This document shows, in pieces, positions 1 through 64,000 of a stretch of DNA of 64,000 bases. Each line of letters opens with the position of its first letter. Positions within the stretch are counted from its first letter, which is position 1. The stretch comes from Promethearchaeota archaeon (GTDB taxonomy: Archaea > Asgardarchaeota > Lokiarchaeia > Sigyniarchaeales > SOKP01). The position numbers and the translations under genes are program-made. The DNA lies in NCBI GenBank assembly GCA_048937405.1, contig JBHLNF010000003.1, forward strand, positions 160,001 to 224,000, in the 5' to 3' direction. Below the pieces are notes generated by a model. That model did not search any database. It worked only from the letters and a program-made list of their open reading frames with translations, and had not been told where the DNA came from.

Positions 1-51
1 GCAAAATGGGCCGCAAATTTGAATATAATAGATGCAGTCAGAACGAGGTAA
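1..51 (+). CDS. 3' end of a probable ABC transporter permease (FtsX/MacB family), partial
   Basis: Frame 1 reads AKWAANLNIIDAVRTR*, resembling the A-x-x-A-A-x-L-x-x-x-x-A-L-R C-terminus of FtsX-type permeases; lies directly upstream of two LolD-like ATPases. Confidence 0.55.
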   Translation, partial: AKWAANLNIIDAVRTR

Positions 52-72
52 TTTAAATTAAATTGAAAAGAG

Positions 73-882
73 GTGTTAAAAATATCAATTAAAAAGAAAA
101 AAGTAAGAATGAATAAGGAACAAAGATCTACAGCAAAAGCAGTAAGTATTGATCCTAATATAGTTCTTGAGGTACATGATCTTGTTAAAACTTATACTGT
201 AGGAAATTCCGTAATAACAGCACTTAAAAAGGTTAACCTTAAAATTAGAAAAGGTGAGTTTCTTGCTGTTGTAGGACCATCAGGTTCAGGGAAAACAACT
301 TTAATAAATTGTTTAGGTGCTCTCGATTTCCCAGATTCTGGTAAGATCATTTATAATGTGGACGCTAAAGGAATGGGCCTTGATATCACAGAAATGACAA
401 ATAAGCAACACAAAAAAATGAGATTAAGAAAGATTGGATTAATATTCCAATTCTATAATCTTTTTCCAATCCTAACTGCTTATGAGAATGTTGAGCTTCC
501 AATGGTAATTGACAAGAAAGATCCTAAATTAAGAAAAGAAAAGGTTAAAAATCTTTTAACAAGAATTGGTCTTGAGAAACGAATGGAACATTTACCAACA
601 CAAATGTCTGGTGGAGAACAACAGAGAGTTACAATAGCTAGAGCTCTGGTTAACGATCCTCTAATCATTCTTGCTGATGAACCTACTGGTGAATTAGATA
701 CTGAAACAACTACAAATATCATGAAAATCTTCCTTGATTTAAAGAACGCTGGTGAGTCGATTTTAATGGTTACACATAATATAAGGATAGCAGAAGTAGC
801 AGATCGGATTATCACTCTTACTGATGGTCAATTTACAGGAGAAAAAGTTGGTGGAAAATCAATTGAAGATATTTACAAATAA
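73..882 (+). CDS. ABC transporter ATP-binding protein (LolD/MacB family); true start may be the ATG at 109
   Basis: Walker A GPSGSGKTT, signature MSGGEQQRV, Walker B ILADEPTGELD, H-loop VTHN. Confidence 0.93.
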   Translation: MLKISIKKKKVRMNKEQRSTAKAVSIDPNIVLEVHDLVKTYTVGNSVITALKKVNLKIRKGEFLAVVGPSGSGKTTLINCLGALDFPDSGKIIYNVDAKGMGLDITEMTNKQHKKMRLRKIGLIFQFYNLFPILTAYENVELPMVIDKKDPKLRKEKVKNLLTRIGLEKRMEHLPTQMSGGEQQRVTIARALVNDPLIILADEPTGELDTETTTNIMKIFLDLKNAGESILMVTHNIRIAEVADRIITLTDGQFTGEKVGGKSIEDIYK

Positions 883-901
883 TACAATAGAGGTTTAAAA
901 A

Positions 902-1660
902 ATGAAAAAATCAAAAAAAAGTAAAGAAACTGTTTCAGTAATTCAAGAAACAAGAAATTATGATTTGAAACCAGATGCAATTATCCAAACATTTGATTTA
1001 ACTAAAATATATAATATTACAGAAGGTATTGAAATAAGAGCATTAAATGGGGTAAGTATTAGTATTAAAAAAGGTGAATTTATATCTGTTATGGGTCCCT
1101 CTGGGTCTGGAAAAACAACACTTTTAAATATGATTGGTGCTCTTGATAATCCTTCGAGTGGTGCCGTATTTATAAATGGGACGAATATCGCTCATATGGA
1201 AGATGAAAAACGCACAGAATTAAGACTTAAAGAGATAGGATTTATTTTTCAATTCTATAATTTAGTACCTGTACTTTCTGCTTATGAAAATGTAGAACTT
1301 CCAATGGTATTTGCAGGGAGACCTAAACAAAAAATAGAAGAAAATGTTAATAAATTTCTAGATCTTGTAGGATTAAGTAATAAAAAGGATCATCTGCCTT
1401 CAGAACTTTCAGGAGGAGAACAGCAGAGAGTTGCAATCGCACGCGCATTATGTAATGAGCCTTCTATTTTAATAGCTGACGAGCCAACAGGCGAACTTGA
1501 TACGAAAATGGGTATGGAAATTGTTAATTTACTTCGAGAACTCAATAAGGAGCTTAATCAATCTATTTTAATGGTTACTCATGATCCTATGATCGGTGCT
1601 CTTGCGGAAAGAATGCTAAAAATGAGAGACGGAAAAATAATCGAGATTATAAGCAAATAA
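902..1660 (+). CDS. ABC transporter ATP-binding protein (LolD/MacB family), paralog of 73..882
   Basis: GPSGSGKTT, LSGGEQQRVAIARAL, ADEPTGELD, VTHD; GAGGT SD-like sequence upstream. Confidence 0.93.
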   Translation: MKKSKKSKETVSVIQETRNYDLKPDAIIQTFDLTKIYNITEGIEIRALNGVSISIKKGEFISVMGPSGSGKTTLLNMIGALDNPSSGAVFINGTNIAHMEDEKRTELRLKEIGFIFQFYNLVPVLSAYENVELPMVFAGRPKQKIEENVNKFLDLVGLSNKKDHLPSELSGGEQQRVAIARALCNEPSILIADEPTGELDTKMGMEIVNLLRELNKELNQSILMVTHDPMIGALAERMLKMRDGKIIEIISK

Positions 1661-1838
1661 ATTTAAAATTATTTCTCATGCCATTCAAAAATAATCCGAA
1701 AATCTTTTAATTGTCAAAAAACGACACAAATCCAAATTTGTTTTTTATTTTTTTATTTTCACTTATATTTAAAATTTAATTGTAAACAAGTATTCTAAAT
1801 TATAAATTTAAATCATTTCTTCCTTAACGTGATTTGAA

Positions 1839-3086
1839 ATGCAAGAAAAAATTATTAAGGACAGTATATTAGAAAAGATGACTTTAGAAAATGTCTTCAA
1901 AATTTTTAACAGTAATATTTATCCAATGCTAAAAGATGAAGATATTCAGTTTTGCGAAGAGTTAGAGAATTTTTGTTTAGAACTTCATCCTAAAATTGAT
2001 AAAAGTCAAGATGTTTATAGTTTAATACCAAAACTAGGTAAGTATGGATATATACAGCGTATAAATCAATATAAGGATTTCACACCCTTTGGGATAAAGA
2101 AGGAAGTACTCTTAGCTGCAATAATGTCTCTATGTGATCCTCAATTAGAATTCGCTCGAATAGCAAGTGGAAATCTTTGTGGGAATCCCACCTTTCACTA
2201 TGGGAAAACAGAAGAGATTTTTAAGGTACAAGAAGAACTTATGACAGGGAAAGCAATAGGGAGTATTTGTATAACTGAACCTGATAGAGGATCAGATGCT
2301 GTGAATTTAAATACAACTTGCACTAAAACGGATGATGGAATTATCTTTAATGGTGAAAAAGTTTTTACCACTAATGGTCCTAAATCAAAATACTTTGTTA
2401 GTTATGGTGTTTATGATACTAAAAATCCCAGAGATACTATGGTCCAAGGGATGGTCTCTAGAGATTTTGGAGGTGTAGAAACAAAAAGATTAAAAATTAA
2501 TTCTGTTCCTCGTGTTCATATTGCTCATACTATATTAGATAATGTGAAGGTGCCGATGGAATATATTTTAGGTGATAATGGAAAAGGATATCATAATCTT
2601 TTTGGTGGTTTAGTACCAGAGCGTCTTGGATTAATGGGAAGTGCTCTTGGTAGATGTTGGTCAGCATTAATTTATGGTTTAATTTATACTAATCTCCGAA
2701 AACAATTTGGGAAACCCATTATACAACACCAAGGAGTAGGATTTGGATTTGCTGACCTATTGGCAAAAAATACTGCTGCTGCTTCATTAGCTTTACAAGC
2801 AGCAACAATTTATGATGAGAAAATATTATTTGCTGAGAAACCTTCAAAAGAAGCAGAAAAATGGGTTGCTGGTGTATCTTCTCAAGGAAAGTATTTTGTA
2901 TCAAAACTCTCACATGAAACTTGCTACGAAGTCCAACAACAAATGGGGGGTATTTCTATCACAGATAATACTCCATTAAATGAATTAATGGATGTAAGTA
3001 AAACTGAAGAATTTATTGGTGGAGCAAGAAACATACAATTGTTAATTATCCAGGGTGGACTTCGAAGAATAATGAGCAATCTTTAA
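1839..3086 (+). CDS. Acyl-CoA dehydrogenase family protein
   Basis: CITEPDRGSDA, NGEKVFTTNG, RKQFGKPIIQHQGV, QQMGG motifs. Confidence 0.9.
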   Translation: MQEKIIKDSILEKMTLENVFKIFNSNIYPMLKDEDIQFCEELENFCLELHPKIDKSQDVYSLIPKLGKYGYIQRINQYKDFTPFGIKKEVLLAAIMSLCDPQLEFARIASGNLCGNPTFHYGKTEEIFKVQEELMTGKAIGSICITEPDRGSDAVNLNTTCTKTDDGIIFNGEKVFTTNGPKSKYFVSYGVYDTKNPRDTMVQGMVSRDFGGVETKRLKINSVPRVHIAHTILDNVKVPMEYILGDNGKGYHNLFGGLVPERLGLMGSALGRCWSALIYGLIYTNLRKQFGKPIIQHQGVGFGFADLLAKNTAAASLALQAATIYDEKILFAEKPSKEAEKWVAGVSSQGKYFVSKLSHETCYEVQQQMGGISITDNTPLNELMDVSKTEEFIGGARNIQLLIIQGGLRRIMSNL

Positions 3087-3612
3087 TTAATAATTTTTTA
3101 TCTTTTTATAATCTAATGATAATTCTCCTATTTTTGAATCATGAGGAAAATTTTTAATGTGAAATAGTAAAATAATTAAATTTCATTGTTATAAAATGAT
3201 ATCATTTAATAGTATCAACAAATGAGTTATCAAATAAGTTAATTATTAGATTTAATATATTTATACTTAAGTTTGCCAAATCACTTAATTTATAGCATAA
3301 TTGAATTATGATAATAATCATTGATGAGTTTATTATTGCTGTTCTTTCTGATAAAGTTGTCAAAAATGAGAGAACATCATATAATTAAATCTAAATATTC
3401 TTATATAAGAATTTTTACACATTAATATATTCTTCAAAATTAAAAAATCTTTATGATAACAAATTTAGAAAATTCTCCGAAATTCTAATTCATATAAGCA
3501 AATAGATATTATTAAAAATAAAAATGACTATATTTTATCACAGGGAATTTTACTATATTTAGTTACTAATAATTCTATTAAATCTATAGAAAGAGAGTTC
3601 TATTACTTTAAG

Positions 3613-3948
3613 ATGTTTTTGATGATTGGGGATATAAAATGTGAATTCAATGAGTCTATTGAAAAATTTAGGTTATTTTCAGAAAAATCCCTCATCGGTA
3701 CAATTATAATCCAGGATGGTATATTTAAGTATTTTGATGAATTAATAGCTGAAATTTTTGGTTGTACGCTAGAGGAAATGAAAAGTTGGGCTCCTCATAA
3801 ATGATTAAGATTTATTTTTCCTAAAGATAAGATCTTATAGCGGAACAAGCGTACAGAAAAAAATCGGTTGATTCAGATATTGTTAATCAGAATATTTAGT
3901 ATAGTACAGAAAGATGAAGGTATTAGATGACTTGATATTTTCTCAAAA
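3613..3948 (+). pseudogene. Decayed N-terminal PAS module of the downstream histidine kinase
   Basis: Translates as SEKSLIGTIIIQDGIFKYFDE...KSWAPHK*, then fragments (AEQAYRKK, IVQKDEGIR*LDIFSK) interrupted by stops and frameshifts; collinear with the intact first PAS module of 9428..11335. Confidence 0.8.
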
Positions 3949-6288
3949 ATGATAAGTTATGAAGTATGTCTCTCATATTTAGTAATAATTAATGATATTA
4001 GCTATAAGGTAAAAGGTGAGCAAAAAATAAAATCTTCTGAAGAAAAATATCTAAACATTCTCGAGAATATGATGGATGGATATTATGAAACAGATCTTGA
4101 CGGTAAATTGCTTTATGTGAATACTGCATTTTGTAAAATTTTAGGATATTCAAAAGAAGAATTGATAGGAAAGGATAATCAAACATTTTATGATAAACAT
4201 TCACGAGATATTTTGTACAATATATTCTCCCAAGTATATAAAACAAGAACTCCTCGTCCTCCCTCAGGATTAGTTAAATTGATGACACTTAAGAAGAAGC
4301 TTATTTATTTAGAAGGTACAGTTGATTTATTATACGATTCTGAAGGTAATAAGGCCGGATTTTATGGTGTTGTTCGTGATATCACACAAAGGAAAATTGC
4401 TGAGCAAAAATTGAAAGAATCTGAAGAAAAATTCAGAAATATCGCAGATAATTCAGTATTAGGGATAACTATGATACAAGATGGCATATATAAATATTTC
4501 AATAACAGAGTTAATGAAATTAGTGGCTACTCTGCAGAAGATATTAAAAGCTGGGCTCCTAATGAATTTGCTAAAACAATTTATCCTGAAGATCGAGAAT
4601 TTGTAATGACACAAGCACGTAAGAAACAAACAGATGATCCTAATGTTGTCAATCAATACTCACACCGAATAATAAGGAAAGATGGGGAGATCAGATGGCT
4701 TGAAATTCTCTCGAAAACTATAAATTATGAAGGACGTCCAGCAGATTTAGCAATGGTCATTGACATTACTGATAAAATAAAAGCTGAAAGGCAATTAAGA
4801 GATTCAGAGGAAAAATTTTCTAAAGCATTCAATTCAAATATTTTATCTATGAGTATATCATCCTTTGAAGATGGTAAATTCATTGAAGTAAATGATGCTT
4901 TTTTAAAGTTTTTAGGTCGTTCTAGAGAAGAAGTTATTGGTAAAACGACTGATGAGCTAGGCTTATGGGTCAATGAAAAAGTGCGGAAAAGATTTTTAAG
5001 AATTATTGATAAACATGGAAGTCTATTTAATATAGAAACCAAAGATATACCAAGAACAGGAGAACCTAAATATGGATTAGTCTCTTATATTAAAATCATC
5101 CTTAATGAGAAACCCTTTCTTCTTAGTATTCTAAATAACATAACTCCCAGGAAATTAGCTGAGCAGCAATTAAAAGAATCAGAAGAAAAATTTAGATATA
5201 TCGCAGATCATTCATTATTGGGGATAACTATCCTACAAGATGGAGTATTAAAATATTATAATAAAAAAGTTGCTGAAACTTTTGGAGTGTCAGAAGAAGA
5301 GATTAAAAATTGGGGTCCTGGAGAATCATTAAAACTTATACATCCTGATGATCGCGATATTGTAAGGCGACAAGCAATTAAAGTACAAAACGGTGAATTT
5401 GATGATGTATTGAACTATAAATATAGAATAGTAAAGAAGGATGGAAAAATTGGATGGCGTGAAACTTTCTCGAAATCAATAATTTATGAAGGTCACCCAG
5501 CAGCTTTTGGAATTCATATTGATATTACAGAAAAGATCGAAGCTGAAAAGAAGCTAAAAGAATCCAAGGAAAAATATCTTCGAGCATATAATCAGGCAGA
5601 ATTTTATAAAGACCTTTTTATCCATGATATAAATAATACTCTCCAAAGTCTATATTCCTCTATCCAATTAATCGATATGGGCCTTGATGGGATTAGAGAA
5701 AATAATGATACTAGAGAACTCATAGATATTATGGATAGGCAGATCAAAAGAGGGATAAAGTTAATTTCTAATGTTCGTAAATTATCTCAATTGGAAGATC
5801 ATAAGATTTCCATTGAGGAAGTTAATGTCTTTAAGGTTTTAAAGCGATCTATAGAATTTTTAAAGAATTCATTTCAAGATAGGAAAATTAAAATAAAATG
5901 TGATACAATTAATAAGAAGTCCTTATTACTTGGTAATGATTTGCTTCAAGATGTATTCGAGAATATTCTAATCAACTCAGTTAGGCATAATAAAAATGAT
6001 GTTGTAGAAATAATAATAAGAACTTCACAAGTAGATCAGGATGGTACGACCTACTGTAAACTTGAATTTATTGACAATGGCATCGGGATTGAGGATGAGC
6101 GAAAGGAAAGTGTATTAACTCGTGGAGATCCAAATTCTAAAACTACATATGGGATGGGATTGGGTTTATCTTTAGTCAAAAAAATTATCGAGACTTATGG
6201 TGGAAAAATCTGGATTGAAGATAAAGTTAAAGGTGACTATTCTAAGGGAACTAATGTCATTTTATTAGTACAAAAAGGTGGTTATTGA
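3949..6288 (+). CDS. Multi-PAS sensor histidine kinase (4 intact PAS + HisKA + HATPase)
   Basis: Repeated PAS/PAC units separated by LKESEEKF linkers; H-box FIHDINN, N-box ENILINSVRHN, G1 DNGIGI, G2 GMGLGL. Confidence 0.92.
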   Translation: MISYEVCLSYLVIINDISYKVKGEQKIKSSEEKYLNILENMMDGYYETDLDGKLLYVNTAFCKILGYSKEELIGKDNQTFYDKHSRDILYNIFSQVYKTRTPRPPSGLVKLMTLKKKLIYLEGTVDLLYDSEGNKAGFYGVVRDITQRKIAEQKLKESEEKFRNIADNSVLGITMIQDGIYKYFNNRVNEISGYSAEDIKSWAPNEFAKTIYPEDREFVMTQARKKQTDDPNVVNQYSHRIIRKDGEIRWLEILSKTINYEGRPADLAMVIDITDKIKAERQLRDSEEKFSKAFNSNILSMSISSFEDGKFIEVNDAFLKFLGRSREEVIGKTTDELGLWVNEKVRKRFLRIIDKHGSLFNIETKDIPRTGEPKYGLVSYIKIILNEKPFLLSILNNITPRKLAEQQLKESEEKFRYIADHSLLGITILQDGVLKYYNKKVAETFGVSEEEIKNWGPGESLKLIHPDDRDIVRRQAIKVQNGEFDDVLNYKYRIVKKDGKIGWRETFSKSIIYEGHPAAFGIHIDITEKIEAEKKLKESKEKYLRAYNQAEFYKDLFIHDINNTLQSLYSSIQLIDMGLDGIRENNDTRELIDIMDRQIKRGIKLISNVRKLSQLEDHKISIEEVNVFKVLKRSIEFLKNSFQDRKIKIKCDTINKKSLLLGNDLLQDVFENILINSVRHNKNDVVEIIIRTSQVDQDGTTYCKLEFIDNGIGIEDERKESVLTRGDPNSKTTYGMGLGLSLVKKIIETYGGKIWIEDKVKGDYSKGTNVILLVQKGGY

Positions 6289-6659
6289 TAAATATTTCAA
6301 TTCTAATAGTTGATGATGATACAGATATTTTATTTTTGTATCAAAAAATGATAGAACGTATTGGGTTTGAGGTAATGGGAATAGCTCTTAATGGAGAAGA
6401 AGCTGTACAACTATTTAAATCATTTCAAAGAAAACCTGATATAATTCTGATGGATCATCGGATGCCAAAGAAAAATGGTCTTGAGGCTACAAAAGAGATT
6501 TTAAGTATAAACAATAACTCCAAAATTATTTTTGCGAGTGCGGATAAAAGTGTTGAAAAGGAAGCCCTTTCAGTTGGAGCCATAAGCTTCAAAGAGAAAC
6601 CATTTAGCATGGAAAACCTGAAAAATAATATTCTAAAAGCCATGAATCTAACACAATAA
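6285..6659 (+). CDS. Stand-alone CheY-like response regulator receiver
   Basis: ILIVDDD, phospho-Asp in LMDHRMP, FASA, KP; TTG start overlaps the kinase TGA (TTGA) behind a GGTGGT SD. Confidence 0.92.
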   Translation: MINISILIVDDDTDILFLYQKMIERIGFEVMGIALNGEEAVQLFKSFQRKPDIILMDHRMPKKNGLEATKEILSINNNSKIIFASADKSVEKEALSVGAISFKEKPFSMENLKNNILKAMNLTQ

Positions 6660-7088
6660 CTTCAGATAAATTAGCTTATAGAAATTCTATTTATTTTATC
6701 AACAGTAATTTGATAATATGAAGAGGTATAACATGCTAAATCTTAAAATAAAGGATTTATTTGATCTTACCAAGTTTCTTACTATTTATACCACCTTTAA
6801 TGAGAAAATTATTACAGATATTACTATTCAATGATCTAATCGTGATTAAGAAATTATTGAAACCATAATTATTAATTATTATATTCATGTATTTTTTTGA
6901 CTTTAAAATCTTAAAATTTGTCAATTATTATGATTCTATAAGATTCCTTATTCTTTTGAAATTATAAAATAAAACGATATTCTTAAAAATATATTCTTCT
7001 ATATTTAATTCAGTTAATTTTGCTTTAATTTAGTTACCACATCAAAAGTAAATACAAAGTAAAACAGTAGACTGTTGAGGCTTCTCAG

Positions 7089-8615
7089 ATGATAAATGAT
7101 TCAAATGATGACTTAAATCGATTAATTGAAAACTTTAAGATCATTTCTGAACAGTCTCTCTTTGGGATAATAATAATACAGGATGGTAAATTAAAATATT
7201 TTAATAAGAGAGTATCTGAAACTTCTGGGTATTCAAAAGAAGAGATTGAAAGTTGGGCTCCTAATGATTTTCTTAATACTATCCATCCTGAAGATCGGGA
7301 ATTCGTCGCGGAACAAGCACGTAAAAGGCAATTAGCTGATCCAGATGTTATCGATCAATATAAATATAGAACAATAAGAAAGAACGGAGAGATAGCATGG
7401 ATTGAAATCTTCACGAAAACAGTAAATTATGAAGGTCGTCCAGCCATTTTAGCAATGACTTATAACATTACTGAAAAAGTTAAAGCAGAACAGCAACTTA
7501 AGGAATCAGAAGAAAAATTTTCTAAGGCATTTAATTCTAATGCATTAGCAATGTGTATAACTACTTTTAAAGAAGGTATAGTGATTGAAGCAAACAAAGC
7601 CTTTTTAGATATTTTAGATATTTCTGAGAACGATTTTAAGGGTAAAACAATATTAGAATTAGGCGGATGGGGTTCTGATCAAAGTTGGAGAGAAACTGCA
7701 TTGAAAACTTTAGAGAATAAAGGAATGATTCTTAATTTCGAATCCGAAATTATATCACCTACAGGAACAGGAGAAAGTAAATTTGGTCTATTTTCATTTG
7801 TTAAAATTGAGCTTAATAAAAAGCCTTTTGTTCTTACTATTATAAACGATATTACTCGCTTAAAACTAGCTGAAAGAAAGTTAAAAGACTCAAAGGAGAA
7901 ATATCTTCGAGCATATAATCAGGCAGAATTTTATAAAGATCTCTTTATCCACGATATAAATAATACTCTCCAGAGTCTTTATTCCTCTATCCAATTAATC
8001 GATATGGACTTAGAAGACAGTAGAAAAAATAATAATATTAAAGAACTCATCGATATTGTATATAGACAGATTAATAGAGGTACAAAATTAGTTTCTAATG
8101 TTCGCAAATTATCTCAATTGGAAGAGCATGAAATCTCCATTGAGGAAGTTGAACTATTTGATTTTTTAAATCGATCCATAGAGTTTTTAAAGAATTCATT
8201 TCAAGAGAGGAAAATTCAAATTAATATTGATATAATTAACGAGAAGATCTTAGTAAGAGGTAATGAGTTACTTCAAGATGTATTCGAAAATATTCTTATC
8301 AACTCAGTTAGGCATAATAATAATGATATTGTAGAAATAATAATAAAAACTTCACAAGTAGAACAGGATGGTACGACCTTCTATAAACTTGAATTTATTG
8401 ACAATGGCATCGGGATTGAGGATGAGCGTAAGGAAAGTGTTTTATCTCGGGTATATTCCGATTCAAAAACTACGTATGGAATGGGATTAGGCTTAACATT
8501 AGTTAAAAAAATTATTGAGAATTATGGTGGAAAAATCTGGATTGAAGATAAAGTTGAAGGTGACTATTCTAAAGGAACTAATGTCATTTTATTAATACAA
8601 AAAGGTGGTTCTTAA
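7089..8615 (+). CDS. PAS sensor histidine kinase (2 PAS)
   Basis: Two PAS modules; FIHDINN, NSVRHN, DNGIGI, GMGLGL. Confidence 0.92.
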   Translation: MINDSNDDLNRLIENFKIISEQSLFGIIIIQDGKLKYFNKRVSETSGYSKEEIESWAPNDFLNTIHPEDREFVAEQARKRQLADPDVIDQYKYRTIRKNGEIAWIEIFTKTVNYEGRPAILAMTYNITEKVKAEQQLKESEEKFSKAFNSNALAMCITTFKEGIVIEANKAFLDILDISENDFKGKTILELGGWGSDQSWRETALKTLENKGMILNFESEIISPTGTGESKFGLFSFVKIELNKKPFVLTIINDITRLKLAERKLKDSKEKYLRAYNQAEFYKDLFIHDINNTLQSLYSSIQLIDMDLEDSRKNNNIKELIDIVYRQINRGTKLVSNVRKLSQLEEHEISIEEVELFDFLNRSIEFLKNSFQERKIQINIDIINEKILVRGNELLQDVFENILINSVRHNNNDIVEIIIKTSQVEQDGTTFYKLEFIDNGIGIEDERKESVLSRVYSDSKTTYGMGLGLTLVKKIIENYGGKIWIEDKVEGDYSKGTNVILLIQKGGS

Positions 8616-8986
8616 TAACTATTTCAATTCTAATAGTTGATGATGATACAGACATTCTATTTCTGTATCAAAAAATGATAGAACATATTGGTTTTGAGGT
8701 AGTAGGAATAGCTCATAATGGTGAAAAAGCAGTAGAACTGTATAAATCGCTTCAAAGAAAACCTGATATAATTTTGATGGATCATCGGATGCCAAAGAAA
8801 AATGGTGTTGAAGCCACAAAAGAGATCTTAAGCATATGTAATTATACTAGAATTATTTTTACGAGTGCTGATAAAAGTGTTGAAAAGGAAGCCCTTTCAA
8901 TTGGGGCTGTAAGTTTTTTAGAAAAACCCTTTAGTTTGGAAAGATTAAGGATGAGTATTTTAAATGCCACAAATTTAATTCAGTAA
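8612..8986 (+). CDS. CheY-like receiver; homologous start codon is TTA/ATA rather than TTG (ORF track starts it late at 8675)
   Basis: Open frame from 8612 reads L-I-T-I-S-I-L-I-V-D-D-D-T-D..., collinear with 6285 and 11332; LMDHRMP, FTSA, KP intact. Confidence 0.8.
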   Translation, partial: LITISILIVDDDTDILFLYQKMIEHIGFEVVGIAHNGEKAVELYKSLQRKPDIILMDHRMPKKNGVEATKEILSICNYTRIIFTSADKSVEKEALSIGAVSFLEKPFSLERLRMSILNATNLIQ

Positions 8987-9023
8987 ATATAATAAAAGAG
9001 AATATTCTTTATTTGTTTATATT

Positions 9024-9066
9024 TTTTATCCCTTGATGATTAGGACAGATTTTTCTACAAATATTA
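9024..9066. repeat. 43-bp exact direct repeat with 11744..11786, within about 80 bp of similar sequence after receivers 2 and 3
   Basis: ttttatcccttgatgattaggacagatttttctacaaatatta occurs at both positions, offset 2720 bp. Confidence 0.9.
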
Positions 9067-9427
9067 CAAGTTAAAAAATAATATTAAGTTTTCAACTACA
9101 ATAAATCATCCCAAATCATCATAATGTTCTCATATGAGCTTAAAATTGGTTTTCTTGTTGAAAATACTATAAAAATATGATATGACAAAATTCCTGTTCT
9201 CCAAATCTCTAAGAAGAAAATTTGAATAATTTTTTATTAAACTCAAAGCTGAAAAGTTTTTTCATGAGTTCTATAAAATTCTTGAAAATACCTTCCCTTT
9301 TAATAAATACATATTATTAAAAAGCATTTTTTCTATATTAATCATAATTGATTTTTCCTTATCTATTTACTTTATCTGTTTTAAATCTAGAGGTAAAACT
9401 TTCTAATATATTAAAGTGAATTAGATT

Positions 9428-11335
9428 ATGGGGGATATGAATATTAAATTAAATAAATCTATTGAAAGATTTAAATACATTACAGAAAAATCGTTAATGG
9501 GTATAGCGATCCTGCAGGATGGTGTGTTTAGATATTTTAATGAGAAATTTATTGAAATTAATGGTTATTCTGCAGAGGAAATAAAAAGTTGGGCACCAAA
9601 TGAATTTTCAAAATTTATACATACTGAGGATCGGGCTTTTGTAATGGAACAAGCACGTAAAAAGCAAGTAGGAAACCCCGATGTTCTCAATCAATATAAA
9701 TTCAGAATAATACGAAAAGATGGGAAAATAAGATGGGTTGAAATTTTCTCTAAAACTATAAACTATGAAGGATATCCAGCGGATTTAGTAACAATCAATG
9801 ACATATCCGATAAAATCAATGCAGAAAAAGAATTAAAAGAATCAGAAGAAAAATATCGAAATATTCTTGAAAATATGCTGGAAGGATACTTTGAAACTGA
9901 TCTTCCTGGAAAATTACTTTATGCTAATGCTGAATTTTGTAAAATGTTAGGATTTTCAAAAGAAGAATTGATAGGAAAGGATAATCAAACATTTTATGAT
10001 AAAAAGTCAAGAGAAATTTTATCTGATATATTCAGACAGGTTTATAAAACAGGAATTCCTCGCCCACCATCAGGATTAGTTAAAGTAAGGACAATTAAGA
10101 ATAAACTTATTTATTTTGAGGGAATATTGGATTTATTATATGATTCTGAAGGCAAAAAAATTGGATTTTATGGTCTTGTCCGTGATGTAACAGAAAGGAA
10201 AATTGCCGAACAACAATTAAAAGAATCTGAAGAAAAATTTAGATATCTTGCAGATCATTCATTATTAGGGATAACTATACTACAAGATGGTGTATTTAAA
10301 TATTTTAATAAAAAAGTTGCTGAAACTTTTGGAGTGTCCGAAGAAGAGATTAAAAATTGGGGTCCTGGAGAATCAATAAAATTTATACATCCTGATGATC
10401 GTGACCTTGTAATGCGACAAGCATTTCAAGTACAAAGGGGTGAATGTGATGATGTATTTAACTATAAATATAGAATATTAAAGAAAGATGGAAAAATTGG
10501 ATGGCGTGAATCTTTCTCGAAATCAATAATTTATGAAGGTCGCCCAGCAGGTTTTGGAATTCATATTGATATTACAGAAAAGATCGAAGGTGAGCAGAAA
10601 TTAAAAGAATCTAAGGAAAAATATCTTCGAGCATATAATCAGGCAGAATTTTATAAAGATCTCTTTATCCACGATATAAATAATACTCTCCAGAGTCTTT
10701 ATTCCTCTATCCAATTAATCGATATAGACTTAGAAGACAGTAGAAAAAATAATTCTATTCAAGAACTCATCGATATTATATATAGACAGATTAATAGAGG
10801 TACAAAATTAGTTTCTAATGTTCGTAAATTATCTCAATTGGAAGAGCATGAAAATTCTCTCAGGAAAGTTGATGTTTTTGACGTTTTACATCGATCTATA
10901 AAATTTTTAAAGAATTTATTTCAAGATAGGAACATTCAAATTAAATGTGATACATTTAATAAGAAGATTTTGATACTTGGAAATGATCTCATTCAAGATG
11001 TATTTGAAAATATTTTGATTAACTCAGTTAGACATAATAATAATAGCATTGTAGAAATTATAATTAAAGCCTCAGAGGTAGTACAGAATAAAATTCCTTA
11101 TTATAGACTAGAGTTTATTGACAATGGCATTGGGATTGAGGATGAACGTAAGGAAAATGTGTTAACTCGTGCAGATCCTGATTCTAAAACTACATATGGA
11201 ATGGGATTGGGCTTATCTTTAGTCAAAAAAATTATTGATAATTATGACGGGAAAATCTGGATTGAAGATAAAGTTGAAGGGGACTATTCTAAGGGAACCA
11301 ATGTTATTTTATTAATACAAAAAGGCGATTCTTGA
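9428..11335 (+). CDS. PAS sensor histidine kinase (3 PAS)
   Basis: Three PAS modules; FIHDINN H-box and HATPase boxes. Confidence 0.92.
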   Translation: MGDMNIKLNKSIERFKYITEKSLMGIAILQDGVFRYFNEKFIEINGYSAEEIKSWAPNEFSKFIHTEDRAFVMEQARKKQVGNPDVLNQYKFRIIRKDGKIRWVEIFSKTINYEGYPADLVTINDISDKINAEKELKESEEKYRNILENMLEGYFETDLPGKLLYANAEFCKMLGFSKEELIGKDNQTFYDKKSREILSDIFRQVYKTGIPRPPSGLVKVRTIKNKLIYFEGILDLLYDSEGKKIGFYGLVRDVTERKIAEQQLKESEEKFRYLADHSLLGITILQDGVFKYFNKKVAETFGVSEEEIKNWGPGESIKFIHPDDRDLVMRQAFQVQRGECDDVFNYKYRILKKDGKIGWRESFSKSIIYEGRPAGFGIHIDITEKIEGEQKLKESKEKYLRAYNQAEFYKDLFIHDINNTLQSLYSSIQLIDIDLEDSRKNNSIQELIDIIYRQINRGTKLVSNVRKLSQLEEHENSLRKVDVFDVLHRSIKFLKNLFQDRNIQIKCDTFNKKILILGNDLIQDVFENILINSVRHNNNSIVEIIIKASEVVQNKIPYYRLEFIDNGIGIEDERKENVLTRADPDSKTTYGMGLGLSLVKKIIDNYDGKIWIEDKVEGDYSKGTNVILLIQKGDS

Positions 11336-11706
11336 TTACCATTTCAATTCTAATAGTTAATGATGATACAGATCTTCTATTTTTGTATCAAAAAATGATA
11401 GAACATATTGGTTTTGAGGTGGTGGGAATAGCTTTTAATGGAGAAAAAGCAGTAGAACTGTATAAATTATTTCAAAGAAAACCTGATATAATTCTGATGG
11501 ATCATCGGATGCCAAAGATAAAGGGTGTTGAGGTCACAAAAGAGATCTTAAATATAAGTAATCACTCTAAAATTATTTTTAAATGCGCAGATAAAAGTGT
11601 TGAAAAGGAAATCCTTTCAATTGGGGCTGTAAGTTCTTTAGAAAAACCCTTTAGTTTGGAAAGATTAAGGAAGAGTATTTTAAATGTTTCAAATTTAACT
11701 CAGTAA
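11332..11706 (+). CDS. CheY-like receiver with partly degenerate active site
   Basis: IVNDD instead of IVDDD and IFKCA instead of IFAS/TSA; LMDHRMP and KP retained; TTGA overlap with the kinase. Confidence 0.85.
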   Translation: MITISILIVNDDTDLLFLYQKMIEHIGFEVVGIAFNGEKAVELYKLFQRKPDIILMDHRMPKIKGVEVTKEILNISNHSKIIFKCADKSVEKEILSIGAVSSLEKPFSLERLRKSILNVSNLTQ

Positions 11707-11728
11707 ATACAATAGAAGAGAATATTCT

Positions 11729-12123
11729 TTATTTGTTTAAGTCTTTTATCCCTTGATGATTAGGACAGATTTTTCTACAAATATTATAGAATAATATCCA
11801 CACCCTGCAAGTAGAAACCGAAATTAAGATTTCTCTGCATCGTATTTGATCAATAGTTATTCCGTCTAAGACATTTTGAGTATGCTCATCAAGGCAAAGT
11901 GAAAATGTTGGAATACACCCCTGATAAGATGTTATTTGATCTACATTTAATACAAGAGAGGTCAGATCTGCACCTATCCATATCATATTTCCATACTTAT
12001 TATTTATAAGAAGGGTATTTTTACCAAGTTCTCATAAGCCATTAAGGATCCCAGCATATTTTAAAGAAATAATACCCCTTCCATGGGTCTTTTCTTCATC
12101 CCAATAACCATAATGATTACCGA
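11729..12123 (-). pseudogene. Decayed epoxyqueuosine-reductase-like (QueG-family) Fe-S protein, C-terminal part
   Basis: Same frame as ORF 11729..11986 extended upstream: HYGYWDEEKTHGRGIISLKYAGILNGL*ELGKNTLLINNKYGNMIWIGA...; in-frame TGA at 12032-12034 at a Gly position; ferredoxin Cys motifs eroded (CIPTFSLCLDEHT, YNICRKICP). Confidence 0.7.
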
Positions 12124-12411
12124 TTCAACTATATTTGCAAATATTATGGTTATTAGAAAATTAAACTGAAAAACATTATATTTAGGTATAATATGAAATT
12201 GTACTATTTTAAAAACCAGAAATACTTAAAATAGACTTTCTTTTCAATAAAGAAAAAATCCCGTAGCATGATCAGAGAACTTAAAAATGAACTCGGTACG
12301 AATTTCATAAAAAAATAAATGTAAAGAATAAGATAATAAAAGATAAAAAAAATTAGAATTTGTAATTATAATTTATTATTTGTAAAATATCTGTATTTAT
12401 CAGTATGATCT

Positions 12412-14118
12412 TCATTTACAATATTTCCCTCTATATTCAAATTTAAACGCACTACCATCAGAACCTATCATATATATATCACCATCTTCATTAACCGTTA
12501 TAGCCGAAGTTGCATCCCAAATTAATGGATGATGGTAATATGTTGTATGTTCAAGTGGAAGATTTGATGCAATTATGCTAATGCATAAATTCTCCATATT
12601 TACTTTAATAAGTTTTCTCATAGACGTATCAACAATGAGTAGATTCCCTCTATAATCCCAAGCAAGACCCTTAGGTTTTCCTGTATATCCACTAAGAAAA
12701 ACTTCTTTAAATCCACTTTTTATATCGATCTTTGTAATTCGCCCAGCAAGTGTTTCAGCCACGTAAATAACTCCATCTTTAATGACTAAATCCACTGGTC
12801 CAGCCAAATTTTCAGCTATAACTATTTTTTCCCCAGATGTAAGGTTAATTCCTATAACTTGTCCTGCACCATACTCTGCTATATATAACATTAGATTTTC
12901 CTCATCTAATTCCATACCAGCGGGACTTGAAAGAGAGTAAGCAACATAGCTCCAATCCTCAGCGATGTTAGGATTGACATTTACCACAATACCATCTATA
13001 AAATCGGCCGTAAAAAGATAATCTCCTAATCCATTTGTCATAGTTATAGGTAGGTGATAACCAGTAGTTGATAACCAAGCATTAGCCCATGTCTTATAGA
13101 GATTACCTTCTTCATCCATCCTTCTTATCATTATAGAATCGCAAAGGTAAATATTTTCATCTTTCACTACAATACTGGCTGCGGAGTTTATTCCCATCGG
13201 GAAGAGCGTAGTATATTCACCACTATCGGTATCAACTTTCCAGATCGTGCAATCGTGATAACTGCTAACATAGAGATTACCATCTGGCCCAAATGCAAGA
13301 TTATCCAGCCCTGGAAGTAATGTTGCCACTGTTTCTATGTTCAAACCATCGGGACTAACTCTTTTAACGGCACCAGTAGCTAATTCTACTGTATAAATAT
13401 ATCCATCAGGACCAATCTTCAGTGCTATAGGTGTGATTATACCCGTAGTCGTAAGATTTGTAACAACACCAGTATCCATATCAACCTCAACAATCCTCCA
13501 TGTACCAAAATCAGGGACAACGAGCTTATTATCCCTAATATCAAATCCTTCTGGTACCGCTAAATCAGCTGTGACTAAAGTTGGTGGAAGTTCACCTTTG
13601 GGGTCTAATTCCCATACACGATTACCCCAAAAACATTCAGTCATAAATAAGCGTCCTGTTTTTTCATCATAGCTGATTCCATTAGGACCACTTAAACCAC
13701 GCGCTATTACTTTTTTCATCCCTTTTGAATCAATCTTATATACTTCTCCAGTTATTGCACTAGTAGCATAGAAATTTCCTTTATCATCGACAGTAATATC
13801 ATCAGGGCAATATACACCATGATAGGGACCTACAAAATTCTTTACAAGAGGAGATCTCCCCCACCTTAGGCTAATTTTAGAAATAGTGTTAGCACTAGTT
13901 TGACATACATAAAGAGCACCATCTTTGTCAAAAATGAGTCCATTGCATCCTCTTAATGGGGTAGATTCGATTAAAGTTAATTCTCTATACATTCTGTCCT
14001 CAACAATTATTCCTCTACGAGAGGATTTAGTTGATGATGAAAAGACGCTAGTGGAAATTATTACTAGACTTGATGTGACTATTGCTAATAATAAAATTAT
14101 TTTTATTTTTTTTTTCAA
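12412..14118 (-). CDS. Secreted or membrane-anchored double beta-propeller protein (SMP-30/gluconolactonase/NHL-like)
   Basis: N-terminal Lys-rich plus hydrophobic signal; repeated PNGI/PEGF/PDDI/LDNLAFGPDGNLYV blade motifs. Confidence 0.75.
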   Translation of the reverse strand: MKKKIKIILLLAIVTSSLVIISTSVFSSSTKSSRRGIIVEDRMYRELTLIESTPLRGCNGLIFDKDGALYVCQTSANTISKISLRWGRSPLVKNFVGPYHGVYCPDDITVDDKGNFYATSAITGEVYKIDSKGMKKVIARGLSGPNGISYDEKTGRLFMTECFWGNRVWELDPKGELPPTLVTADLAVPEGFDIRDNKLVVPDFGTWRIVEVDMDTGVVTNLTTTGIITPIALKIGPDGYIYTVELATGAVKRVSPDGLNIETVATLLPGLDNLAFGPDGNLYVSSYHDCTIWKVDTDSGEYTTLFPMGINSAASIVVKDENIYLCDSIMIRRMDEEGNLYKTWANAWLSTTGYHLPITMTNGLGDYLFTADFIDGIVVNVNPNIAEDWSYVAYSLSSPAGMELDEENLMLYIAEYGAGQVIGINLTSGEKIVIAENLAGPVDLVIKDGVIYVAETLAGRITKIDIKSGFKEVFLSGYTGKPKGLAWDYRGNLLIVDTSMRKLIKVNMENLCISIIASNLPLEHTTYYHHPLIWDATSAITVNEDGDIYMIGSDGSAFKFEYRGKYCK

Positions 14119-14546
14119 AATTAAATTTCACCTATTCCAAATTTGTTAAAAATTGGCATTAAAAAATTGGACAAATTTATATAAATAACTTTACTTTTTT
14201 CTAAAAATAAATGATAAAAAGTGTAAATTACAGATTTCTTCACAGATAATCTTCAAGATTTTCGTATTGGTGAAATAATTTTTAGGCTAGGTCTCCTGAT
14301 AATTGAACTTTATGATTTAGGTTTTAAAATAAATTTCAATTAATTATTCTTTAGGTTATTAATTAAAGCTTAAATTCGATTAAATTTCTAATTTAAACAA
14401 TTATCATAAATTTTTCTAATGAGATTGAATACTTAATCATTAGTAATGGGTTGATATTCCCATGATTTTATCAAAAACTATTATTACAAATCCCTAATTA
14501 AATTAATATGATAAAAGAAAGAATACTTTGAGAATGGTTTATATCT

Positions 14547-15893
14547 ATGAAGAGAAAGAATGTTATTATTATTGGTGCTCTTGGTTTTGACTTTCACTTA
14601 TTTAACACAGTTTTTAAGGATAACGAAGAATATGACGTTGTTGCATTTACTATTGCGGGAGAACAAAACATAGGTACTACAGAAGAAACCCAAAGAAAAT
14701 TCCCTGCTGAGCTAGCAGGTAGATTATACCCAAATGGAATTCCGATGGTATCGGAAGAGAGATTAGAAGATTTGATAAAAAAATATCAAGTTGATGAAGT
14801 TGTTTTTGCCTATTCTGATGTATCTCATGAAGAAGTGATGCATAAAGCATCGAGAGCACTTGCAGCTGGAGCAAATTATCGCTTAATTTCAGGCAGATTT
14901 ACGCAACTTAAAGCAAATAAACCTGTAGTTGCTATTTGTGCAGTAAGAACTGGATGTGGAAAAAGTCAAGTTTCTAGAGCGACATATAGATATTTGAAGA
15001 GCAAGGGATATAAGGTTGTGGCAATTCGCGAACCAATGCCTTATGGTGATTTAATTCAACAAAATGTCATGAGATTTGAAAAATATGAGGATTTAGATAA
15101 ATACGACTGTACAATTGAAGAACGCGAGGAATATGAACCTTATATTGAACAGGGTTTAATTATTTATTCTGGTGTAAATTATGAAAAAATCATACGTGAA
15201 GCTGAAAAAGAAGCCGATGTGATTATTTTTGATGGTGGAAACAACGAAATTTCATTCTACATCCCTGATCTGTTATTTATTGTGGTAGATCCCTTAAGAC
15301 CAGGGCATGAAGTTTTATATCATCCTGGAGAAGTTAACGTTCGATATGCAGATGCGTTTGTCATTAATAAGATGAATAGTGCGAAAGCTGAAGATGTAAA
15401 GATTGTAGAAGATAATTTAAACGCTCTAAATCCAAATGCTACTAAAATTTTTACAAATTCAATTGTAACAGTTGAGAATAATATTGATCTAAACGGTAAA
15501 AAAGTAATTGTCGTTGAGGACGGTCCTACATTGACTCATGGCAATATGTCTATTGGAGCAGGATTTGTAGCAGCAATCAATAGCGGAGCAGAAATAATCG
15601 ATCCTAGACCTTATTTAACTGGAGCAATGAAATTAGTTTTCGAAGAATTTCCTCACATAACTCAAATCGTTCCAGCAATGGGCTATAATGAACAACAGAT
15701 TAAAGATATGGAAGAAACTTTAAATAAGGCTGAAGCTGAAATTGTTATCGATGGTAGTCCAATAAATCTTGAAAAATTAATAAAATGTAACAAACCAATT
15801 GTACGAGTCAATTACGATATCGAATCAATAAAAAGTCCAACAATAGAGCAAGTACTTGACAAGTTTATTGTTAAATGTCTAAAGAATTCTTAA
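14547..15893 (+). CDS. arcE: Arginine synthetase (ArcE)-like P-loop protein (family often annotated cyclic 2,3-diphosphoglycerate synthetase/GTPase)
   Basis: DFHLFN, ELAGRLYPNGIP, FAYSDVSHEEVMH, AVRTGCGKSQ P-loop, CTIEEREEYEP, DGGNN, EDGPTLTHG, PAMGY; OTC and carbamate kinase genes nearby. Confidence 0.8.
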   Translation: MKRKNVIIIGALGFDFHLFNTVFKDNEEYDVVAFTIAGEQNIGTTEETQRKFPAELAGRLYPNGIPMVSEERLEDLIKKYQVDEVVFAYSDVSHEEVMHKASRALAAGANYRLISGRFTQLKANKPVVAICAVRTGCGKSQVSRATYRYLKSKGYKVVAIREPMPYGDLIQQNVMRFEKYEDLDKYDCTIEEREEYEPYIEQGLIIYSGVNYEKIIREAEKEADVIIFDGGNNEISFYIPDLLFIVVDPLRPGHEVLYHPGEVNVRYADAFVINKMNSAKAEDVKIVEDNLNALNPNATKIFTNSIVTVENNIDLNGKKVIVVEDGPTLTHGNMSIGAGFVAAINSGAEIIDPRPYLTGAMKLVFEEFPHITQIVPAMGYNEQQIKDMEETLNKAEAEIVIDGSPINLEKLIKCNKPIVRVNYDIESIKSPTIEQVLDKFIVKCLKNS

Positions 15894-16080
15894 ATAATTA
15901 ATCTAAAATTTTTTTGAGATTAGGCTCTCTGTAAAATTTCTTAATCCTCAATCATATAACATAAAAAAATATTCTTATAAATAAAATCTAATATAATATT
16001 ATTAGCTATATTTATGCTATTTTTATTTTCATCTTTATTAAAAAAAGAGACTGCCTGAATTGTTTTAGGAGATTGTTAAC

Positions 16081-17232
16081 ATGGTATATAATCTAGATGA
16101 ATCTATGGAAACATTTAAAATAATTACAGAACAATCCCTCGTTGGAATAATCATAATACAGGATGGTCTATTTAAATATTTCAATGATAGACTCGTTGAA
16201 ACTACGGGATATTCAGCAGAGGAAATCAAAAGTTGGGCTCCTAATGAATTTGAGAAAACAATTTATCCTGAAGATCGGGAATTTATTATGGAAATGGCAC
16301 GCAAAAAACAAGCGGGTGATCCAAATGTTCCCCATCAATATTCATATAGAGCGATAAGAAAGAATGGAGAAGTCTATTGGGCTGAAGTTTTTTCAAAAAC
16401 TATAAATTATAAAGGGCGTCCAGCAGATTTTTTAATAGGGATTGAGATTACAGATAAAGTCAAAGCAGAACAAAAATTAATAGAAACTAAGGAAAAATAT
16501 CAAAAAGCGTACCATCAAGCAGAATTCTATAAAGATCTATTTATACATGATATAAATAATACTCTTCAGAGTCTTTATTCATCTATCCAATTACTCGATA
16601 TAGACTTAGAGAATATTAAAAAAGATAATGAGATCATAGAACTCATTAATATTATGTACAGACAGGTCAAAAGAGGTGTAAATTTAATCTCTAATGTTCG
16701 TAAACTATCTCAATTGGAAGATCATGAGATTTCAATTAGGGAAATAGATCTCCTTGAATTTTTAAAACGATCTATAGAATTTATAAAGAATTCATTTCAA
16801 GATAAGAAAATTCAAATCAAAATTGATGGATTTAACGAGAAGATCTTGGTAAAAGGTAATGAGTTACTTCAAGATGTATTCGAGAATATTCTTATCAACT
16901 CAGTGAGACATAATAACAATGATATCATAGAAATATTTATTAAAACATCAAGATTAAAAAAGGAAGAGAATGATTACTGCAAAATAGAATTTATTGATAA
17001 CGGAAACGGTATTGAGGACGTTCGGAAAGAAAAAGTCTTAGATCGGGTAGATCTTAATTTGAAAACAACATATGGGATGGGATTAGGGTTATCATTAGTC
17101 AAAAAAATAATTGAGAATTTTGGAGGAAAAATTTGGATTGAGGATAGAGTTAAAAATGATTACTCTAAGGGAACTAATGTAAATTTATTACTGCTAGAGT
17201 TACCTCTTCATAAACAAAATTTTTATAGTTGA
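16081..17232 (+). CDS. PAS sensor histidine kinase (1 PAS)
   Basis: Single PAS, FIHDINN, NSVRHN, DNGNGI, GMGLGL; paralog of the three upstream kinases. Confidence 0.92.
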   Translation: MVYNLDESMETFKIITEQSLVGIIIIQDGLFKYFNDRLVETTGYSAEEIKSWAPNEFEKTIYPEDREFIMEMARKKQAGDPNVPHQYSYRAIRKNGEVYWAEVFSKTINYKGRPADFLIGIEITDKVKAEQKLIETKEKYQKAYHQAEFYKDLFIHDINNTLQSLYSSIQLLDIDLENIKKDNEIIELINIMYRQVKRGVNLISNVRKLSQLEDHEISIREIDLLEFLKRSIEFIKNSFQDKKIQIKIDGFNEKILVKGNELLQDVFENILINSVRHNNNDIIEIFIKTSRLKKEENDYCKIEFIDNGNGIEDVRKEKVLDRVDLNLKTTYGMGLGLSLVKKIIENFGGKIWIEDRVKNDYSKGTNVNLLLLELPLHKQNFYS

Positions 17233-17263
17233 TGATGATACAGACTATATATTTTTGTATCAA
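17225..17263 (+). pseudogene. Remnant of the cognate receiver gene (5' fragment only)
   Basis: ata gtt gat gat gat aca gac tat ata ttt ttg tat caa = IVDDDTDYIFLYQ, matching IVDDDTDILFLYQ of 6285..6659; similarity then ends. Confidence 0.8.
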
Positions 17264-17421
17264 CTAAAAATGAATTTATCCTTATTGGTTATCTAATACC
17301 AAAGATTAAACTCGATGTGTGCGTTATTTAAATAATATTTAATTCTTAAGGCTCATTAAATCATCTATTGTTTAAAATGATGTTTTTAAATTAGTAATTA
17401 AGACTTAGTAGTGGGAAATTT

Positions 17422-19602
17422 ATGATTCTAGCAGAAATAAAATATGAAATCCAAGAAATCCGAAGAGGGTATGCAAATCGGACTTTATATATCAATCTTA
17501 CTAAAAATGAAATTTCTATAAAGCCTGTTTCTGAAGAAATGAAAGATAAATTTATTGGAGGAAAAGGTTTTGATTTATGGCTTATGTGGAACTCTCTTCC
17601 AAAAGATCGAATTGTAAAATGGGATGATCCTGAGAATGAAATTTGCATCTCTTCAGGTCCATGTGGAGGGAGTATTTTCTATCCTGGTTCTGGGAAATCA
17701 ATTGTAACTTCAATATCTCCTTTAACAGGTATAATTATAGATAGTAACGTAGGTGGTTATTTTGGACCATATCTTAAATTTTCTGGATTTGATGCAATTG
17801 AGATTCAAGGAAAAGCCAAAAACGATATAATCGTATATATTGATGGAATTCAAGGATTAATTCAAATAGAAGAAGTAGAAGATTCAGATGGATACTCAAA
17901 ATATTCACATGAACTCACTCAACAGTTAACAGAGAAATATGCTAAAGAGGATGCAGAAAAAAGACAAATTTCAGTTGTTAGTAGTGGTCCTGCAGCCAAA
18001 CATTCGAAGTGGGGGATGTTAAATTTTTCTTGGTATACGCCATTGCGTAATCATGCTTCTGTTAAGCAAGCAGGGAGAGGTGGAATAGGGACTGTCTTTA
18101 GTAATAAAAAAATAAGAGCACTAGTATGTCGTTCTCCTAAAGTATCAATAAAATCAAACAATCCCGCAGATTTAGAAACCGCCCGAGAATTAGGAAAAAC
18201 TCATAGTAAAGATATTATGGAAGTCGATCCTTCACAGAATGAAATGAGGAGAGTTGGAACTGGTTATTTACCAGAGATAATGAATGTTGTTGATCTACTT
18301 CCAACTGAAAACTTCAGGTACGGCTCTCATAAAGAAATAAAAGATAAAAATATAGCTTATAATCGTGAAGCAATGCGTAAAGTTTATCACATAGGAGAAG
18401 GAACGGATGGATGTTGGATTGGATGCACCATGAGTTGTTCACATTATACAACTGGTCATGAAGTTTTAACAGGTCCTTTTAAAGGTCAAGTAGTAATTGT
18501 AGACGGCCCAGAATATGAAACTATAGCTGGATGTGGATCAAATTGGGGAGTATGGGATGTAAAATGGATTCTTGAAATAAATTTTTATTGCGATACTTAT
18601 GGATTAGACACCATTTCTGTAGGGACTGGCATTGCTTTTGTTATGGAATGCTATGAACAAGGTATTTTAAACAAAGAAATCACGGGAGATCTTGAACTTA
18701 AATTTGGAAATGTTGATGCTGCTTTAGAGTTAATACATCAAATGGCACGAGGAGATGGTTTTGGTGTAATTGTAGGAAAAGGTATCAGGGAAATGAAAAA
18801 ATATTTTGCAGAAAACTATGGTGCTGATCCTCAATTTCTACATGATATTGGAATGGAGCATAAGGGATTAGAATTTTCAGAATATATGACAAAGGAATCA
18901 CTCGCTCAGCAAGGAGGATATGGTTTAGCTCTTAAAGGACCACAACACGACGAAGCATGGTTGATATTTGAGGATATGGTAAGAAACACAATTCCAACAT
19001 TTGAAGATAAAGCTAAAGCGTTACTCTGGTTTCCTTTATTTCGTACGTGGTTTTCTTTAAATGGACTTTGTAAACTCCCTTGGAATGATGCTATTGGTCC
19101 TCAAAATAAAGAGCTTCCAATAAAAGATCCAGAAACAGGTGAGTTACTTCAAGCTCGAGTCCCTTATCATGTTGAATGGTATGCTAAATATTTTTCAGCT
19201 GTTACTGGAAAAAACTCAAATCCAGATGATCTAATCATTATGTCTGAAAGAATATACAATTTTCAGAGAATTTTTAATATACGATTAGGGCAAGGTTTAC
19301 GTGAAGGTGATTCAAATCTTCCCTATAGAGCAATGGGTCCCGTGACACCTTTAGAATATGAAAGTCGTCAAGAAAGATATGATACCCAACTCAAGGAATT
19401 GGGTATTGATATTTCTAATAAGACTACTAAAGAAAAGATTAAAATTCTTAGAAATCATCGTGAAGAACAGTATTTAAAACTTCAAGATGCAGTTTATAAA
19501 GAACGTGGATGGAATGAGAAAGGTTCCCCAACTATTAAAAAAATTAAGGAATTGGGAATTGACTATAAAGATGTCATAAAATTCATAAAACCTCATCAAT
19601 GA
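17422..19602 (+). CDS. aor: Tungsten-dependent aldehyde:ferredoxin oxidoreductase family protein
   Basis: FIGGKG, SPLTG, DSNVGGYFG, GFDAIEIQGK, AGRGGIGTV, CWIGCTMSC, DGPEYET, CDTYGLDTIS. Confidence 0.9.
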   Translation: MILAEIKYEIQEIRRGYANRTLYINLTKNEISIKPVSEEMKDKFIGGKGFDLWLMWNSLPKDRIVKWDDPENEICISSGPCGGSIFYPGSGKSIVTSISPLTGIIIDSNVGGYFGPYLKFSGFDAIEIQGKAKNDIIVYIDGIQGLIQIEEVEDSDGYSKYSHELTQQLTEKYAKEDAEKRQISVVSSGPAAKHSKWGMLNFSWYTPLRNHASVKQAGRGGIGTVFSNKKIRALVCRSPKVSIKSNNPADLETARELGKTHSKDIMEVDPSQNEMRRVGTGYLPEIMNVVDLLPTENFRYGSHKEIKDKNIAYNREAMRKVYHIGEGTDGCWIGCTMSCSHYTTGHEVLTGPFKGQVVIVDGPEYETIAGCGSNWGVWDVKWILEINFYCDTYGLDTISVGTGIAFVMECYEQGILNKEITGDLELKFGNVDAALELIHQMARGDGFGVIVGKGIREMKKYFAENYGADPQFLHDIGMEHKGLEFSEYMTKESLAQQGGYGLALKGPQHDEAWLIFEDMVRNTIPTFEDKAKALLWFPLFRTWFSLNGLCKLPWNDAIGPQNKELPIKDPETGELLQARVPYHVEWYAKYFSAVTGKNSNPDDLIIMSERIYNFQRIFNIRLGQGLREGDSNLPYRAMGPVTPLEYESRQERYDTQLKELGIDISNKTTKEKIKILRNHREEQYLKLQDAVYKERGWNEKGSPTIKKIKELGIDYKDVIKFIKPHQ

Positions 19603-19639
19603 ATAATCTTATTCGTAATTATTTTAGACTTGACTATAA

Positions 19640-21724
19640 ATGGAAAATATACCCTCACATCCTATTTTAGAGATTCCGACCAGAAAAAAGATTTCATTTA
19701 GCTTTGATGGTAAAAAGTTAACTGCATTTGAAGATATGGTTATATCTTCAGCTCTTTTTCTTAACAAAATAAAAATTTTTGGTCATCATGTTAAAGATAA
19801 TAGTCCAATGGGTATTTTTTGTGCTAATGGTCAATGCTCACAATGTAATGTTATTGTTAATGGAATTCCTCAAAAAGCATGTATGACACCTCTAAAAGAT
19901 GATATGGTAATTAAAAGATGTAATGGATTACCGGAGCTACCTGCTATCGACAATCCTGTCATTGTTTCCAATTCTAAAATTTTTGACACTGAAGTACTTG
20001 TAATTGGTGCAGGTCCTGCGGGATTATCAGCTACTAAGATATTAGGAGAAAATAATGTTAAAGTGATTCTAATAGATGACAAAGCTGAACTTGGAGGTAA
20101 ACTGGTGCTCCAAACACATAAATTTTTTGGCTCACAAGAGGATGTTTATGCTGGTAAACGAGGGATACAAATTGCGAAAATTTTAGGTAAATCTATTAAA
20201 GCTTTATCAAGTGTTCAAACATGGTTAAATTCAGTTTGCGTAGCAGTTTTTAGTGATGGTTTAGTTGGATTCTTAAAAGAAAATAAAGAGTATACATTGA
20301 TAGAACCTAGATATTTATTAATTGCTACTGGAGCTAGAGAAAAAATGCTGATTTTCCCAGGAAATACACTACCAGGGGTATATGGTGCTGGTGCTTTTCA
20401 AACATTAATAAATCGTGATTTAGTAAAAGCCGCAGACAAAATATTTATAGTTGGAGGTGGAAATGTAGGACTTATAGCAGGATATCATGCTATTCAAGCG
20501 GGAATAGATGTTATTGGTTTAATTGAAGCATTACCTCAATGTGGAGGTTATAAAGTCCATGAAGACAAACTTAAAAGATTGGGGGTGCCAATCTATACAA
20601 GTCATACAATATTATCTGCTAATGGTAAAAATAATGTAGAATCTATAACCATTGCTCAAATTGATAAAAATTTTAATATTATTTCTGGAACTGAAAAGAC
20701 ATATGCCTGTGATACCATTTTAATTGCCGTAGGTTTGAATCCTGTTGATGAGTTCTTTCAAAAAGCAAAAAAGTTTGGATTTAAAGTTTGTGTGGCAGGT
20801 GATGCTCAAGAAATAGCAGAAGCTTCAGCTGCAATATTTACAGGGAAAATTGAAGCTTTAAAGATTCTTAAAAAAATGGGAATCAATATCTCAGAAAATA
20901 TTAGCAAATTAGAGGATTTTGCTAAAATTATGAAGACTAAACCTCCTCAACCAATTAAATCTGAAATTAAATTTAAAGAAGAGGGAATATACCCTGTTTT
21001 TTATTGTAATCAAGAGATCCCATGTAATCCTTGTACTACGGTATGTGAACAAGAACAAATTGAGACTCTTGATGATTTGATAACACAGTTACCTTATTTT
21101 AAATATGAAAAAGATTGTATTGGATGTGGAAAGTGTGTTGCTGTATGTCCAGGGTTAGCTGTTGTATTAATTGATTATCGCAAAGATCGAAATAATCCAT
21201 TGCTTACTTTTCCATTTGAGTTATCTGAGGAAAAGTTAGAAAAGGGTCAAGAGATAATTGTTGTCAGTAATGAAGTAGAATTAGGAATATTTGAAATTCA
21301 TAGATCCCGAATAATAAAAGAATTTCCTAAAACTCAACTAATCACTGTTAAATTGCCTTCTGAAATTGCTAAAAAGGCAGTAGCAATTAAACTTTCTCAA
21401 ACTAAATTCATTGAACCGATAGATTTATATCAAAACGCTATAACTGATGATGACACAATTGTATGTAGATGTGAACGTGTATCGGTAGGGGAAATTCGAA
21501 AGTGGATACGTTCAGGAGTTAAGGATTTCAATGAACTAAAGGCATTAACCAAAGTAGGAATGGGAGCTTGTGGAGGAAAAACATGTACGCCGCTAATTGA
21601 AAGAATATTTAGAGAAGAGGGTATATCAACTGATGAAATTATACCAGGAACAAAACGTCCTTTATTTATTGAAGTTCCGATGGGTATATTTGCTAATACT
21701 AAAAATAAATATGAGGAACGTTAA
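19640..21724 (+). CDS. Proline dehydrogenase/sarcosine oxidase alpha-like multidomain flavo-Fe-S subunit
   Basis: N-terminal 2Fe-2S (FCANGQCSQC...ACMT), GAGPAG, ATGARE, GGGNVG, two 4Fe-4S motifs (CNQEIPCNPCTTVC, CIGCGKCVAVCP), C-terminal BFD-like CRCE...GMGACGGKTC. Confidence 0.8.
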   Translation: MENIPSHPILEIPTRKKISFSFDGKKLTAFEDMVISSALFLNKIKIFGHHVKDNSPMGIFCANGQCSQCNVIVNGIPQKACMTPLKDDMVIKRCNGLPELPAIDNPVIVSNSKIFDTEVLVIGAGPAGLSATKILGENNVKVILIDDKAELGGKLVLQTHKFFGSQEDVYAGKRGIQIAKILGKSIKALSSVQTWLNSVCVAVFSDGLVGFLKENKEYTLIEPRYLLIATGAREKMLIFPGNTLPGVYGAGAFQTLINRDLVKAADKIFIVGGGNVGLIAGYHAIQAGIDVIGLIEALPQCGGYKVHEDKLKRLGVPIYTSHTILSANGKNNVESITIAQIDKNFNIISGTEKTYACDTILIAVGLNPVDEFFQKAKKFGFKVCVAGDAQEIAEASAAIFTGKIEALKILKKMGINISENISKLEDFAKIMKTKPPQPIKSEIKFKEEGIYPVFYCNQEIPCNPCTTVCEQEQIETLDDLITQLPYFKYEKDCIGCGKCVAVCPGLAVVLIDYRKDRNNPLLTFPFELSEEKLEKGQEIIVVSNEVELGIFEIHRSRIIKEFPKTQLITVKLPSEIAKKAVAIKLSQTKFIEPIDLYQNAITDDDTIVCRCERVSVGEIRKWIRSGVKDFNELKALTKVGMGACGGKTCTPLIERIFREEGISTDEIIPGTKRPLFIEVPMGIFANTKNKYEER

Positions 21725-22891
21725 ATGGTTGAGTATGATGTAATCATTATAGGCGCAGGCAGTGTTGGTGTTCCAACGGCTTTAGCTACTGCCAATGATG
21801 GGTTAAAAACACTTGTAATTGATTCATTACCCTCTGTAGCACAAGCAGATAATAAGCATGCTATTGGTGGAATTAGAGCTACTCACTCTCATAAGGGAAA
21901 AATATGGTTATGTCAAAGATCAATTGAAATTTTTTCTTCCTGGGAAGAACGATATGGAGATGATATTTGGTGGACTCAGGGAGGTTATACATTTTTAGCA
22001 TTTACTAAAGAACATGAAAATCAGTTAAAGGAAACTGTAAAACTTCAAAAAAGCTATGGATTAAATATTAATTATGTTAATGCTTATAAAATTAAGGATT
22101 TAATACCAGGTATCAATGATGATAATCTATTAGGGGGGACATATAGCCCTGAAGATGGCAATGCTTCCCCTCTATTATCATTACATGCATTTTTTCGAAG
22201 ATCAAAAAATTTAGGAGTAATTTATCAATTCAAGGAAAAAGTTACAGCTATAATAACTAAAAATAATAAAGTAATTGGGATCAAAACTACAAAAAGTCGA
22301 TATAAAACGCAATCAATTATTAATGCAGCAGGCGCTCATGCTAAAGAAATTGGAAATATGGTTGGCATAGATACCCCAGTAGAACCAGAATCACATGAAG
22401 CAGGAATAACAGAACCAGTAAAAAAATTCTTTACTCCAATGGTAGTGGATATTAGGGTTTGTTATGATCCCAAATTTGGAAACTCGAGGAATTATTATTT
22501 CTATCAAAATAAAGAGGGTAAAATACTTTTTTGTATAACTCCTGATCCAAATATTATAGGAATGGATCGTAATGAAACTAGCTCCTTTCTACCTCAGATC
22601 TCCAAAAGAATGATACAACTTCTTCCACGATTAAGGAACATAAAAGTTAGACGAACATGGCGAGGATTATATCCAATGACGTCTGATGGGAATCCAATCA
22701 TAGGAAAAGTAGATGAAATGAAAGGATATATTAATGCTGTTGGAATGTGTGGTCAAGGATTTATGCTGGGACCAGGATTAGGAGAACTTCTTAGTCGTAT
22801 TTTGACAGATAAAAAAACATTGAGAGATAAAGAGATCTTAGAATCTCTCTGCTATAATCGAGATTTCGGTGTAGAAGAAGAATTGAAATAA
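21725..22891 (+). CDS. FAD-dependent amino-acid oxidoreductase (DAO family; proline dehydrogenase/sarcosine oxidase beta-like)
   Basis: IIGAGSVG, GGIRA, INAAGA, WRGLYPMTSDGNPIIG, GMCGQGFMLGPG; abuts the alpha subunit (TAA ATG). Confidence 0.85.
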   Translation: MVEYDVIIIGAGSVGVPTALATANDGLKTLVIDSLPSVAQADNKHAIGGIRATHSHKGKIWLCQRSIEIFSSWEERYGDDIWWTQGGYTFLAFTKEHENQLKETVKLQKSYGLNINYVNAYKIKDLIPGINDDNLLGGTYSPEDGNASPLLSLHAFFRRSKNLGVIYQFKEKVTAIITKNNKVIGIKTTKSRYKTQSIINAAGAHAKEIGNMVGIDTPVEPESHEAGITEPVKKFFTPMVVDIRVCYDPKFGNSRNYYFYQNKEGKILFCITPDPNIIGMDRNETSSFLPQISKRMIQLLPRLRNIKVRRTWRGLYPMTSDGNPIIGKVDEMKGYINAVGMCGQGFMLGPGLGELLSRILTDKKTLRDKEILESLCYNRDFGVEEELK

Positions 22892-22977
22892 CTATATTAA
22901 AAGAAATAATCTCAACTGATTTATATCTAATATTCCTTTTTAATATTAAATTATCAAAGAAAAATTAAGTTTTTAAA

Positions 22978-23910
22978 ATGGTTCGACATCTATTAAAAGT
23001 CTCTGATTTTTCAAAGAATGAGTGTGAGAAGGTTATTGATAAAGCAATCGAATTAAAGAAAAATTCTAAGAAATTTAATTCAACCTTACAAGGTGAAACA
23101 CTTTTAATGTTTTTTGAAAAACCTTCTTTAAGAACAAGAATTTCATTTGAAACAGGAATGCAGCAATTGGGGGGACATGCAATTTTCTATTCGATTAAAG
23201 ACTCACCTTTAGGTAAAAAAGAAAACATATCAGACACAGCAAAAGTTGCTTCTAGATTTGTAAATATTATTGCTGCTAGAGTTTTTAAGCGACAAGTCAT
23301 AATGGATCTTGCTAAATATGCCGATGTGCCAGTTATAAATATGTTGGATGATTTTGCCCATCCATGCCAAATTTTAGGAGACTTTCAGACCATTAAAGAG
23401 AAGAAAAATAGTTTAACTAACATGAAACTCTCTTATTTTGGTGATGCTTATAACAATGTTACTTATGATTTAATGCGAATCTGTGCGATGTTTGGATGGA
23501 GAATGGTCGTTGCATGCCCTAACGCTCCAGAATATTCACCTGAACAAATAGTTTTAGATGAAGTTTCTAATTTATCTAAAGAAACTGGTGCTGAAATACA
23601 AGTTATTCATGATGCCATGGAAGCTGCTCGAGATTCTGATGTTATATATACCGATAGTTGGATGAGTTATGGAATACCTCAAGAACAAGAAGAAGAACGG
23701 AAAAAGGTTTTTATGCCTTTTCAAGTCACATCCTCAATTATGAGAGTTGCAAAATCAGATGCTATATTCATGAATTGTTTGCCAGCAATGAGAGGTTATG
23801 AACAAACTGCTGATGTTATTGATGGTCCTCAATCAATTGTTTATGATCAAGCAGAAAATAGATTGCATATCCAAAAAGCAATTATGCTCTTTTTACGTGG
23901 CAAAATTTAG
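22978..23910 (+). CDS. arcB: Ornithine carbamoyltransferase
   Basis: FEKPSLRTR, HPCQ, YTDSWMSYG, NCLP (variant of HCLP), QAENRLH. Confidence 0.92.
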   Translation: MVRHLLKVSDFSKNECEKVIDKAIELKKNSKKFNSTLQGETLLMFFEKPSLRTRISFETGMQQLGGHAIFYSIKDSPLGKKENISDTAKVASRFVNIIAARVFKRQVIMDLAKYADVPVINMLDDFAHPCQILGDFQTIKEKKNSLTNMKLSYFGDAYNNVTYDLMRICAMFGWRMVVACPNAPEYSPEQIVLDEVSNLSKETGAEIQVIHDAMEAARDSDVIYTDSWMSYGIPQEQEEERKKVFMPFQVTSSIMRVAKSDAIFMNCLPAMRGYEQTADVIDGPQSIVYDQAENRLHIQKAIMLFLRGKI

Positions 23911-24022
23911 ATTTAGATCATGTCTATTAAATATATATATTGGATAATAATATTTTTAACTAGATTATACAAAAATAATTCTTTATGTATCACTATACTT
24001 TAACTTGTTTCAATAAGATAAT

Positions 24023-25579
24023 ATGGGCGAACAAGAATTAGAAAAGAAATTAAAGCCTGAAGAATTAGTTTATGCAGAAAACTTTGTTGAAGAGGGAGAA
24101 TTTGATAAAGCTCTTAAACTTTTAAATATATTTGAAAAAAAAAAAAATATTCTTTATCATGATAAATTATCTTGCTATCATTTAATGGGACAAATATTAA
24201 TATGGAAGGGAAACTATGAAGAAGCTATTAAAATAAGTGAAGAAATGTATAATATATCCCAATTATATAAAGATGAACTCCACTCAATAGATGCTTTAAT
24301 TTTACTCTCTCATATTTATACTTATCAGTATAATGATGATATGGCTCTTGATAAAATTAATCAATCGGAAAATCTATTAGAAAAAGTCTCCAAAGAATCA
24401 TCAGAAATTTTATTAAAAAGAGAAGCTCATTTGTTCTATTGTAAAGGTTTAATTTATTTTCATAAAGGTAATATTGATCAAGCTTTTGAGTATCTAGAAA
24501 GAAGCCTAATTCTGCGAAAAGAACTCGGTAATAAACAAGAAATCGCTGAATCTCTTTATAGTATGGCACGGATTTTAGCTTATAATGGGGAATTTGATCG
24601 AGCTTTTAACATTTTGGAACATAGTTTGACATTCGCAACGGAAAGTAAAAGCATATTTTATATGGGGCTAAACTATAATACTCTTGGGGTAATATATTTA
24701 TGGAAAGGTAAAATTAATCAAAGTCTAAAAAATTTTGAAAAAAGCCTAGCAATTTTCAAGAAAGTTAAAAATAATCTTGTTATTTGTGGTCTTCTCAACA
24801 ATATAAGCGAAGCATATTATTTAAAAGGGAATTTAAATCAAGCTTTAAATTGCTTAGAACATAGTTTATTGTTAGAAAACGATATTGATATTGGACACTT
24901 AAAAATTAATACCCTTGATACAGCAATTCAATTCGCTCTTGAAATTAAAGATACTAATCGGGCTTTAGAATACTTTCATGAATTAGAAAAGATCAATGAT
25001 CAAGAGGATAGTAAAAAAATTAAATTCATATACCTCTATAATAAGGCTTTAATACTGAAATCGAGTTCGTTGTATAGTAATCAAATTAGAGCTAGGGAGA
25101 TATTAAAGAAGATCGTTGAAAAAAAAATCCCACTTCTATTCGAAACTTCAGTTAGGGCCTTGCTTAATTTATGTGATATATTATTAACCGAATTACATGA
25201 GACAACTAACTTGGAATTGTTGGATCAAATTCAAATTTATATTAATCAAATATTGGGTATTGCTCGGAATCAAAAATTATATTGGCTATTGGTAGAATCA
25301 TATTTATTGGAAGTAATTTTAGATTTGATAAAATTAGATTTAAAGAAAGCTCAAAAAACATTAATCGAAGCTCAAAGAATAGCTGAAAAATATGGTATGA
25401 ATCAATTAGTTGGAAAAATATCGATAGAACAGAATAAGTTATACAAACAAAAAAATAGATGGTTTAAATTGAAGGATTCAGATAAAACAATAATAGAACT
25501 TGCAAATTTAATCCCATTAAAGGAACAATTAAGCTATATGCTCAAAAAGCGTGAAATCTTTAAAAAATTTAATATCTAA
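24023..25579 (+). CDS. Tetratricopeptide repeat protein
   Basis: Repeated helical TPR consensus units (KGNIDQAFEYLERSL, GKINQSLKNFEKSL, GNLNQALNCLEHSL). Confidence 0.85.
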   Translation: MGEQELEKKLKPEELVYAENFVEEGEFDKALKLLNIFEKKKNILYHDKLSCYHLMGQILIWKGNYEEAIKISEEMYNISQLYKDELHSIDALILLSHIYTYQYNDDMALDKINQSENLLEKVSKESSEILLKREAHLFYCKGLIYFHKGNIDQAFEYLERSLILRKELGNKQEIAESLYSMARILAYNGEFDRAFNILEHSLTFATESKSIFYMGLNYNTLGVIYLWKGKINQSLKNFEKSLAIFKKVKNNLVICGLLNNISEAYYLKGNLNQALNCLEHSLLLENDIDIGHLKINTLDTAIQFALEIKDTNRALEYFHELEKINDQEDSKKIKFIYLYNKALILKSSSLYSNQIRAREILKKIVEKKIPLLFETSVRALLNLCDILLTELHETTNLELLDQIQIYINQILGIARNQKLYWLLVESYLLEVILDLIKLDLKKAQKTLIEAQRIAEKYGMNQLVGKISIEQNKLYKQKNRWFKLKDSDKTIIELANLIPLKEQLSYMLKKREIFKKFNI

Positions 25580-25750
25580 TGATTGCCCATATTCATTTTC
25601 AATTAAACTTTACAAAAGGAAAAAAAATATAGATTTGAAGTATATTGATTTAGGTGTGGTAAATCATGAAACCATTAATCTAGATTAATAGATTCTTCGT
25701 AGTATTTTTTATTTAAAGATTTAACGTACCACTCAGTCTTTCTCATGTAA

Positions 25751-26752
25751 TTAAGTATGAAATAATAATATTCCTTTTTTTTTTTTAATTAATATTGTTG
25801 ATATTGCTATAATTATTCCAATAATAACTATTGAATATCCTGGAATTATTGTTTTTGGTTGCTTACATTCAAAATTATTATCTTTCAAGTTATTCCCTGA
25901 AGTTCCTGATTCGTAATAATTCAGGAAGCTCCCGCAGAAAAGGTTTCCTATTATATTATTATAAGAACTTCCTATTAACCATAATCCTCGATCGATATTA
26001 TTATGACCTTTATTATACAAGATTTGGTTATAATCACTATGTATTTCTAGAAGCATTCCTGTAAAACCATTACTACTTACAATGTTTTCTGATATTGTAT
26101 TATTCACACATCTGGATAAATGTATCCCATATCCTCTTGGTTGGGCTCCATCTTTTCTTATATAGCTATTGTTATTTATTATATTACCAGAAATCGTGTT
26201 TTTAGTACAATCTTTCATAATAATTCCGTTACAACCATTATCAGAGCAATTATTGTTAATGACTGCACCATTACTAACAGTTTCAAGTCGTAATCCTGCA
26301 TCAGTCAGATCAGTTCCACTATTGTAAAAGCTACAGTATCTAAGTGCGAAATATACCTCAGAAAACTTGATCTCAAGACAGTTTCCAACACCATTACCAT
26401 CTATACTAATATTTTCAATTATATAAGGATTGGACCAACTTCCATCACCTCCACCAAACCAATATTGACTCTCAACCCAAGTCCAATTATGAGCTCCAAC
26501 ACCTCCAGCAAGTCCTTCAATAATAAATGGACTCAATTCAAAATAGCTTGAAATTTTCAGCTTTTCATTATTGAAATCATTGAAGAATTCATCATTTCTT
26601 AAATCATTTTTATGAGGTAGTAATATTATTAAAGAAAAACAAATTGAGAGTGTTAGGAATGTGAGGAGTATACCTAAATTTCTGTTTGCTTTCATTATTC
26701 TGATTCTCACTTTTTTTTGATCAAATCGTCTTTTTTTAGTAGATTTCTTCAC
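25751..26752 (-). CDS. Cell-surface NosD/CASH parallel beta-helix protein with IPGY-TM-Lys C-terminal sorting tail (start may be downstream at MKANRN)
   Basis: GDGSWSNPYIIENISID, NNTISxN repeats, C-terminus IIPGYSIVIIGIIIAISTILIKKKK. Confidence 0.8.
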   Translation of the reverse strand: MKKSTKKRRFDQKKVRIRIMKANRNLGILLTFLTLSICFSLIILLPHKNDLRNDEFFNDFNNEKLKISSYFELSPFIIEGLAGGVGAHNWTWVESQYWFGGGDGSWSNPYIIENISIDGNGVGNCLEIKFSEVYFALRYCSFYNSGTDLTDAGLRLETVSNGAVINNNCSDNGCNGIIMKDCTKNTISGNIINNNSYIRKDGAQPRGYGIHLSRCVNNTISENIVSSNGFTGMLLEIHSDYNQILYNKGHNNIDRGLWLIGSSYNNIIGNLFCGSFLNYYESGTSGNNLKDNNFECKQPKTIIPGYSIVIIGIIIAISTILIKKKKGILLFHT

Positions 26753-26923
26753 ATTAAATGATACAGTATGAAGAAAATGGACAAATGATACTGTTCCATT
26801 CTATGTGATATTTGAGACACACTCATATTTAAATGTTACCATCACTATTTAATTTATAAAGAAAATAAAATTACATTAAAACAAAATTAACAATTGTTTT
26901 ATAGTTATTAATTAAAGTTCAAA

Positions 26924-27715
26924 TTGATTATCTTTATGAAAAACAATCAAAATGATAAATTAGAAAGAACTGATAAAAGAAATATTGATAATTTAGATAA
27001 AGGAACGGGAGATTTAACAATTAAACCTAAATTTTATGGAGACCTCTATTTGGGAAAAGATTGGGAATCTTTAATTTCTAAACATACATTACGCTATGAT
27101 CTATGGATATTACTCAATCTATACCAGGAATTAAATGTTAGTCAAATAAGTAAATATATAAAACAAAGCAAATCTACGGTATCAAGAGTTTTAAAAGCTA
27201 TGGAAAGTGATGGTCTTCTAGAATCTAGACGAGGAAAAATAAAAGTAGGAGAACGAGAAAGAATTCCACCAAAATACTATCATATTAACGAATTATATAA
27301 GAAAGAGGAGGAGATCGAAAAAGATATAAAGGAAGTACCTTCAGATCCGCTAAAATTGCATGAATTCTTACTTTCAGAAATTAGAACCTGTCGAAGTGCT
27401 ATATACAATGTTATTAGATTGGTTAATTACTTAAGTGCGGGAATAAATTATCTTGATGATCATTTAGAAGAGATTGGGAAAGCTAAAGAGATCTATGTAA
27501 AGTTATTGTCAGGAATAAATGAACCAGAATTTAACTTTATATTTTTAGATAAAAAAAGATTTAGGAAATTTTATGATCTTCGTTTAGAATATATGTTGAA
27601 ATTAAAAAAATTAATTATGGAACAAGATTTAGACGCAGATAGTGCCTTCATCTATTTTGATTCTTTTTTGCCATTAAAAACTCTTTTAGAATTGTATAAA
27701 AAAGAAAAACTATAA
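26924..27715 (+). CDS. Winged helix-turn-helix transcriptional regulator (ArsR/MarR-like)
   Basis: ELNVSQISKYIKQSKSTVSRVLKAMESDGLL HTH and PPKYY wing. Confidence 0.75.
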   Translation: MIIFMKNNQNDKLERTDKRNIDNLDKGTGDLTIKPKFYGDLYLGKDWESLISKHTLRYDLWILLNLYQELNVSQISKYIKQSKSTVSRVLKAMESDGLLESRRGKIKVGERERIPPKYYHINELYKKEEEIEKDIKEVPSDPLKLHEFLLSEIRTCRSAIYNVIRLVNYLSAGINYLDDHLEEIGKAKEIYVKLLSGINEPEFNFIFLDKKRFRKFYDLRLEYMLKLKKLIMEQDLDADSAFIYFDSFLPLKTLLELYKKEKL

Positions 27716-28086
27716 TTTAATTTTTTTATTGAATGAATGGGGAAATTTATTAAAAAAATTAAATAAGCAGGGGAATTTAATAAATTTATTTTTACTTTAA
27801 ATACGCAGATACTCTCGATGTTCACTTATAAATTGATAATCGCCCTGGGTTTATACGAGTAGGCTTATTTTATCCCAATATACTCGTTCAGAACGAGATG
27901 ATATGACACTTACAGGAGCAAGGAAAACATCTTCCGGGATTAATCAGTTAAGATTTCATCTAATAAAAATTTGATATTAGAAATAATAAGAAAGACTCTA
28001 AATTCTCTGAAAAAATTTTAAATATTAAGTTAAATATAATCTATTTTTCATTTACTTTTATATAATTTTACCTAGAGGTCTAATTA

Positions 28087-28998
28087 TTGAAAACATTAAT
28101 TATAGCCCTTGGTGGAAATGCTTTAATAAAATTTGGAGAAGAAGGTACAACTGAGGAACAATTTCGAAATTTGAAGGTACCTATTAGCCAAATTGCAGAA
28201 TTAGCAAAAGAATATAATATTATTATTACACATGGCAATGGTCCACAAGTTGGAAATCTTTTATTACAACAGGAAGCAACTGCATTTGTCTCAAAAAGTC
28301 CACTACAAATATTAGTGGCAGAAACTCAAGGTCAAATTGGATTTATGATTGAAAGTACTTTAGACGAAGAACTCATGAAATTAGGATTGGATGTAGAAAA
28401 GTTCTTCCTTACTGTTTTAACTTATGTAGAAGTTGATCCTAAGGATCCTGCATTTAGAAATCCAACGAAACCAATTGGACCTGCCTATCCAGTACGTACG
28501 AAATTAGGCCAAATCAAAACAGCTAAGGGATGGCGTCGTGTAGTTCCTTCTCCTAATCCAATAAAGATTTACCAATGGCGTGAAATAAAAAAACTTATGG
28601 AACTTGGAAGTTGGATTGTAATAGCATGTGGTGGAGGAGGTATTCCTGTCATAAAAGAGGGGAATAATTTATATGGAGTTGAAGCTGTTATTGATAAGGA
28701 TCTTGCTAGTGCTAAATTAGCAGAACAAATCAAAGCAGATATTTTACTGATAGCAACAGATGTTGAGAAGGTTGCTTTAAATTATATGAAATCTAATGAG
28801 AAATTATTGGATAGACTATTAGTATCAGAAGCAGAACAATATTTAGAAGAAGGACAATTCCCTGCAGGAAGTATGGGTCCAAAAGTGAGAGCTGTAATAA
28901 ATTTTTTAAAGTCTGGAGGGAAGCAAGCTATAATTACTTCTATTAACAAGATAAAAGATGCTCTGAAAGGTAAAGCAGGAACTCACTTTTTTATATAA
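28087..28998 (+). CDS. arcC: Carbamate kinase
   Basis: IALGGNAL, THGNGPQVG, PTKPIGP, RRVVPSP, GGGGIPV, EAVIDKD, GSMGPKV. Confidence 0.95.
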   Translation: MKTLIIALGGNALIKFGEEGTTEEQFRNLKVPISQIAELAKEYNIIITHGNGPQVGNLLLQQEATAFVSKSPLQILVAETQGQIGFMIESTLDEELMKLGLDVEKFFLTVLTYVEVDPKDPAFRNPTKPIGPAYPVRTKLGQIKTAKGWRRVVPSPNPIKIYQWREIKKLMELGSWIVIACGGGGIPVIKEGNNLYGVEAVIDKDLASAKLAEQIKADILLIATDVEKVALNYMKSNEKLLDRLLVSEAEQYLEEGQFPAGSMGPKVRAVINFLKSGGKQAIITSINKIKDALKGKAGTHFFI

Positions 28999-29052
28999 AG
29001 TAATTTATGAATTTATAATACTTCAAAATCTTATAGATAATAATTTTTACAA

Positions 29053-30324
29053 TTAAGAAACTAGTACTTTTTCTATATTTTCGATAGCCCAATCAATTTC
29101 ATCCTTGGTAATGATTAATGGAGGGGCTAATCTAATAATTGTGGAATGAGTATCTTTTGCCAAAATACCATTATCCTTGAATTCTTCAACAATTTGTCTA
29201 GCATCTTCTTCAAATTCAATTGCCATTAGTAATCCTTTTCCTCTAATTTCTTTAATAGGTATTTTAGTTCTTTTAAAAGAAATCTCTTGTAATCTTTTCA
29301 AAAAATAATTACCCATCTCTTTAGCTCGTTCAGAAAGATTCTCTCGTAAATGAAGATCTATAGATTTCATCCCGATAGCAGAAGCTAAAGGATTTCCTCC
29401 AAAAGTGCTTCCATGAGTTCCTGGAGTTATAACCTCTGGACCAATAATTTCGTTTCTACTTACACATGCAGAAATAGGATATACTCCACCACCAAGAGCT
29501 TTACCTAATAAGATCATATCTGGTTTCACCTCCTCATGTTCGCACGCTAAAAATTTTCCAGTTCGACAAAACCCAGTTTGAACTTCGTCAGAAATTAGCA
29601 ATACATTATATTTTGTACAGATTTCTCTTACTTTTTTTAAATAGCCTTTTGGAGGAATCTTTACACCAGCTTCTCCTTGAATAGGTTCTACTAAGAAAGC
29701 TGCTACTTTTTCAGGACCAATTTCTAAAATTGCATTTTCTAATTCCTCAGCATTTCCATAGGGGATGATATTAAATCCTGGTGTGAAGGGTCCAAAATTT
29801 CCGTAATATCGTACTGCTGAAATATCAGAACTAAATCCTATAATAGTAACCGTCCTTCCATGAAAATTATTTCTGCATACAATTATTCTAGCCTCATCTT
29901 TGGGAATTTTTTTCTTAATATAACCCCAAGCCCGTACCACCTTTATCGCTGTTGAAACTGCTTCAGTTCCAGTAGTCATTGGAAGAGACATTATACCAGT
30001 ATTCTTAGGATCATAAATCTGTGGTCCTATCACTTCTGCCAGCATTTTTAGGAAAGGTCCCATCATAGTATTATGAAATGCTCGAGAGGTAAGAGTAACT
30101 ACATTTGCTTGTTCTTTTAATGTTGCGACGATTTCAGGATGACAATGACCCAAATTTTGACTTGAGTAGGCAGATAAGCAATCTAAATATTTTTTTCCTT
30201 CTGGATCATATACCCAAACTCCTTCAGCACGAGAAATTACAACTGGAATGGGATGATAATTGTGAGCACCATATTCCAAATCAATTTCAATATAATCATT
30301 TGATCTTAGCATGAAATATCCCAT
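29053..30324 (-). CDS. rocD: Ornithine-oxo-acid aminotransferase (class III PLP)
   Basis: YGAHNYHPIPVV, LSAYS..N.GHCHP, LTSRAF, EPIQGEAGV, DEVQTG, LGKALGGG, HGSTFGGNPL. Confidence 0.92.
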   Translation of the reverse strand: MGYFMLRSNDYIEIDLEYGAHNYHPIPVVISRAEGVWVYDPEGKKYLDCLSAYSSQNLGHCHPEIVATLKEQANVVTLTSRAFHNTMMGPFLKMLAEVIGPQIYDPKNTGIMSLPMTTGTEAVSTAIKVVRAWGYIKKKIPKDEARIIVCRNNFHGRTVTIIGFSSDISAVRYYGNFGPFTPGFNIIPYGNAEELENAILEIGPEKVAAFLVEPIQGEAGVKIPPKGYLKKVREICTKYNVLLISDEVQTGFCRTGKFLACEHEEVKPDMILLGKALGGGVYPISACVSRNEIIGPEVITPGTHGSTFGGNPLASAIGMKSIDLHLRENLSERAKEMGNYFLKRLQEISFKRTKIPIKEIRGKGLLMAIEFEEDARQIVEEFKDNGILAKDTHSTIIRLAPPLIITKDEIDWAIENIEKVLVS

Positions 30325-30513
30325 GTATTTCTTTTTGTTAAAATTACCAATTAATTAGTAGATATTTTTTATTAAATTTTAATTTTTTTTAAAAAGATCG
30401 ATGAGGGAATAACGTGGGCAAATGAAAATTATATTATCTACTATTACTCTAATTACTATCTATACAGCATATTCAAAATAATAAAAAAATAAAAATCATA
30501 AAAAAAATAAAGA

Positions 30514-33087
30514 CTATTTTTGTACTTGAATCACTTCTGTTGATTCCTGTTCAGTTTTGAGATCTAATAGCTTTAATATTTCAATACCAAAAATGTTTGA
30601 TAAGATTTTATTCATCTCAGGTCCTCCCATATAACCTTGACATCCTAAATGAAGCTTATGAAAGTGCTCACCTAATTTAGTTTCAACCTCTTTTATGAAA
30701 TTAATAATTTTTTCTTCTAATAATTGGGATGGTGTTTCGTTTAATAAAAATACAACTTTAAATTCTCCATCTGTAAAGAACCCTCCCGATAAATAACCAT
30801 CTCTAAATTTAATAGATAATATTTCACCAACGTTCAATGCTTCTGCAGCAATATGATCCAATGCAGTAAGAAAACCAGATAATATTGTATTATCCACATC
30901 TTCTTTTGTGAAACTTAGCTCATACATGTTTTGACCACTTTCTCGATGCTGTATTAATAATTTTTCTATCATCTCAATATCTGGATCTATAATAAATGGC
31001 TTGATTAAGAAATTAACAATATCTTCACGAGTATTTCGCAATATTTTAAAAAGTTTTTTAGGTTTATTTCCATGTTGAGGTCCAGTTGGTTCTTCCCAGC
31101 TAGGATCATTTATCAATTGTGTGGCTGATCGACCAGTATTTCTCATAATTCCAACTTGTGCTCCAAATACTATAGCAGCATGGAATTCAAAAGCAGCAAT
31201 ACTCCCACCATTAATACCTATAAGTTTAATTCTACTTGGATCGATCCCTGATTTCATTATATCATACCAATATTGAATTGCTTCCATTACGCTAAAATCT
31301 TTTCCTTTTGTTTGATGAATTGTAGTGTATCTTCTATCAATTAAAACATCAGGAGGTAGTTTTTTTGGAATGTAACCAATTGATTTGATTTTTTCATTAT
31401 ATTCTTCCTGAATTTCTCCTACCATAGCACATATTCCCGCTTTAGTTCCCCCCGAGATAATTGTACCTTCGAAATCACTAAATGCTTCAGTAACACTATT
31501 TTTAATGAATTGTAGACTTCTTTCGATATTAACATCAGTTCCTCCTGCTATTATTACAATAGAATCATCAGAATATTTTTGTTTTTGTTTTAATTTAGAA
31601 TCTAAATATTTTATAGAATCTGTTATTAGTTTATCCGTTTTTTCCTTAATATTTGGATGAAAAATTATTCCTAGATGTAGAATTTGTTTTACTATGTCAA
31701 TTCCTTCTATTTGTCTTTCTTGAGATAATTTTAGTGTATTCAATGTATTAATAGTAGTTTCGACCATCCAAATATCGGGACTACATCGTATAGCTTTTAA
31801 GTAGTAATCTAAGGCATCTTTTATATTCCCTAATAATAGATTAAAGAGCCCTAGATCAAAGTATGCCCATGGTATATCAACCATTACTCTTGCCTGTGTT
31901 AATCTCCTTTCTATCCCTTTCTGAATCATTTCTCTATGTTTATCAATCTGAGTTATATCACCTGTTTGTTGAATTAATAATACTAAATAATTCCCTAAGG
32001 GATAAGGATCACCAGGATCAACTTTTAAAGCTTCCATATATGATTCTAATGCTTTATCATATAACTTTTGCTGTTTATACATACCTCCTAAAGAAGCCCA
32101 GGCATCAGAATTGAAAGGATTAATTTGAATTGATTGTTTTAAATAAGAACGTCCTTGGATAAATTCTTGACTCTCTGGCACTTTTTTATACTTTTTATGA
32201 TAAGAAACTCCAATATCTCGTAGTATTTCCGCTATTTCTGGATCTGAAGCTTTTTTAACACTCTCACTTTCAATAATTTCATTTAATATCTCTATACTTT
32301 TATCCATATCGTTTATAAACATTGCTAATTTTGCGATTCTATAACCCACTTGATAATTACTCTTGTCTGCTTCATAAACTAACATTAATCTGTCAATTTC
32401 AGATTTTATTTTTTCGTTGGACATATAAGCGCCATACACAGATTCGTAATGCTGCATTTTGTCAACTAACTCATTTAAAGCATTATCCTCGATTGATAAA
32501 AGTGATCTTACTCGAGTTAATTCTTGTTCATACAGCTTTGGAACTTCAAATTCATATTGGTTAAAAATTTTGTATTGATTTGCTGCCCAACCATGGCTAA
32601 TATATGTACCAATTTGAACTTCTGACTTGAAATTAAAAAATTTATCTTGTATATCCAAATTTAATCTATCATAGAGCTTCAAATCAGGATCAAGCTGAAT
32701 AGTATATATTTGGTAATGCTCTGGATATTGATTTTCTTTGATTTTTTTAAAACCATCACTAGTGCTACCAATACTAGTTAGAAAAATATCTCTTATAGCT
32801 TGAATGACAACATCCATCTCATTAACATTTGGTAAAATTATTCGAACTCCACATAAATCATTTATCTCTGCAATAGGATCAGAGTATTTTACATCAGGAT
32901 TCAATAATTTATTGGCAAAACTAGAAATTGTCTTTACTCTGTTTTGAATAATATATTCTGAAGAACACCCTTGTACTATATTCTCAAGAATTGTTTCTAT
33001 AACTTTAGAATACTCTTCATAAAGAGGACGTAATTCTTTATATCTATTAATTTGTTCTTCAAAAAACTTGCGTTGTTCTACTTCCAT
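30514..33087 (-). CDS. Multidomain protein: RelA/SpoT-like nucleotidyltransferase + TPR + SLOG-like + C-terminal longin-like domain
   Basis: RVKTISSFANK / DLCGVRI / EVQIGT..HGWA; TPR DAWASLGGMYK; IAGGT, IISGGTKAG, GINGG..AAFE, TGRSA; C-terminal SGQNMYELSF...ILSGFLTAL...E...I..IKF. Confidence 0.7.
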   Translation of the reverse strand: MEVEQRKFFEEQINRYKELRPLYEEYSKVIETILENIVQGCSSEYIIQNRVKTISSFANKLLNPDVKYSDPIAEINDLCGVRIILPNVNEMDVVIQAIRDIFLTSIGSTSDGFKKIKENQYPEHYQIYTIQLDPDLKLYDRLNLDIQDKFFNFKSEVQIGTYISHGWAANQYKIFNQYEFEVPKLYEQELTRVRSLLSIEDNALNELVDKMQHYESVYGAYMSNEKIKSEIDRLMLVYEADKSNYQVGYRIAKLAMFINDMDKSIEILNEIIESESVKKASDPEIAEILRDIGVSYHKKYKKVPESQEFIQGRSYLKQSIQINPFNSDAWASLGGMYKQQKLYDKALESYMEALKVDPGDPYPLGNYLVLLIQQTGDITQIDKHREMIQKGIERRLTQARVMVDIPWAYFDLGLFNLLLGNIKDALDYYLKAIRCSPDIWMVETTINTLNTLKLSQERQIEGIDIVKQILHLGIIFHPNIKEKTDKLITDSIKYLDSKLKQKQKYSDDSIVIIAGGTDVNIERSLQFIKNSVTEAFSDFEGTIISGGTKAGICAMVGEIQEEYNEKIKSIGYIPKKLPPDVLIDRRYTTIHQTKGKDFSVMEAIQYWYDIMKSGIDPSRIKLIGINGGSIAAFEFHAAIVFGAQVGIMRNTGRSATQLINDPSWEEPTGPQHGNKPKKLFKILRNTREDIVNFLIKPFIIDPDIEMIEKLLIQHRESGQNMYELSFTKEDVDNTILSGFLTALDHIAAEALNVGEILSIKFRDGYLSGGFFTDGEFKVVFLLNETPSQLLEEKIINFIKEVETKLGEHFHKLHLGCQGYMGGPEMNKILSNIFGIEILKLLDLKTEQESTEVIQVQK

Positions 33088-33455
33088 AGTTCTTTTTTCA
33101 CTTAAACTTTTTATTAGTCATTATTTTTCATGAATTTCTTCTCTTAGTATTATTGATAAATCCTATTATTTAAAATTAACTTAAGATTGTTAATTAAAAT
33201 TATTATAATAAATGAAAAAATAATTCTCATAAATTCTTTTTTTATTTTTTAATATTAAAATTTAAAGATATTTGAACGAGAAGTAATATTTAAAATTATT
33301 ATAGTCATTTAATTTCATAATTTCAAAGCTAATTTCTTGTTTTAATTAATTTTTTAAGTAAACATCTGGAAAAGACTTATAATATATTACAGAAGCTTTT
33401 TTGTTTTCTATTTTTCTTGGTTAAATTGAAATTATAAAGAAGTGGTGATAAAAAA

Positions 33456-33623
33456 ATTCCAGAATTAATTTGCGATAGCTGTGGTTCTAGAAAAGACGTG
33501 CCTACCTGCTGTGATAAATCAATGATTGTAAAAGATGGATTTTTGCTTTGTTGCTGTTCTAAGGAGTGTGGATATCAACCAATTCCAGAATGTTGTGGAA
33601 AGAAAATGACTTATAAAAATTAA
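33456..33623 (+). CDS. Unannotated 55-aa Cys-rich protein with two desulforedoxin/zinc-ribbon-like repeats; probable ATT start
   Basis: IPELICDSCGSRKDVPTCCDKSMIVKDGFLLCCCSKECGYQPIPECCGKKMTYKN*; 10 Cys; GGTGAT SD at 33444-33449; GC-richer than its flanks. Confidence 0.75.
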   Translation: MPELICDSCGSRKDVPTCCDKSMIVKDGFLLCCCSKECGYQPIPECCGKKMTYKN

Positions 33624-33753
33624 TTATTCTTAAATTTTCATCTTAAAATTTGTTTATATAATTGCCCAATAAATATATTAAAATTATCTTTTGCAAAAAT
33701 AATTAGCAATAAGAAAAAGTAAAGAAAAAATGGATAAAAAAACGAAAATTGTA

Positions 33754-35334
33754 TTACCATAAAAGATTGGCAATAATACTTTTAGCAAAATCCGCTTGTT
33801 TTTTATTCAATACCTTTTGAATTCTCAAATCATTAATTGAATCCTCAAGTCGTGTATCCAGATTTTTCATTTCCATAAGATTATTTTTATCCCCTTGAGA
33901 TTCAACTAATTCAATCATCGCATTGTCTTTATTCATCAAATCTCTTAATCTTTGTCTAAAGCTTATTTTAACCTTAGTACTTACAATTTTTCCTTTATCA
34001 ATCAGTACTGGTAGTACAGGAGCTCTTTCCGTGCTTCGATTTGTATTAGGATCAACGAAATAAAATATACATATTGGAATTCCTACTATAACATTATTAG
34101 TCTTTAACTCAAGAGTATAATTATTTAAAAAATTTTGAACATTAGTCATTTCAGTATCTACAATGGATACGATATTGTCTAGACAAGATTGTTTCTCATT
34201 TTTTATTCTCGCAATCACATCTTCGGTAGAACTTAAATCACTGGAAAGTTCACTATGTTTTGTTTCTATTTCTTTTTCTACTTCAGATTTTTTGCGTTCC
34301 AATTCTCTTATTCTTTGTTGTTTTGATTTTTCTAGATCGCTAAGTTCTTTTTGTACATTTCTCTTTAACTGATTAATTTCAGTTTGATATCGAGAGATTG
34401 AATTTCCAAGATCTTGATATTTTAAATTTATATCTTTTAAAGCTTCTTCTACCAAAAATAAATCTCGTTGATTAATCGCATTTTTCATACTATCAACACT
34501 CTGCTTAAGTCTACTGATATCATTGTTTAGTTCTCCAGTTTTGTCATTTATTTTGTATTTACCAATTTTTACTAGTTCATCTGGAGATCCCTCAATTTCA
34601 CGTTGCATTTCTTTCTGTATTTCTTTATTAAGTATTGTAAGTTGCTTTTCTTCATCACTAGTATCTACCTTTGTATCTTTTATTTTATCAACTTGCTTAC
34701 CTCCCCTTTCAATCCATTTATCACATAACTTTATAATGGCATCTTCATAAGTCTCAAGCATACTAGCATCTTTTTGAGTCACAAAATCTAAAATTTCTGG
34801 TGCTATTTTTGTTTGATTCACACTTTTGGCTATAGCAGCACCTTCCAGCAGAAAATATGGCGTTGTATGAGCCCCTAAATCATATTGGTTTAAGAAAAAG
34901 TTTTGAAAATAACCAACCTCATTAGCATTAAATAGTGCCTCTTGAATTACAGTCCCACGTTTAAAATTCTTTGTTCTTTTTAAATACGTATTGTTATAAG
35001 ATTGTAATGAATTTAAGAAAGATGTGGGATCTGCTCCTTTTATCACATTTTCTGGTCTTGGTGGCATTTGAGCAAATTTCCCAACACTAAGTTTTTCTTG
35101 TTTATTCATAAGATAACTACAAACACAAGCTCTCGTATCACTTAGAGGAATTAACCGAACTGGCCAAAAAGCCGTTGAAATTTTTGCTAATTTCCCTAAT
35201 TTTTGAAGTTTCTTACCATATATCCCAATTAATTCAATCATACCCATTGCTAATTCATTTAATAAAGCAGCTTGGCTTCTTGCGGGAATTATTTCACCCA
35301 TATTAATTAAATAAGGAATTACTTTATTAACCAT
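33754..35334 (-). CDS. Hypothetical protein with a long central coiled coil
   Basis: Heptad-rich E/K/Q/L segment (about aa 200-400) flanked by globular N- and C-terminal regions (FWPVRLIP; VGIPICIFYF). Confidence 0.7.
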   Translation of the reverse strand: MVNKVIPYLINMGEIIPARSQAALLNELAMGMIELIGIYGKKLQKLGKLAKISTAFWPVRLIPLSDTRACVCSYLMNKQEKLSVGKFAQMPPRPENVIKGADPTSFLNSLQSYNNTYLKRTKNFKRGTVIQEALFNANEVGYFQNFFLNQYDLGAHTTPYFLLEGAAIAKSVNQTKIAPEILDFVTQKDASMLETYEDAIIKLCDKWIERGGKQVDKIKDTKVDTSDEEKQLTILNKEIQKEMQREIEGSPDELVKIGKYKINDKTGELNNDISRLKQSVDSMKNAINQRDLFLVEEALKDINLKYQDLGNSISRYQTEINQLKRNVQKELSDLEKSKQQRIRELERKKSEVEKEIETKHSELSSDLSSTEDVIARIKNEKQSCLDNIVSIVDTEMTNVQNFLNNYTLELKTNNVIVGIPICIFYFVDPNTNRSTERAPVLPVLIDKGKIVSTKVKISFRQRLRDLMNKDNAMIELVESQGDKNNLMEMKNLDTRLEDSINDLRIQKVLNKKQADFAKSIIANLLW

Positions 35335-35641
35335 AATATTTCACTTAAACTTTCTATATTATTTTTTAATATCGATAGAATAATTAAAGTTTTGGTTTTA
35401 ATTCTATTTAATTGCAAAATATTCAAAAAAAAAGAAGATTTTTAGAGTTTTTTATCTATTATTCTGGATTTTAAGAGATTTACTGATCCTGGTCATGAAA
35501 TTCTGAAAATTAATGAAAACTAAATTGAAAATATTCAATTCTTTTTGCATTGAAGTTGGTGATTCAAGAGCCTATCTTAATATACAATATTATTAAAAGC
35601 TTGAATGAAAATAAGAAAAAAGAGGATTAATATCAAAGAAA

Positions 35642-38600
35642 TTATCTAATAATTTCCTCATGTAGTTTTTCGATAAATCCATCAAAATCTTCTTTAGTGA
35701 ATTTCACATTCAACAGTGGTGTAAGTAAGAAAGGAATTAATTCTTCAGTCTCATATACTGGAACTATTTTCATCAATCCTTTTTTCCTCATCTGAAATGC
35801 TGCTTGCCATTCATCTTCTACTGCTCTAGATTTGACTGAATGTTGAGAGCAAAAAAATACAAAGACTTTTGTCATTTTTAAAGTTCTTTCCATATAAGAC
35901 ACAATGTTTTCTCCACTGTCTTCTTCCCAAAAGAAAACTTTATCGACTTTTGGATATGTTTCTAATCGTTTCGCGATTTCTTTAATATTAAAATGTTTTG
36001 AATCAAGTGTTGAATAACTTAAAAACACATTTAATTCTTGAGTAAAGTAGCTTCTAATATTGTTGATAAATAATGGATAAGAAGACAATTGTTCAGAGGT
36101 TATAATACCTTGATTAATTCCTTTTTTGAAAATACTAAGGTTCATTAAATTAGTTTCAACCATGTCCTTATTTGGGAAAATCGTGGAGAATATTTGGTTC
36201 CAATTTTCATTATTAGTAATTATTGAACTACTATCGGATAAATCTATTGCATCCATAGGTTCTATTTGTGCTTTTAACTTGCTTGGCTTTATAGTTTGCA
36301 TTTTAATATCTAATGTTGATCTTATATATTCCGGAATTCCAACACCCCACCATTCAGATTCATAGTTGCTTTGCAATTTTAATTTAATAAAACTTTTTAG
36401 GTTAGATTCGAAATTTTCAATATCCTTTATAGCTATTTCTAATTGTTTTTTATGAGTAGATCTTTTGTTAATTTTTGGTTTGAGAATTAAATATATACTA
36501 ATGATACTAATAAGAGCTACAACTCCAACAATAATCAATATTATTTCAAATGCCGTTAATCCATCACCTCCATCTCCAGATGATTCCCCACTTATTTCTA
36601 GTATAAAATAGTCATAATTATCTCCCTCACCATTTTCTTTTAATTCTCCATATCTGGAACCGTAAGTTTCATTAATTAAATTATTAGGATCTATAATTAA
36701 TTCGATTACTACATCTCCCCCTGTTGAATCAATACTACTACTTGTGAATATATGGGAAAATGTCTTATTCACTCCTAAATATTCTATTGGGGTATCTGAA
36801 TTATTATATAAAATATCCCCCGTATATTCAACCCTAATTATAATTTCAATATTATTTGCTTCCCAAATACCATTATTAATGATTGTAAAATTTAATACAA
36901 ATGACTTACCTATTTCTGCAGTGCTCGCATGAAAATTTACAACTGCTAAATTGGGCATTGGATACCAGAAGCGAATCAATGGTTCAGTCCCTAATTTTAC
37001 TTCAATTCCATCAAGAAAAGTGTCTCCATCACTATCGTTGTTTTTAGGATCTGTTTGATGTTTAAATTCATCTATATTTAAAAGTTGATCATTGTCCGAA
37101 TCTGTTAAATTATCATTACCATTGAGTGGTTCCAAACCATTGAGAACTTCCCATAGATCTTCCATATTATCAAAATCGGTGTCTTTATTCCATGGATTGG
37201 TTAAATTAAGCGCTTCCCAATAATCATTTAACCCATCACCATCAGAATCTGGATTGGTAACATTAGTTCGATATGTATCACTACCTGGTATATATTCTTC
37301 ATAATTATATAACCTGTCTCCGTCAGTATCCTCATAGGTTGGATAAATTAGAGGATTTGAATCAAAAACCCGAGTAGTTCCATCAATTAAAAATGGAATA
37401 TCTCCAATTCCATCCTCTGGATTTAGATCTTCCCCCTTATACTCATCCCAATAATTACCTGCATAACCATCATCCCAAGTATTATTAACGCCACTGTCTT
37501 CAGCATCCACCTCATTATTGATAAAATTATTATAACAAATTTTATTATCTTCTAGATATAAAGATTCTTCTATAAGAATACCAAATTCTTTATTATCGGT
37601 AATCCTATTATTTTGAATAGTATTATTCTTATTAGCATTTTTTTCTTCAAAATATATTCCAAATCTCTCATTGCCTTTTATTGTATTATTACTAATTATA
37701 TTATTGTCGGAATAATTTAAAATATAAAGTCCATATCCTCCACCTAATTCAAGAAACGATAAAGGTTTATTTGTAATTTTATTAAAATTAAATGAATTGT
37801 TAAAGAAGATATTATTAGAACTATCTTGCAAATATAATCCAGCATCATTGTTGTTAAGCTCGTTAAATGAAAAATGACTATTATTAGTTGATACTAAAAC
37901 CAAACCTAATTGATTATTATTTATAATACAGTTTGAAAAATTACACTCTTTAGATAAAAACGATACTATTCCAAAAAAATAATTATCTGTTAAATTAATC
38001 CTTTCAAAGAGAGTATTACTACAATTAAAAAGAAATAATCCTAATGATACATTAAAGAGATCTAAGTCTGATATATAGGAATTTTCTGAATTAACTAAAT
38101 AAACTTGACTTGCGTTTGTAAAATCAGAAGGACCTAAATTCGATTCATTATAATAATAATAAAATCTTTTATCATTTACCGTATTTGTATCATCTATATC
38201 AAACGTATCTTCCTGGATGGCATTAGATACTAAGGTAATTCCACCCCCTTTAAATTCATTACCACTAAGCTTTGTATGATCAACAACACCTTCCTCAGGA
38301 AAAACTAAAATAGAACTTCCTATATTATTGATACCTGAATTATTTGTTATAATAGTAGTGTCAACATTATTTGATAATAATAAACCAATAAGATTATTCT
38401 TAAAGAAACATTGTGAAATAGTACTATTATCGCTTTCACAAACGATTATACCACTTCTACAATTACTAAAATTATTTTTTAAAATAGAGTTATTATGACA
38501 ATAAAAATTTAGGAGTAATCCTTCCTCACTATTAAAAGAAGCACTATTGTTAGTAATTATATTATTAGAACAATTATATAATGTAATTCCGACTGTAGCA

Positions 38601-40558
38601 TGAGTAATATTTGTATTTGATATAATTGAATTATTACAATTTATTAAAATTATTTGTCCGGCATTTTTTATTAGATTAGTATCTTTTACTTGTTCATTCC
38701 AGCGGTAGATCAGTGGTTTTGCATTTACTTCATTATCAGTAATATTATATGAAATATTATTAAAAGAAAGAGAGGGTAAATAATCCTCTTCCTTAAAATT
38801 TATGTATAATCCACAATAAGTTAGTTGATTTTCCAAAATTGTAACATTAAAAACATTAAATAAATAAATACCACTTTTTCCATTATACTTCCCCTTATTC
38901 TTGGTAAGGTTATTATAATTACTCCATTCCAGAAAAATTCCATTACCATAGTCAGCCGAAGATTCCAAATCTTGATGAGCAGTATTATTATTCATTGTAT
39001 TATTTAAGATTAAATTATATTCACTACCACCACTCAAACGTATACCATTAGAATTGAATGTGGCAATATTTTCAGAAATATTATTATTATTGCTCTCAAC
39101 AAGATGTAATCCCTCTAAAGTATTATTAATTAATGTATTTTCTAAAATAGTATTATTCTCACAATTTTCCAATAAAATACCTGTCATAGCATGGTCATAC
39201 GAGCGTAAATCTTTATTGTTACATTTCACTCTATTTTTTGTAATATTATTGTTGAAACATTCTCTAAGATGAATTCCAACTTCATTATATGAGACATTAT
39301 TCTCTATAATTTTACTGAAAGTAGTTGATCTTATTTTAATCCCAAAGAAATTACTATTATTAATTTCATTAGAATCGATTGTTATATTATAACAATAAGT
39401 TAAATCAATCCCATATTCTCTATTATTATTTAACGTATTGTTTCTAATTGTGATATTTTCACAAAAATGTAAGCTAACTCCTATCGAAGAAGAAGAAATG
39501 TTAAAATCAGAGATTAATGAATCATTACATCCTGCTAATATAATTTGTCCTGGAGGTTCTGGAGGTCCAGTTTGTGTAAAATCTTGGTTATTAAGATTGC
39601 TTTCGTTAAAATAATAATACACAGATTTCCCATTTACTGTATTACTTGTATCAATATTATAATCAAAATAAAAAAGAGAATTACCATTGAAACTTAGACC
39701 ACAATCTACCATTTGATTAGCTGCTAAGGTATTATTTGTAGATTCAAAAAAATACATTCCTCTCGTATTGTTCACAAGACGATTCTGACTAATATTGTTA
39801 TGATTACAATTTGCTTGAAATGAGATTCCTAAATTCCCATTATAAGAAAGATTATTTTCTTTTATAATATTCATTGTACAGAAATCTTTAGCCCAAATCC
39901 CTGATTGACCATTATTTTCAATAGTATTATTAAATATAATATTATTTTCACATAAAGTTTCTAATTCAAATCCACGGTGAAAATTATGATGAATTTGATT
40001 ATCTGAAAAATTGTTATAAGAACTACTACCATTTATCCTTATTCCAACTTCATTACCGAATATTTTATTTTTTTGAATTATATTGTTTTCACTTTTATTT
40101 AGCCATATACCATATTTTTGATTACTAAAAAATGTACTATTAATTATTTTACCATTAGTAACATTATTAAACATCAATCCAAAATACATTTCGCTGGATC
40201 CAAATAAGGTACAATTATTAATCACAAAATAATCCTCTGAATTTTCTATAAGGATGCAAAAACCTGAAGCTCCGGCATTAATTGTAACATTTTCAATTAA
40301 ATGAGGATCTGCTAAATCTCCGGTTCTATTCTGGATCCAATCAAGATCCGCGTCAGACCAATTATCATTTGCGATATGAATTGGAGGGCAATTTGGCCAA
40401 AAATCTGCTGTTTTTAACTTAGAATCATTATTAGTGGATTCAAAATTCTTTTCTGCTGTAAAATAGTTCCAAAAATCCCCCCTAAGAAATGAATAACTGG
40501 AGAATATAAATACAAGTATTAATAAAACTTCAATTTTTTTTTTTTTTTCTTGAATCAT
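35642..40558 (-). CDS. Membrane receptor-like protein: signal anchor, NosD/CASH beta-helix ectodomain, Ca-binding DxDxDG repeats, CARDB/Ig-like, TM helix, Swt1/HEPN-like domain, C-terminal TIR
   Basis: GIxL..s.nN.I..N repeats; DTDGDRL, DSDGDGLNDYWE, DSDGDTFLDGIE; PNLAVV...IINNG...IIDPNNLINE; TM FEIILIIVGVVALISIISIYLIL then KPK; IENFESNLKSFI...EWWGVGIP...ENWNQIF; TIR NVFLSYS...FFWEED...FVFFCS..SVKSRAVEDEWQAA...IVPV. Confidence 0.8.
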   Translation of the reverse strand: MIQEKKKKIEVLLILVFIFSSYSFLRGDFWNYFTAEKNFESTNNDSKLKTADFWPNCPPIHIANDNWSDADLDWIQNRTGDLADPHLIENVTINAGASGFCILIENSEDYFVINNCTLFGSSEMYFGLMFNNVTNGKIINSTFFSNQKYGIWLNKSENNIIQKNKIFGNEVGIRINGSSSYNNFSDNQIHHNFHRGFELETLCENNIIFNNTIENNGQSGIWAKDFCTMNIIKENNLSYNGNLGISFQANCNHNNISQNRLVNNTRGMYFFESTNNTLAANQMVDCGLSFNGNSLFYFDYNIDTSNTVNGKSVYYYFNESNLNNQDFTQTGPPEPPGQIILAGCNDSLISDFNISSSSIGVSLHFCENITIRNNTLNNNREYGIDLTYCYNITIDSNEINNSNFFGIKIRSTTFSKIIENNVSYNEVGIHLRECFNNNITKNRVKCNNKDLRSYDHAMTGILLENCENNTILENTLINNTLEGLHLVESNNNNISENIATFNSNGIRLSGGSEYNLILNNTMNNNTAHQDLESSADYGNGIFLEWSNYNNLTKNKGKYNGKSGIYLFNVFNVTILENQLTYCGLYINFKEEDYLPSLSFNNISYNITDNEVNAKPLIYRWNEQVKDTNLIKNAGQIILINCNNSIISNTNITHATVGITLYNCSNNIITNNSASFNSEEGLLLNFYCHNNSILKNNFSNCRSGIIVCESDNSTISQCFFKNNLIGLLLSNNVDTTIITNNSGINNIGSSILVFPEEGVVDHTKLSGNEFKGGGITLVSNAIQEDTFDIDDTNTVNDKRFYYYYNESNLGPSDFTNASQVYLVNSENSYISDLDLFNVSLGLFLFNCSNTLFERINLTDNYFFGIVSFLSKECNFSNCIINNNQLGLVLVSTNNSHFSFNELNNNDAGLYLQDSSNNIFFNNSFNFNKITNKPLSFLELGGGYGLYILNYSDNNIISNNTIKGNERFGIYFEEKNANKNNTIQNNRITDNKEFGILIEESLYLEDNKICYNNFINNEVDAEDSGVNNTWDDGYAGNYWDEYKGEDLNPEDGIGDIPFLIDGTTRVFDSNPLIYPTYEDTDGDRLYNYEEYIPGSDTYRTNVTNPDSDGDGLNDYWEALNLTNPWNKDTDFDNMEDLWEVLNGLEPLNGNDNLTDSDNDQLLNIDEFKHQTDPKNNDSDGDTFLDGIEVKLGTEPLIRFWYPMPNLAVVNFHASTAEIGKSFVLNFTIINNGIWEANNIEIIIRVEYTGDILYNNSDTPIEYLGVNKTFSHIFTSSSIDSTGGDVVIELIIDPNNLINETYGSRYGELKENGEGDNYDYFILEISGESSGDGGDGLTAFEIILIIVGVVALISIISIYLILKPKINKRSTHKKQLEIAIKDIENFESNLKSFIKLKLQSNYESEWWGVGIPEYIRSTLDIKMQTIKPSKLKAQIEPMDAIDLSDSSSIITNNENWNQIFSTIFPNKDMVETNLMNLSIFKKGINQGIITSEQLSSYPLFINNIRSYFTQELNVFLSYSTLDSKHFNIKEIAKRLETYPKVDKVFFWEEDSGENIVSYMERTLKMTKVFVFFCSQHSVKSRAVEDEWQAAFQMRKKGLMKIVPVYETEELIPFLLTPLLNVKFTKEDFDGFIEKLHEEIIR

Positions 40559-40892
40559 AGTGATCTGGATTTACTAAATATATATAATATGGTAATATTA
40601 ACGATTCACCTTATTATATTTTTTTAATTTTTATAGGGTTTATATTTAAACAAGCTAGAGCTAAATTGAATTTTTTTAAACAAAAAAATATAATAGAAGC
40701 ATAAAAATTAATTTATAGAAGTGAGAAGAATTCTTACATGATGTTAAACTTCCACTATTGGAAGAAGTATTATGAATAGAGAAAAATCTCCAAAAATTTT
40801 TAGTATCAAATGTTAAAATAGGTTTTGAGTAAGAATTAATCAATTAATTTGATTGATAAAACATTCTTTAAACATAATTAGGTTTTTAGATT

Positions 40893-41519
40893 CTAAGTCT
40901 TTGCTACAAAAATATATCTTAATTTATGAACATGAGGTCCAAGGTCACCATGATCTTCTTTTTCTTCAATTATATCTGTTTCAATTACTGAAAATGCTTT
41001 AAAATGATTTAATAAATCTTTTTCTGTGAAATAATGTGTTGGTCGATAAGGTTTACTCTCAAAAGTATTCTTTTCAATCTTGGCACCTCTTCCAAAACTC
41101 TCTTCTGACTCCGAAAAAACTGAAAAAAATGCAAAACCATTATCTTGAAGCTGATTATAACATTTTTCGATGAAGATTTTTCGTTGATTTTCAAGTAATA
41201 AATGCAGTACGTTAAAACAAAATATTGCATCATATTTCTCATTGTTAAATGGCATATCCATTACAGAACCTAAGATCAATTTGGAATATGGATCAAATTT
41301 CTTAGCTATGTTTAATGCTACTTCAGAAATTTCAATACCAGTTACATCATAATTATTTATTGAAAAAAATTTTGTATGTCTTCCGTAACCCGCACCAGGA
41401 ATGAGAATTGTATTGATATTATACTTTTTAAATAATTTAAGGGAATATTTTGCTGTTGTACTTGGCTCAGTTCCCCAAATTTGTCCTTTATCCAAGAATC
41501 TGCTATTCCAATATTCCAT
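40893..41519 (-). CDS. Class I SAM-dependent methyltransferase
   Basis: ILIPGAGYGRH, GIEIS, YDAIFCFNVLH. Confidence 0.85.
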   Translation of the reverse strand: MEYWNSRFLDKGQIWGTEPSTTAKYSLKLFKKYNINTILIPGAGYGRHTKFFSINNYDVTGIEISEVALNIAKKFDPYSKLILGSVMDMPFNNEKYDAIFCFNVLHLLLENQRKIFIEKCYNQLQDNGFAFFSVFSESEESFGRGAKIEKNTFESKPYRPTHYFTEKDLLNHFKAFSVIETDIIEEKEDHGDLGPHVHKLRYIFVAKT

Positions 41520-41638
41520 GAGAGTTTAAGAGAAATTCAACTAGAAGATAATATTATTCAGAAAAAAAATATATTAATAAATAATAAAATTTCTATTTTA
41601 TTGATTCAATGTTAGATTATTAGGAATGTAGCCTAAAA

Positions 41639-42763
41639 TTGCAAAATAAAGATAAACAAATAAAAAGAATAGGTTTAATTGTAAATCCCATCGCAGGAAT
41701 GGGAGGAAGCGTAGGACTTAAAGGAACAGATGGAAAAATATTCAGACAAGCTGAAAAAATGGGTGCTATGCCTGTAACTCCCATTAGAGCAAAGGAATTA
41801 TTAGTGAATTTGAAAAACAAGGAAAAAATGATACTATTAGTGGCACCAGGTAAAATGGGAGCTGAAATTGTTAGAAATCTTGGTATAAAATTTAAAATTA
41901 TTGGCGAAATTGGTACTGAAACAACAGCTGCAGATACTAAAAGAATTGCGAAGCGAATGCTAGAAGACAATATTGATCTTTTAATATTTTGTGGCGGAGA
42001 TGGAACAGCACGGGATATTTTCGATTCAATTGGATTAGAAAAGCCTGTTGTTGCTCTACCTGCTGGAGTAAAAATGTTTAGTTCTGTTTTTGCTATAAAT
42101 CCTAGAGCTGCGGCAGAGATAGTTGATAAATTTATCGAAGAAGCGATAGAAACCCAAGAAAAGGAGGTTCTTGATATTGATGAAGATTTAGTTCGTCAAG
42201 ATATCTTACAAGCAAAATTATACGGATATTTGAAAGTACCGAAAATCTTAGGGTTAATACAAGCAGGAAAAGTTAGTTCTGGGATGGGGAAAACAGTTGA
42301 AGAAAATAAACAAGAAATTTCTCAGTTCATAATCGAGAATATGGAAACTGATATTTTATATCTACTGGGACCAGGCACCACGATAAAGACAATAACGGAC
42401 AATCTTCAATTACCTAAAACTCTTCTTGGAATAGATGCTGTATATAATAATAAATCTGTTGGGTTAGATTTAAATGAGAAAAATATTCTGGAATTGTTAA
42501 ATCATTATAAAAAGGTTATAATCATCATTTCCCCTATTGGGGGTCAAGGTTTTATTTTCGGACGTGGAAATAAGCAAATTACACCCAAAATTCTAAAAAT
42601 AATAGGAAAAGAAAATATTAGAATCATATCTACTGTAGAGAAAATCAGACAATTAGATTGTCTAAGAGTTGATACGGGAGATATTGAGACAGATAAGAAG
42701 TTAATAGGTTTTACTAAAGTTATTACAGGTTATAAAGAAGAACTGATAATCAACGTTGAATAA
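41639..42763 (+). CDS. ATP-NAD kinase family protein (archaeal type)
   Basis: NPIAGMGGSVGLKGTDG, GGDGTARD, PAGVKMFS, GGQGFIFGRGNKQ, VDTGD. Confidence 0.85.
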   Translation: MQNKDKQIKRIGLIVNPIAGMGGSVGLKGTDGKIFRQAEKMGAMPVTPIRAKELLVNLKNKEKMILLVAPGKMGAEIVRNLGIKFKIIGEIGTETTAADTKRIAKRMLEDNIDLLIFCGGDGTARDIFDSIGLEKPVVALPAGVKMFSSVFAINPRAAAEIVDKFIEEAIETQEKEVLDIDEDLVRQDILQAKLYGYLKVPKILGLIQAGKVSSGMGKTVEENKQEISQFIIENMETDILYLLGPGTTIKTITDNLQLPKTLLGIDAVYNNKSVGLDLNEKNILELLNHYKKVIIIISPIGGQGFIFGRGNKQITPKILKIIGKENIRIISTVEKIRQLDCLRVDTGDIETDKKLIGFTKVITGYKEELIINVE

Positions 42764-42829
42764 TTTATAAATAAAAAAATACAATTTGTTTAAGTTTTAA
42801 ATTTTTCAATATTTTATAGTGTCTGAATT

Positions 42830-43801
42830 ATGAAGATTCAATTAAATATGAATGAGATGTATAAAACTCCCCCTAAGGAAATTCTCGATCCTGTAAAAGA
42901 AAGTATTAATCAAATTAATCGCTATACTCCACAAAAAGAAGTGGATGCTTTAATTGAACAAATTTCTTATTATACAGAAGTTCCTAATGAATCGATAGTA
43001 TTAAGTTCAGGTTCAGATCTCTTAATCAAAGAATTTATATTCCTCTTTTCAAATAATAGACAAATAATAATAACGGAACCAACTTTCGTAGTAATCAATA
43101 ATTCAGCTCAAAAAGTAAACTCTCCTCTACTAAAAATTCGAATAAGTGAGCCAGATTTCAAAATTTCTTTAGATTCTTTTCTTAATGATTTAAAAAGACC
43201 ATCATTAATAGTATTTGATAATCCAAATAATCCAACTGGCAGTTTAACATTAAATCAAAAAGATGTTAAAACTATATTAGATAATGAAAATGTCATTATG
43301 TTAATTGATGAAGCATACTTTGAATTCTCAAAAGTCAGTTTTGTAAAATTAATAAATGACTATCCTAATCTTGCTATATTAAGGACATTAAGCAAGTCAT
43401 TTGGTTTAGCTGGATCTGGAATTGGTTATTTATTAACGGGTGATTTAATAAGGAAAAAATTCCAAGGATTAGAGATAATGCTTCCATATCCAAGTGTCAT
43501 CGCTGGAATCAAAGCCCTAACGTATCAAGAATATATGATAAATTATGTCAATGAACTTCAAAATGAAAAATTGAGAATTAGCAAGTATCTCACTGAGTTA
43601 GGTATAAGGATTTTCTCTAGTTATACCAATTTTTTGTTAGTGAAAACAAATATTCCAAATATTACTCAAATCCTAGCAAAATATGGGATTTTGGTTCACG
43701 ATGTTTCAAATCAATTGAGCTCCGAATTTTTTAGAGTTACTATAAGTTCTAAAAAAGAAAATAATTACTTTTTACAAATAATTGAAAAAATTATCGCTTA
43801 A
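42830..43801 (+). CDS. hisC: Histidinol-phosphate aminotransferase-like PLP enzyme (class I/II)
   Basis: NRY, GSD, NPNNPTG, IDEAYFEF, RTLSKSFGLAG, TNFLL. Confidence 0.7.
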   Translation: MKIQLNMNEMYKTPPKEILDPVKESINQINRYTPQKEVDALIEQISYYTEVPNESIVLSSGSDLLIKEFIFLFSNNRQIIITEPTFVVINNSAQKVNSPLLKIRISEPDFKISLDSFLNDLKRPSLIVFDNPNNPTGSLTLNQKDVKTILDNENVIMLIDEAYFEFSKVSFVKLINDYPNLAILRTLSKSFGLAGSGIGYLLTGDLIRKKFQGLEIMLPYPSVIAGIKALTYQEYMINYVNELQNEKLRISKYLTELGIRIFSSYTNFLLVKTNIPNITQILAKYGILVHDVSNQLSSEFFRVTISSKKENNYFLQIIEKIIA

Positions 43802-43884
43802 GTATTAAATAAACAAAACTTTATATTAATAAGAATGAAGTAATTGTCCTTGATTTTTATTCACATAGAAAAAAAGTAAATTTT

Positions 43885-44610
43885 ATGTCTAAAAACAATA
43901 ATAGAGAAGTTAGTAGAATAAAAGAACTTGAAAGTATCAATTTGGCCAGAGAAGAAATTAGAGATTTTGTTATTGAAACTAAGAAAGAAGTTGAAAAGGA
44001 TAATGATTTATTAGCTAAACAAGTGAATGATGAACTTAAGAAAAGAGGGATCAAATCTATAGACGTTGTTGGAGCAATTGGAGCGGGTAAAACAGCAATA
44101 CTAGAAAAGATTGCTGCAGAATTATCAAAAAAATATAGAATCTTAGTAATTTGTGGTGATATTACTACTAGAGTTGATGCTGATAGAATTGAGAAGCATA
44201 ATGTTCACTCGATTCAAATAAATACAGGGAGAGAGTGTGCCTTAAATGCGTATCATATTTATCAGGTTTTAAAGAATCAAGATTTAAACAAGTTTGATCT
44301 AATTTTCATAGAAAATGTTGGAAATCTAATTTGTCCATCCGATTTCAAACTAGGTACAGATAAAAGAATGACGGTAGTTTCGATAACTGAAGGAGAATGG
44401 GTGATTGAAAAACATCCAATGCTCTTTAAAATGTCAGATGTTGCTGTTATTAATAAGATCGATCTTCTAGAGAGATTAGGAACAAATATTGATAAAATGG
44501 AAACTGATGCCAAAAATTTTAACCCGAAAATAAAGGTAATAAAAACTAGCGCAAAAACTAATAAAAATATTGATTTATTAATTAAAGCACTTGAACTATC
44601 ACTATTATGA
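43885..44610 (+). CDS. hypB: Hydrogenase nickel incorporation GTPase HypB
   Basis: GAIGAGKT, GD..T..DADRI, QINTGRECAL, IENVGNLICPSDF.LG, SITEG, KHP, NKIDL, SAKT. Confidence 0.88.
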   Translation: MSKNNNREVSRIKELESINLAREEIRDFVIETKKEVEKDNDLLAKQVNDELKKRGIKSIDVVGAIGAGKTAILEKIAAELSKKYRILVICGDITTRVDADRIEKHNVHSIQINTGRECALNAYHIYQVLKNQDLNKFDLIFIENVGNLICPSDFKLGTDKRMTVVSITEGEWVIEKHPMLFKMSDVAVINKIDLLERLGTNIDKMETDAKNFNPKIKVIKTSAKTNKNIDLLIKALELSLL

Positions 44611-44621
44611 AGTGAGAATAA

Positions 44622-45056
44622 ATGAAAAAAGATTTAAAAGAAATTGAAATAATAGTGGGCGATTTAGAGTTAAATTCTCAAACTCAAATTAAAGATTTGC
44701 TGAGTAATTTCTTACAAACTCATCTTAATCGAAATAAAATTGATAACTTTATTGGGGATTATCCCACTTTCATAGAACCTGTACACCTTGAAGAAAATAT
44801 TAGAATTGGAGATGATGTACTATTAGGACCGAATGTATACATTGGTAAGGATTCTGAAATAAAAGATTATGTGGAAATATCGAATTCTATTATCTTTGAT
44901 AATGTTATTATCGGAGAAAATAATAAGTTAGATAATTGTATTATTGGAAAGAATACTTCATTGGTATGTGAAAATATTAATGTGAATAATTGCGTTATAG
45001 TTGGAAATGTAAAAAACAAAGAAGATCTTTATAAAATTATGTATAAATTTGAGTAA
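44622..45056 (+). CDS. Stand-alone left-handed beta-helix (hexapeptide repeat) protein, like NDP-sugar pyrophosphorylase C-terminal domain
   Basis: EPVHLEENIRIGDDVLLGPNVYIGKDSEI...NSIIFDNVIIG...NCIIG. Confidence 0.75.
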   Translation: MKKDLKEIEIIVGDLELNSQTQIKDLLSNFLQTHLNRNKIDNFIGDYPTFIEPVHLEENIRIGDDVLLGPNVYIGKDSEIKDYVEISNSIIFDNVIIGENNKLDNCIIGKNTSLVCENINVNNCVIVGNVKNKEDLYKIMYKFE

Positions 45057-45921
45057 ATTAGTTTATCCAATAACTATTAATGACCTAAAGCCTTTTTGGG
45101 ATATTATTTTGAATAATGATAAATTTTTTAAAAAAAATCTAAAAAGATGGAATGAACTTGTAGAGATTAATGCTAAATCAAAATTTTATGATTTAGAGGG
45201 CTTTAAATCTGGTAAGATTTCTTTACTTTCAATAGAATTAAAAGAATTAGGAGATGTAAAGGGAAAATCTTTGTTGCACTTACAATGTCATTTTGGGATG
45301 GATACACTTTCATGGGCGAGATTAGGAGCTGAAGTTACTGGGATTGATTTTTCAGATAAAGCAATTAATTTAGCTAAAAACTTAAGTAAAGAGTTAAAAA
45401 TACCCGGAAGATTTATTTTATCTAACTTATATGATATACCAGAGGTTTTGAACGAAAAATTTGATATTATATTTACTTCATATGGATCAATCTGTTGGTT
45501 ACCTAATTTAATTACATGGGCTCAGATAATAAGTGATTTTTTAAAGGAGGAAGGGATTTTTTATATTATAGATAACCATCCTTTTGGACTTCTTATTGAC
45601 GAACACCAAAAGGCATTTAGGGTAGGTTATAATTATTTTTCTGAAGGAATACCAATTTGTTTCGATGAAAATGGAGCATATGCAGATCCTTTAGCAAAAC
45701 TAAAGAATCGAAAATCTTATGATTGGCTTCATAGCATGAGTTCAATAGTGAATGCTTTAATAGACGCCAATTTAGAAATTGAATTCTTGCATGAATTTCC
45801 ATTTACATTTCATAATATTCACCCTAATATGAAAAGAAGAGAAGATGGTTATTGGGAGTTTACAGATTTAGAATTCACTGTTCCTATGATGTTTTCAATT
45901 AAAGCTTATAAAAAAAGTTAA
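45049..45921 (+). CDS. Class I SAM-dependent methyltransferase (start possibly about 20 codons downstream)
   Basis: GKSLLHLQCHFGMDTLSWARLGAEVTGIDFS, FDIIFTSYG...WLP. Confidence 0.88.
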   Translation: MSKLVYPITINDLKPFWDIILNNDKFFKKNLKRWNELVEINAKSKFYDLEGFKSGKISLLSIELKELGDVKGKSLLHLQCHFGMDTLSWARLGAEVTGIDFSDKAINLAKNLSKELKIPGRFILSNLYDIPEVLNEKFDIIFTSYGSICWLPNLITWAQIISDFLKEEGIFYIIDNHPFGLLIDEHQKAFRVGYNYFSEGIPICFDENGAYADPLAKLKNRKSYDWLHSMSSIVNALIDANLEIEFLHEFPFTFHNIHPNMKRREDGYWEFTDLEFTVPMMFSIKAYKKS

Positions 45922-45949
45922 AAAATTAAAAATTTATGTTTTGAATCAA

Positions 45950-47617
45950 TTATAAATTCTTTATTTTTTCTTCAAAATACTCTTTTAACAAGAAATATGG
46001 TAAATCCCCGCTTTTAAGAATAGTATCGTGAAAGAACTTCAAACTGAATTTGTCACCCATTTTTTCTTCTACTTCTCTTCGTAAGTCATCAATTAAAAGC
46101 TTTCCTAAAAGATATGATAACGGATAACTAGGGGTAGTGGTCCATCCCAATACTGCTGCTTTGGCTGCTTTTTCGTTCATTTGTAATACATTCATTAACA
46201 TTTTAACAGCATCTTCTATTGAACGTTGCTTACTTTGTAATTGTATTTCTAATATCATTTCCATAGCAATCTGCATTAGTGCTCCTGAATTCAATATCTG
46301 AGTTTTTGAGGGATCTTTAAAGAAACCTTGATGTAACATCATTTCCTGACAGTAGATTGCCCATCCTTCTACAGTTTCATAAGCGACCATTGGACTATCT
46401 GTTTGGTTTATAGACAACATTCGAGTGAGAGGAGCAAAAAGGTTATTACATATGAAATCTAAATGATGTCCAGGATAAGCCTCATGAATCATAGTATATG
46501 ACACCATAGTATAAGAATGTCGTTCCATTTGTGTAGGAGAGATCATATAAATACCTGTTTAGTCTTTCTGAAAATAGGGTGCTTCAATGTAGGCAGCAAG
46601 AGCAATAATTGGGATAAGATGAGGGGGTGTTTCAATAATAGTTAACTTTTTTTGAGGAATTGTAGCAAGATTATGTGTTTGAATAAATTTTTTTGCCCGA
46701 TTAGACTCATTTTGGGCATACAAAAGCACTTCCTCAAAATTAGGAATAAGATCTTCTTTAAAAAAAGTATCAATAGCTTCATCAAATGTTTTAGTAGGAT
46801 ATCTCTCCTTAGAAATTTGTCTTACTTTTTTTAATAGGGAGTTAAATATCTTGTTAGCCTTTTTTAGAAGTGTTCTTCTGTCCCAAGGGAGTTTCCGTAA
46901 GTTTAAAAGTTTATCAAGATTTTCAGATCCTAATGCCCAGACAAATTCATTATTATCTACTGGTAAACTCTTTATCCATTCAAGATGAGATTTAATTACT
47001 AATTCGACCTCATTGAATGCCTTTAGGAGTTTTTTTTTTAAAGATTCTGGAACATTAGGTGCCTCTATGAAGACTTTAGCAACACTTTCCATAAATTTTG
47101 GAGTGCTTTCGATCTGTTCTAAAGCCATATCTCTCCATATTATAGGAATTGGATTATCGTCAAAACGACTTTGAAATTCTTCTAAATACCTAGGTAGTTG
47201 CGTTAAATGTGCAATTAATGATTCAGCTACACAAATAGTAGGTCCTTTTCGTTGAAATAAAAGGAATGACATTTCTTGGAAATATGTTAATCCATTAGGG
47301 TATCTTTTCCATAAAGCAAAAGCATCATGCATAAATAAATTGACATTGTGATAATATTCCATTGCTTTAAGTGATATTTGGTTTTCGAAATTTAGTTTTT
47401 TCATATCTAATTGTTTAAGTTTGTCAATCCATTGACTGAACCATTTAAGAGTCTCTACGATATGTTCTGCTGTTCCTGATTCTACTTCTTTTTCATATTC
47501 TTCTTTTCCATGGAAAACGGCGATCCTTGGACTGTGCTTAAATAATTGCTGTATCCCTTTATTTACAATTTCCTCGAATTTTTGATTTTCGTCCATTTTG
47601 AACACATCTATTAACAA
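45950..47617 (-). pseudogene. DUF885-family metallopeptidase-like gene split by a single in-frame TAA (46559-46561)
   Basis: ORFs 46559..47617 and 45950..46546 are in one frame: ...APYFQKD*TGIYMISP...; HEAYPGHH, EGWAIY, SYLLGK, FHDTIL..G.LP motifs. Confidence 0.8.
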
Positions 47618-47735
47618 ATTTTGATTTAAAAAACTCTATTACTTATGTTAGATTTAGCCGTATTTAAATTTTAATGGGGAAACTTATTTAAATTTTTTAG
47701 AAAAAATTATTCTAAAAGAGAGGAATTCATAAATC

Positions 47736-47759
47736 TTCGTGAAACCCCTCTTTCACGAA
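47736..47759. promoter_or_regulatory. Perfect 9-bp inverted repeat in a divergent intergenic region (operator or hairpin candidate)
   Basis: TTCGTGAAA-cccctc-TTTCACGAA. Confidence 0.4.
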
Positions 47760-47953
47760 AAAATCAATGTTATAGTAACAATACCCTTTGTTGATTTATT
47801 CCAATCTTTCAACGAAACTAGGAAAAAATACTTTCCTCTTTTTTTAAAAAAGATAATAAGAAAAATTCAGCCTAGACACCCCCCTTAGATGAATAATAAT
47901 TAAATAATTTAATTTCTTTATTTTTAAATACAAAATTATTTTTTGACAAAAAA

Positions 47954-50900
47954 GTGAATCTAATGAAAATAGTAAAAAAAACTAAAAACACAATATTACT
48001 CATCATATTTATTCTTTCTATCGTATGGTGTAGCTATACATTCCCTATAAAAAGCTTTGTAGAGAAAAAAAATAAAAACAATATCCTAAATGAGAAAGAA
48101 CAAATTTCATATGATCAGAATTTTTTAGGAGATTCTGAAATAAAACTCTTAGATTGGAATGAAGACAGAATTGAATTAGAGTACATTGTACCTGAATTAA
48201 TTGTAGAAGAGATTATTGCTCCAACAAAAGATTTATATCATCAATTGAGCATATCTGGCGGTGGACATCTCGAACAGGCTGGTCACCCTAAGATTCCGTT
48301 TAGAACACTAAAAATTCTCCTTCCATATGGAAAAGAATTGGAAGATATAGAAATTGTTGGGGAGGGAAAACAGACCCTAGAAGGGACTTATAGAATAGAG
48401 CCTGGTCAAGCGCAAACGCCCCTTGGATTACAAACTGATTCTGTATTCACCTTGGATACCTCTATATATGATTCGGATAATCCATTCCCAGCAGAACTTT
48501 ATTCAGTAGTAGGAGTATACAAATTAAGAGGATATAAAATTCTTATTCTCAATCTCTATCCCGTGAGTTATATACCAAAAACAAGTAAGATCTCCTATTA
48601 TGAAGAGATGAAAGTGTTGGTAAATCTTAATGAATGTATCGAAGAAAATTCATTATTCAGAGGGAAAAAGAAGGATGAAGAACGTGTTATAGAAATAGTT
48701 GATAATCCTCAATTAATTGAAACCTATTTAGGAAGGACAGGCTCTTTAAATAGATTCGACTCTCTTTTGGCTCTTCCCCCAGGTTCATATAATTACACAA
48801 TAATTACAAATGAAGCTTTGAAAAACTCAGGTGGAACCTATACATTCCAAGATCTTGTTAATAGTAAAAATGCAAAGGGTATCCAAACGAATATTGTTAC
48901 AGTGGAATATATTTATAATAATTATCCTGGAGATGATAATCAGGAAAAAATACGAAATTTCATTATCGATGCATATTCTACATGGGGTATAGAATACGTC
49001 TTACTTGGGGGCGATGGTGACGGAGAAAATGTAGGTGGAGAAAGTGAGGATCCGATAATTCCTTCAAGAGGTTTCTATGTTTCCTGGTATAACGAGTACA
49101 ATATACCTTCAGATTTATACTATGCAGGATTAGACGGGACTTGGGATGATGACGGAGATGGCCTCTGGGGTGAACCTGGAGAAGATGATCTGTACGCAGA
49201 AGTCTACGTTGGAAGGGCTCCAGTTGATTCAGAAGCAGAACTCTCAAATTTTGTGATGAAAACACTCCTCCATGAAGCTGCTGGTGATTCATATTTATTT
49301 GAAACTCTGATGGTCGGAGAATTTCTAGGTTGGACAAGGACAGGTGGGGATTATAAAGATGAAATAAGATATGGCTCTGATATGCATGGCTATACCACGG
49401 TTGGAATTCCGGCGGAAATATACAATGTTGAGACATTATATGATCGTGATGTGCCGTGGGATAAATCTCAACTTATAGCATTAATGAATGATGGTGTACA
49501 TATAATAAATCATTTAGGGCATGCGAATGTTGAATATAACATGAGACTTATTAATGATGATGTTGATTCTCTTCTTACTAATGAAAAATATTTCTTTGCA
49601 TATAGCCAAGGATGCTATTCTGGGGCGTTTGACAACAGAAACACTGCTTTAGGATATGGAAAGAATGATTGTATTGTAGAGCATTTTGTTACTACTCAAC
49701 ATGGAGCTTTTGCTTTTATAGGTAACAGCAGGTACGGATGGGGTAATACACTCACTACCGATGGAGCATCACAGCATTATGACCGAGAGTTCTATGATGC
49801 TATTTATAGGGAGGATATAATTGAAATTGGAAGGGCAAATCAGGATTCTAAGGAGGATAACATAGCATTTCTTAATCCAGGCAACCCAATGAGATATTGT
49901 TATTATGAATTAAATTTATTTGGCGATCCGATGGCTACAATCACTATAACTCTCCCTCATGATTTACGTGTTTCTTTGGAAGTACCAGAAAATCCTGAAA
50001 TTGAAAGCACTTATGTCATTAATGCAACAGTCACCAACAAAGGTGAGAATGATGAAAATAGCGTAGATTTTGTCTTATATCTTGATGACATTGATGTTGC
50101 TTCCACCACAATTCCCACTCTTCAAGTGGATGAGAGTGTAACTCTTAATTTTGATTGGACACCTATTGGATATGATACTTATAACTTTACTGCTTATGCT
50201 ATGCCAGTTACCAATGAAACTTGCGTGAAAAACAATATTAAAACTCAATTAGTAAGTAATATAATTAATTATAAGACCTTATGGTTTGATGATTTTGAGA
50301 GTGGTTTATCAAAGTGGGAGTCAATTACAGGATTGTGGCATTTAACCAATGATTCTGTCTCATGGCCACCTCCATGGGACCCATATAATTCTCCTATACA
50401 TTCAATGTGGTTTGGAAATGCATCAACTGGAGATATCAGAAATTCTTCTTCATTATCTTTGCTAGCGTATAGTACAGGTCATTTTATCTCCATACCTATA
50501 GATTTATCAAGTGAGGAAAATGCATATTTAGAATTCTATCATTGGAGAAACCATCTCCAACCTCTACGTATACAGCATTTATCATATGTTTATATATCAA
50601 CTGATAACATTAATTGGAATCCCATATACGTCAATAATGATTGGATTCCAACATGGGAAAAGGTGAATCTTGATATCTCAAGTTATTGTGGAAGTAGCTC
50701 GGTACGAATAAAATTTGATTTTTTCGCTCGGTCACGTTTGGAAGGTATGAGAGGATGGTTTGTGGATGACATCAAAATAACTATACCATTACCGAATTAT
50801 AACAAACCAAGCTTATCAAGTGGTTCTGTTTCACCTTCTACTGGTAATCAAACAAAGCAATTCAATTTCAGTGTGAATTATGTAGATCAAGATAATCATG

Positions 50901-52270
50901 CTCCTCTCTATATCAACACAGTGATTAATGGAATTTCTTACCAAATGGAAAAACAAGATCTTTCTGACAATGATTATACCGATGGATGTATATATCAATC
51001 TTTAACCTATTTACAACCAGGTGATTATAATTATTTTTTTGAATGTTACGACGGATTTTCCTGTTTTACTGATGTACAATGGTTAAGCGTAGCTGAAAAA
51101 AATAATGAGAACTCCCCTATTTTGACCAATGGTCAAATTGATCCCATTAGTGGCTTTACAGCAACGCCATTCACATTTTCAGTTACCTATTCTGATAGTG
51201 ATAATAATGCACCAGAATATATGATGGTAACGATAAATACAATGAGCTATTCAATGATAAAGCAAGATCCAATGGATAATAACTACATGGATGGTTGTAT
51301 ATACATATATACCTGTAAATTAGAAGAGGGCATTTGTACATATTCTTTCACCTGTACTGATGGTGTTAATATTGTTGATCTTGGACCATATTTAGGACCA
51401 GTTGTAGAACGAGGCCAATTGTTTGATGGCATGTTTATAAAATATGATTCTGATATAGTGGGAAAGAAACCTGGTTATTCGAAGTTCTCATATTCTTATT
51501 ATTCAGCTCAAACTTTTAATGTATCGTGGGAGAGGATGCGTGGTGTTGGTTCATGGAATGTTAATACAACAACAAGGATTATGTCAAATCCTCGGGCACC
51601 TACTTTTGGTAATGGTTATCATACACCTGTTTGGATCTTCACGGATGTTTCACTTGGAGATAATATATCAATTGCTGTGACTTTTGATGGTGACCATGAT
51701 TTCACTATTTCAGGGGAATTGATTTATTATATTCCCGGTTTTGGAGCTGTAGAAGTATGGGTATTAGAAGATTTGACTACCCCTGGTGGTATTGCATGGT
51801 ATGAAAAAAGTACTGGAATTCTTCTAAATGGCACCTTTTTGAAATCAGATGGTAGTATTTATACATTTGAATTTGTAGATACAAATGTTATATTTACATA
51901 TCTGGAATTTCCACCATTGAATCCATCAATAACAATAAATAATGGAGATGTAATTACTAATAATACCCTCGTGACTCTCACACTTTCAGCTGAAGGAGCA
52001 ACAGAAATGTGTTTCAGAAATGGAAAAACTGGTGATTGGACAGAGTGGGAGCCTTACAGTACAACAAAGCAGTTTTATTTAGAAGGACATGAACATTACA
52101 CCGTTTATTCAATCTATGTGAAGTTTCGAAATGGAACAGGAGAGACGATCGCAATTGGTGATAATATTTTATATTTAGAGGACATGTCTGTGCTTCCTGA
52201 AAATCCTATTGAATTATATATGTTCCTTTTTATATGGCGTATTATACTATTATATCTATTGAACAATTAG
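47954..52270 (+). CDS. Large secreted gingipain-like C25 cysteine peptidase with propeptide, CARDB/Ig-like and other C-terminal modules
   Basis: Propeptide (GHPKIPF, LYPVSY.P), YVLLGGD, SDLYYA.LDG, VGRAP, catalytic His (NHLGHAN) and Cys (SQGCYSG), NLFGDP; hydrophobic C-terminal tail. Confidence 0.85.
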   Translation: MNLMKIVKKTKNTILLIIFILSIVWCSYTFPIKSFVEKKNKNNILNEKEQISYDQNFLGDSEIKLLDWNEDRIELEYIVPELIVEEIIAPTKDLYHQLSISGGGHLEQAGHPKIPFRTLKILLPYGKELEDIEIVGEGKQTLEGTYRIEPGQAQTPLGLQTDSVFTLDTSIYDSDNPFPAELYSVVGVYKLRGYKILILNLYPVSYIPKTSKISYYEEMKVLVNLNECIEENSLFRGKKKDEERVIEIVDNPQLIETYLGRTGSLNRFDSLLALPPGSYNYTIITNEALKNSGGTYTFQDLVNSKNAKGIQTNIVTVEYIYNNYPGDDNQEKIRNFIIDAYSTWGIEYVLLGGDGDGENVGGESEDPIIPSRGFYVSWYNEYNIPSDLYYAGLDGTWDDDGDGLWGEPGEDDLYAEVYVGRAPVDSEAELSNFVMKTLLHEAAGDSYLFETLMVGEFLGWTRTGGDYKDEIRYGSDMHGYTTVGIPAEIYNVETLYDRDVPWDKSQLIALMNDGVHIINHLGHANVEYNMRLINDDVDSLLTNEKYFFAYSQGCYSGAFDNRNTALGYGKNDCIVEHFVTTQHGAFAFIGNSRYGWGNTLTTDGASQHYDREFYDAIYREDIIEIGRANQDSKEDNIAFLNPGNPMRYCYYELNLFGDPMATITITLPHDLRVSLEVPENPEIESTYVINATVTNKGENDENSVDFVLYLDDIDVASTTIPTLQVDESVTLNFDWTPIGYDTYNFTAYAMPVTNETCVKNNIKTQLVSNIINYKTLWFDDFESGLSKWESITGLWHLTNDSVSWPPPWDPYNSPIHSMWFGNASTGDIRNSSSLSLLAYSTGHFISIPIDLSSEENAYLEFYHWRNHLQPLRIQHLSYVYISTDNINWNPIYVNNDWIPTWEKVNLDISSYCGSSSVRIKFDFFARSRLEGMRGWFVDDIKITIPLPNYNKPSLSSGSVSPSTGNQTKQFNFSVNYVDQDNHAPLYINTVINGISYQMEKQDLSDNDYTDGCIYQSLTYLQPGDYNYFFECYDGFSCFTDVQWLSVAEKNNENSPILTNGQIDPISGFTATPFTFSVTYSDSDNNAPEYMMVTINTMSYSMIKQDPMDNNYMDGCIYIYTCKLEEGICTYSFTCTDGVNIVDLGPYLGPVVERGQLFDGMFIKYDSDIVGKKPGYSKFSYSYYSAQTFNVSWERMRGVGSWNVNTTTRIMSNPRAPTFGNGYHTPVWIFTDVSLGDNISIAVTFDGDHDFTISGELIYYIPGFGAVEVWVLEDLTTPGGIAWYEKSTGILLNGTFLKSDGSIYTFEFVDTNVIFTYLEFPPLNPSITINNGDVITNNTLVTLTLSAEGATEMCFRNGKTGDWTEWEPYSTTKQFYLEGHEHYTVYSIYVKFRNGTGETIAIGDNILYLEDMSVLPENPIELYMFLFIWRIILLYLLNN

Positions 52271-52315
52271 GAAAGATTAGAATCTAATTAGTGATTTTTT
52301 TTTTATAAAATAATA

Positions 52316-52810
52316 TTACAAAATTTTTTGGTAAAATACTACATCAATTAATCTTCCAAACTTCATTCCAATTTCTTTTAAATGGGCACACTTTTCAAAA
52401 TTATTTTTTTCAAAAAATTTAATACTCCCTTTATTTTCTTCACTTATTACAGCTATTAAAACATGGAAGTTCTGTTTTTTTGCAAATTCTTCTGCGTATT
52501 TTAAGGATAACGTACCAATTCCTCTACCAATATAATTTTTATCTAAATATATTGAAATCTCTGCTGTACCATCATAAGCTCCACGATTTTTATATTGTCC
52601 AATTGAAACATATCCACAAATGTTATCATTATCTTGAATTATAAAAGATTTATAACACGGTTTTTTAAATAAAAAACTCTCTTTCATTTCATTTATTTTA
52701 AGAGGTTCTATTTGAAATGTTGCAGTAGTATTTAAAACATAGTGATTATAAATTTTTAAAACATAAGGCAAATCTTCTTCTTTAAGTTCTATAAAATTAT
52801 AATTATGCAT
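52316..52810 (-). CDS. GNAT acetyltransferase (phosphinothricin acetyltransferase/YncA-like)
   Basis: IYNHYVLNTTATF, EISIYL...GRGIG, N..SIKFFEK..F, GMKFGRLIDV. Confidence 0.88.
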   Translation of the reverse strand: MHNYNFIELKEEDLPYVLKIYNHYVLNTTATFQIEPLKINEMKESFLFKKPCYKSFIIQDNDNICGYVSIGQYKNRGAYDGTAEISIYLDKNYIGRGIGTLSLKYAEEFAKKQNFHVLIAVISEENKGSIKFFEKNNFEKCAHLKEIGMKFGRLIDVVFYQKIL

Positions 52811-52855
52811 TGATCTAGAATTGGTCTAATGTATCAATTAAATTATCTTAAGGAT

Positions 52856-53719
52856 TTAAGAATATTTTTTTTCTATTTTTATTAATAACTTCCCCGCTGC
52901 TTTAAGACTTGTTAGTTGTAACCATCCTAACAACCACCACCATCTTGGAACAAAAATTTCTCTTTTGTATTTACGTGAAGCTTTCAAAACTGCTTTTGCT
53001 ACTTCTTTCACTTCTACATATTTATATAAAATTCCATGTTTTTGGTATTTTTCAATCCAATCTTTCATTTTTGAAGTAGATTCCCAAAATTTTGTCTTTG
53101 TTGGAGCTGGACAAATAGTAATCACTTGAATATTGTGGTTCAGCATTTTATATTCTAATCGAATAGAATTTGCTAAACCAACAATTGCATATTTACTCAT
53201 TGAGTAGGCTGCCATATTTGGAATACCTGTTTTCCCCGCAGAACTTGAAGAGAAGATAAGTTGTCCTTCTTTACAATCTGGATACTTTTTTGTAGGAGTA
53301 GGACGTCCTATATATGGTAACGCTGCTTGAAGTACTAACCACATCCCATCAACATTTATAGACATAACTTTTCGATATTCTTCAAAGGTTCCTCCATTAG
53401 TAATTGAACAAGTGGTTCCTATACCTGCATTGTTATACAAAATATCAATATAATGCTCTTTTTCTCCAATATCTTTTATTACAGTTTCAATTTGTTCTCG
53501 ATTTGTAAGATCAAATTCATAAGTTTCAACAAATTCTGCTCCTAAATTTAGTAATTCTTCTTTTAATTCATTCAAGGGAGAATTAGGAAGGTCCAACAAG
53601 AATATTCGCATTCCTAAAGGTGCAAACTGACGACAAACCTCTCTTCCGATATCACCAGTTGCTCCTGTTATTATAAATACTTTACTTTTATACCATTTCT
53701 TTTTCATTATAAAAACCAA
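52856..53719 (-). CDS. Short-chain dehydrogenase/reductase
   Basis: TGATGDIG, NNAGIG, SSSAG, YSMSK. Confidence 0.9.
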   Translation of the reverse strand: MVFIMKKKWYKSKVFIITGATGDIGREVCRQFAPLGMRIFLLDLPNSPLNELKEELLNLGAEFVETYEFDLTNREQIETVIKDIGEKEHYIDILYNNAGIGTTCSITNGGTFEEYRKVMSINVDGMWLVLQAALPYIGRPTPTKKYPDCKEGQLIFSSSSAGKTGIPNMAAYSMSKYAIVGLANSIRLEYKMLNHNIQVITICPAPTKTKFWESTSKMKDWIEKYQKHGILYKYVEVKEVAKAVLKASRKYKREIFVPRWWWLLGWLQLTSLKAAGKLLIKIEKKYS

Positions 53720-53747
53720 ATAACTATTTTAGAGAATAAAATCCATT

Positions 53748-54467
53748 TTACGTAAAAATATTAGCTAAATAATTACCATTCTCTTCTTTATAGAGAATTT
53801 TGCATAATAATCCTACTTTTTGAGCACATTCTTTAAGAGTGTCAGGATCTATGTATAAAAGTTGAAATTTTTCTCCTAATTTACCTTTGTATTTTATTTG
53901 GCAACCTATTTCACCAATATATCGTCCAAATTTACGATTTCTTTCGTGATAATCAAGATGAATCTTTTCTTTAGTTGCACGAATATCAATAGAATCGAAT
54001 AATATAATCCCGCTAGGATTTAGGAGAGTTTTACAATAATTCAAAAATTTTTTCATTCCATTTAGGTTCTCGACGAATCCTATTGAACGCCCTAAAAGAA
54101 GTATTGTATCAAAAGAATCCAGGTCCAAATCATAAATGTTAGAACAATGCACATGTTTAACTCCTTGTTGTTTCATAATTTCACAAGCCTGAGGTGAAAT
54201 ATCTAGTGCATGAACCTCCAGACCTATTTTCTGAAGTTCAAGACTATGCGGTCCCACTCCAGCTCCAATATCTAATATTTTACCCTTACATAATTCTAAT
54301 GCTTGTTTTTCCAAATTTGAAAAATAATTAGATGTCCTAAAAAAAGTACGTATAAGAAGCTCACTTTTTAATCCATCATCTCGATAAAAAATTACTTTTG
54401 CTCTTTTTTTACCACTATAAAAATCTTTAAGTGCTAAACCAAGAGGTTCCATTGCTTTTAGCATCAT
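53748..54467 (-). CDS. Class I SAM-dependent methyltransferase
   Basis: ILDIGAGVGPHSL, LDISP, FDTILLLG. Confidence 0.85.
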   Translation of the reverse strand: MMLKAMEPLGLALKDFYSGKKRAKVIFYRDDGLKSELLIRTFFRTSNYFSNLEKQALELCKGKILDIGAGVGPHSLELQKIGLEVHALDISPQACEIMKQQGVKHVHCSNIYDLDLDSFDTILLLGRSIGFVENLNGMKKFLNYCKTLLNPSGIILFDSIDIRATKEKIHLDYHERNRKFGRYIGEIGCQIKYKGKLGEKFQLLYIDPDTLKECAQKVGLLCKILYKEENGNYLANIFT

Positions 54468-54487
54468 TTTTAGTTTTATCTAGAATT

Positions 54488-54871
54488 TTATACCCCCTTT
54501 TTTACTACACCATTAAAGGAAGAAAATTGATTGAAAAGTGCTTTCGTATTTCCTTCAATTTTAGCAAAAATATTGACGGGACTAGCAGCAACTGGCTTAT
54601 CACTTGAACTTGCAGGAGTAGGACCCCAAAAAATACAGAATCCTTTACCACTTATCCAATATCCAACATCTCCTACATCACACTCAATCTGAGAGTTTTC
54701 TTCAGGTATTTCTACAGGACAATTACCATATAGCTCTTCACCCCATCTGGATAAATTTACTTCAAATGGTAGAGCATCCCAAATCGCTTGGCAAGTCTTA
54801 GGATTTTTATGCAGCAGCAATTTTGCTTTAATTTTTCCTATTTTCTTATTTTCAATGAAGATAAATTCCAT
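54488..54871 (-). CDS. Cyclophilin-like fold protein (TM1367/DUF369-like)
   Basis: PKTCQAIWDALP, RWGEELY, GDVGYW..G..FCIFWGPTP, ASPVN. Confidence 0.8.
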   Translation of the reverse strand: MEFIFIENKKIGKIKAKLLLHKNPKTCQAIWDALPFEVNLSRWGEELYGNCPVEIPEENSQIECDVGDVGYWISGKGFCIFWGPTPASSSDKPVAASPVNIFAKIEGNTKALFNQFSSFNGVVKKGV

Positions 54872-54984
54872 ATCTATTCAATCAAATTTGATATTAAAAA
54901 TGTTTAAGATTTCTTATTATTTAAAGAAATATCCTTAAATAATTTTAGAAAGTAATAATTTGGAAAAAAAAGGAGAAAAAAATC

Positions 54985-55384
54985 CTAATAAAGATGATTA
55001 ACTTCAATAGGCTTATACTTCCTGTTCAAATAAATAAAAAAGATTATCCAGAGGATTAGTATTAAAAAATAAGCATATCGAAAGCAAAAGAATATTCCCC
55101 ATGTTATTATCAATGGAATTATAAATCTAACTTTTAAATTGTTACTTTTATCATTTCTAAGCGAGAGATTTTTATAATCAAAGAATATTGACATAAAAGG
55201 AGCTAATAAGATCCAGTAAAATTCCATCATAAGTTTCTAATTCATCAATGGAAGAATTCCCGTTAACTACTGATGTTATCATTTCAGAAGGGTAGGAAAA
55301 ATGAATAATAAATCCTATAATTGCAGTGATAATTCCTGCTGTTAACAATATTTTATTTTTTTTCTCAATATTAATATGAAGCAT
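54985..55384 (-). pseudogene. Small membrane protein probably split by a frameshift (ORFs 55178..55384 and 54985..55230)
   Basis: Two same-strand ORFs overlap by 53 bp; each carries TM-like segments and only the pair looks like a complete protein. Confidence 0.4.
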
Positions 55385-55466
55385 ATATCAAAACAAATAT
55401 AAATCTCTTAAAAAATCCTCATGAAGGAAAGTGAAAAATAAAAATTTTGAGTTTTTTTGGATTAAT

Positions 55467-56501
55467 CTATTGAGTAGTAACTCTAACTAAAAACAATGAT
55501 GGATCTTTTAGAATATAAAGAGTCTTGTTGGACAGTTTTTTTCTTGATAAAATATCAAGATCTTCTAATTTTTGAATGTATTTTGTAACAGTATTTGGAT
55601 GCATCTTTAAATCTTTTGAGATTCTATACTTTGAAGAGCCATTAGGTTTTTTTTTTAGATAGTAAATTATCTTTAGGGTTCTCTCCCTACCCATAAAATG
55701 TAAGAATCTTGCTTTTTTTTCTGAATACCTTGAATCATAATAGAGCTCTCTATTCTCCATCTTTGTTTTTTTGATATAATCAAATTTCAAAAGCATATTT
55801 AAATGCCATTTTACTAAAAATATTGACATTCCTAATAGACTAATAATCTTCATAAAATGAATTCCAGGTTTATTTAAAATTAAATTGTATATCATAAACC
55901 GATTTGGATTTTTAAGAATTTCATCTCGAATAAACTTAGAACCATCCACTAACATATTTTTTTTTATTAAGTTAGCAATGGTTATTTCAATTCCATTCTT
56001 ATTTAAAGATAATTCACTTTTGGATAATCTGGCACTTAAATGTGGAATAATCTTGTCTATTTCAAAATATCGATTCTTGGCAAGATATTCTTGAACTAAG
56101 TTTAATATATGAATTTCTTGCTCTGAAAGGTTATTATTTAATCCATAATTGGATTCTTCTTCTCTAACATCAGACCTACTTGATTTGTTATATTTCTTGA
56201 TGACAATTGCAATATTTATAATTAAGAAGATACCAGTAAAAGTTATTCCTCTTCTAAGTGAATTATCAATTGATAATTCCGAAGTTGTGATACCTAAAAA
56301 TAGGTAAGACTTAAATCTATATTTAAAAAAGTCGTCTTGCTCATTAAAGAGTAAATTTTGATTCGAAGCTTCTTTTAAGATAATATCTTCATCAGAATTT
56401 GTATAATTCTGAGAGATCAAAAAGCTTGTACCTGAAATGAAGAAAATAATAACTAATAAGAATTTTAAACTAAAACCTTTCCTCAATTTAAAGTATTTCA
56501 T
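55467..56501 (-). CDS. Membrane-anchored winged-helix transcriptional regulator (two TM segments, tandem wHTH)
   Basis: Hydrophobic segments at about aa 12-30 and 86-102; NRFMIYNLILNKPGIHF...VKWHLNML and SKYRISKDLKMHPNTVTKYIQKLE. Confidence 0.75.
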   Translation of the reverse strand: MKYFKLRKGFSLKFLLVIIFFISGTSFLISQNYTNSDEDIILKEASNQNLLFNEQDDFFKYRFKSYLFLGITTSELSIDNSLRRGITFTGIFLIINIAIVIKKYNKSSRSDVREEESNYGLNNNLSEQEIHILNLVQEYLAKNRYFEIDKIIPHLSARLSKSELSLNKNGIEITIANLIKKNMLVDGSKFIRDEILKNPNRFMIYNLILNKPGIHFMKIISLLGMSIFLVKWHLNMLLKFDYIKKTKMENRELYYDSRYSEKKARFLHFMGRERTLKIIYYLKKKPNGSSKYRISKDLKMHPNTVTKYIQKLEDLDILSRKKLSNKTLYILKDPSLFLVRVTTQ

Positions 56502-56987
56502 TTATAAAAACTATAAATTTTTTTACCAATTAAAACTAACTATTGAGAGAAAATAACAACCAATACTTAATAAAAAGAAGTATCCAAATTTCTTTAAATA
56601 ACCACCATGTAGTAAAGTGATCAGTTAAAGGTTTCATAATAAATTCTGATTCCATAAATATAATATAATAATAGATGAAATTTAGATGATAATACGAAAT
56701 AATCCGAAGATTATCCAAAAAATACCAGTAAATCTAATATATTTATTGATTTCTATAGATAATAAATTCTTTTTATTTAAAAAGATGATAGTTTTGCTAC
56801 TTTTACCTATATAACTAAAATAGTATCAATAGAGAATTAAATAACATTTTTAAGAGATTCAGTAAATATATAAACTGTATATTAATCAATGAATTTTTGC
56901 ATTAATTTTTTTATAAAATTTAGGTTATATATGTTATATCTCTTTTCCCATTCAAAAAATAGAAATTAAAAAAATTAGGTATAAATA

Positions 56988-59960
56988 ATGAAAATAATAA
57001 AAAAAAAGCAATTTGAGATCCTATTCTTAATAATATCTTTGAATGCATTATTTGTTTCAGCACTATTTACATATCAAGTAATACCTGGTTTTAAGCAATT
57101 CGCGCCAATAAATCCAGAGGTCAATAATTTTCCCAGTGATCTTGATAGAAGACAATTTTTTTCAAATGTTAAAAGTAATAACCTATTATCAAAGCAAAAA
57201 AATAATCAAGATTTATTGGAGAAAAGAGAATTAGAACCAGGTTGTGCAGAGATTAATTTATTAAAATCCACTAATGATGGAATTGAAATAGAATTTTTAT
57301 TAACTGACTTGATAATTGAAAATATAAGTTCGTCTGCTGGAGACCTTTATCAGAAATTAAATCTAGTTGGGGGTGGATATTTAGCTGATATTGGGAAACC
57401 GGAGTTACCTACAAAAGGGATCTATTTAGATATCCCAGAAGATGTTGAAATTGAGTTAAATGTGAAAAGTACTGAATTTCATGAAGAAGAAGGATATAAT
57501 ATTTATCCATGCCAACCTTCTAGTTTAGATTACGAAAATGAGATAAAATCATTGGAGAAGGATATGGAAACATATCAGATTGATTCCTTTTACCCAAATG
57601 AAATCACTGGAATTATAGATATAGGAATAATACGATCACATCATTCTATTCTTTTAATCATTTGTCCAGTTAGATATAATCCTGTTGAACAAAAAATTAG
57701 ATTATATACCAAGATTTTAATTGAAATAAATTATTCTCCATTAAATTCCGATTCTATGGACTCGACTTCAAATGTGAGAAGTAGATCAAAATATGTTTCA
57801 AAGGTTTTTGAATCTATGTTTGAAGATGTTTTTCTTAATTATCAATCTCCCTCTGACTTTGAGTATGTTCATCATTTATCAAATGGAGTTGGTGGAGATG
57901 ATTTTGATGGAGCAGATTATCTTATTGTTACTCCTGATCAATTTTATGAAAGTATTCTACCTCTCGCGCAAAATAAAGAATTAAAAGGACTTACAACTGC
58001 AATTGTTAATTTATCAACTATAGGTGTAAGTCCAAGTGCCGATAATATTAGTGATTATATTCAAAACGCATATGATACATGGGATCCTGTCCCTACATAT
58101 GTGCTTTTAGTTGGTGATACTGATTTTTTACCTGTACATTACAAAAATCAACATCCTTATTATACATCACAATTGGTAGCAAGTGATCTTTATTATTCAA
58201 CGGTAGATGGAAGTGATTATTTTCCAGATTTATTTGTTGGAAGATTACCAGTTCAAACTAACGATGAATTAGATATAATAGTTGATAAAATTGTAAATTA
58301 TGAAGAGAATATAGATCCTGCGGATACTTGGCGTAATAAGGTGTTATTGGCAGCTTATGAACAATCAGGAAGATTTTTTATTAACACTTCTGAACAAATT
58401 AGACAATATCTTGAAACAGAAGGATTTATTTGCGATACAGTCTATACAGGTGGATCATATACAGGAACAACAGCAGATATAATAAATTGTATTAATGAGG
58501 GCACATTTCTAGTAAATCATCGAAACCATGGCGATGTTGATGGTTGGTCTAACCCAAGATTCGATATTTCAGATATAAATTCACTCACTAATGGAGATAT
58601 GCTCCCTGTTATGTTTTCGATTAATTGTTTAAGTGGATGTTTTGATCAAATGCAAGACTGCTTTGGAGAGGCAATATTAAAAGCAGAAAATAAAGGAGTA
58701 GTTGGATATATCGGTTCGACAAGAGTGAGTTATAGTGGCTATAATGATGAACTAGACAAGGGATTAATAACATCTATTTGGCCTGAATTTACTTCAGGTT
58801 ATACTAATTATGTAGGAAATTCTGATAAATTAGGACCAATTTTAAATTTTGGGAAAATTTATATGTATGATAAATATGTACTTACAGGAGGTTCATACTA
58901 TGGCTGGACTCCAACTCCTGAAGTAACTCTATGCGAATTTGAAGAATTCAATCTTTTAGGTGATCCTGAATTTTCTTTATTTCCTTCTAGACCAATAAAT
59001 AATCCACCATATACACCAACTAATCCCTTCCCTCCTAATGGAACCGTTGGAATTCCCACCAATACAATTCTAAGTGTAGATGTATCAGATCCCGAAGGTG
59101 ATAGCATGAATATCTCATTTTACGACGCTTCTGATGATAGCTTGATAAACTCTACGTATGGAGTACTTAGTGGGGGAACAGCCGAAATTAATTGGTTTGG
59201 GCTTAACGGAAATACTAACTATCAATGGTATGTGATTATTAATGATGGCAAAAATATTACTCAATCAGGAACATGGTCGTTTACTACTGAAAATAATGCT
59301 CCTGATGCCCCATCTAATCCCACTCCTATAGATGGTGCTATTGGTGTGTCTGTTAATCCTACATTAAGTGTAGATATATCAGATCCAGATAATGATACCA
59401 TGAGTATCTCATTTTATGATGCTTCTGACGATAGCTTGATAAATTCTATGTATGGAGTAATTAGTGGGGGAACTGCTTCTACTGGTTGGTTTGGGCTTTC
59501 AGAAGGCAAAATTTATGGTTGGTATGTAATAGTTACAGATGGATCTTCTTCTACAACCTCATCTATATGGAAGTTTACTATTTTAAATAACGATCCTATC
59601 TGGGATCAACTCATCACAGACCAAATTATTGAATATGGAAATTCTCTTAATTATGATATAAATGCTTCCGATTTATCAGGTATTGCATCATATTGGGTTA
59701 ATGATACAACTAATTTTTATATCGATGGTAATGGTATCTTGATTAATACATCAATACTAACTCCTGGAACTTATTGGTTAGAAATAAGAGCTTATGATCC
59801 ATACGATAACTATTGTACCAAAATTTTTAGTATTATAGTAGAAGAACCTGAAGAACCGATAGATCTTGGAATTCCCGGATTTAATATAATTATTCTAATC
59901 AGTTCGATTTCTGTTATTTTTTTGATATTGATAAAAACTAAGAAGAAATACCTAAATTAA
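56988..59960 (+). CDS. Secreted gingipain-like C25 cysteine peptidase with two FN3/Ig-like repeats and IPGF-TM-Lys sorting tail
   Basis: GKPELP propeptide, YVLLVGD, SDLYY, VGRLP, NHRNHG (His), SINCLSG (Cys), NLLGDP; C-terminus GIPGFNIIILISSISVIFLILIKTKKK. Confidence 0.85.
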   Translation: MKIIKKKQFEILFLIISLNALFVSALFTYQVIPGFKQFAPINPEVNNFPSDLDRRQFFSNVKSNNLLSKQKNNQDLLEKRELEPGCAEINLLKSTNDGIEIEFLLTDLIIENISSSAGDLYQKLNLVGGGYLADIGKPELPTKGIYLDIPEDVEIELNVKSTEFHEEEGYNIYPCQPSSLDYENEIKSLEKDMETYQIDSFYPNEITGIIDIGIIRSHHSILLIICPVRYNPVEQKIRLYTKILIEINYSPLNSDSMDSTSNVRSRSKYVSKVFESMFEDVFLNYQSPSDFEYVHHLSNGVGGDDFDGADYLIVTPDQFYESILPLAQNKELKGLTTAIVNLSTIGVSPSADNISDYIQNAYDTWDPVPTYVLLVGDTDFLPVHYKNQHPYYTSQLVASDLYYSTVDGSDYFPDLFVGRLPVQTNDELDIIVDKIVNYEENIDPADTWRNKVLLAAYEQSGRFFINTSEQIRQYLETEGFICDTVYTGGSYTGTTADIINCINEGTFLVNHRNHGDVDGWSNPRFDISDINSLTNGDMLPVMFSINCLSGCFDQMQDCFGEAILKAENKGVVGYIGSTRVSYSGYNDELDKGLITSIWPEFTSGYTNYVGNSDKLGPILNFGKIYMYDKYVLTGGSYYGWTPTPEVTLCEFEEFNLLGDPEFSLFPSRPINNPPYTPTNPFPPNGTVGIPTNTILSVDVSDPEGDSMNISFYDASDDSLINSTYGVLSGGTAEINWFGLNGNTNYQWYVIINDGKNITQSGTWSFTTENNAPDAPSNPTPIDGAIGVSVNPTLSVDISDPDNDTMSISFYDASDDSLINSMYGVISGGTASTGWFGLSEGKIYGWYVIVTDGSSSTTSSIWKFTILNNDPIWDQLITDQIIEYGNSLNYDINASDLSGIASYWVNDTTNFYIDGNGILINTSILTPGTYWLEIRAYDPYDNYCTKIFSIIVEEPEEPIDLGIPGFNIIILISSISVIFLILIKTKKKYLN
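58998..59590 (+). repeat. Two tandem ~98-aa Ig/FN3-like repeats within the C25 protease
   Basis: NNPPYTPTNP...SFYDASDDSLINSTYGVLSGGTA...WSFTT versus NAPDAPSNP...SFYDASDDSLINSMYGVISGGTA...WKFTI. Confidence 0.85.
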
Positions 59961-60151
59961 TTAACTTCATTTTTTTCTCTTTAATTTTTATCTATATATC
60001 CTACATTATAAATTATTAAAATTAGAAAAGATAATTCTCTCCAAGAAAAATCAAATGATATAAAATTCCTATTGGATTTATTCAAATATTCATTTAAATT
60101 AATATTTGATAATATTTAATTTGGGTAAAATAATTTTTAAGAGTTAAACTG

Positions 60152-60964
60152 ATGATATTAGAAGAAACTGTTGACTTAATTAAGCAAATTTACAAGATTA
60201 ATCAAATTATATTTCCCAAAATAAATAATGTTGTAGTTGGCTTAGGATATACTTGTGTAGAAGTTTATGTTCATGCTCATAAATCTTTTCTAGGCTTAGC
60301 ATCAATTTTACCAAATGTAATTACCAATACAGATTGTAGTAAAATCAATTTTGCTGGTGAACTTACAAATTATTCGATAGAGGAGCTTTTAAATTGGTCC
60401 TTTGAAGCACCTAATCTGAAAAAAATTATAGGGATCGCAGCATTGAATGCTGTTTCTCAACATGTTTTAAAATTTATGAACACTTATAGAAAAGTTGAAA
60501 ATAACATACTGAAGCTACTTAATATCCATGAAACTACCAAGGTAACGTTCATCGGATTAATGAAACCGATAATAAGAAATATTGCTGAAACCTCAAAACA
60601 AATTACAATCATAGAAGATTCAATATCAATATCACCAGAATTTAAGAAATTTAAAAATACAAATAATCTTAACCAATTAGAGGAAAATGATCTACATACG
60701 GATATATTATTTTGCACAGGATCTGCATTAATAAATAATACCCTTGAATCAATCTTGGAAAAATTTAAAAGAAAAGCTCAGAAAATAATTTTAATTGGTC
60801 CAACTGCGAGTTTGATTCCCGATATTTTATTCGATTATGGAGTAGATATAGTTTGTGGAATGGAAATCTTTGATTCCAGAGCAACAATGAAAGTTGTGCA
60901 AGAAGGAGGAGGTACTAAATTATTTAAAAAATATGGAAAAAAATATAACTTAATTAAGGATTAA
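60152..60964 (+). CDS. DUF364-family (Rossmann-like, putative heavy-metal chelation) protein
   Basis: GLGYTCV, IGIAALNA.SQ, TGSALINNTLE.IL, GPTAS..PD.LF..GV, EGGG. Confidence 0.75.
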   Translation: MILEETVDLIKQIYKINQIIFPKINNVVVGLGYTCVEVYVHAHKSFLGLASILPNVITNTDCSKINFAGELTNYSIEELLNWSFEAPNLKKIIGIAALNAVSQHVLKFMNTYRKVENNILKLLNIHETTKVTFIGLMKPIIRNIAETSKQITIIEDSISISPEFKKFKNTNNLNQLEENDLHTDILFCTGSALINNTLESILEKFKRKAQKIILIGPTASLIPDILFDYGVDIVCGMEIFDSRATMKVVQEGGGTKLFKKYGKKYNLIKD

Positions 60965-61101
60965 GTTGTTTTATTTTATTGTAGTTTTTCAACTATTTTC
61001 ATATCGTTTCGAATAGGAATAGAATAATAATTATAATTACATTACTTTAATTTTAATAAATTTAAGGATTTTATTTAATTGGTTAGGATGGTACATAAAA
61101 A

Positions 61102-61632
61102 ATGTCTCAACTAATATACACTTTTAAAACAATAATAATTGGTCCAGCAGCAGTAGGAAAATCTAGTCTTATACGTAGATTTGTAGAAAATAAATTTTCT
61201 TTACATTATAAATTCACGATTGGGGTTGATTTTTTAACAAAAGAGGTTGAATTCGAAACAGGAAAGATTTCTAAACTTACATTGTGGGATATAGGTGGAC
61301 AAGACCGTTTTAAGGTATTGCGTAAAAGTTTTTATGAAGGAACCAATGGAGCGATTGCTGTATTTGATCTTTCAAGAGCTCAAACTTTTTCAAAAATGAA
61401 AGAATGGGTCTCAGATGCTCGTCAAACTATTGAAACTAATTTTCCGGTTGTTATAATTGGTAATAAATCTGATTTAATTCCGGATATTGGGTTAGTTATT
61501 GATCGAAATGAGGTTAAACAATTCGCTGAGAAAGAAAAAACTATATATATTGAAACTTCTGCTAAAACAGGAGATAATGTTGAAGAAGCTTTTCTTGAAC
61601 TTACAAAACGAATGATAAAAGAATGTTCCTAG
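61102..61632 (+). CDS. Rab-like small GTPase (Ras superfamily)
   Basis: G1 GPAAVGKS, G2 TIGVDF, G3 WDIGGQ, G4 NKSD, G5 ETSAK. Confidence 0.92.
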   Translation: MSQLIYTFKTIIIGPAAVGKSSLIRRFVENKFSLHYKFTIGVDFLTKEVEFETGKISKLTLWDIGGQDRFKVLRKSFYEGTNGAIAVFDLSRAQTFSKMKEWVSDARQTIETNFPVVIIGNKSDLIPDIGLVIDRNEVKQFAEKEKTIYIETSAKTGDNVEEAFLELTKRMIKECS

Positions 61633-61845
61633 TTCTTAAGTAAGATAAAATTTACTATTACCTTAGTTTAACCATATATTTTTTATTTTTTTTAATATCC
61701 ATAAATCTACTAATTTTGTTCTCTAAGCTATTTTATTTAATTTTTTGCAGATTTGGGATAGATTTCAATTTGAATATCTAATAACATGAATATAAATTGA
61801 TGAATTCTTATTCTTAGTCTATATAGAAAATTATATTGTTTTCTA

Positions 61846-62370
61846 ATGACGGAATATACCTTTAAGATACTAGTTATTGGACCTGCTGCAGTAGGAAAAT
61901 CTAGTTTAATACGACGATTTGTTGATAATGAGTTTTCATTACAATATAAATTCACTATTGGTGTGGATTTTATGACAAAGAATATTATTAATAGACAAAA
62001 TCAAAGTATTAGACTAACTATTTGGGATATAGGGGGCCAAGATCGATTCAAAGTATTACTCCGGAGTTTTTACGATGGTGCTCATGGGGCAATTGTAGTT
62101 TTTGATCTCTCAAGACCTTATACATATTTAAAGATGAAAGATTGGATTTCTGATATGTACAAAATAATGCAAAAAAGAATTCCTATTGTGATACTAGGAA
62201 ATAAACTTGATCTGATAAGTGAAATTGGTGAAACAATAGATCGAAATGAACTTTTTCAATATACTGAAAAAGAACGTTATTTTTATTTAGAAACATCTGC
62301 TAAAACAGGTGAAAATGTAGAAAATGCTTTTACAGAAATTACTCAAAGAATTTTAGATAAAAATTATTAA
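61846..62370 (+). CDS. Rab-like small GTPase (Ras superfamily)
   Basis: GPAAVGKS, TIGVDF, WDIGGQ, NKLD, ETSAK. Confidence 0.92.
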   Translation: MTEYTFKILVIGPAAVGKSSLIRRFVDNEFSLQYKFTIGVDFMTKNIINRQNQSIRLTIWDIGGQDRFKVLLRSFYDGAHGAIVVFDLSRPYTYLKMKDWISDMYKIMQKRIPIVILGNKLDLISEIGETIDRNELFQYTEKERYFYLETSAKTGENVENAFTEITQRILDKNY

Positions 62371-62507
62371 TTTTTAATCTTAAAAAGTTCGTTTTATAAT
62401 GATTAAAATGAATTAAAGGCATTTTTTTTTTCTATTTAAATTCAATGGTTTAGAAAATTTTAAAATATCAAACTAAGATAATTTAATAAAAGTAGCTTTG
62501 ATACAAA

Positions 62508-63044
62508 ATGACGCTTTATGTATTTAAAGTTTTAATAATAGGGCCAGGAGCAGTAGGGAAAACTTCACTTTTACACAGATTTGTGGAAAATAAGTTCTCT
62601 TTTCGGTATAAATTAACGATTGGAGCGGATTTTTTAGCTAAAGTTATTCAAGATCATCCAAAACCAGGATCAACAATAAAAATGCAAATTTGGGATATTG
62701 GAGGTCAAGAACGATATAAATTCCTAAGATCCAGCTTTTTTGATGGTGCCAATGGAGCCCTAATAGTATTCGATTTATCTCGATGGCATACATTTGAAGA
62801 AATTGATGAATGGTTATCAGATTTATATGAATATGCAGGTAAAGATGTTCCTTTTGCGTTAATTGGAAATAAGGCAGATCTAATTAACTCAAAAGACGAA
62901 CTTTATGAACGAGAAAGCGCACAAGTATTTGCTAAGAAAGAAAAAACATTTTATGTTGAAACTTCTGCAAAAACAGGCGAAAAAGTAGAGGATGCTTTCT
63001 TGAATTTGGCAGAATTAATGATTAAAAAGATTAATCCTGATTAA
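62508..63044 (+). CDS. Rab-like small GTPase (Ras superfamily)
   Basis: GPGAVGKT, TIGADF, WDIGGQ, NKAD, ETSAK. Confidence 0.92.
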   Translation: MTLYVFKVLIIGPGAVGKTSLLHRFVENKFSFRYKLTIGADFLAKVIQDHPKPGSTIKMQIWDIGGQERYKFLRSSFFDGANGALIVFDLSRWHTFEEIDEWLSDLYEYAGKDVPFALIGNKADLINSKDELYERESAQVFAKKEKTFYVETSAKTGEKVEDAFLNLAELMIKKINPD

Positions 63045-63053
63045 ATTGTTTGT

Positions 63054-64000
63054 TTAATCTAATATTTTAAGCAATGCAAATGATATAATATTTGTATAAA
63101 ATTTGGATTTATTCTTTTTAATCATCTCATTTTTAAGATCTTCATATTCAAATGAAATATCATCCAATTTCCTTTTGGTTAAGATGATATCCTTGTTAAT
63201 AAAATTAATTTCTTCTTCTAATTTTTTGATATCATTTAATCGCTCTTGCTTTTTTACTGCATCTGTTATTTTTTCTATATTATGGAGTTGCCGAGCAGTT
63301 GGTTTTTTATTATTATTTCTTTCCAATCTTTGATTTAATGATTCAAGTTTAAGATTTAAAGATCTTTTTTTATAAGAATAAATTTTTTCTTTTTTTTTCA
63401 TTTCTTGAACAAAGATTTTATCGTTTAGATCTTTAATCTCTCTTTTCCAGTTTGATGTTTTAGATTTTATAATTTTTTTTGCTTTTTGTTGGAGTTCACT
63501 TATGACGTTATAATCTAATGATATCATCTCTGGAGGATCATTGAATAATAAAATCTCATTGAAATTTTCGATATTTAGAATTTTATCTGATAAATTTACA
63601 ATTTCATTACCAGTGTCACCGATAACTATTGCAAAAATTTGATTTTCGATTATATAACCCTGAAATTTTACTGAAAAAATAAATAGATATAACTCATCGG
63701 TATTGATTGGTTTTAAATCCAATAATTTTTCCAATTCTTTCTTTTTAAGATATAAAACACTAAAATTGCCATGAAATGATTTATTTTTAATAAAATCTAA
63801 AATGCTATTAATTAAAGGATGTCCTAAGGCAAAAAAATCAATTTCCTCTTTTTTCCTGGCAAGATCAAGATCAAATGTTCCAATATACTCATTTGAAACG
63901 TTAAAAATGAAATTTTTTAATAAACTATCTTTAACTTCTATTCTTGATTTAAATTCATTATTTTTTTTCCCATCTTCAGAACCATCATATATATCTTCAA
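63054..64000 (-). CDS. C-terminal part of a RapA/HepA-like SNF2 helicase (partial; frame is open to the window edge)
   Basis: Frame of ORF 63054..63734 has no stop up to 63998 and includes YIGTFDLDLARKKEEIDFFALGHPLINSIL, resembling the RapA C-terminal TFDR..A...E...F....HP motif, followed by a coiled coil. Confidence 0.6.
   Translation of the reverse strand, partial: EDIYDGSEDGKKNNEFKSRIEVKDSLLKNFIFNVSNEYIGTFDLDLARKKEEIDFFALGHPLINSILDFIKNKSFHGNFSVLYLKKKELEKLLDLKPINTDELYLFIFSVKFQGYIIENQIFAIVIGDTGNEIVNLSDKILNIENFNEILLFNDPPEMISLDYNVISELQQKAKKIIKSKTSNWKREIKDLNDKIFVQEMKKKEKIYSYKKRSLNLKLESLNQRLERNNNKKPTARQLHNIEKITDAVKKQERLNDIKKLEEEINFINKDIILTKRKLDDISFEYEDLKNEMIKKNKSKFYTNIISFALLKILD

Follow-up and report, generated by a model that had tools for sequence, protein, structure and literature searches.

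The DNA analysed here is a 64,000-nucleotide stretch of a Promethearchaeota contig (the window), in which genes for a homolog of arginine synthetase (ArcE), an aldehyde:ferredoxin oxidoreductase (AOR), the two subunits of a proline-dehydrogenase-like (PDH-like) complex, ornithine carbamoyltransferase (OTC), carbamate kinase (CK) and ornithine aminotransferase (OAT) lie close together (Table 1). All genes named in the original prediction were recovered as intact open reading frames at their predicted positions. Four interspersed genes, encoding a histidine kinase, a TPR protein, a NosD-like protein and an HTH regulator, were missing from its list. No arginine transporter gene was found within the cluster. 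The gap between the AOR and PDHα genes is 38 bases and that between PDHα and PDHβ is 0, the start codon of PDHβ abutting the stop codon of PDHα.

Table 1. Genes of the cluster, in window positions.
Gene or product	Position	Strand	Length	Assignment
arcE	14547-15893	+	448 aa	arginine synthetase homolog, divergent E-type subfamily
PAS/HisKA/HATPase histidine kinase	16081-17232	+		Pfam
AOR-family tungsten/molybdenum-pterin aldehyde:ferredoxin oxidoreductase	17422-19602	+	726 aa	AFOR_N E 4e-46, AFOR_C E 4e-95 (Pfam)
PDHα-like flavo-iron-sulfur subunit	19640-21724	+	694 aa	Fer2_4, Pyr_redox_2, 4Fe-4S dicluster, BFD-like 2Fe-2S (Pfam)
PDHβ-like FAD dehydrogenase	21725-22891	+		DAO E 5.5e-56 (Pfam)
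arcB/argF ornithine carbamoyltransferase (OTC)	22978-23910	+		TIGR00658
TPR protein	24023-25579	+		Pfam
NosD-like beta-helix protein	25751-26752	-		Pfam
wHTH regulator	26924-27715	+		Pfam
arcC carbamate kinase (CK)	28087-28998	+		TIGR00746
rocD-type ornithine--oxo-acid aminotransferase (OAT)	29053-30324	-		TIGR01885; convergent with CK

Gene content and gene order recurred in all 18 of 18 regions taken from relatives in two families. In the window's family (13 genomes) the arrangement is arcE-AOR-PDHα-PDHβ-OTC-CK with OAT opposite, and in one family (5 genomes) arcE-OTC-CK-OAT form a tight same-strand operon. In the sister family, neither the AOR gene nor the PDH pair is linked to the arc operon, nor are the two linked with one another. 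The position of AOR between arcE and PDH is conserved in relatives, OAT adjoins CK in all relatives examined, and in most of them OTC either adjoins CK or is separated from it by a lone TPR gene. The TPR, NosD-like and wHTH genes (24023 to 27715) are non-conserved insertions between OTC and CK, and the histidine kinase gene between arcE and AOR is an insertion in a few genomes, missing there in most relatives. When loci were retrieved through AOR alone, about 47 of 76 named Promethearchaeota loci carried the same gene grouping. Since this gene order is repeated in relatives, the grouping is not due to chance, and the cluster is a conserved feature of the order Promethearchaeales; synteny among Asgard genomes, put forward as a check in the original prediction, proved strong. 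CK was found in 32 of the 34 ArcE-positive genomes of the order, compared with 5 of the 27 ArcE-negative ones. Within the genus the module is patchy, being present in 6 of 11 genomes, and near-complete genomes are among those without it.

ArcE family membership and the divergent E-type subfamily

The product of the first gene, which is present in one copy in the genome, matched no Pfam or NCBIfam family. Its link to the assayed enzyme TK2200 of T. kodakarensis was made via orthologs from other Thermococcus genomes: in five of five named Thermococcus/Thermococcaceae genomes, it aligned over residues 2-446 with the single family member at 56-57% identity (E 1e-163 to 3e-169; BLASTP 519 bits). 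A Walker A motif, RTGCGKS, is found at residues 134-140 (P-loop AVRTGCGKS). The AF2 model (pLDDT 93.7) has cyclic 2,3-diphosphoglycerate synthetase (cDPGS; 8oru) and LpxK (4ehy, E 1.6e-8) as its nearest folds, and the fold of TK2200p has been likened to the same LpxK entry (PMC11032458). That study also found arcE homologs throughout Thermococcales, annotated as hypothetical proteins or GTPases and resembling cDPGS only weakly.

Near-identical proteins are named 'cyclic 2,3-diphosphoglycerate synthase' at NCBI and 'predicted GTPase' at JGI, a mislabelling that the original prediction had anticipated. If these names were right, the nearness of the gene to arc genes would be coincidental, and in a Foldseek search cDPGS was indeed the closest solved fold to the ArcE model (E 1e-17); the Methanothermus fervidus enzyme (8ork/8oru) is also of similar length. 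However, the window protein shares only 17% identity with cDPGS, at 16-17 bits against the 519 bits to Thermococcus ArcE orthologs, and the two differ in family and in genomic context. Both exist as distinct genes in one Thermococcus genome, the genuine cDPGS of which matches 8ork at E 1e-132 and the window ArcE at E 8.5e-4 (17 bits). In the tree, cDPGS lies on a branch of 3.3 substitutions, outside all 78 ArcE-family rows, and the ArcE genes stand in conserved operons with OTC and CK. A cDPG synthetase or GTPase with coincidental arc neighbours was ruled out by these sequence and tree tests, and we give the labelled function practically no chance. By its sequence the first gene belongs to the ArcE (arginine synthetase) family and, as had been proposed, does not group with true cDPG synthetases.

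Within this family, the window ArcE carries the motifs GALGFDFH, REPMPY and FDGGNNE in place of GAAGRDFH, RHPMPY and WDGGNND, the canonical forms found in Thermococcus and most members. Proteins with the substitutions R to F/M/Y in the first motif, H to E in the second and D to E in the third, which we call E-type, share an additional EQN[ILV]GT insertion and form one side of a branch with 98% SH-aLRT; the replaced residues were invariant among 11 aligned canonical-type sequences. The window ArcE thus falls by sequence in a divergent subfamily and the assayed enzyme is of the canonical type, so that arginine synthetase activity is predicted here. E-type proteins also occur in DPANN archaea, WOR-3 bacteria, haloarchaea and a few eukaryotes, and a natural CK-ArcE fusion protein exists.

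Enzymes encoded downstream of ArcE

The OTC scored above the cut-off of the curated equivalog model TIGR00658 (366.5 bits, cut-off 280.85). Its best solved relative is 3grf (E 2e-92), which we take to be the catabolic OTC of Giardia lamblia, followed by 1a1s of P. furiosus. The SxRTR and HPxQ motifs are present, SYG and NCLP replace SMG and HCLP as in 3grf, and both proteins share the unusual KPSLRTR, DSWMSY and FMNCLPA motifs. The CK likewise exceeded the cut-off of its equivalog model (TIGR00746, 370.6 bits, cut-off 358.25), with 1e19 as the best solved relative (E 4e-81). Searches with tblastn found each of these genes once in the genome; since there is no second OTC, the cluster enzyme also serves biosynthesis. 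The OAT passed the equivalog model TIGR01885 with 525.7 bits (cut-off 378.4), matched solved OATs at E 1e-115 to 1e-128, and is distinct from the ArgD of the genome, whose gene sits separately in a biosynthetic operon.

The AOR shares the two-domain AFOR architecture of P. furiosus FOR and AOR, but matches the solved structures only at E 1e-51 (1aor) and E 1e-48 (FOR, 1b25), has about 100 extra residues and belongs to a separate clade. It passed no equivalog model of a characterised subfamily (NF007354, 100 bits against 868; GAPOR, 44 bits against 1300). Nearly all members of the clade are from Promethearchaeota; two Bacillota/Clostridia orthologs (53-55% identity) also belong to it. The Bacillota ortholog at 53% identity is encoded in a same-strand operon with an amino-acid symporter, a proline-racemase family protein, PDH-like subunits and a ferredoxin. 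Because the same AOR clade is tied to a proline-racemase family gene and a PDH-like complex in this independent operon, and from gene clustering rather than from a known enzyme, glutamate semialdehyde is suggested as the AOR substrate. The related P. furiosus FOR shows its lowest Km with a C5 dialdehyde, binds glutarate and is thought to act on C5 semialdehydes and dialdehydes (PMC12096430). A NAD-dependent P5C dehydrogenase was not found in the genome, the sole ALDH-family gene of which best matches lactaldehyde dehydrogenase and not P5C dehydrogenase; ornithine cyclodeaminase was also looked for and not found.

The PDH-like subunits resemble the L-proline dehydrogenase PDH1 of Pyrococcus horikoshii (PH1363/PH1364, 1y56) and the heteromeric group of D-hydroxyproline dehydrogenase, opine oxidase and HCN synthase, with a DAO-family β and a Pyr_redox_2 α subunit. 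The α subunit matches SoxA (2gag_A, E 4e-24) and PH1363 (1y56_A, E 3e-16), and the β subunit has 1y56_B as its best solved relative (E 3.5e-52; next best 6e-24). The PH1363-homologous α and PH1364-homologous β subunits are encoded side by side, as in the PDH1 type, and the NCBIfam D-proline dehydrogenase model gave 25.8 bits against a cut-off of 600. Unlike in these relatives, the window α subunit is fused to a 2Fe-2S domain at its N-terminus and to 4Fe-4S dicluster and BFD-like 2Fe-2S domains, with four predicted Fe-S sites, and in the window's family the pair always follows AOR and precedes OTC; proline is its putative substrate.

Proposed pathway, its direction and significance

No arginine deiminase gene (arcA) was found in the window, in agreement with the original prediction, and the genome-wide search that it called for was negative in the whole genome (100% complete, 4.47 Mb). 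Across 61 genomes of the order there was also none, only weak matches to open reading frames of about 255 aa. ArcE occurs together with arcB and arcC in genomes without arcA. By homology, ArcE would convert L-arginine, ADP and Pi into L-citrulline, NH3 and ATP, OTC would phosphorolyse citrulline to ornithine and carbamoyl phosphate, and CK would yield a second ATP. OAT, also by homology, would turn ornithine into glutamate-γ-semialdehyde, in equilibrium with P5C. Gene linkage suggests that AOR oxidises the semialdehyde to glutamate with reduction of ferredoxin, replacing the absent NAD-dependent P5C dehydrogenase, and that proline enters the same P5C pool through the PDH-like complex. Each arginine would thus give a net two ATP by substrate-level phosphorylation, together with low-potential electrons. 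The ArcE-type pathway with two ATP per arginine, as first proposed, is supported by ArcE family homology, the OTC and CK equivalogs and the lack of arcA. As for the proposal that ornithine is then oxidised, the OAT step stands by homology, and the oxidation by AOR may be read from gene clustering only.

On sequence grounds the most likely role is catabolic, with arginine burnt for two ATP and no arginine deiminase involved: arcA is absent from the genome, OTC and CK are each present once, and a separate argH-argJ-argB-argD-argC-argG operon and carB lie elsewhere. Alternatively, the module could be anabolic, with CK making carbamoyl phosphate, OTC citrulline, and ArcE arginine from citrulline, NH3 and ATP, while OAT, PDH and AOR supply ornithine from proline or glutamate. 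PMC11032458 describes a reversible ArcE reaction (K about 10) that in T. kodakarensis supports the in vivo synthesis of arginine, and the cluster OTC must complete the argHJBDCG route. We consider this direction unlikely: the presence of argG, argH and carB makes ArcE and CK unneeded for synthesis, CK and a rocD-type OAT are catabolic markers, and the module is missing in near-complete genomes of the same genus. Where argG and argH exist, the reasoning of PMC11032458 casts ArcE as the arginine-to-citrulline enzyme.

The altered motifs of the E-type proteins raise the question of a neofunctionalised paralog, acting on another guanidino or ureido compound or another nucleotide instead of arginine/citrulline with ADP/ATP. 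The three motifs, which line the P-loop/Walker B region, changed together with the gain of an insertion, and the E-type genes had no OTC or CK neighbours at three DPANN/WOR-3 loci examined. However, Asgard genomes have one of the two types, E-type or canonical, as expected of an equivalent replacement, and the few double matches (those with listed positions) are ArcE fragments. The E-type gene also leads arcE-OTC-CK-OAT operons, adjoins an amino-acid kinase gene on another contig, and lies near an OTC that scores as an ornithine (366 bits, cut-off 281) and not as a putrescine carbamoyltransferase (288 bits, cut-off 500), leaving a changed function with a slim chance. About equally improbable is a dismutation of P5C after the same upstream route, in which AOR would oxidise glutamate semialdehyde to glutamate and the PDH-like complex, working in reverse, would take up these electrons via its Fe-S domains and reduce P5C to proline, giving redox balance without H2. 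The close spacing of AOR, PDHα and PDHβ fits this scheme, as do the Fe-S sites of the α subunit, which are suited to electrons from AOR or ferredoxin. However, proline oxidation is the reaction of the characterised homologs (P. horikoshii PDH1, 1y56), and the Bacillota operon with its transporter and racemase-family gene resembles substrate uptake and oxidation.

The catabolic reading differs in several respects from known systems. The classical arcABC pathway, including the Giardia arginine dihydrolase pathway, shares the OTC and CK steps, the ATP from carbamoyl phosphate and the 3grf-like OTC, but the window cluster lacks the deiminase gene, and its first step would be non-hydrolytic, its energy conserved as a second ATP by ArcE. 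The T. kodakarensis pathway (ArcE TK2200, ArcB and ArcC; Michimori, Yokooji and Atomi 2024, PMC11032458) has the same three enzymes without arcA, and its ArcE has the same P-loop fold class (LpxK 4ehy-like), weak cDPGS similarity and misannotations. Unlike in that system, the window ArcE comes from a divergent subfamily whose conserved motifs are altered, the genes form clusters or operons (no arc neighbours were seen at five Thermococcus loci examined), OAT, AOR and the PDH-like complex are included, and ArgG/ArgH and CPS are encoded in the genome as well. Lokiarchaeota were already among the ArcE carriers in PMC11032458, which reduces the novelty of the finding; what is new here is the joining of the known pathway to a tungsten-type AOR and a proline-dehydrogenase-like complex. 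We think it probable that the cluster serves Promethearchaeales as an accessory module by which arginine (and probably proline) is catabolised without the deiminase, with the steps from ArcE to PDH. More tentatively, and with rather less confidence, the AOR may represent a clade of ferredoxin oxidoreductases dedicated to C5 semialdehydes, with glutamate-γ-semialdehyde/P5C as substrate. Together with the PDH-like complex and the E-type ArcE it would form an undescribed route from arginine and proline to glutamate in Asgard archaea, needing neither arginine deiminase nor NAD-dependent P5C dehydrogenase and giving two ATP plus reduced ferredoxin for each arginine.

Cultured Asgard archaea make their living by syntrophic amino-acid fermentation, a metabolism on which models of the origin of eukaryotes rest. 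The family assignment of ArcE corrects the systematic mislabelling as 'cDPG synthase' or 'GTPase', behind which the pathway goes unnoticed in hundreds of genomes. If the proposed pathway is true, the two-year-old arginine synthetase pathway would be extended to a second, sequence-divergent enzyme subfamily, and an orphan tungsten-type AOR clade would gain a specific candidate physiological substrate. A widespread conserved operon providing two ATP per arginine and low-potential electrons would then be a concrete, testable energy module of Asgard archaea.

Identity of the first cluster gene

The original prediction named the first gene of the cluster as an arginine synthetase (ArcE) gene that standard pipelines would mislabel. 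Its product, P0001 (448 aa), matched no family in Pfam or NCBIfam, and its sole match among solved structures was a weak one (E 0.047) to a cyclic 2,3-diphosphoglycerate synthetase (cDPGS). More than 8000 homologs were found, and those from Asgard MAGs, which are 82-95% identical, were indeed called 'cyclic 2,3-diphosphoglycerate synthase' or 'predicted GTPase'. Michimori et al. defined ArcE as TK2200, previously annotated as hypothetical or as a GTPase, with a predicted fold like that of LpxK 4EHY and low similarity to cDPGS; ArcE occurs throughout Thermococcales and also in Lokiarchaeota (PMC11032458).

P0001 was compared with five named Thermococcus/Thermococcaceae genomes (MAGs) reached by a CRISPR-repeat pattern, and its link to the assayed T. 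kodakarensis protein TK2200 runs through them. Each of the five encoded one full-length homolog (56-57% identity, E ~1e-165). One of them also encoded a genuine cDPGS, which matched the solved cDPGS 8ork with an E of 1e-132 and scored 17 bits to P0001. In a 79-row tree rooted on the Thermococcus-genome cDPGS, P0001 was nested deep within the ArcE family. The nearest structure to its AlphaFold model (pLDDT 93.7) was cDPGS 8oru at 17% identity, followed by LpxK 4ehy. The identification of P0001 as a cDPGS or GTPase was rejected on the 17-bit score of the true cDPGS and the rooted tree; these results and the Thermococcus homology place P0001 apart from true cDPG synthetases, as predicted.

The repeat pattern used, that of Pyrococcus/Thermococcus arrays, was also matched by a ~80-repeat array in an Asgard MAG, Candidatus Asgardarchaeum abyssi (L133, L154; JBECUL010000027.1). 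Otherwise it matched almost only Thermococcales genomes.

The E-type subfamily

Among the matches listed, canonical (Thermococcus-like) ArcE was highly conserved, the Thermococcus sequences being 65-82% identical to those of bacteria such as Anaerolineae. P0001 departed from it at positions invariant in the canonical-type alignment, where GAAGRDFH became GALGFDFH, RHPMPY became REPMPY and WDGGNND became FDGGNNE, and it gained a five-residue EQN[ILV]GT-type insertion. The H-to-E change in RHPMPY and the D-to-E change in WDGGNND were always found together. This E-type formed one side of a branch with 98% SH-aLRT. Its archaeal members came from the window's order, Hel- and Undinarchaeales, Aenigm-, Micr- and Diapherotrites archaea and haloarchaea (Halospeciosus), and the others from WOR-3 bacteria and eukaryotes such as Creolimax fragrantissima.

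An ArcE-family gene was present in 167 of the 201 Asgard genomes sampled, with identities to P0001 of 70-90% within the order and 47-57% beyond it; all five Asgard sequences from outside the order that were checked by motif were canonical. Since nearly every sampled genome had a single copy, the distribution suggests that the E-type is an equivalent replacement of the canonical type in Asgard genomes rather than a paralog. A literature search found no published assay of an E-type enzyme, and no such enzyme is known to have been assayed. Agmatine/putrescine chemistry for this enzyme was set aside, because the carbamoyltransferase of the cluster scored as an OTC, not a PTC, and OAT is in the operon.

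In a first tree the eukaryotic homologs were sister to the Promethearchaeales clade. With broader sampling they became polyphyletic inside the E-type, among DPANN sequences, and therefore no specific Asgard-to-eukaryote inheritance is claimed. The eukaryotic homologs P0133, P0285, P0122 (L288) and P0123 were scattered among DPANN and Asgard sequences in the broader tree; their sources include C. fragrantissima (EukProt), another EukProt transcript and a contig on which the homolog neighbours a tetraspanin gene. One eukaryotic homolog has an N-terminal extension and an amino-acid kinase gene as neighbour. A further ArcE homolog, P0202 (806 aa), is split by an intein with Intein_splicing and LAGLIDADG domains. 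In a WOR-3 bacterium (L291) an aldehyde dehydrogenase gene whose product, at 514 aa, has the usual size of a P5C dehydrogenase is followed 47 bases downstream by an E-type gene.

Cluster organization and direction of the pathway

The window spans 160001-224000 of contig C13 of the source genome (G000), which is 4.47 Mb in 29 contigs and 100% complete. Its nearest relatives at the protein level are labelled as Promethearchaeota and other Asgard archaea; Candidatus Harpocratesius repetitus, placed by NCBI in Promethearchaeales, belongs to the same GTDB order. Every cluster gene that had been predicted proved to be an intact ORF, with its coordinates unchanged. OTC, carbamate kinase (CK) and ornithine aminotransferase (OAT) each scored above the NCBI curated equivalog cut-off, and both AFOR domains were found in AOR. 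The proline-dehydrogenase-like pair consists of a DAO-family protein and a protein of 694 aa that carries Pyr_redox_2 and Fe-S domains. Among solved structures the DAO-family protein was closest to chain B of 1y56, the P. horikoshii L-proline dehydrogenase (E 3.5e-52; runner-up 6e-24), and the 694-aa protein matched both chain A of this structure and sarcosine oxidase alpha. The cluster is broken up by genes for a PAS histidine kinase, a TPR protein, a NosD-like protein and an HTH regulator, all four absent from the original prediction. The kinase has the same PAS/HATPase make-up as those of an earlier part of the window, where two ABC-transporter ATPase genes and an acyl-CoA dehydrogenase-like gene precede three genes for PAS histidine kinases, two of which have receiver genes after them.

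Coordinates of the cluster genes and of other loci mentioned in the text
Feature	Sequence	Coordinates	Strand
Kinase-rich region	window	73-11706	
Arginine cluster	window	14547-30324	
ArcE-like (P0001)	window	14547-15893	+
PAS histidine kinase	window	16081-17232	
AOR	window	17422-19602	+
PDHalpha	window	19640-21724	+
PDHbeta	window	21725-22891	+
OTC	window	22978-23910	+
CK	window	28087-28998	+
OAT	window	29053-30324	-
PF02274 ORF	G104:C14	937-1344	
PF02274 ORF	G200:C44	142733-143101	
arcE C-terminal fragment	G182:C7	70283-70591	
arcE C-terminal fragment	G118:C43	31287-31427	
Bacillota AOR operon (L355)	JAWSUV010000021.1	181-9121	
WOR-3 E-type locus (L291)	JABLXZ010000002.1	3410-6350	

Consistent with the predicted pathway, a genome-wide search of G000 found no arcA with either model, and ArcE, OTC and CK are each present once. 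ArcE occurred in 34 of the 61 sampled genomes of the order. True CK was found in 32 of these 34 and in 5 of the 27 ArcE-negative genomes, the relatives not being independent samples. Searching the 61 genomes for ArcA with PF02274 (amidinotransferase/ADI superfamily) gave only weak matches, ORFs of ~255 aa in 15 genomes, with none in G000. These ORFs are too short for ArcA; one genome (G200) has such an ORF, OTC and CK without ArcE. Within the genus the module has a patchy distribution (6/11 genomes), and it behaves as an accessory unit.

The proposed synteny comparison across Asgard genomes covered 18 regions from relatives, with ORFs labelled by their match to the window's proteins, and the cluster was kept in all of them in one of two arrangements. 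Five sister-family genomes had a tight same-strand arcE-OTC-CK-OAT operon. In the other thirteen, from four genera of the window's family and two sister-family genomes, arcE-AOR-PDHalpha-PDHbeta-OTC-CK lay on one strand with OAT convergent, and in several arcE abuts AOR; the window's version is the most interrupted. An AOR-only search of species-representative genomes returned 76 loci, ~47 of which share this set of neighbours with the gene order unchanged. Since OTC or CK lay within 6 kb in only 16 of 120 canonical-type ArcE loci from other phyla, tight clustering is a feature of the window's order. Elsewhere, P0128 (L290) is a natural 766-aa fusion in which an N-terminal carbamate kinase (39% identity to the window's CK) precedes a canonical ArcE domain, and two relatives carry short duplicated arcE C-terminal fragments just downstream of the intact gene.

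Contig 7 of G000 carries argH-argJ-argB-argD-argC-argG and contig 2 carries carB, so arginine synthesis needs neither ArcE nor CK, and by the reasoning of PMC11032458 ArcE most likely serves arginine breakdown. The biosynthetic operon has no argF, and therefore the cluster OTC must serve both directions. The nearest solved relative of this OTC was 3grf (E 2e-92), followed by P. furiosus OTC; NCLP in place of HCLP and SYG in place of SMG, both unusual, are common to it and 3grf. 3grf is the catabolic OTC of Giardia. Three genomes of the order sample with 98-99% completeness (G013, G054 and G109), two from the window's own genus, had no OTC at E<=1e-60, which implies that they either are auxotrophic for arginine or have a carbamoyltransferase that went unrecognised. 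A literature search on Asgard arginine catabolism found nothing relevant.

The AOR and PDH-like complex

OAT would yield glutamate-gamma-semialdehyde (GSA), in equilibrium with P5C. The sole ALDH-family gene of G000 best matched lactaldehyde dehydrogenase, far under the P5CDH cut-offs, and no ornithine cyclodeaminase was found in this genome. The AOR falls in no characterised subfamily, and its clade is almost confined to Promethearchaeota. The sister family encodes an AOR ortholog, 57-59% identical, and also the PDH pair, at 63-65%, but without linkage, indicating that the window's family recruited these genes to its arc operon. Genes for a NikR-like regulator, an ADP-forming acyl-CoA synthetase-like protein and an M20 peptidase surround the unlinked AOR, and no clear functional hint came from them. 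In a Bacillota MAG (L355), an AOR that shares 53% identity with that of the window closes a same-strand operon of SNF amino-acid symporter, proline-racemase family, Pyr_redox_2, Fe-S/BFD (split PDH-alpha-like), DAO and polyferredoxin genes, and is a candidate for a ferredoxin-linked proline or hydroxyproline route. A Clostridia ortholog is flanked by a ferredoxin gene and by aminotransferase and 2-oxoacid:ferredoxin oxidoreductase genes. C5 semi- or dialdehydes are the presumed substrates of P. furiosus FOR (PMC12096430).

Because of the lone lactaldehyde-type ALDH, the lack of ornithine cyclodeaminase, the Bacillota and Clostridia neighbourhoods and the C5 link of FOR, we propose, with about an even chance of being right, that AOR would convert GSA, the C5 semialdehyde, to glutamate in a ferredoxin-linked oxidation and that proline would enter the same GSA/P5C pool through the PDH-like complex. 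The Bacillota operon lends independent support to these roles. That the downstream module instead dismutates P5C seems unlikely. The arcE/arcB/arcC core itself is the published arginine synthetase pathway, whose carriage by Lokiarchaeota was already stated (PMC11032458); the divergent E-type enzyme subfamily, the conserved operons including OAT, and the insertion of AOR and a PDH-like complex between arcE and arcB appear to be new.

Follow-up and report, generated by a model that had tools for sequence, protein, structure and literature searches.

What does a protein do that joins a RelA/SpoT-like nucleotidyltransferase, a TPR region, a SLOG domain and a longin-like tail in one chain? The gene for such a protein, P0001, lies on the reverse strand of the window (the whole stretch of 64,000 nucleotides that was analysed). 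The reading frame is intact and uninterrupted, and the gene and its parts are placed as follows.

30514..33087, reverse strand: gene for the RelA/SpoT-TPR-SLOG-longin-like protein P0001, 857 residues (list of open reading frames and translation)
32443..33087, reverse strand: RelA/SpoT-like nucleotidyltransferase, residues ~1-215 (Pfam PF04607, PDB match and motif table)
31588..32400, reverse strand: TPR region, residues ~230-500 (Pfam TPR_1/2/8/17 above cut-off; consensus TPR structure matches)
31105..31554, reverse strand: LSDAT-type SLOG domain, residues 512-661 (Pfam PF18171 and Foldseek)
30553..30990, reverse strand: C-terminal domain of longin/roadblock fold, residues ~700-845 (AF2 model and fold searches)

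Domains of P0001

The four-domain layout, proposed in an earlier note on this DNA, is recovered by Pfam (RelA_SpoT, TPR and LSDAT_prok) and, for the SLOG domain and the tail, by AF2 modelling followed by Foldseek. An architecture search of the kind suggested there finds the same layout in about 45 homologous protein clusters, every named one of which is from Promethearchaeota. The author of that note did not know of the four-part architecture being described, and full-text searches (SLOG with RelA/SpoT, LSDAT, TPR-S and type III Thoeris) likewise found no published account of such an effector; the terms RelA, ppGpp, PF04607 and LSDAT are absent from the available portions of the text and supplements of the 2025 Thoeris survey. 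The whole protein matches no verified defence family in Pfam, NCBIfam or PADLOC, its sole PADLOC match being the candidate PDC-S33, on the nucleotidyltransferase domain. P0039 is a 501-residue fragment with a precomputed GTP_EFTU match.

The N-terminal domain matches PF04607 (RelA_SpoT) over residues 50-169, nucleotides 32581-32940, with an E-value of 1e-10 and 42-43.6 bits (cut-off 27), and its sequence matches RelP/YwaC (6fgk) in the PDB with an E-value of 3e-5. The motif states are as the earlier note had read them: RxKxxxSxxxK is present as RVKTISSFANK (residues 50-60), DxxGxR as DLCGVR (77-82) and ExQxRT as EVQIGT (156-161), and the GYxSxH G-loop is absent from P0001, EHYQIYT standing in its place, with loss of the G-loop Tyr. 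Only the HxxxYK motif, given as missing, needs amending: the His is lost, but the YK is kept, in the form (A)NQYK. The Mg/ATP-site residues R50, K52, S56, K60, D77, G80, R82, E156, Q158 and T161 are all retained, and the Arg of ExQxRT, R160, is replaced by Gly, as it is in P0002, P0003 and L034.

These changes belong to a wider pattern, which agrees with the suspicion in the note that catalysis was altered. In the RyR-tailed and tail-less relatives the catalytic residues are near-invariant, including those at the positions of the G-loop Tyr, R160 and E156. In the longin-tailed clade, in contrast, the G-loop Tyr is conserved in 7 of 47 sequences, R160 in 34 (the other 13 carry Gly, Cys, His or Ser there) and E156 in 44. 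In P0030, P0031, P0034 and P0036, E156 is Lys, and the remainder of these proteins is still conserved. The acceptor site being remodelled in the Promethearchaeota clade, with R160 of P0001 also Gly, what the enzyme puts out may have changed or become weaker; since the site is eroded in some longin-tailed members, a purely enzymatic output cannot apply to every member of the clade, and perhaps does not apply to P0001.

The TPR region scores 21.8 bits against the TPR-S family PF20308 (E 2.9e-4), below the cut-off of 27.6; precomputed matches to this family are present on some homologues. The SLOG domain that follows scores 24 bits against PF18171 (LSDAT_prok) in the whole protein and 30.1 bits when searched by itself (cut-off 25.4). 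LSDAT is said to have been defined by Burroughs et al. 2015 (NAR), where the bacterial neighbourhood may be covered as well. The AF2 model of residues 500-857 has a pLDDT of 85.5, and its best 48 Foldseek matches in the PDB are all to the MHR1/2 region of TRPM2, 3, 4, 7 or 8, with E-values of ~1e-6 over ~200 columns; ADPR-bound TRPM2 is among them. Among 18-20 homologues, little or no variation occurs at the predicted pocket residues, which are those of the Gly-rich loops and an acidic one: G515/G516, G547-G551, G627/G628, E634 and G652. By profile and by modelled fold the domain is thus of the TRPM, ADPR-binding type, LSDAT rather than the ThsA kind, and an ADPR-derived ligand is predicted for it. 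Recovery of the TRPM fold, a check on which the earlier note had staked its SLOG assignment, upholds that assignment.

The same check upholds the tail. Modelled by itself, residues 700-857 reach a pLDDT of 86.8 and show the topology b-b-a-b-b-b-a-a, with Foldseek matches to MglB, LAMTOR, AP2 sigma and TRAPP (E 2e-4). In VIA-align the Z-score is 11.7 against TRAPP Trs23/synbindin (124 residues, rmsd 2.7) and ~11 against the roadblock proteins MglB, LAMTOR and Asgard Roadblock (~105 residues); the modelled fold is that of the longin/roadblock group, within which these scores do not separate the two. A Pfam search of residues 690-857 at E-values up to 10 finds no longin, roadblock or other family, a match named P2 lying at chance level. 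The domain belongs instead to a family with 630 representative proteins, all named members of which come from Loki-, Hel- or Harpocratesius-type archaea, and there are 16 matches to it in this genome. Members often sit ~40 residues past a transmembrane helix in receptor-like proteins, and Pfam finds only Ig-like domains on ten tail-carrying proteins searched. A predicted homodimer of the tail, symmetric and with helix a1 and edge strand b3 at its interface, passes its controls. The probable role of the tail is to make the protein a dimer or to dock it onto similar domains. On the RelA/SpoT-TPR-SLOG core it is found only in Promethearchaeota, where it coincides with the remodelled, sometimes lost, catalytic site.

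Gene neighbourhood and distribution

Upstream of the P0001 gene the window contains three features of interest.

33438..33623, forward strand: Cys-rich mini-ORF of ~55-60 codons with 10 Cys, between the P0001 gene and the genes upstream and on the opposite strand to them
33754..35334, reverse strand: gene for a 526-residue protein, a variable neighbour of the system with orthologues at two other loci
35642..40558, reverse strand: gene for the 1638-residue TIR partner (Pfam NosD/Beta_helix, TIR_2 with E 6e-15, hydrophobic segments)

The TIR partner is built like a receptor, with a signal or anchor helix, a beta-helix ectodomain, a transmembrane helix (residues 1330-1348) and a C-terminal TIR domain (nucleotides 35663-36028). 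This TIR domain is 59-66% identical to those encoded directly upstream of P0001 orthologues, and the Glu at the catalytic position is kept. The TIR gene of the window does not adjoin the P0001 gene; it lies 2.6 kb away, with the 526-residue protein gene and the antisense mini-ORF between them. The gap of 666 bp upstream of the P0001 gene suggests a separate promoter. Both points count against a joint TIR-SLOG function. The 526-residue protein has orthologues of 66-72% identity beside the system at the two other loci, in differing positions; Pfam matches are weak, and in the ESM Atlas it matches archaeal hypothetical proteins only. The Cys pattern of the mini-ORF is encoded at the same spot in six clade-A loci, five of which have a frame starting with ATG (MIKIPEL...); no ATG, GTG or TTG start is present in the copy in the window.

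Across the Asgard loci the TIR linkage is close. Where upstream DNA is available, a TIR_2 gene is found less than 3 kb away in 13 of 14 loci, usually immediately upstream and in the same orientation, across a gap of 145-760 bp. The fourteenth locus, G041, has an adjacent DUF4062-STAND gene and six TIR genes at 5-17 kb. With 1-13 TIR genes in genomes of 3-5 Mb, adjacency by chance would be expected at ~0.2-2% per locus. At the P0029 and P0034 loci, no TIR gene was found in flanks of 8-10 kb. From locus to locus the TIR modules are orthologues, at the identities given above for the window partner, but they are joined to different sensor parts and have different genes around them: elsewhere the partner is a 4TM-TIR, TPR-TIR, LRR-TIR or DUF4062-STAND-repeat protein. 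DUF4062 is a domain that we take to be TIR-like from its Pfam clan. The Glu at the catalytic position is present in 36 of 37 partner TIR domains and aligns with the WCxDEL-motif Glu in a plant TIR domain (3jrn) and in Cat1, in pairwise alignments that are weak.

The RelA/SpoT-TPR-SLOG core is not confined to Asgard archaea. Forty loci, distributed sporadically among numerous phyla of bacteria and archaea, share it at 23-35% identity, the proteins usually bearing an RyR tail. NUDIX is a neighbour or a fusion partner in 22 of the 40, often 20-50 bp upstream; a TIR or DUF4062(-STAND) neighbour is present in 19, and a SLATT gene at one. About half of the wider-family loci show neither TIR nor DUF4062 with the home-made profiles used. 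The profiles for TIR, NUDIX, DUF4062 and RyR were ad hoc ones made from few Pfam-verified seeds, so that these counts are lower bounds, and the E-values obtained with them are inflated after iteration. Neither a NUDIX gene nor any other hydrolase gene adjoins that for P0001; all five NUDIX genes of this genome are on other contigs.

Among close relatives the gene is patchy. It is found in 25 of 102 genomes of the family and 14 of 36 of the genus, in none of 18 genomes from the other families of the class, and it is missing even from genomes that are 99% complete. Several copies are decayed or split.

Probable TIR-to-SLOG signalling and its alternatives

That the gene is almost always beside a TIR-domain receptor gene makes P0001 most likely the signal-receiving half of a Thoeris-like system, and this linkage, together with the NUDIX and DUF4062-STAND neighbours of the wider family, places it in a conflict or immune setting. 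We lean, with moderate confidence, towards P0001 being the receiving part of TIR-based, Thoeris-like nucleotide signalling, most probably related to immunity or conflict, with an output of the RelA/SpoT type. The domains, the gene linkage, the motif states and the phyletic pattern are observed. In the mechanism that we infer, with its direction of signalling, ligand, enzymatic product and immune role, the sensor part of the TIR partner, in the window the receptor-shaped beta-helix-TM-TIR protein, would detect a cue, upon which its TIR domain would convert NAD+ into a messenger derived from ADP-ribose. This messenger would be bound by the LSDAT-type SLOG domain, perhaps with a contribution from the TPR region, and binding would activate the N-terminal nucleotidyltransferase. 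Toxic small alarmone synthetases arrest the cell by moving pyrophosphate from ATP onto a nucleotide or the end of a tRNA; the nucleotidyltransferase of the family may do the same. In the Promethearchaeota clade, an ancestral RyR tail would have been swapped for the longin/roadblock-fold tail.

The earlier note had arrived at a sensor or effector linking a nucleotide messenger to GTPase or membrane-trafficking-like machinery. Its first half is supported by the TIR, NUDIX and DUF4062-STAND linkage, the decisive evidence being the TIR linkage, of which the note made no use. The second half does not fare as well. It would make P0001 a non-immune transducer that couples the messenger sensed by SLOG to small GTPases or trafficking-like machinery through the tail, the nucleotidyltransferase being largely a regulatory relic, and we consider this unlikely. 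The longin/roadblock fold is one that GTPase regulators use, Asgard archaea have an expanded set of tail-family proteins, and constraint on the nucleotidyltransferase is relaxed in precisely the clade where the tail was acquired. In the same genome, a tail-like domain is C-terminal to a Gtr1/RagA-like G domain in a 515-residue protein (HMMER E 3.5e-6, hhalign probability 75%), and another, by a weak match (E 9e-4, probability 28%), is N-terminal to an Arf/Roc-like G domain in a protein of 289 residues. The conserved neighbourhood, however, is devoid of GTPase genes, the nearest Ras-like genes being 28 kb off, at 61.1-63.0 kb of the window, in a genome with 91 Ras-like matches. Most of the family has an RyR domain or nothing in place of the tail, which may merely homodimerise; TIR, STAND, NUDIX and SLATT neighbours are typical of conflict systems, and the patchiness and the pseudogenes speak against a core cellular pathway. 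A link between tail and GTPases is possible, and owing to the two fusions to G domains, GTPase coupling stays a minority reading.

Less likely still is a more elaborate arrangement in Lokiarchaeia, in which an ectodomain-TM-TIR receptor would signal through an NAD-derived messenger to the cytosolic TRPM-type SLOG protein, and the new tail would dock onto the network of roadblock/longin domains and small GTPases, shifting the output from nucleotide-based arrest of the cell to GTPase-controlled cell biology.

The polarity of TIR-to-SLOG signalling may also be reversed, which we regard as improbable. The SLOG and TPR parts would then sense the cue, the RelA/SpoT-like domain would make an alarmone-like messenger, and the TIR proteins would be effectors that deplete NAD+, as TIR domains are in CBASS, Pycsar and pAgo systems. 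The strong conservation of catalytic residues across most of the family fits such a scheme, and the NUDIX neighbour could degrade the product. It is at odds, though, with the large and variable sensor parts on the TIR partners (ectodomains, TPR, LRR, WD40 and STAND), which are expected of an upstream detector, and with the lack of any known nucleotide-sensor domain on those partners. SLOG domains, moreover, are established receivers of TIR products, and copies with an eroded nucleotidyltransferase are still linked to TIR genes.

We give no more credence to an arrangement like a toxin-antitoxin pair, with a toxic RelA/SpoT domain that TPR-SLOG restrains in cis, as does a NUDIX antitoxin in the wider family (there from a separate gene or a fusion), the TIR genes being mere co-residents of a defence island. 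NUDIX is indeed the commonest neighbour in the wider family, toxic synthetases with hydrolase antitoxins are known, and the candidate PADLOC family matches the nucleotidyltransferase; yet the Asgard clade has kept the TIR partner without a nearby NUDIX gene, and TIR adjacency outlasts changes of partner architecture and of flanking genes, making island co-residence alone unlikely.

A housekeeping (p)ppGpp synthetase in an archaeal stringent-like response, suggested by the above-threshold RelA_SpoT match and by the JGI name 'ppGpp synthetase' for homologues, is very improbable and was rejected because of the patchy distribution, the pseudogenes and the ties to immune-type genes; the guanine-stacking G-loop Tyr is lost, and P0001, the sole RelA/SpoT and sole LSDAT gene of a genome with neither a hydrolase partner nor a second RSH gene, is therefore outside any general stringent response.

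Comparison with known systems

Among Thoeris systems, SLOG effectors that sense TIR products include the SIR2-SLOG protein ThsA of type I and ThsD of type III, with 'SLOG-patatin' and 'SLOG-4TM' proteins as candidates. Like Thoeris, the system reported here has a gene for a TIR domain with the catalytic Glu near a gene bearing a SLOG domain and is sporadic and accessory; several tandem TIR genes at some loci are reminiscent of type III. The differences are in the SLOG domain, which is of the LSDAT/TRPM rather than the ThsA type, in the TPR region and RyR or longin-like tail that are added, and in the RelA/SpoT nucleotidyltransferase output, which is not among the effectors in the available portions of the 2025 survey. 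Unlike the cytosolic ThsB, the partners are large receptor-like TIR proteins, some of them transmembrane, which counts against the favoured reading. If that reading is right, TIR immunity would gain a new class of effector, in which a TRPM-type SLOG domain gates a nucleotidyltransferase of the RelA/SpoT type. Members of the class are scattered among numerous phyla of bacteria and archaea, where their partners are NUDIX and NLR-like proteins. With standard tools, complete Thoeris systems have not been reported for Asgard archaea; these archaea would then have TIR-to-SLOG signalling after all, with TIR partners shaped like transmembrane receptors.

The toxic small alarmone synthetases (FaRel, FaRel2, PhRel2, CapRel and Tas1) share with the family a lone RelA/SpoT synthetase domain without a hydrolase domain, conflict contexts and catalytic motifs conserved family-wide, and the bacterial NUDIX neighbour could serve as antitoxin or hydrolase. 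In contrast to those enzymes, the nucleotidyltransferase is fused to TPR-SLOG, the neighbour is NUDIX and not a SAH or Panacea-type antitoxin, and in the longin-tailed clade two residues are replaced, the Tyr of the G-loop and the HxxxYK His, with R160 also Gly in P0001.

No structure resembles the SLOG domain more closely than the MHR1/2 region of TRPM channels, and both fall in the LSDAT lineage of Pfam. ADPR-gated TRPM2 carries a NUDIX domain, NUDT9-H, and the wider prokaryotic family also pairs LSDAT SLOG with a NUDIX protein, a likeness of possible relevance to how that module arose. Unlike TRPM proteins, the prokaryotic proteins have no channel, the SLOG domain being fused to an enzyme and TPRs, and their ligand is a predicted one.

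The tail shares its b-b-a-b-b-b-a(-a) topology, at Z-scores of 10-11.7, with longin and roadblock domains (TRAPP Trs23/Bet5, AP sigma, Sec22/VAMP7; MglB, LAMTOR, the C-terminal domains of Rag proteins and Asgard Roadblock), and its predicted symmetric dimer resembles roadblock dimers. It differs from them in falling outside every Pfam longin or roadblock family, in an unannotated, Asgard-expanded family of its own. The tail swap, seen only in Asgard archaea, and the accompanying erosion of the enzyme site offer a testable case of the rewiring of an immune effector, one that may lead towards the GTPase-regulatory modules central to ideas on eukaryogenesis. If the tail does dock onto the network of roadblock/longin domains and small GTPases, it would form a prokaryotic link between TIR signalling, through a receptor shaped like a Toll-like receptor, and GTPase platforms of eukaryotic type.

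Domain architecture and distribution of the window protein

The gene of the window protein, P0001, lies among the following features:

30514-33087, minus strand: window protein, RelA/SpoT-TPR-SLOG-longin-like
33438-33623, plus strand, opposite to the gene: mini-ORF with ten cysteines (CxxCG-x7-CC...CCC-x3-C-x7-CCG)
33754-35334, minus strand: 526-aa protein of no solid family, with weak DUF4407/Tho2 matches
35642-40558, minus strand: TIR partner, shaped like a Toll-like receptor, with a hydrophobic helix at the N-terminus, NosD-type beta-helix repeats over about 1000 aa, a transmembrane helix (residues 1330-1348) and a C-terminal TIR domain with Glu at the catalytic position
61102-63044, plus strand: tandem array of three genes for Ras-family small GTPases (176, 174 and 178 aa)

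The open reading frame of the window protein is uninterrupted and translates into 857 residues. The synthetase motifs named in the earlier note are present, namely RVKTISSFANK (residues 50-60), DLCGVR (77-82) and EVQIGT (156-161). GYxSxH is absent as claimed, the protein reading EHYQIYT there; of the H..YK motif, also reported missing, the His is lost and YK retained, with NQYK in place of the HxxxYK of its relatives. Pfam backs three of the four parts: RelA_SpoT (residues 50-169, E 1e-10, exceeding the curated cut-off), multiple TPR families and LSDAT_prok, the prokaryotic relatives of the TRPM-channel SLOG domain, which scores 24 bits on the whole protein and 30.1 bits on residues 500-700 alone (cut-off 25.4). 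By sequence match, the N-terminal domain resembles the small alarmone synthetase RelP/YwaC.

Residues 500-857 and 700-857 were folded separately with homologue alignments. For the former (pLDDT 85.5), the top 48 Foldseek matches in the PDB are all TRPM MHR1/2 regions (E ~1e-6, ~200 columns), from TRPM8, TRPM2 (including ADPR-bound states), TRPM7, TRPM3 and TRPM4; with this fold match and the LSDAT_prok score, the SLOG assignment holds by both fold and profile. The latter (pLDDT 86.8) has the topology b-b-a-b-b-b-a-a, and its Foldseek matches (E 2e-4) include MglB, LAMTOR, Asgard Roadblock, AP sigma subunits and TRAPP Bet5 and Trs23. In VIA-align it reaches Z 11.7 over 124 residues against Trs23/synbindin and Z ~11 over ~105 residues against roadblock proteins, scores that do not discriminate longin from roadblock; the longin-type matches also span the C-terminal helices. 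Structure search thus recovers both the SLOG and the longin/roadblock fold, and the four-part fusion described in the earlier note is confirmed.

The full architecture of 850 aa recurs in about 45 protein clusters (36-85% identity), and all the named ones belong to Promethearchaeota/Lokiarchaeia. Within the window's class, the gene turned up in 25 of the 102 same-family genomes, 14 of the 36 congeneric ones and none of 18 from other families. Several congeners that are 97-99% complete are without it, and in several genomes the copies are degraded or split: they contain internal stops or an internal deletion, or survive as fragments. Given this patchy occurrence and decay, the gene behaves as accessory, not core. 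This archaeal family also contains another clade, of 669-aa proteins that are about 35% identical and have no tail. At locus L031 (G041:C38:1-20000) the arrangement is split: after a 669-aa RelA/SpoT-TPR-SLOG gene comes a 700-aa paralogue with TPR-SLOG and a longin-like tail, but no nucleotidyltransferase domain, and the surroundings hold a DUF4062-STAND-TPR gene on the upstream side and a nearby pair of TIR-LRR genes.

When one genome per species was scanned, the core (residues ~4-666) appeared at 23-35% identity in 40 more loci, with record titles naming Proteobacteria, Chloroflexota, Planctomycetota, Acidobacteriota, Bacteroidetes, Gemmatimonadota, Actinomycetota, Bathyarchaeia, Thermoplasmatota and Heimdallarchaeota. 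Their C-terminal part is mostly a RyR domain; in this wider comparison the longin-like tail is restricted to Promethearchaeota loci.

The enzyme site and the C-terminal tail

We aligned 94 non-redundant N-terminal domains, grouped as RyR-tailed (18), tail-less/other (29) and longin-tailed (47). In the first two groups, R50, K52, K60, D77, G80, R82, E156, Q158 and T161 show little or no variation. With counts inflated by kinship, the G-loop Tyr is retained in 18/18 RyR-tailed, 21/29 tail-less/other and 7/47 longin-tailed domains, and the His of HxxxYK in 18/18, 20/29 and 11/47, respectively (Tyr in 29 of the longin-tailed); the longin-tailed group has E156 in 44/47 and R160 in 34/47. Residue 160 is Gly in the window protein and its closest relatives (P0002, P0003 and the copy at L034), so that this Gly is inherited and does not stem from a sequencing error; Arg stands here in P0004 (82% identity). 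Lys replaces the Mg-binding Glu in P0030, P0031, P0034 and P0036, and P0030, P0031 and P0034 are also without the RxK and GxR motifs, while their SLOG and tail are retained at 45-55% identity. The motif counts, Gly160 and these eroded copies together support, for the longin-tailed clade, the altered or lost catalysis suspected in the earlier note. Gain of the tail coincides with a relaxation or redirection of the constraint acting on the enzyme.

Searching a library of 1.84 billion with a tail profile gave 630 representative proteins (E <= 0.001). Those with a source name all come from Asgard archaea and are annotated as hypothetical, and on ten proteins of the family Pfam named nothing except Ig-like domains. 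In many, the domain follows a transmembrane helix by ~30-50 residues and ends a large secreted or Ig-rich protein, a layout that looks receptor-like. The window genome has 16 tail matches (contigs C20, C18, C7, C17, C26, C27 and others; the family also includes P0072-P0198). A 515-aa protein of this genome (L089:603-2150, minus strand, on C7) combines a Gtr1/RagA-like G domain (Pfam E 4e-14) with a tail-like domain at 331-411 (HMMER E 3.5e-6, hhalign probability 75%), in the position of the roadblock domain of Rag GTPases. A 289-aa protein (L090:613-1482, minus strand, on C13) has a weakly tail-like N-terminus (E 9e-4, probability 28%), then an Arf/Roc-like G domain.

A model of two tail copies passes controls, with ipSAE 0.52 (0.51-0.56 in three runs) versus 0.00 for the best control; the calibration mark, approximate here as our own alignment was used, is reached by 20 of 30 proteins whose solved structure pairs one chain with itself and by 1 of 23 whose solved structure is a single chain. 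At least 90% of contacts agree between runs, and the partner has a pLDDT of 78 or more. The contact surface, helix a1 and edge strand b3 (fragment residues 32-66), is that of the classic roadblock dimer; resemblance to solved dimers may therefore account for the pass. The tail is thus best read as a putative dimerisation or docking module.

Conserved gene neighbours

The TIR_2 Pfam model was searched in 22 genomes carrying the gene and positions were compared. TIR is the next upstream gene on the same strand, at a gap of 145-760 bp, in G074, G100, G047, G075, G043, G015, G089, G064 (three TIR genes in tandem), G097 (two), G060 and G068, and likewise, beside a gene fragment, in G099. The TIR gene is convergent and ~450 bp distant in G033, and 2.6 kb upstream with one intervening gene in the window. 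In G041 a DUF4062-STAND-TPR gene adjoins, with a six-gene TIR cluster 5-17 kb off. The search gave no match in G056, G067, G083, G091 and G086, where a contig edge lies just upstream or contig extent is unchecked. With only 1-13 TIR genes per 3-5 Mb, the chance that a given gene has one within 3 kb is ~0.2-2%, loci of relatives not being independent for this count.

The TIR module is orthologous across loci (59-66% identity to that of the window), while the remainder of the partner and the flanking genes vary; TIR linkage outlasts changes in all surrounding parts. Orthologues of the window module sit on scaffolds with four transmembrane helices or on soluble TPR scaffolds elsewhere. Glu occupies the catalytic position in 36 of 37 partner TIRs; in the window it aligns with the WCxDEL Glu of a plant TIR and of Cat1, in weak pairwise alignments.

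Partner types and where they occur
Signal peptide, beta-helix ectodomain and transmembrane helix: window, L026, L027, L028
Four N-terminal transmembrane helices and ~550 residues: L021-23, L033, L027
Short, 254 aa: L030
Cytosolic MalT-like TPR arrays: 669-aa clade
LRR arrays: L031

The Cys-rich mini-ORF is conserved in six clade-A loci, in the gap between the gene and the TIR-side genes, with an ATG start (MIKIPEL...) in five; the window copy is without an ATG, GTG or TTG start. It may be an additional component. Orthologues of the 526-aa protein (66-72% identity) accompany the system in two other genomes (L030, L027), at differing positions relative to the gene. The P0029 and P0034 loci have no TIR gene in long flanks; two genes upstream is an MBL-fold protein with a weak match to Apyc1, a cyclic-nucleotide phosphodiesterase (L001:8284-8946, L004:6108-6770). 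Beside homologue P0040 (L005:2340-7054), a 555-aa TIR protein leads an operon with ThiF (E1-like), Prok-JAB and UFC1-like (E2-like) genes, a ubiquitin-like conjugation set of the kind known from CBASS-type systems.

In the wider loci, a NUDIX hydrolase of 130-170 aa is immediately upstream in 8 of 10 tested with Pfam. By ad hoc profiles, NUDIX is a neighbour or fusion in 22 of 40, and 19 of 40 have a TIR or DUF4062(-NACHT/STAND-TPR/WD40) neighbour; a SLATT protein occurs at a single locus. Across many phyla (L047-L086) a trio recurs: small NUDIX hydrolase, RelA/SpoT-TPR-LSDAT SLOG-RyR protein and DUF4062- or TIR-headed STAND/TPR/WD40 protein. In L067, L071 and L086 the effector seems to carry NUDIX as a fusion.

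Proposed signalling and relation to Thoeris

The neighbour genes decide how the protein is read. On balance, we lean towards a Thoeris-like TIR-to-SLOG signalling protein, its RelA/SpoT-type output remodelled in an Asgard clade that also gained the longin/roadblock tail. TIR domains with the catalytic Glu produce ADP-ribose-derived messengers. Such messengers are received by SLOG domains in type I Thoeris, and SLOG domains are also present in effectors of type III and of other candidate Thoeris systems; the LSDAT SLOG of TRPM2 binds ADPR; and single-domain RelA/SpoT synthetases act as toxic effectors, through (pp)pApp synthesis or tRNA pyrophosphorylation. These facts make a chain the simplest model: the sensor-TIR partner would make a messenger, the SLOG domain would bind it, the TPR region possibly helping, and binding would switch on the nucleotidyltransferase; the bacterial NUDIX may clear stray messenger or the enzyme's product. 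The direction of signalling, ligand, product and immune role are what we infer.

Of the earlier note's interpretation, which is supported in part, the coupling to GTPase or membrane-trafficking-like machinery is a minority possibility. A GTPase link for the predicted docking tail is plausible by analogy with its family, but the conserved neighbours include no GTPase gene; the closest such genes are 28 kb away, in a genome with 91 Ras-like matches. General alarmone metabolism is disfavoured, since the window genome has 13 TIR genes but only one LSDAT and one RelA/SpoT gene, both being the gene of the window protein.

We find the effector undescribed in the searchable literature; an earlier computational mention of the bacterial neighbourhood is possible, the LSDAT-defining 2015 paper lying outside the search. 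It was not found in the text and available supplements of a 2025 systematic Thoeris survey, and a 2026 Asgard defensome paper mentions that the putative host genomes of one Asgard virus yielded no prediction of a complete Thoeris system. The system resembles Thoeris in pairing a TIR gene with a SLOG effector; it differs in its SLOG type, its RelA/SpoT output, its TPR region and RyR or longin tail, and its large receptor-like TIR partners.

Follow-up and report, generated by a model that had tools for sequence, protein, structure and literature searches.

A TIR receptor gene and a RelA/SpoT-SLOG gene in an Asgard archaeon look like a relative of the bacterial Thoeris immune pathway

Introduction

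[quoted passage not shown] The SLOG families were reportedly defined by Burroughs et al. 2015 (NAR). In type III Thoeris several TIR genes may accompany one SLOG gene (2025 Thoeris survey preprint), and in Thoeris-type effectors the fusion of a sensor with an effector is the rule (2025 Thoeris survey preprint; Yirmiya et al. preprint).

Here we describe a locus of a Lokiarchaeial genome in which the gene of a TIR receptor (P1) is located close to the gene of a SLOG protein (P3). All coordinates refer to the window, which is the whole stretch of 64,000 nucleotides that was analysed. Judged from the encoded domains, the P1/P3 pairing looks like a relative of the bacterial Thoeris immune pathway. 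As in Thoeris, a TIR domain that has its catalytic Glu accompanies a SLOG protein, a putative nucleotide reader, and in P3 the SLOG sensor domain is fused to output domains (RelA/SpoT, longin). The presence of several TIR genes beside one SLOG gene resembles type III Thoeris. There are also clear differences. The output domain of P3 is RelA/SpoT-like instead of SIR2, and Pfam and NCBIfam gave no SIR2 match in P3; its SLOG domain is of the TRPM/LSDAT type and not of the ThsA type; a TPR array and a longin/roadblock domain are added; and the TIR proteins carry large sensors, including ectodomains. Furthermore, TIR and SLOG genes form tight operons in a paralogue class and in other phyla, whereas P1 and P3 do not share an operon in the window.

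In the literature searched (SLOG/RelA/TIR, toxSAS/TIR/Thoeris and Asgard/TIR) we found no published description of a pairing of TIR with RelA/SpoT-SLOG; Burroughs et al. 2015 (NAR) lay outside this coverage, and an earlier mention there is possible. The 2025 Thoeris survey preprint and four of its supplementary files mention none of RelA, SpoT, PF04607, LSDAT and PF18171.

Results

Gene order of the locus

The analysed part of the window contains four genes: P1, P2, a Cys-rich mini-gene and P3. The ORF listing gave P1 (1638 aa, 35642..40558), P2 (526 aa, 33754..35334) and P3 (857 aa, 30514..33087) on the minus strand, with gaps of 307 bp between P1 and P2 (35335-35641) and of 666 bp between P2 and P3 (33088-33753). 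The second gap harbours the mini-gene as an ORF on the plus strand. Gene order, orientation, gap sizes and the tiny Cys-rich gene on the opposite strand were recovered as described in the original prediction. P1 and P3 are located 2.6 kb apart with P2 and the antisense mini-gene between them, and co-transcription of P1 and P3 is unlikely because of the size of the two gaps. The earlier statement that these genes do not form a tight operon is correct for the window. All public runs listed as containing the stretch are sediment metagenome DNA, with no RNA run among them. PADLOC assigned no known defence system to P1, P2 and P3 and reported candidate models only (PDC-M34B and PDC-S33).

P2 and the mini-gene are core genes between two variable slots. 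The coiled-coil protein P2 is conserved in 61 Promethearchaeota genomes with 63-90% identity and a length of always about 526 aa, and its gene is part of a conserved block in the order NAD kinase, methyltransferase, P2 and aminotransferase. At 48 of these 61 loci no P1-like TIR gene or P3 is found nearby. A paralogue of P2 was not found within the host genome, and P2 has no Pfam family; the matches from Pfam, NCBIfam and PADLOC were coiled-coil noise only, and an Atlas feature search returned solely 'hypothetical protein' clusters from several archaeal phyla. The AF2 model of P2, built with 21 orthologues, has a mean pLDDT of 54 and is confident only in the central coiled coil. The mini-gene (33456..33623, plus strand, convergent with P2) encodes about 55 aa with 10 Cys and recurs at almost every P2 locus with 65-88% identity, regardless of whether TIR and P3 are present. 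The listed ORF (33498-33623) begins with a GTG, and the conserved frame extends back to about 33456; since no ATG, GTG or TTG is present upstream of the first CxxC in this clade, the start is probably the ATT at 33456. In orthologous loci, too, the TIR gene and P3 are separated by the antisense mini-gene and hence do not make up one operon. The three-gene module of the original prediction was rejected, because P2 and the mini-gene are unrelated housekeeping neighbours, present in 61 genomes and mostly without TIR or P3 nearby.

The TIR receptor P1

From its sequence P1 is predicted to be a TLR-like, single-pass surface receptor of the type-I membrane topology with a glycosylated ectodomain and an inner, C-terminal TIR domain. 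This agrees with its earlier description as a transmembrane TIR receptor with a beta-helix. P1 is the 'type A' TIR gene upstream of P2, with Pfam matches to NosD, Beta_helix, TSP3_bac and TIR_2 and one internal TM helix. The ectodomain (residues about 26-1338, 36545..40483) consists of right-handed beta-helix repeats (NosD and Beta_helix, E 1e-69 and 6e-64, Pfam), TSP3-type Ca-binding repeats and a CARDB-like end (Pfam/NCBIfam). It contains 61 N-x-S/T sequons versus 32 expected by composition and 24 Cys residues, and the cytoplasmic tail has one of each. The TM helix (residues 1339-1357, 36488..36544) has a hydropathy of 3.08 over 19 residues and is directly followed by the Lys/Arg-rich stretch KPKINKRSTHKK.

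The juxtamembrane region (36137..36433) is HEPN-like. It matches HEPN_Swt1 with an E-value of 0.0027 and 18.4 bits, which is below the Pfam cut-off of 27.5, and PADLOC PDC-M34B with an E-value of 7e-7. The possibility of an active HEPN RNase was rejected: the Rx4-6H motif is absent, the corresponding position reads FKKGINQ, and an alignment of the seven receptors with this domain revealed no conserved Arg or His. We regard the domain as dead.

The TIR domain (residues 1511-1632, 35663..36028) was identified by TIR_2 with 56 bits versus a cut-off of 28 (E 6e-15, Pfam). In an alignment the Glu in the motif VEDEW falls on the catalytic-Glu motif of Cat1, and it is invariant in 17 TIRs (P1 and 16 partner TIRs). 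As this enzymatic Glu is kept, the TIR domain of P1 probably functions as an enzyme and not as an adaptor. In architecture P1 resembles the animal Toll-like receptors, with a signal anchor, a large, predicted glycosylated ectodomain, one TM helix and a cytoplasmic TIR domain, but the ectodomain is composed of beta-helix and TSP3 repeats instead of LRRs, and a HEPN-like domain precedes the TIR domain. We regard P1 as an architectural analogue only and claim no homology beyond the TIR domain.

Orthologues of P1 with a homologous juxtamembrane and TIR cassette are located upstream of P2 at four further loci, including L018, and a receptor with the P1-type cassette directly adjoins a P3 homologue at locus L080 from another genus, with no P2 between. 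The host genome encodes five more, dispersed TIR receptors, which share 55-66% identity with P1 in the TIR domain. These paralogues are as similar to the TIR domain of P1 as are the TIRs that precede P3 in relatives, and the idea of a TIR subfamily unique to the P3 neighbourhood was rejected. With five such paralogues present, nothing singles out P1 as the partner of P3.

The SLOG protein P3

P3 is a cytosolic protein with no predicted TM helix. Pfam searches and fold comparison indicated a RelA/SpoT-like nucleotidyltransferase, a TPR array, a SLOG domain and a longin/roadblock domain. The original prediction of a SLOG-containing fusion was right with respect to the SLOG fold and missed the RelA/SpoT domain at the N-terminus and the longin/roadblock domain at the C-terminus. 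In the host genome P3 is the sole match to both RelA_SpoT and LSDAT_prok. The protein is under purifying selection, with a dN/dS of about 0.1 (0.07-0.21 in every domain), and its distribution is patchy (33 of 160 genomes of the class).

The RelA/SpoT-like domain (residues 50-169, 32581..32940, minus strand) matches PF04607 with 42 bits versus a cut-off of 27 (E 1e-10) and PADLOC PDC-S33 with an E-value of 7e-11. The ATP/Mg motifs RxKxxxSxxxK and DxxGxR and the catalytic ExQ are kept; the corresponding residues R50, K52, S56, K60, D77, G80, R82, E156 and Q158 are conserved in 37-42 of 42 homologues. The acceptor motif GYxSxH is absent, with QYPEHYQIY in this region, and it is missing across the whole orthologue class. 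In addition, ExQxRT reads EVQIGT; this exchange of QIRT for QIGT (R160G) is confined to P0003-P0005. Canonical (p)ppGpp synthesis by P3 is doubtful because of the missing GYxSxH and the R160G exchange, and as judged from these motifs the catalytic output of the domain is uncertain. P3 shares the single RelA/SpoT synthetase fold and the ATP/Mg motifs with the small alarmone synthetases and toxSAS enzymes (RelP/RelQ, CapRel-type, PADLOC PDC-S33). It differs from them by the lack of GYxSxH in its orthologue class, the R160G exchange in its clade, the fusion to TPR, SLOG and longin domains and a locus with no antitoxin-like neighbour. Distant members of the P3 family have fully canonical RelA/SpoT motifs. 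The TPR array follows at residues about 230-440 (31768..32400; TPR_1/2/8, TPR-S and matches to TPR proteins in the PDB).

The SLOG domain of the TRPM/LSDAT type (residues about 497-700, 30988..31599) was assigned by an AF2 model, Foldseek, VIA-align and motifs. LSDAT_prok (PF18171) matched residues 514-661 with 24.1 bits, just under the cut-off of 25.4, when the protein was used alone, and with 30.1 bits once the neighbouring in-frame matches were added; most homologues carry a precomputed match. The model of the domain has a pLDDT of 86. The top 50 Foldseek matches were all MHR1/2 regions of TRPM channels, including TRPM2 with ADP-ribose (E 1e-6). Using VIA-align, the model superposed on TM1055 (Z 17.8), TRPM2 (Z 14.8-15.8), LOG phosphoribohydrolases (Z 13-14) and the SLOG domain of BcThsA with 3'cADPR (Z 11.4), the last being a point of likeness to Thoeris at the level of the model. 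The motifs AGGTD, SGGTKxG and GINGGxIxxxE are conserved family-wide, with P0042 as the only departure, and they are intact even in members with a dead RelA/SpoT site. Modelling therefore confirmed a Rossmann-like SLOG fold with Gly-rich loops predicted to bind a nucleotide. The predicted likeness to MHR1/2 of TRPM2, the ADP-ribose-binding LSDAT SLOG domain of eukaryotes, is on the fold level; the sequence identity is only 12-16%, and P3 is a soluble protein and no channel.

The C-terminal domain (residues about 702-837, 30577..30984; residues 233-368 of the model) superposes on the solved longin/roadblock core with the order beta-beta-alpha-beta-beta-beta-alpha. The VIA-align matches were a TRAPP subunit (Z 11.0), Roadblock3 from Prometheoarchaeum (Z 11.0) and MglB (Z 10.8).

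A TIR gene relic upstream of P3

A tblastn search detected a relic of 18 codons (33641..33694, minus strand) with the translation ...DNFNIFIGQLYKQILR*, which corresponds to the final helix of the TIR proteins encoded ahead of P3 in relatives. It shows 61-67% identity to residues 806-826 of the TIR proteins at the loci L005 and L007; the E-value against the whole window is 0.05-0.12, and place and strand are exactly as expected. At the same position longer relics of 51 aa and 79 aa are present at the loci L018 and L002, respectively. These matches show that the TIR gene normally located just upstream of P3 was deleted here and left the relic behind, a loss that the original prediction missed. 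As P3 is intact and the purifying selection persists after this loss, P3 does not strictly depend on that TIR partner.

Recurrence of the pairing

Of 29 Promethearchaeial loci, about 23 have a TIR or TIR-like gene next to the relative of P3, although such counts overstate the support because relatives are not independent samples. Within Promethearchaeia we observed nine arrangements in which a RelA/SpoT-TPR-SLOG gene has a TIR or TIR-like neighbour, tight TPR-TIR operons included. At eight loci a TIR_2 gene is located directly upstream of the P3 orthologue; these TIR proteins vary between forms with four TM helices (686-836 aa) and receptors (979-1900 aa). At six loci of distant relatives, L080 among them, P3 homologues have TIR or TIR-like (DUF4062) genes as flanking neighbours. 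A paralogue class of 669 aa with the domains RelA/SpoT-TPR-S-SLOG is found 32-63 bp downstream of TPR-TIR_2 or DUF4062-STAND genes in all seven informative loci. Counted over whole genomes, G027 (3.8 Mb) has two TIR_2 genes in all, one of them 454 bp from P3, in G091 three of four TIR_2 genes stand in tandem directly upstream of P3, and in G093 five of eight are found in the interval that precedes P3. Beyond Promethearchaeia a TIR gene was found within 500 bp of a P3 homologue in 14 of 58 loci and within 3 kb in 25 of 58. The TIR calls there were made with a custom HMM, and a Pfam check of ten flagged ORFs identified nine as TIR_2. The pairing reaches many bacterial and other archaeal phyla, with tight operons there too.

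Synteny across relatives supports the TIR–P3 part of the original prediction; P2 and the mini-gene occur mostly away from this pair. The caveat that the adjacency may be due to chance does not hold for the family-level link, given the nine arrangements and the distant phyla. A profile search of the host genome (4.47 Mb) gave 13 TIR_2 matches and one SLOG/RelA_SpoT gene, so that P3, if placed at random, would have a TIR gene within about 2.6 kb in roughly 1.5% of cases. Taken together, we consider a functional link between the TIR and the RelA/SpoT-SLOG gene families very probable.

Discussion

The strongest alternative is adjacency without coupling. P1 would then be a self-contained receptor with its TIR domain as an NAD+-depleting effector in the style of SARM1 or Avs-TIR, P3 would be a separate stress enzyme with a SLOG domain that senses an endogenous metabolite, and both would gather in the variable slot beside P2. 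The intervening genes and wide gaps between P1 and P3, the TIR receptors scattered through the host genome and the constraint on P3 after the loss of its adjacent TIR gene fit such a view, as do six Promethearchaeial P3-family loci with no TIR neighbour; moreover, bacterial STAND-TIR and TPR-TIR proteins are able to act on their own (Yirmiya et al. preprint). We nevertheless consider it unlikely in the light of the recurring arrangements with their tight operons, the pairing in distant phyla, the position of one of only two TIR genes in G027, and locus L017, the nearest relative by P2, where P1 is absent and P3 has decayed to an internal-deletion pseudogene.

Coupling of another kind is quite improbable. 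RelA/SpoT could make an alarmone signal with TIR as the NAD+-destroying effector, or the TPR array of P3 could bind TIR proteins with no diffusible messenger. TIR domains serve as the effectors of CBASS, Pycsar and Avs systems (Yirmiya et al. preprint), the TPR array is long and many partners are TPR-TIR proteins, and genes for HD_4 alarmone hydrolases and NUDIX proteins occur near some P3 homologues. However, it is on the TIR partners that the variable sensors reside (ectodomains, MalT-like TPR, STAND/NACHT-WD40), which are the usual mark of an upstream component. No alarmone-binding domain is recognisable in these partners, whereas P3 possesses a fold dedicated to sensing nucleotides, and some members combine a dead RelA/SpoT site with a perfect SLOG domain. 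Just as improbable is a SLOG domain that acts as a LOG-like hydrolase and processes or removes the TIR product or an alarmone, in which case P3 would be an enzyme that shapes or clears the signal. The LOG-family protein TM1055 is the top structural match, and GINGGxIxxxE resembles PGGxGTxxE, the motif of LOG enzymes, but the Pfam match is LSDAT_prok, a prokaryotic family related to the SLOG of TRPM channels, MHR1/2 of TRPM2 and the SLOG domain of ThsA bind their ligand without catalysis, and fused sensors and effectors are the norm in Thoeris-type effectors.

The reading that we favour, and regard as probable, is a Thoeris-like pathway of P1 and P3 in which TIR signalling would gate a RelA/SpoT protein via its SLOG domain. 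A cue at the cell surface would cluster P1 or one of the five paralogous TIR receptors, and the TIR domain would cleave NAD+ to ADP-ribose or to a cyclic or conjugated ADPR derivative. Binding of this product to the SLOG domain of P3 would switch the output, which may be pyrophosphoryl transfer by RelA/SpoT (an alarmone or a toxSAS-like reaction with a non-canonical acceptor) and/or the longin platform, and the end result would be growth arrest or a stress programme. Whether the TIR and SLOG genes are linked through a nucleotide that the TIR makes and the SLOG domain reads is an evenly balanced proposition, and the chances that P1 itself feeds P3 in the host genome are likewise even. P1 and P3 probably represent a degenerate version of a two-gene signalling or immune pairing that is widespread. 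The window is in this respect a natural experiment, with the adjacent TIR gene deleted, P3 still under selection and a paralogous receptor one gene further. The tight operons of the paralogue class and of bacteria are directly clonable two-gene test cases.

A far-reaching and rather doubtful extension would be a Lokiarchaeial Toll-like pathway, in which six paralogous, glycosylated receptors with enzymatic TIR domains produce an NAD+-derived messenger for one TRPM2-type SLOG reader, which drives an alarmone-type nucleotidyltransferase and a longin/roadblock platform regulating GTPases. Such a pathway might be a prokaryotic forerunner that links TIR, ADPR/TRPM-type sensing and eukaryote-like control of small GTPases.

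If the favoured reading is true, Thoeris-type TIR signalling would gain an output of the RelA/SpoT family, leading from NAD+-derived immune messengers to alarmone or translation control. Asgard archaea would put an enzymatic TIR domain behind large surface ectodomains, as animal Toll-like receptors do, and a TRPM-channel-type SLOG domain in a TIR context would bear on the origin of eukaryotic ADPR sensing.

Gene arrangement and the P1 receptor

The source genome of the window (4.47 Mb, G+C about 29%) is Promethearchaeial (Lokiarchaeial, Asgard). Its open reading frames confirmed the gene order of the original prediction: three consecutive genes on the minus strand, P1 (35642-40558, 1638 aa), P2 (33754-35334, 526 aa) and P3 (30514-33087, 857 aa), are separated by 307 bp and 666 bp, and a conserved Cys-rich frame lies on the plus strand within the second gap (33456-33623).

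By its sequence, P1 appears to be a type-I membrane receptor. Behind an N-terminal hydrophobic anchor, Pfam and NCBIfam models identify an ectodomain of about 1300 residues, a NosD-type right-handed beta-helix with TSP3 repeats. A single strong transmembrane helix (residues 1339-1357) is followed by a Lys/Arg-rich stretch, and the tail of 280 residues carries a TIR_2 domain at its end (56 bits versus a cut-off of 28). The ectodomain contains 24 Cys residues and 61 N-x-S/T sequons, compared with 32 expected from composition, and the tail one of each; this distribution is consistent with an extracellular and glycosylated ectodomain. The juxtamembrane region shows a weak likeness to a Swt1-type HEPN domain, and the Rx4-6H motif is absent from it and from six other aligned receptors with the same domain. 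The TIR active site is conserved: the catalytic Glu is kept in P1 and is invariant in an alignment of 17 TIRs adjoining P3-family genes.

Five more TIR proteins are dispersed over the same genome (contigs C7, C9, C13, C17 and C28). Their TIR domains are 55-66% identical to that of P1 and their open frames span 491-1575 aa, the four largest resembling P1 in frame length. No SLOG gene was found near any of the five, and P1 and these receptors with similar TIR domains face a single SLOG/RelA-SpoT gene, P3. A NAD kinase gene is located 1 kb upstream of P1 (41639-42763, plus strand). Because it is a member of a conserved housekeeping block that is also present in genomes without TIR and P3 genes, its closeness to a TIR gene with predicted NAD+-consuming activity is probably a coincidence.

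P2 and the Cys-rich mini-gene

The original prediction had joined P1, P2 and P3 in one candidate signalling or immune module. This grouping is wrong, since P2 is a core gene. Homologues of P2 (63-90% identity, always about 526 aa) were found in 61 Promethearchaeota genomes within a housekeeping block of NAD kinase, methyltransferase, P2 and aminotransferase genes, and 48 of these loci have neither a P1-like TIR gene nor P3 nearby. The protein is a single-copy coiled-coil protein with a mean column identity of 81% across 21 genomes and no paralogue in the genome of the window. Pfam and cluster searches found no family assignment, the AF2 model fails beyond the coiled coil, and proteins similar by features are present in Bathyarchaeota and Thermoproteota. 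P2 is a widespread archaeal protein of unassigned function.

The Cys-rich mini-gene is convergent with P2 and present, at 65-88% identity, at almost every P2 locus of Promethearchaeota; its product of about 55 aa comprises two CxxC...CC units. Because no ATG, GTG or TTG precedes the first CxxC in the clade of the window (KKIPEL versus KKMS.. elsewhere), the start codon there is likely ATT. As both genes are conserved across P2 loci, mostly without TIR or P3, both belong to the core, and variable slots flank them on either side. TIR receptor genes occupy a slot upstream of P2 as well as one that separates it from the Cys gene, and P3 fills the slot beyond the latter. The P1 lineage sits upstream of P2 in four loci of relatives (L018, L021, L028, L042), whose genomes all hold P3.

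Pairing of TIR and P3-family genes

Synteny across Asgard genomes supports the predicted linkage of TIR and SLOG genes. A TIR or TIR-like neighbor was found in about 23 of 29 informative Promethearchaeial P3-family loci, in nine arrangements; this count and those below include kin, are not made up of independent cases and overstate the support. In eight loci (L003, L005-L008, L039, L077, L078) a TIR_2 gene precedes a P3 orthologue (60-83% identity), encoding either a 4-TM protein (686-836 aa) or a single-pass receptor (979-1900 aa); L078 has three such genes in tandem. In another genus (L080, P3 46% identical) a receptor with the P1-type cassette is convergent with P3 at a distance of 424 bp, with no P2 between them. 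P3 homologues also lie beside a divergent beta-propeller-TIR receptor (L013), adjoin DUF4062 (TIR-like) STAND/TPR proteins (L012, L016) or stand two genes from a TIR gene (L015). Genes of a 669-aa paralogue class with RelA/SpoT, TPR-S and SLOG and no longin follow a MalT-like TPR-TIR_2 or DUF4062-STAND gene at a distance of 32-63 bp in all seven informative loci. In L011 (2340-7054) the P3 homologue has a divergent TIR_2 gene beside it, and after this TIR gene come ThiF (E1), Prok-JAB and UFC1-like (E2) genes, a set that recalls the Cap2/Cap3 accessory genes reported for some CBASS and Thoeris operons.

The strongest rival explanation is that TIR and P3 genes are adjacent without coupling. No TIR neighbor was found in L009, L010, L014, L091, L092 and L094. 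Genome-wide counts show that the adjacency is unlikely by chance: one of two TIR_2 genes in the 3.8 Mb of genome G027 lies 454 bp from P3, three of four in G091 lie directly upstream of it, and five of eight in G093 fall within the interval before it. Plain inherited synteny is argued against by the variety of architectures and orientations.

Other genes were also observed at these loci. L009 (6284-6946) and L010 (6108-6770) have nearby a 220-aa metallo-beta-lactamase-fold gene with a weak match to Anti-Pycsar Apyc1; its product may hydrolyse a nucleotide signal, or the gene may be there through synteny alone. NUDIX genes (L012, L014, L016) and the alarmone-hydrolase domain HD_4, a separate gene in L015 and fused to the P3-family protein in L081, are candidates for removal of a signal or product.

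Using the P3-family alignment, relatives outside Promethearchaeia were found in Chloroflexota, Gemmatimonadota, Planctomycetota, Acidobacteriota and Bacteroidota, in Bathyarchaeia, Methanobacteria and Thermoplasmatota among the archaea, and in other groups. A custom HMM placed a TIR gene within 500 bp in 14 of 58 such loci and within 3 kb in 25. Pfam was run on ten of the flagged ORFs and identified TIR_2 in nine, as fusions with NACHT, TPR, HEAT or Clp_N domains.

A partly eroded pair in the window

By sequence, the TIR gene expected before P3 is gone from the window. In the interval from the stop codon of P2 to the Cys gene, a relic of 18 codons (33641-33694, minus strand) matches the last helix of the TIR proteins preceding P3 in relatives, with the stop at the same position. 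Relics at the same spot measure 51 aa in L018 (a 90-93% relative) and 79 aa in L002. P3 itself is intact and under selection, with dN/dS of 0.07-0.21 in every domain, a range that includes the comparison with L001, from the same genome as the 51-aa relic. The window holds a partly eroded instance of the pair.

L017 ranks closest to the window when relatives are compared by P2; it lacks P1, and an internal deletion has left its P3 a pseudogene (12153-12871; residues 1-146 and 755-856 left); in L023 only the P3 C-terminus remains beside P2 (11575-11967). Neither of these close relatives has a TIR gene adjoining P2. In L008 (565-5540) the TIR gene (565-2565, 2370-2693) and the P3 orthologue (2818-4668, 4533-5540) are both split into overlapping frames, which may reflect joint decay or faulty assembly; downstream lie P2 and a receptor of SBP_bac_5-beta-helix-TIR architecture.

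Domain structure of P3

Hydropathy analysis found no transmembrane helix in P3. Pfam identifies a RelA/SpoT domain (residues 50-169), a TPR array and, below threshold, an LSDAT_prok SLOG domain (residues 514-661). Residues 470-857 were modelled with AF2 from an alignment of 24 homologues (pLDDT 86). The best 50 PDB matches in Foldseek were all MHR1/2 domains of TRPM channels, including TRPM2 with ADP-ribose (E 1e-6). In an all-against-all structural search the SLOG model matched TM1055 (Z 17.8), TRPM2 (Z 15.8), LOG and DprA proteins (Z 12-15) and the SLOG domain of BcThsA with 3'cADPR (Z 11.4). Residues 702-837 matched longin/roadblock folds (TRAPP subunit and Prometheoarchaeum Roadblock3, both Z 11.0; MglB, Z 10.8). 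The SLOG pocket is conserved, its Gly-rich motifs being kept throughout the family with P0042 as the sole departure.

The RelA/SpoT domain has the ATP/Mg motifs. GYxSxH is absent from the entire orthologue class, and QIRT is altered in the clade of the window (R160G); the motifs are canonical in more distant family members. In the homologues P0032 and P0033 the site is dead, with E156K and loss of DxxGxR, and P0036 carries E156K and has lost most of DxxGxR; the SLOG motifs are kept in all three. Members with a dead site retain an intact SLOG-longin part, which points to a further output of P3 besides the enzyme.

A possible TIR-to-SLOG mechanism

Comparative support for the TIR-to-SLOG idea is good. 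By analogy with Thoeris and TRPM2, sensor-bearing TIR proteins would cleave NAD+ once triggered, an ADPR-type product would bind the SLOG domain of P3, and binding would switch on its output. That output could lie in the longin platform, in a RelA/SpoT reaction with a non-canonical acceptor, or in both. Two further rivals to this scheme are a reverse or direct coupling of TIR and P3, and a catalytic role of the SLOG domain.

A pairing of TIR with RelA/SpoT-SLOG was not found in the searchable literature, the 2015 SLOG-family paper lying outside the search, nor in a survey from 2025 that covers 29 types of Thoeris effector, with its searched supplements; the searchable literature likewise yielded no account of Asgard membrane TIR receptors. 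Among known systems, Thoeris of type I or type III is nearest. The window pair, having neither a SIR2 domain nor an operon, is not a member in the narrow sense, but its working principle may be that of Thoeris.

Follow-up and report, generated by a model that had tools for sequence, protein, structure and literature searches.

The product of P0001, a gene of a Loki-type Asgard archaeon (Promethearchaeota), is a type-I membrane protein that spans the membrane once and, judging from its sequence, probably acts as a receptor. In its extracellular part, a beta-helix is succeeded by Ca-binding repeats and a CARDB domain; one TM helix follows. The cytoplasmic part is formed by a nuclease-dead HEPN-like domain and a TIR_2 domain that keeps the Glu at the catalytic position. 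The role preferred here, at somewhat better than an even chance, is that of an outside-in receptor in a Thoeris-like TIR-to-SLOG signaling system, with a putative catalytic activity, ligand, and nucleotide signal.

TIR signaling is known in two forms, as cytosolic sensors in bacteria and plants and as membrane receptors in animals, and Asgard archaea are the closest known archaeal relatives of eukaryotes. A prokaryotic family in which a TM helix separates a catalytic-type TIR from an exchangeable extracellular sensor would add a third one. If that family indeed feeds a dedicated SLOG reader, it would represent an outside-in pathway for TIR-made second messengers. Such receptors bear on how TIR proteins can be gated from outside the cell, and on whether a layout like that of TLRs has evolved repeatedly.

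The window analyzed is a 64,000-nucleotide stretch of contig JBHLNF010000003.1, in which P0001 is a single, intact, and uninterrupted ORF. The gene and its parts, with the evidence for each in brackets, are the following:

35642..40558, minus strand: whole gene P0001, predicted single-pass membrane TIR receptor of 1638 aa (ORF list, translation, and full-length orthologues)
40478..40534, minus strand: signal peptide or signal anchor at the N terminus, hydrophobic, aa 9-27, after KKKK (Kyte-Doolittle peak 1.76)
37433..40297, minus strand: right-handed parallel beta-helix of the NosD/CASH type, aa 88-1042 (Pfam NosD and Beta_helix, NCBIfam para_beta_helix)
36989..37336, minus strand: five thrombospondin-type-3-like Ca-binding DxDxD repeats, aa 1075-1190 (motif positions and TSP3_bac)
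36665..36955, minus strand: Ig-like CARDB domain, aa 1202-1298 (matched by Pfam CARDB with 24.2 bits; cut-off 22.7)
36479..36547, minus strand: TM helix, aa 1338-1360, with a stop-transfer segment rich in K/R after it (Kyte-Doolittle 3.08 and flanking charge)
36038..36436, minus strand: cytoplasmic helical domain, Swt1-type HEPN-like, lacking Rx4-6H, aa 1375-1507 (HEPN_Swt1, PADLOC, AlphaFold2, and structural match)
35663..36028, minus strand: TIR domain of the TIR_2 type, aa 1511-1632, with the fold extending to the C terminus (TIR_2 profile, AlphaFold2, and structural matches)
35810..35812, minus strand: E1583 codon; this Glu occupies the catalytic position of the TIR, in the motif S..V.DEW (orthologue conservation and alignment to AtTIR and Cat1)

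A first-pass annotation of this DNA had already described an ectodomain-TM-TIR layout, which is real and whose coordinates match those given here within a few codons. The N-terminal signal or anchor that it proposed corresponds to the segment after KKKK, and the same hydrophobic segment is present in paralogues and orthologues of P0001. The long beta-helix is confirmed by Pfam NosD (234 bits) and Beta_helix (215 bits) in seven stretches within some 950 aa, as well as by 11 stretches of NCBIfam para_beta_helix. The Ca-binding repeats, likewise described before, can now be placed as five DxDxD motifs at aa 1077, 1104, 1126, 1153, and 1175, with TSP3_bac at 27.4 bits (cut-off 25), and the CARDB/Ig-like domain that had been suggested also scores above its cut-off. 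A profile search of the ectodomain gave no LRR match. The class of the beta-helix is the one feature that points to glycan sensing, which the ectodomain may perform by analogy.

Apart from the N-terminal segment, the TM helix is the only hydrophobic segment of the protein. The 20 aa preceding it hold no K or R and the 20 aa following it hold seven. The ectodomain contains 61 NxS/T sequons where about 32 would be expected; N-glycosylation sequons number 61 outside versus 1 inside, and Cys residues 24 outside versus 1 inside. The positive-inside rule, both of these counts, and the hydropathy all predict a cytoplasmic TIR, in agreement with the location that the first-pass annotation had assigned to it. 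That annotation mentioned neither the HEPN-like domain, which separates the TM helix from the TIR, nor the partner genes described below.

The presence of a C-terminal TIR fold, as initially claimed, is well established. The TIR_2 profile (PF13676), with a cut-off of 28, scores 56.2 bits on the whole protein and 60.4 bits on the tail by itself, and the AlphaFold2 model containing the TIR has a pLDDT of 88.5. When the TIR part of this model is aligned to solved TIRs with VIA-align, Z-scores of 13-15.3 are obtained, with an rmsd of 2.2-3.3 A over about 125 residues, and the matches in this range include SPARTA, AbTir, RUN1, SARM1, Cat1, and Hydra TRR-2. A Foldseek search with the same model gave a target-normalized TM-score of 0.75. 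The Glu that had been noticed at the catalytic position is E1583, which is invariant in 33 orthologues and aligns with the Glu of the DEL motif in AtTIR (3jrn) and Cat1 (9mud). This Glu is described as critical for NADase activity (PMC7075850). The Pfam profile ThsB_TIR is borderline on P0001, at 21.4 bits versus a cut-off of 21.2, and a protein atlas search with the cytoplasmic part returned sub-threshold bacterial TIR_2 clusters only (score 0.79).

The assignment of the juxtamembrane domain draws on profile and structural matches. Pfam HEPN_Swt1 (PF18731) matches it at 22 bits (E 2e-4), under the cut-off of 27.5, while the PADLOC family PDC-M34B matches it with an E-value of 9.5e-8. The AlphaFold2 model of this domain (pLDDT 91) was compared with known structures in an exhaustive VIA search, where the top match was the HEPN domain of yeast Swt1 (4pqz; Z 8.0, rmsd 2.4 A, 99 residues), followed by AbiF (Z 7.1), AbiA (Z 6.5), and many HEPN chains at Z 5-7, values that are modest for helical bundles. 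Foldseek with the isolated linker found nothing significant, and among the structural searches the HEPN fold is indicated by the exhaustive VIA search only. With respect to the Rx4-6H motif, the 33 orthologues show no conserved His 4-6 residues past the Arg position, and P0001 lacks the Arg as well, which makes an RNase role unlikely. The domain is most likely a juxtamembrane dimerizing or regulatory module. A complex prediction with two copies scored 0.00, a value that is uninformative on dimerization either way.

P0001 belongs to a large family whose members were found, within this analysis, in Promethearchaeota/Loki-type MAGs only. Its full-length orthologues share 47-86% identity with it over the cytoplasmic part, and identity to the orthologues has a median of 33% in the beta-helix versus 76% in the TIR. 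A fast-diverging ectodomain combined with a highly constrained TIR fits the reading of the protein as a sensor joined to a signaling domain. The first-pass annotation had proposed such receptor signaling, and this gap in identity and the conserved SLOG-gene neighbor are both consistent with its proposal. Across the family, the sensor ectodomains vary while the TIR attached to them hardly changes. In paralogues encoded by this genome, the ectodomain is SBP_bac_5, Peripla_BP_6 with a beta-helix, WD40 with fn3 and a beta-helix, or a beta-helix, and all of these paralogues combine an N-terminal signal with a single TM helix and a TIR at the C terminus. A TM segment lies upstream of the C-terminal TIR in 112 of the 186 TIR homologues fetched. 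A literature search on Asgard TIRs, prokaryotic TIR receptors, and archaeal TIR-SLOG systems, in which few subscription journals were covered, found no paper on this transmembrane-TIR family.

Two conserved neighbors lie downstream of P0001, on the same strand:

33754..35334, minus strand: P0187, coiled-coil protein of 526 aa, conserved neighbor, 307 bp downstream of the P0001 gene (recurrent adjacency)
30514..33087, minus strand: protein of 857 aa with a RelA/SpoT-like domain, TPRs, a SLOG domain (LSDAT_prok), and a C-terminal tail, candidate reader of the TIR product (profiles and adjacency)

The 526-aa gene adjoins the orthologous receptor in G198, G210, G177, G215, G267, G224, L023, and L024/L025, and P0187 could be assigned to no family with Pfam, NCBIfam, PADLOC, or the protein atlas, which returned nothing beyond coiled-coil noise. 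The 857-aa protein matches RelA_SpoT at 42 bits and LSDAT_prok at 24.1 bits, just under the cut-off of 25.4. Among its orthologues, RelA_SpoT is found in 12 of 12 and LSDAT_prok in 8 of 12, and LSDAT_prok is on record as a precomputed match for the gene of L024. The RelA/SpoT part is matched by PADLOC PDC-S33, and a profile built from the orthologues matches small alarmone synthetases at about E 1e-12. PDC-M34B and PDC-S33 were the only matches that PADLOC returned, with none to ThsA or ThsB.

The gene for this SLOG protein lies 2.5 kb downstream of P0001 and is present as a single copy in the genome. With gaps of 307 and 666 bp between them, the three genes do not necessarily belong to a single operon. 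The RelA/SpoT-TPR-SLOG gene was found within 3 kb of a TIR gene in every orthologous locus that could be assessed (own genome, G177, G215, G210, G149, G184, G222, G223, G224, G249, G267, G195, and L024/L025), these genomes being close kin and the counts not independent. Gene order and orientation vary among the loci, and in G195 the TIR next to the RelA/SpoT-TPR-SLOG gene is degraded. A distant 669-aa subfamily (about 36% identity) comes after one to three TPR-TIR genes in G213, G240, G180, and G229. For the P0022 orthologue (locus L026), neither partner gene lies beside the receptor on its 21-kb contig. A defence-island context was considered but dismissed, since the genes on either side have metabolic functions (aminotransferases, NAD kinase, and methyltransferase) and an orthologous locus is syntenic. 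With such a location among metabolic genes at a syntenic chromosomal position, the biological role may be one in immunity or in general sensing.

According to the mechanism proposed here, a surface ligand such as a polysaccharide, a neighboring cell, or a virus would engage the ectodomain and cause the cytoplasmic TIRs to cluster. The clustered TIRs would then turn NAD+ into a nucleotide signal, for instance of the cADPR type or an ADPR conjugate. This signal would be bound by the SLOG domain of the 857-aa neighbor, which may in turn switch on its alarmone-synthetase-like domain, its tail, or both. The logic would be that of Thoeris, from TIR sensor to SLOG reader, but triggered from outside the cell. 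Alternatively, P0001 could be a self-contained suicide or arrest effector, in which a surface disturbance such as virus attachment leads the TIR to deplete NAD+ and the SLOG neighbor is uninvolved. The conserved catalytic-position Glu would suit this role too, the closest structural matches include the NAD+-depleting TIRs of SPARTA and SARM1, and rapid evolution of the ectodomain would be in keeping with an arms race. Nevertheless, this alternative is considered unlikely: the adjacency to the SLOG gene recurs, outlasts rearrangement, and holds even for a different TIR class, the presence of many receptor paralogues and one SLOG gene in the genome fits many sensors feeding one reader, and the solute-binding ectodomains of the paralogues suggest small-molecule sensing.

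The remaining alternatives concern the tail, or the gene itself. P0001 could be mainly a structural surface protein or adhesin whose tail governs anchoring, turnover, or inside-out control, which would agree with the TIR-less beta-helix surface proteins related to its ectodomain that the same genome encodes and with the occurrence of beta-helix genes in arrays. Against it, the 278-aa cytoplasmic part is far more conserved than the ectodomain, and sister receptors join ectodomains of ligand-binding type (SBP_bac_5 and Peripla_BP_6) to the same TIR, which renders it distinctly unlikely. The TIRs of TLRs and MyD88 have classically been assumed to be non-catalytic scaffolds, and the TIR of P0001 might similarly recruit cytosolic TIR-only proteins through TIR-TIR assembly; the genome does encode short TIR proteins (333-362 aa) and a cytosolic LRR-TIR protein, and the domain resembles the TIR filaments of MyD88 and MAL structurally as much as it resembles enzymatic TIRs. 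Such a scaffold is very unlikely, given that 188 of 192 clade members retain the Glu, along with the S..V.DEW motif around it, and that no adaptor-type domains are linked to the locus. In addition, Box 2 and Box 3 of TLRs, which are RDxxPG in the BB loop and FW, respectively (PMC7075850), are absent: the BB-loop region of P0001 reads FFWEEDSGENIV and the C-terminal helix lacks FW, as in all 33 orthologues. Finally, the first-pass annotation had raised the concern that the ORF could be an assembly chimera of a surface-protein gene and a TIR gene, joined across the TM region. More than 25 independent contigs, drawn from assemblies of NCBI, JGI, ENA, and Logan, carry the same beta-helix-TM-linker-TIR ORF, which is therefore neither a chance ORF nor a chimera, the probability of the latter being negligible.

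Among known systems, the proposed outside-in receptor would be closest in logic to Thoeris. In type I Thoeris, the SLOG domain binds the 3'cADPR made by the TIR, and type III combines several TIR proteins with one SLOG effector (preprint 10.64898/2025.12.03.692087). The P0001 locus resembles them in encoding a Glu-bearing TIR next to a SLOG-domain protein, in having several TIR sensors for one SLOG gene, and in the predicted reading of a TIR-made nucleotide by SLOG. However, the Thoeris sensor is the small cytosolic ThsB, and the sensor here has 1638 aa, spans the membrane, and exposes a large domain outside the cell. The Thoeris SLOG is fused to SIR2, Macro, or TM effectors, whereas the SLOG at this locus, of the TRPM/LSDAT_prok type, shares its protein with a RelA/SpoT-like domain, TPRs, and a C-terminal tail. 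Moreover, the locus has no Thoeris match in PADLOC, lies outside a defence island, and is not known for any phage phenotype.

With TLR and IL-1R proteins, P0001 shares the layout of a single-pass type-I membrane protein whose ectodomain is a solenoid and whose C terminus is a cytoplasmic TIR, and the TIR of Hydra TRR-2 (PDB 4w8g) matches its fold at Z of about 14. In a 2026 preprint (10.64898/2026.04.20.719644), TLR TIRs are reported to be capable of catalysis as well. Their ectodomains, on the other hand, are LRR or Ig-like of the IL-1R type, and that of P0001 is formed by beta-helix, TSP3, and CARDB, with an extra HEPN-like domain inside the cell. The TIR of P0001 also stays below the threshold of the animal and plant TIR profile PF01582 (18.0-20.5 bits, cut-off 21.3), as opposed to its strong TIR_2 match, and no MyD88-like adaptor is known for it. 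Structurally it is equidistant from prokaryotic, plant, and animal TIRs, and the Z-scores do not discriminate among them. The likeness to TLRs is architectural only, with no specific kinship to any TLR. The idea of an ancestral design shared with TLRs, raised in the first-pass annotation, finds no support in the TIR_2 type, the PF01582 scores, the missing boxes, or this equidistance, and it is highly improbable that the Asgard transmembrane-TIR receptors represent the ancestral design of Toll/TLR and IL-1R, an ectodomain-TM-catalytic-TIR module inherited vertically via the archaeal ancestor of eukaryotes rather than arising by convergence.

The juxtamembrane domain appears similar in fold to the Swt1-type HEPN of 4pqz and to the modules of AbiF and AbiA, with a weak Pfam match, and differs from the Swt1-type HEPN in lacking the Rx4-6H catalytic motif. 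The best structural matches of the TIR are found in the oligomerization-gated TIR NADases SARM1, SPARTA TIR-APAZ, AbTir, and Cat1, which share with P0001 a TIR_2-type domain with the catalytic Glu and a helical or oligomerizing module before it. These proteins are cytosolic and triggered by NMN/NAD+, guide-target nucleic acid, or cA4, whereas P0001 carries an ectodomain.

The TIR receptor P0001 and two genes downstream of it on the same strand form a module whose predicted function is signalling from a surface sensor to a SLOG-domain protein. The module and two of its flanking genes are:

35642-40558 (-): P0001 TIR receptor gene, an uninterrupted reading frame of 1638 codons
P0001 residues 1511-1632: TIR_2 domain (Pfam, 56 bits in the whole protein, 60 bits in the tail alone, cut-off 28)
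33754-35334 (-): gene for a 526-aa protein with a central coiled coil
30514-33087 (-): gene for an 857-aa RelA/SpoT-TPR-SLOG protein
41639-42763 (+): NAD kinase gene (5966-7063 at the orthologous locus L024)
29053-30324 (-): class-III aminotransferase gene (18557-19759 at L024)

Every element of the receptor that the first-pass annotation had read is present where it had been placed. Residues 88-1042 hold seven stretches each of the Pfam families NosD (234 bits) and Beta_helix (215 bits). Scanned alone, the stretch 1040-1335 exceeds the curated cut-offs for a bacterial TSP3 repeat (27.4 versus 25) and, at residues 1202-1298, for CARDB (24.2 versus 22.7), and DxDxD motifs are found at residues 1077, 1104, 1126, 1153, and 1175. 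A 19-residue hydropathy scan reveals only two hydrophobic segments: residues 9-27, straight after a KKKK stretch, and the strong segment 1338-1360 (Kyte-Doolittle 3.08), which is preceded by 20 residues with no Lys/Arg and five acidic residues, and followed by 20 residues with seven Lys/Arg. Between both segments there are 24 Cys and 61 NxS/T sequons, against about 32 expected from composition, while the C-terminal 277 residues have one of each. By established rules, the charge flanks and the distribution of sequons and Cys make an extracellular beta-helix and a cytoplasmic TIR likely, in line with the earlier claim that the TIR lies inside the cell.

The C-terminal domain, already called a TIR from the sequence, is confirmed as such by its TIR_2 match and by structural comparison. 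In the AlphaFold2 model of the cytoplasmic part (mean pLDDT 88.5, pTM 0.77), residues 148-277 superimpose on solved TIR domains with Z 13-15.3 and rmsd 2.2-3.3 A over ~125 residues, the matches including SPARTA TIR-APAZ, RPS4, AbTir, Hydra TRR-2, RUN1, Cat1, SARM1, MyD88, and the IL-1R family. As the scores barely differ between TIR classes, they make the fold certain but point to no single class as its kin. The Glu noticed at the catalytic position also held up: alignment A1, which covers the cytoplasmic part in 33 orthologues, shows no variation in the motif S1577-x2-V1580-x-D-E1583-W1584 (33/33), E1583 is kept in 188 of the 192 TIRs from the wider clade, and HMMER aligns it with the DEL-motif Glu of Arabidopsis AtTIR (3jrn) and of Cat1 (9mud). 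As a Glu at this position is described as critical for NADase activity (PMC7075850), the TIR looks like an enzyme, at least by its conserved residues.

The ~135 residues that separate the TM helix from the TIR were absent from the first-pass annotation. This linker matches Swt1-like HEPN at 22 bits (E 2e-4, below the Pfam cut-off of 27.5) and, in PADLOC, PDC-M34B at E 9.5e-8. Modelled alone (pLDDT 91), it gave no significant Foldseek match; exhaustive structural comparison ranked the yeast Swt1 HEPN domain best (4pqz, Z 8.0, rmsd 2.4 A, 99 residues), ahead of AbiF (7.1), AbiA (6.5), and many HEPN proteins including sacsin, Csm6, HepT, and Cas13b, Z values that are modest for helical bundles. 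Since the sequence and structure leads agree, a HEPN-like fold is likely. The Rx4-6H nuclease motif is missing across the 33-sequence alignment, and the domain is therefore read here as a putative non-catalytic module.

The cytoplasmic part of P0001 matches 54 long proteins in a word-indexed search. In 24 of these (P0002-P0025) the match spans linker and TIR; in 29 others (P0026-P0054) it is largely confined to the TIR (50-70% identity), the ectodomains of these 29 including beta-helices and, in some, SBP_bac_5, Peripla_BP_6, ANF_receptor, or fn3. An exhaustive HMMER search yields 806 clusters (50% identity level) at E <= 0.001 and 125 at E <= 1e-30. Among the homologues fetched from both searches, 112 of 186 carry their TIR at the C-terminus with a TM-like segment before it, at a median spacing of 150 residues. 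Family matches occur in 111 of 399 sampled genomes of the phylum, concentrated in the window's own family (86/133). A motif scan of 185,579 species, one genome each, which detects close relatives only, returned only Asgard and unclassified "uncultured archaeon" MAGs, labelled mostly Promethearchaeota or Promethearchaeia, with a few Odinarchaeota or Hermodarchaeota. Median identity of P0001 to its orthologues is 33% for the beta-helix, 51% for TSP3-CARDB, 45% for the HEPN-like domain, and 76% for the TIR; this combination of a fast-changing outside and a tightly constrained inside is the pattern expected for a sensor on a common signalling output.

TIR_2 matches 13 times in the window's own genome, five of these matches having a TIR closely related to that of P0001. 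Paralogues encoded there are:

SBP_bac_5-TM-TIR
Peripla_BP_6 + beta-helix-TM-TIR
WD40 + fn3 + beta-helix-TM-TIR
beta-helix-TM-TIR
G000:C7:1009887-1011338, outside the window (locus L021): LRR-TIR of 483 aa without TM helix

In the L021 protein, LRR_4 matches seven times (140 bits), one helical stretch is weakly PCI-like, and the TIR shares 63% identity with that of P0001; hydrophobic segments are lacking altogether, which makes it an Asgard LRR-TIR protein of the cytosol. Elsewhere, fragmentary TIRs, interrupted by in-frame stops or reduced to truncated ORFs, occur close to intact members (L016 in G224:C15, 5670-5963; G195:C77:15666-15905; G191:C82:62352-62714), which suggests that receptor copies continue to arise and decay.

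The 857-aa partner carries TPRs together with two domains, one RelA/SpoT-like (42 bits) and the other a SLOG of the TRPM type (LSDAT_prok at 24.1 bits, below the cut-off of 25.4). Its orthologues match RelA_SpoT in 12/12 and LSDAT_prok in 8/12 cases (best E 4.9e-7), and their profile matches the small alarmone synthetases YjbM and YwaC at ~E 1e-12. Leaving out three loci that end at a contig edge, a full-length orthologue lies <3 kb from a TIR gene in the window's own genome and in G177, G215, G210, G184, G222, G223, G224, G249, and G267, as well as in G195 (degraded TIR), G149 (convergent), and the loci L024 and L025 (independent assemblies). The chance of a given gene lying this close is ~2% (13 TIR genes in 4.47 Mb), although the genomes are related and the counts are not independent events. 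With "mid" for the 526-aa gene, the genes run TIR-mid-SLOG at some loci and mid-TIR-SLOG or TIR-SLOG-mid-TIR at others, or further TIR receptors stand between TIR-mid and SLOG, showing that the TIR-SLOG association withstands rearrangement. Exceptions are G182, with ~12 kb between TIR and SLOG genes, and the orthologue P0022, which neither partner adjoins. In L015 (G267:C47, 10489-13211) and L024 (15512-18030) the partner occupies two adjacent or overlapping ORFs, a RelA/SpoT-TPR half and a SLOG-tail half; a split of the gene or a frameshift may lie behind this.

In G213, G240, G180, and G229, between one and three genes for cytosolic TPR-TIR proteins immediately precede a SLOG gene of a distant 669-aa subfamily (~36% identity, without the tail), which makes the TPR-TIR proteins a second TIR class with a SLOG partner. 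At L003 (G213:C44:19000-35000) and L004 (G240:C65:23000-39000), the genes for these cytosolic proteins (MalT-like-TPR-TIR, ~720-840 aa) form a tandem of two or three immediately upstream of the 669-aa RelA/SpoT-TPR-SLOG gene, a layout resembling Thoeris with multiple TIR sensors.

The 526-aa protein, 75-90% identical across the genus, belongs to no recognisable family in Pfam, NCBIfam, PADLOC, or the protein atlas. Its gene accompanies the HEPN-bearing receptor orthologue at at least eight loci, in varying relative position, and, like the 857-aa gene and the HEPN-like linker, is single-copy in the window's genome. NAD kinase, class-III aminotransferase, and methyltransferase genes flank the module and are found again at L024, indicating a stable chromosomal site rather than a mobile defence island. 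The placing of the NAD kinase beside a putative NAD+-consuming TIR may have a functional meaning or be no more than chance synteny. Two eukaryote-signature genes also occur near orthologous receptors: a GPP34 (Golgi phosphoprotein 3 family) gene directly after one (L026 14918-15712), and an Arf/Ras/Roc small GTPase gene near another (L024 469-1083).

TIR enzymes are activated by clustering. Engagement of the P0001 ectodomain would accordingly cluster the TIRs, which would then produce an NAD+-derived signal. In Thoeris, a SLOG domain binds a TIR product (preprint 10.64898/2025.12.03.692087); by analogy, the SLOG protein would read the signal and act via its alarmone-synthetase-like domain or its tail. 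This sequence of events is favoured here with slightly better than even confidence. The same TIR could instead act as a stand-alone effector depleting NAD+, which is unlikely; less likely again is that P0001 is mainly a structural surface protein, a reading to be weighed beside the conservation of its cytoplasmic side, and a TIR serving as a non-catalytic scaffold, to be set beside the invariant E1583, is the least probable of the three. That the ORF is an assembly chimera is practically negligible, as the same ORF occurs in more than 25 independent contigs. Within the favoured route from receptor to SLOG reader, general environmental or cell-contact sensing is at least as likely as antiviral defence, given the solute-binding ectodomains of the sister receptors and the non-island context.

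Full-text searches of a library with few subscription journals turned up no account of transmembrane TIR receptors in archaea, nor are they mentioned in a 2026 Asgard defensome survey. We class the P0001 system as putative TIR-to-SLOG signalling with an extracellular, transmembrane sensor. Several points speak against counting it as Thoeris in the current definition: the sensor is a transmembrane receptor, the candidate reader has a RelA/SpoT-like output domain, neither ThsA nor ThsB is detected by PADLOC at the locus, and the module has no known defence phenotype. TLR TIRs are reported to be capable of catalysis as well (2026 preprint 10.64898/2026.04.20.719644), which brings the functional analogy to TLRs drawn in the first-pass annotation closer but is not evidence of common descent. 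Membership of the TLR/IL-1R group does not follow, since P0001 has neither an LRR nor an IL-1R-type ectodomain, Box 2 and Box 3 (as defined in PMC7075850) are missing, the TIR scores below the PF01582 cut-off while being strong for TIR_2, and its structural scores do not favour animal TIRs. P0001 would work like a cross between a Toll-like receptor and the sensor of a Thoeris system, belonging to neither group.
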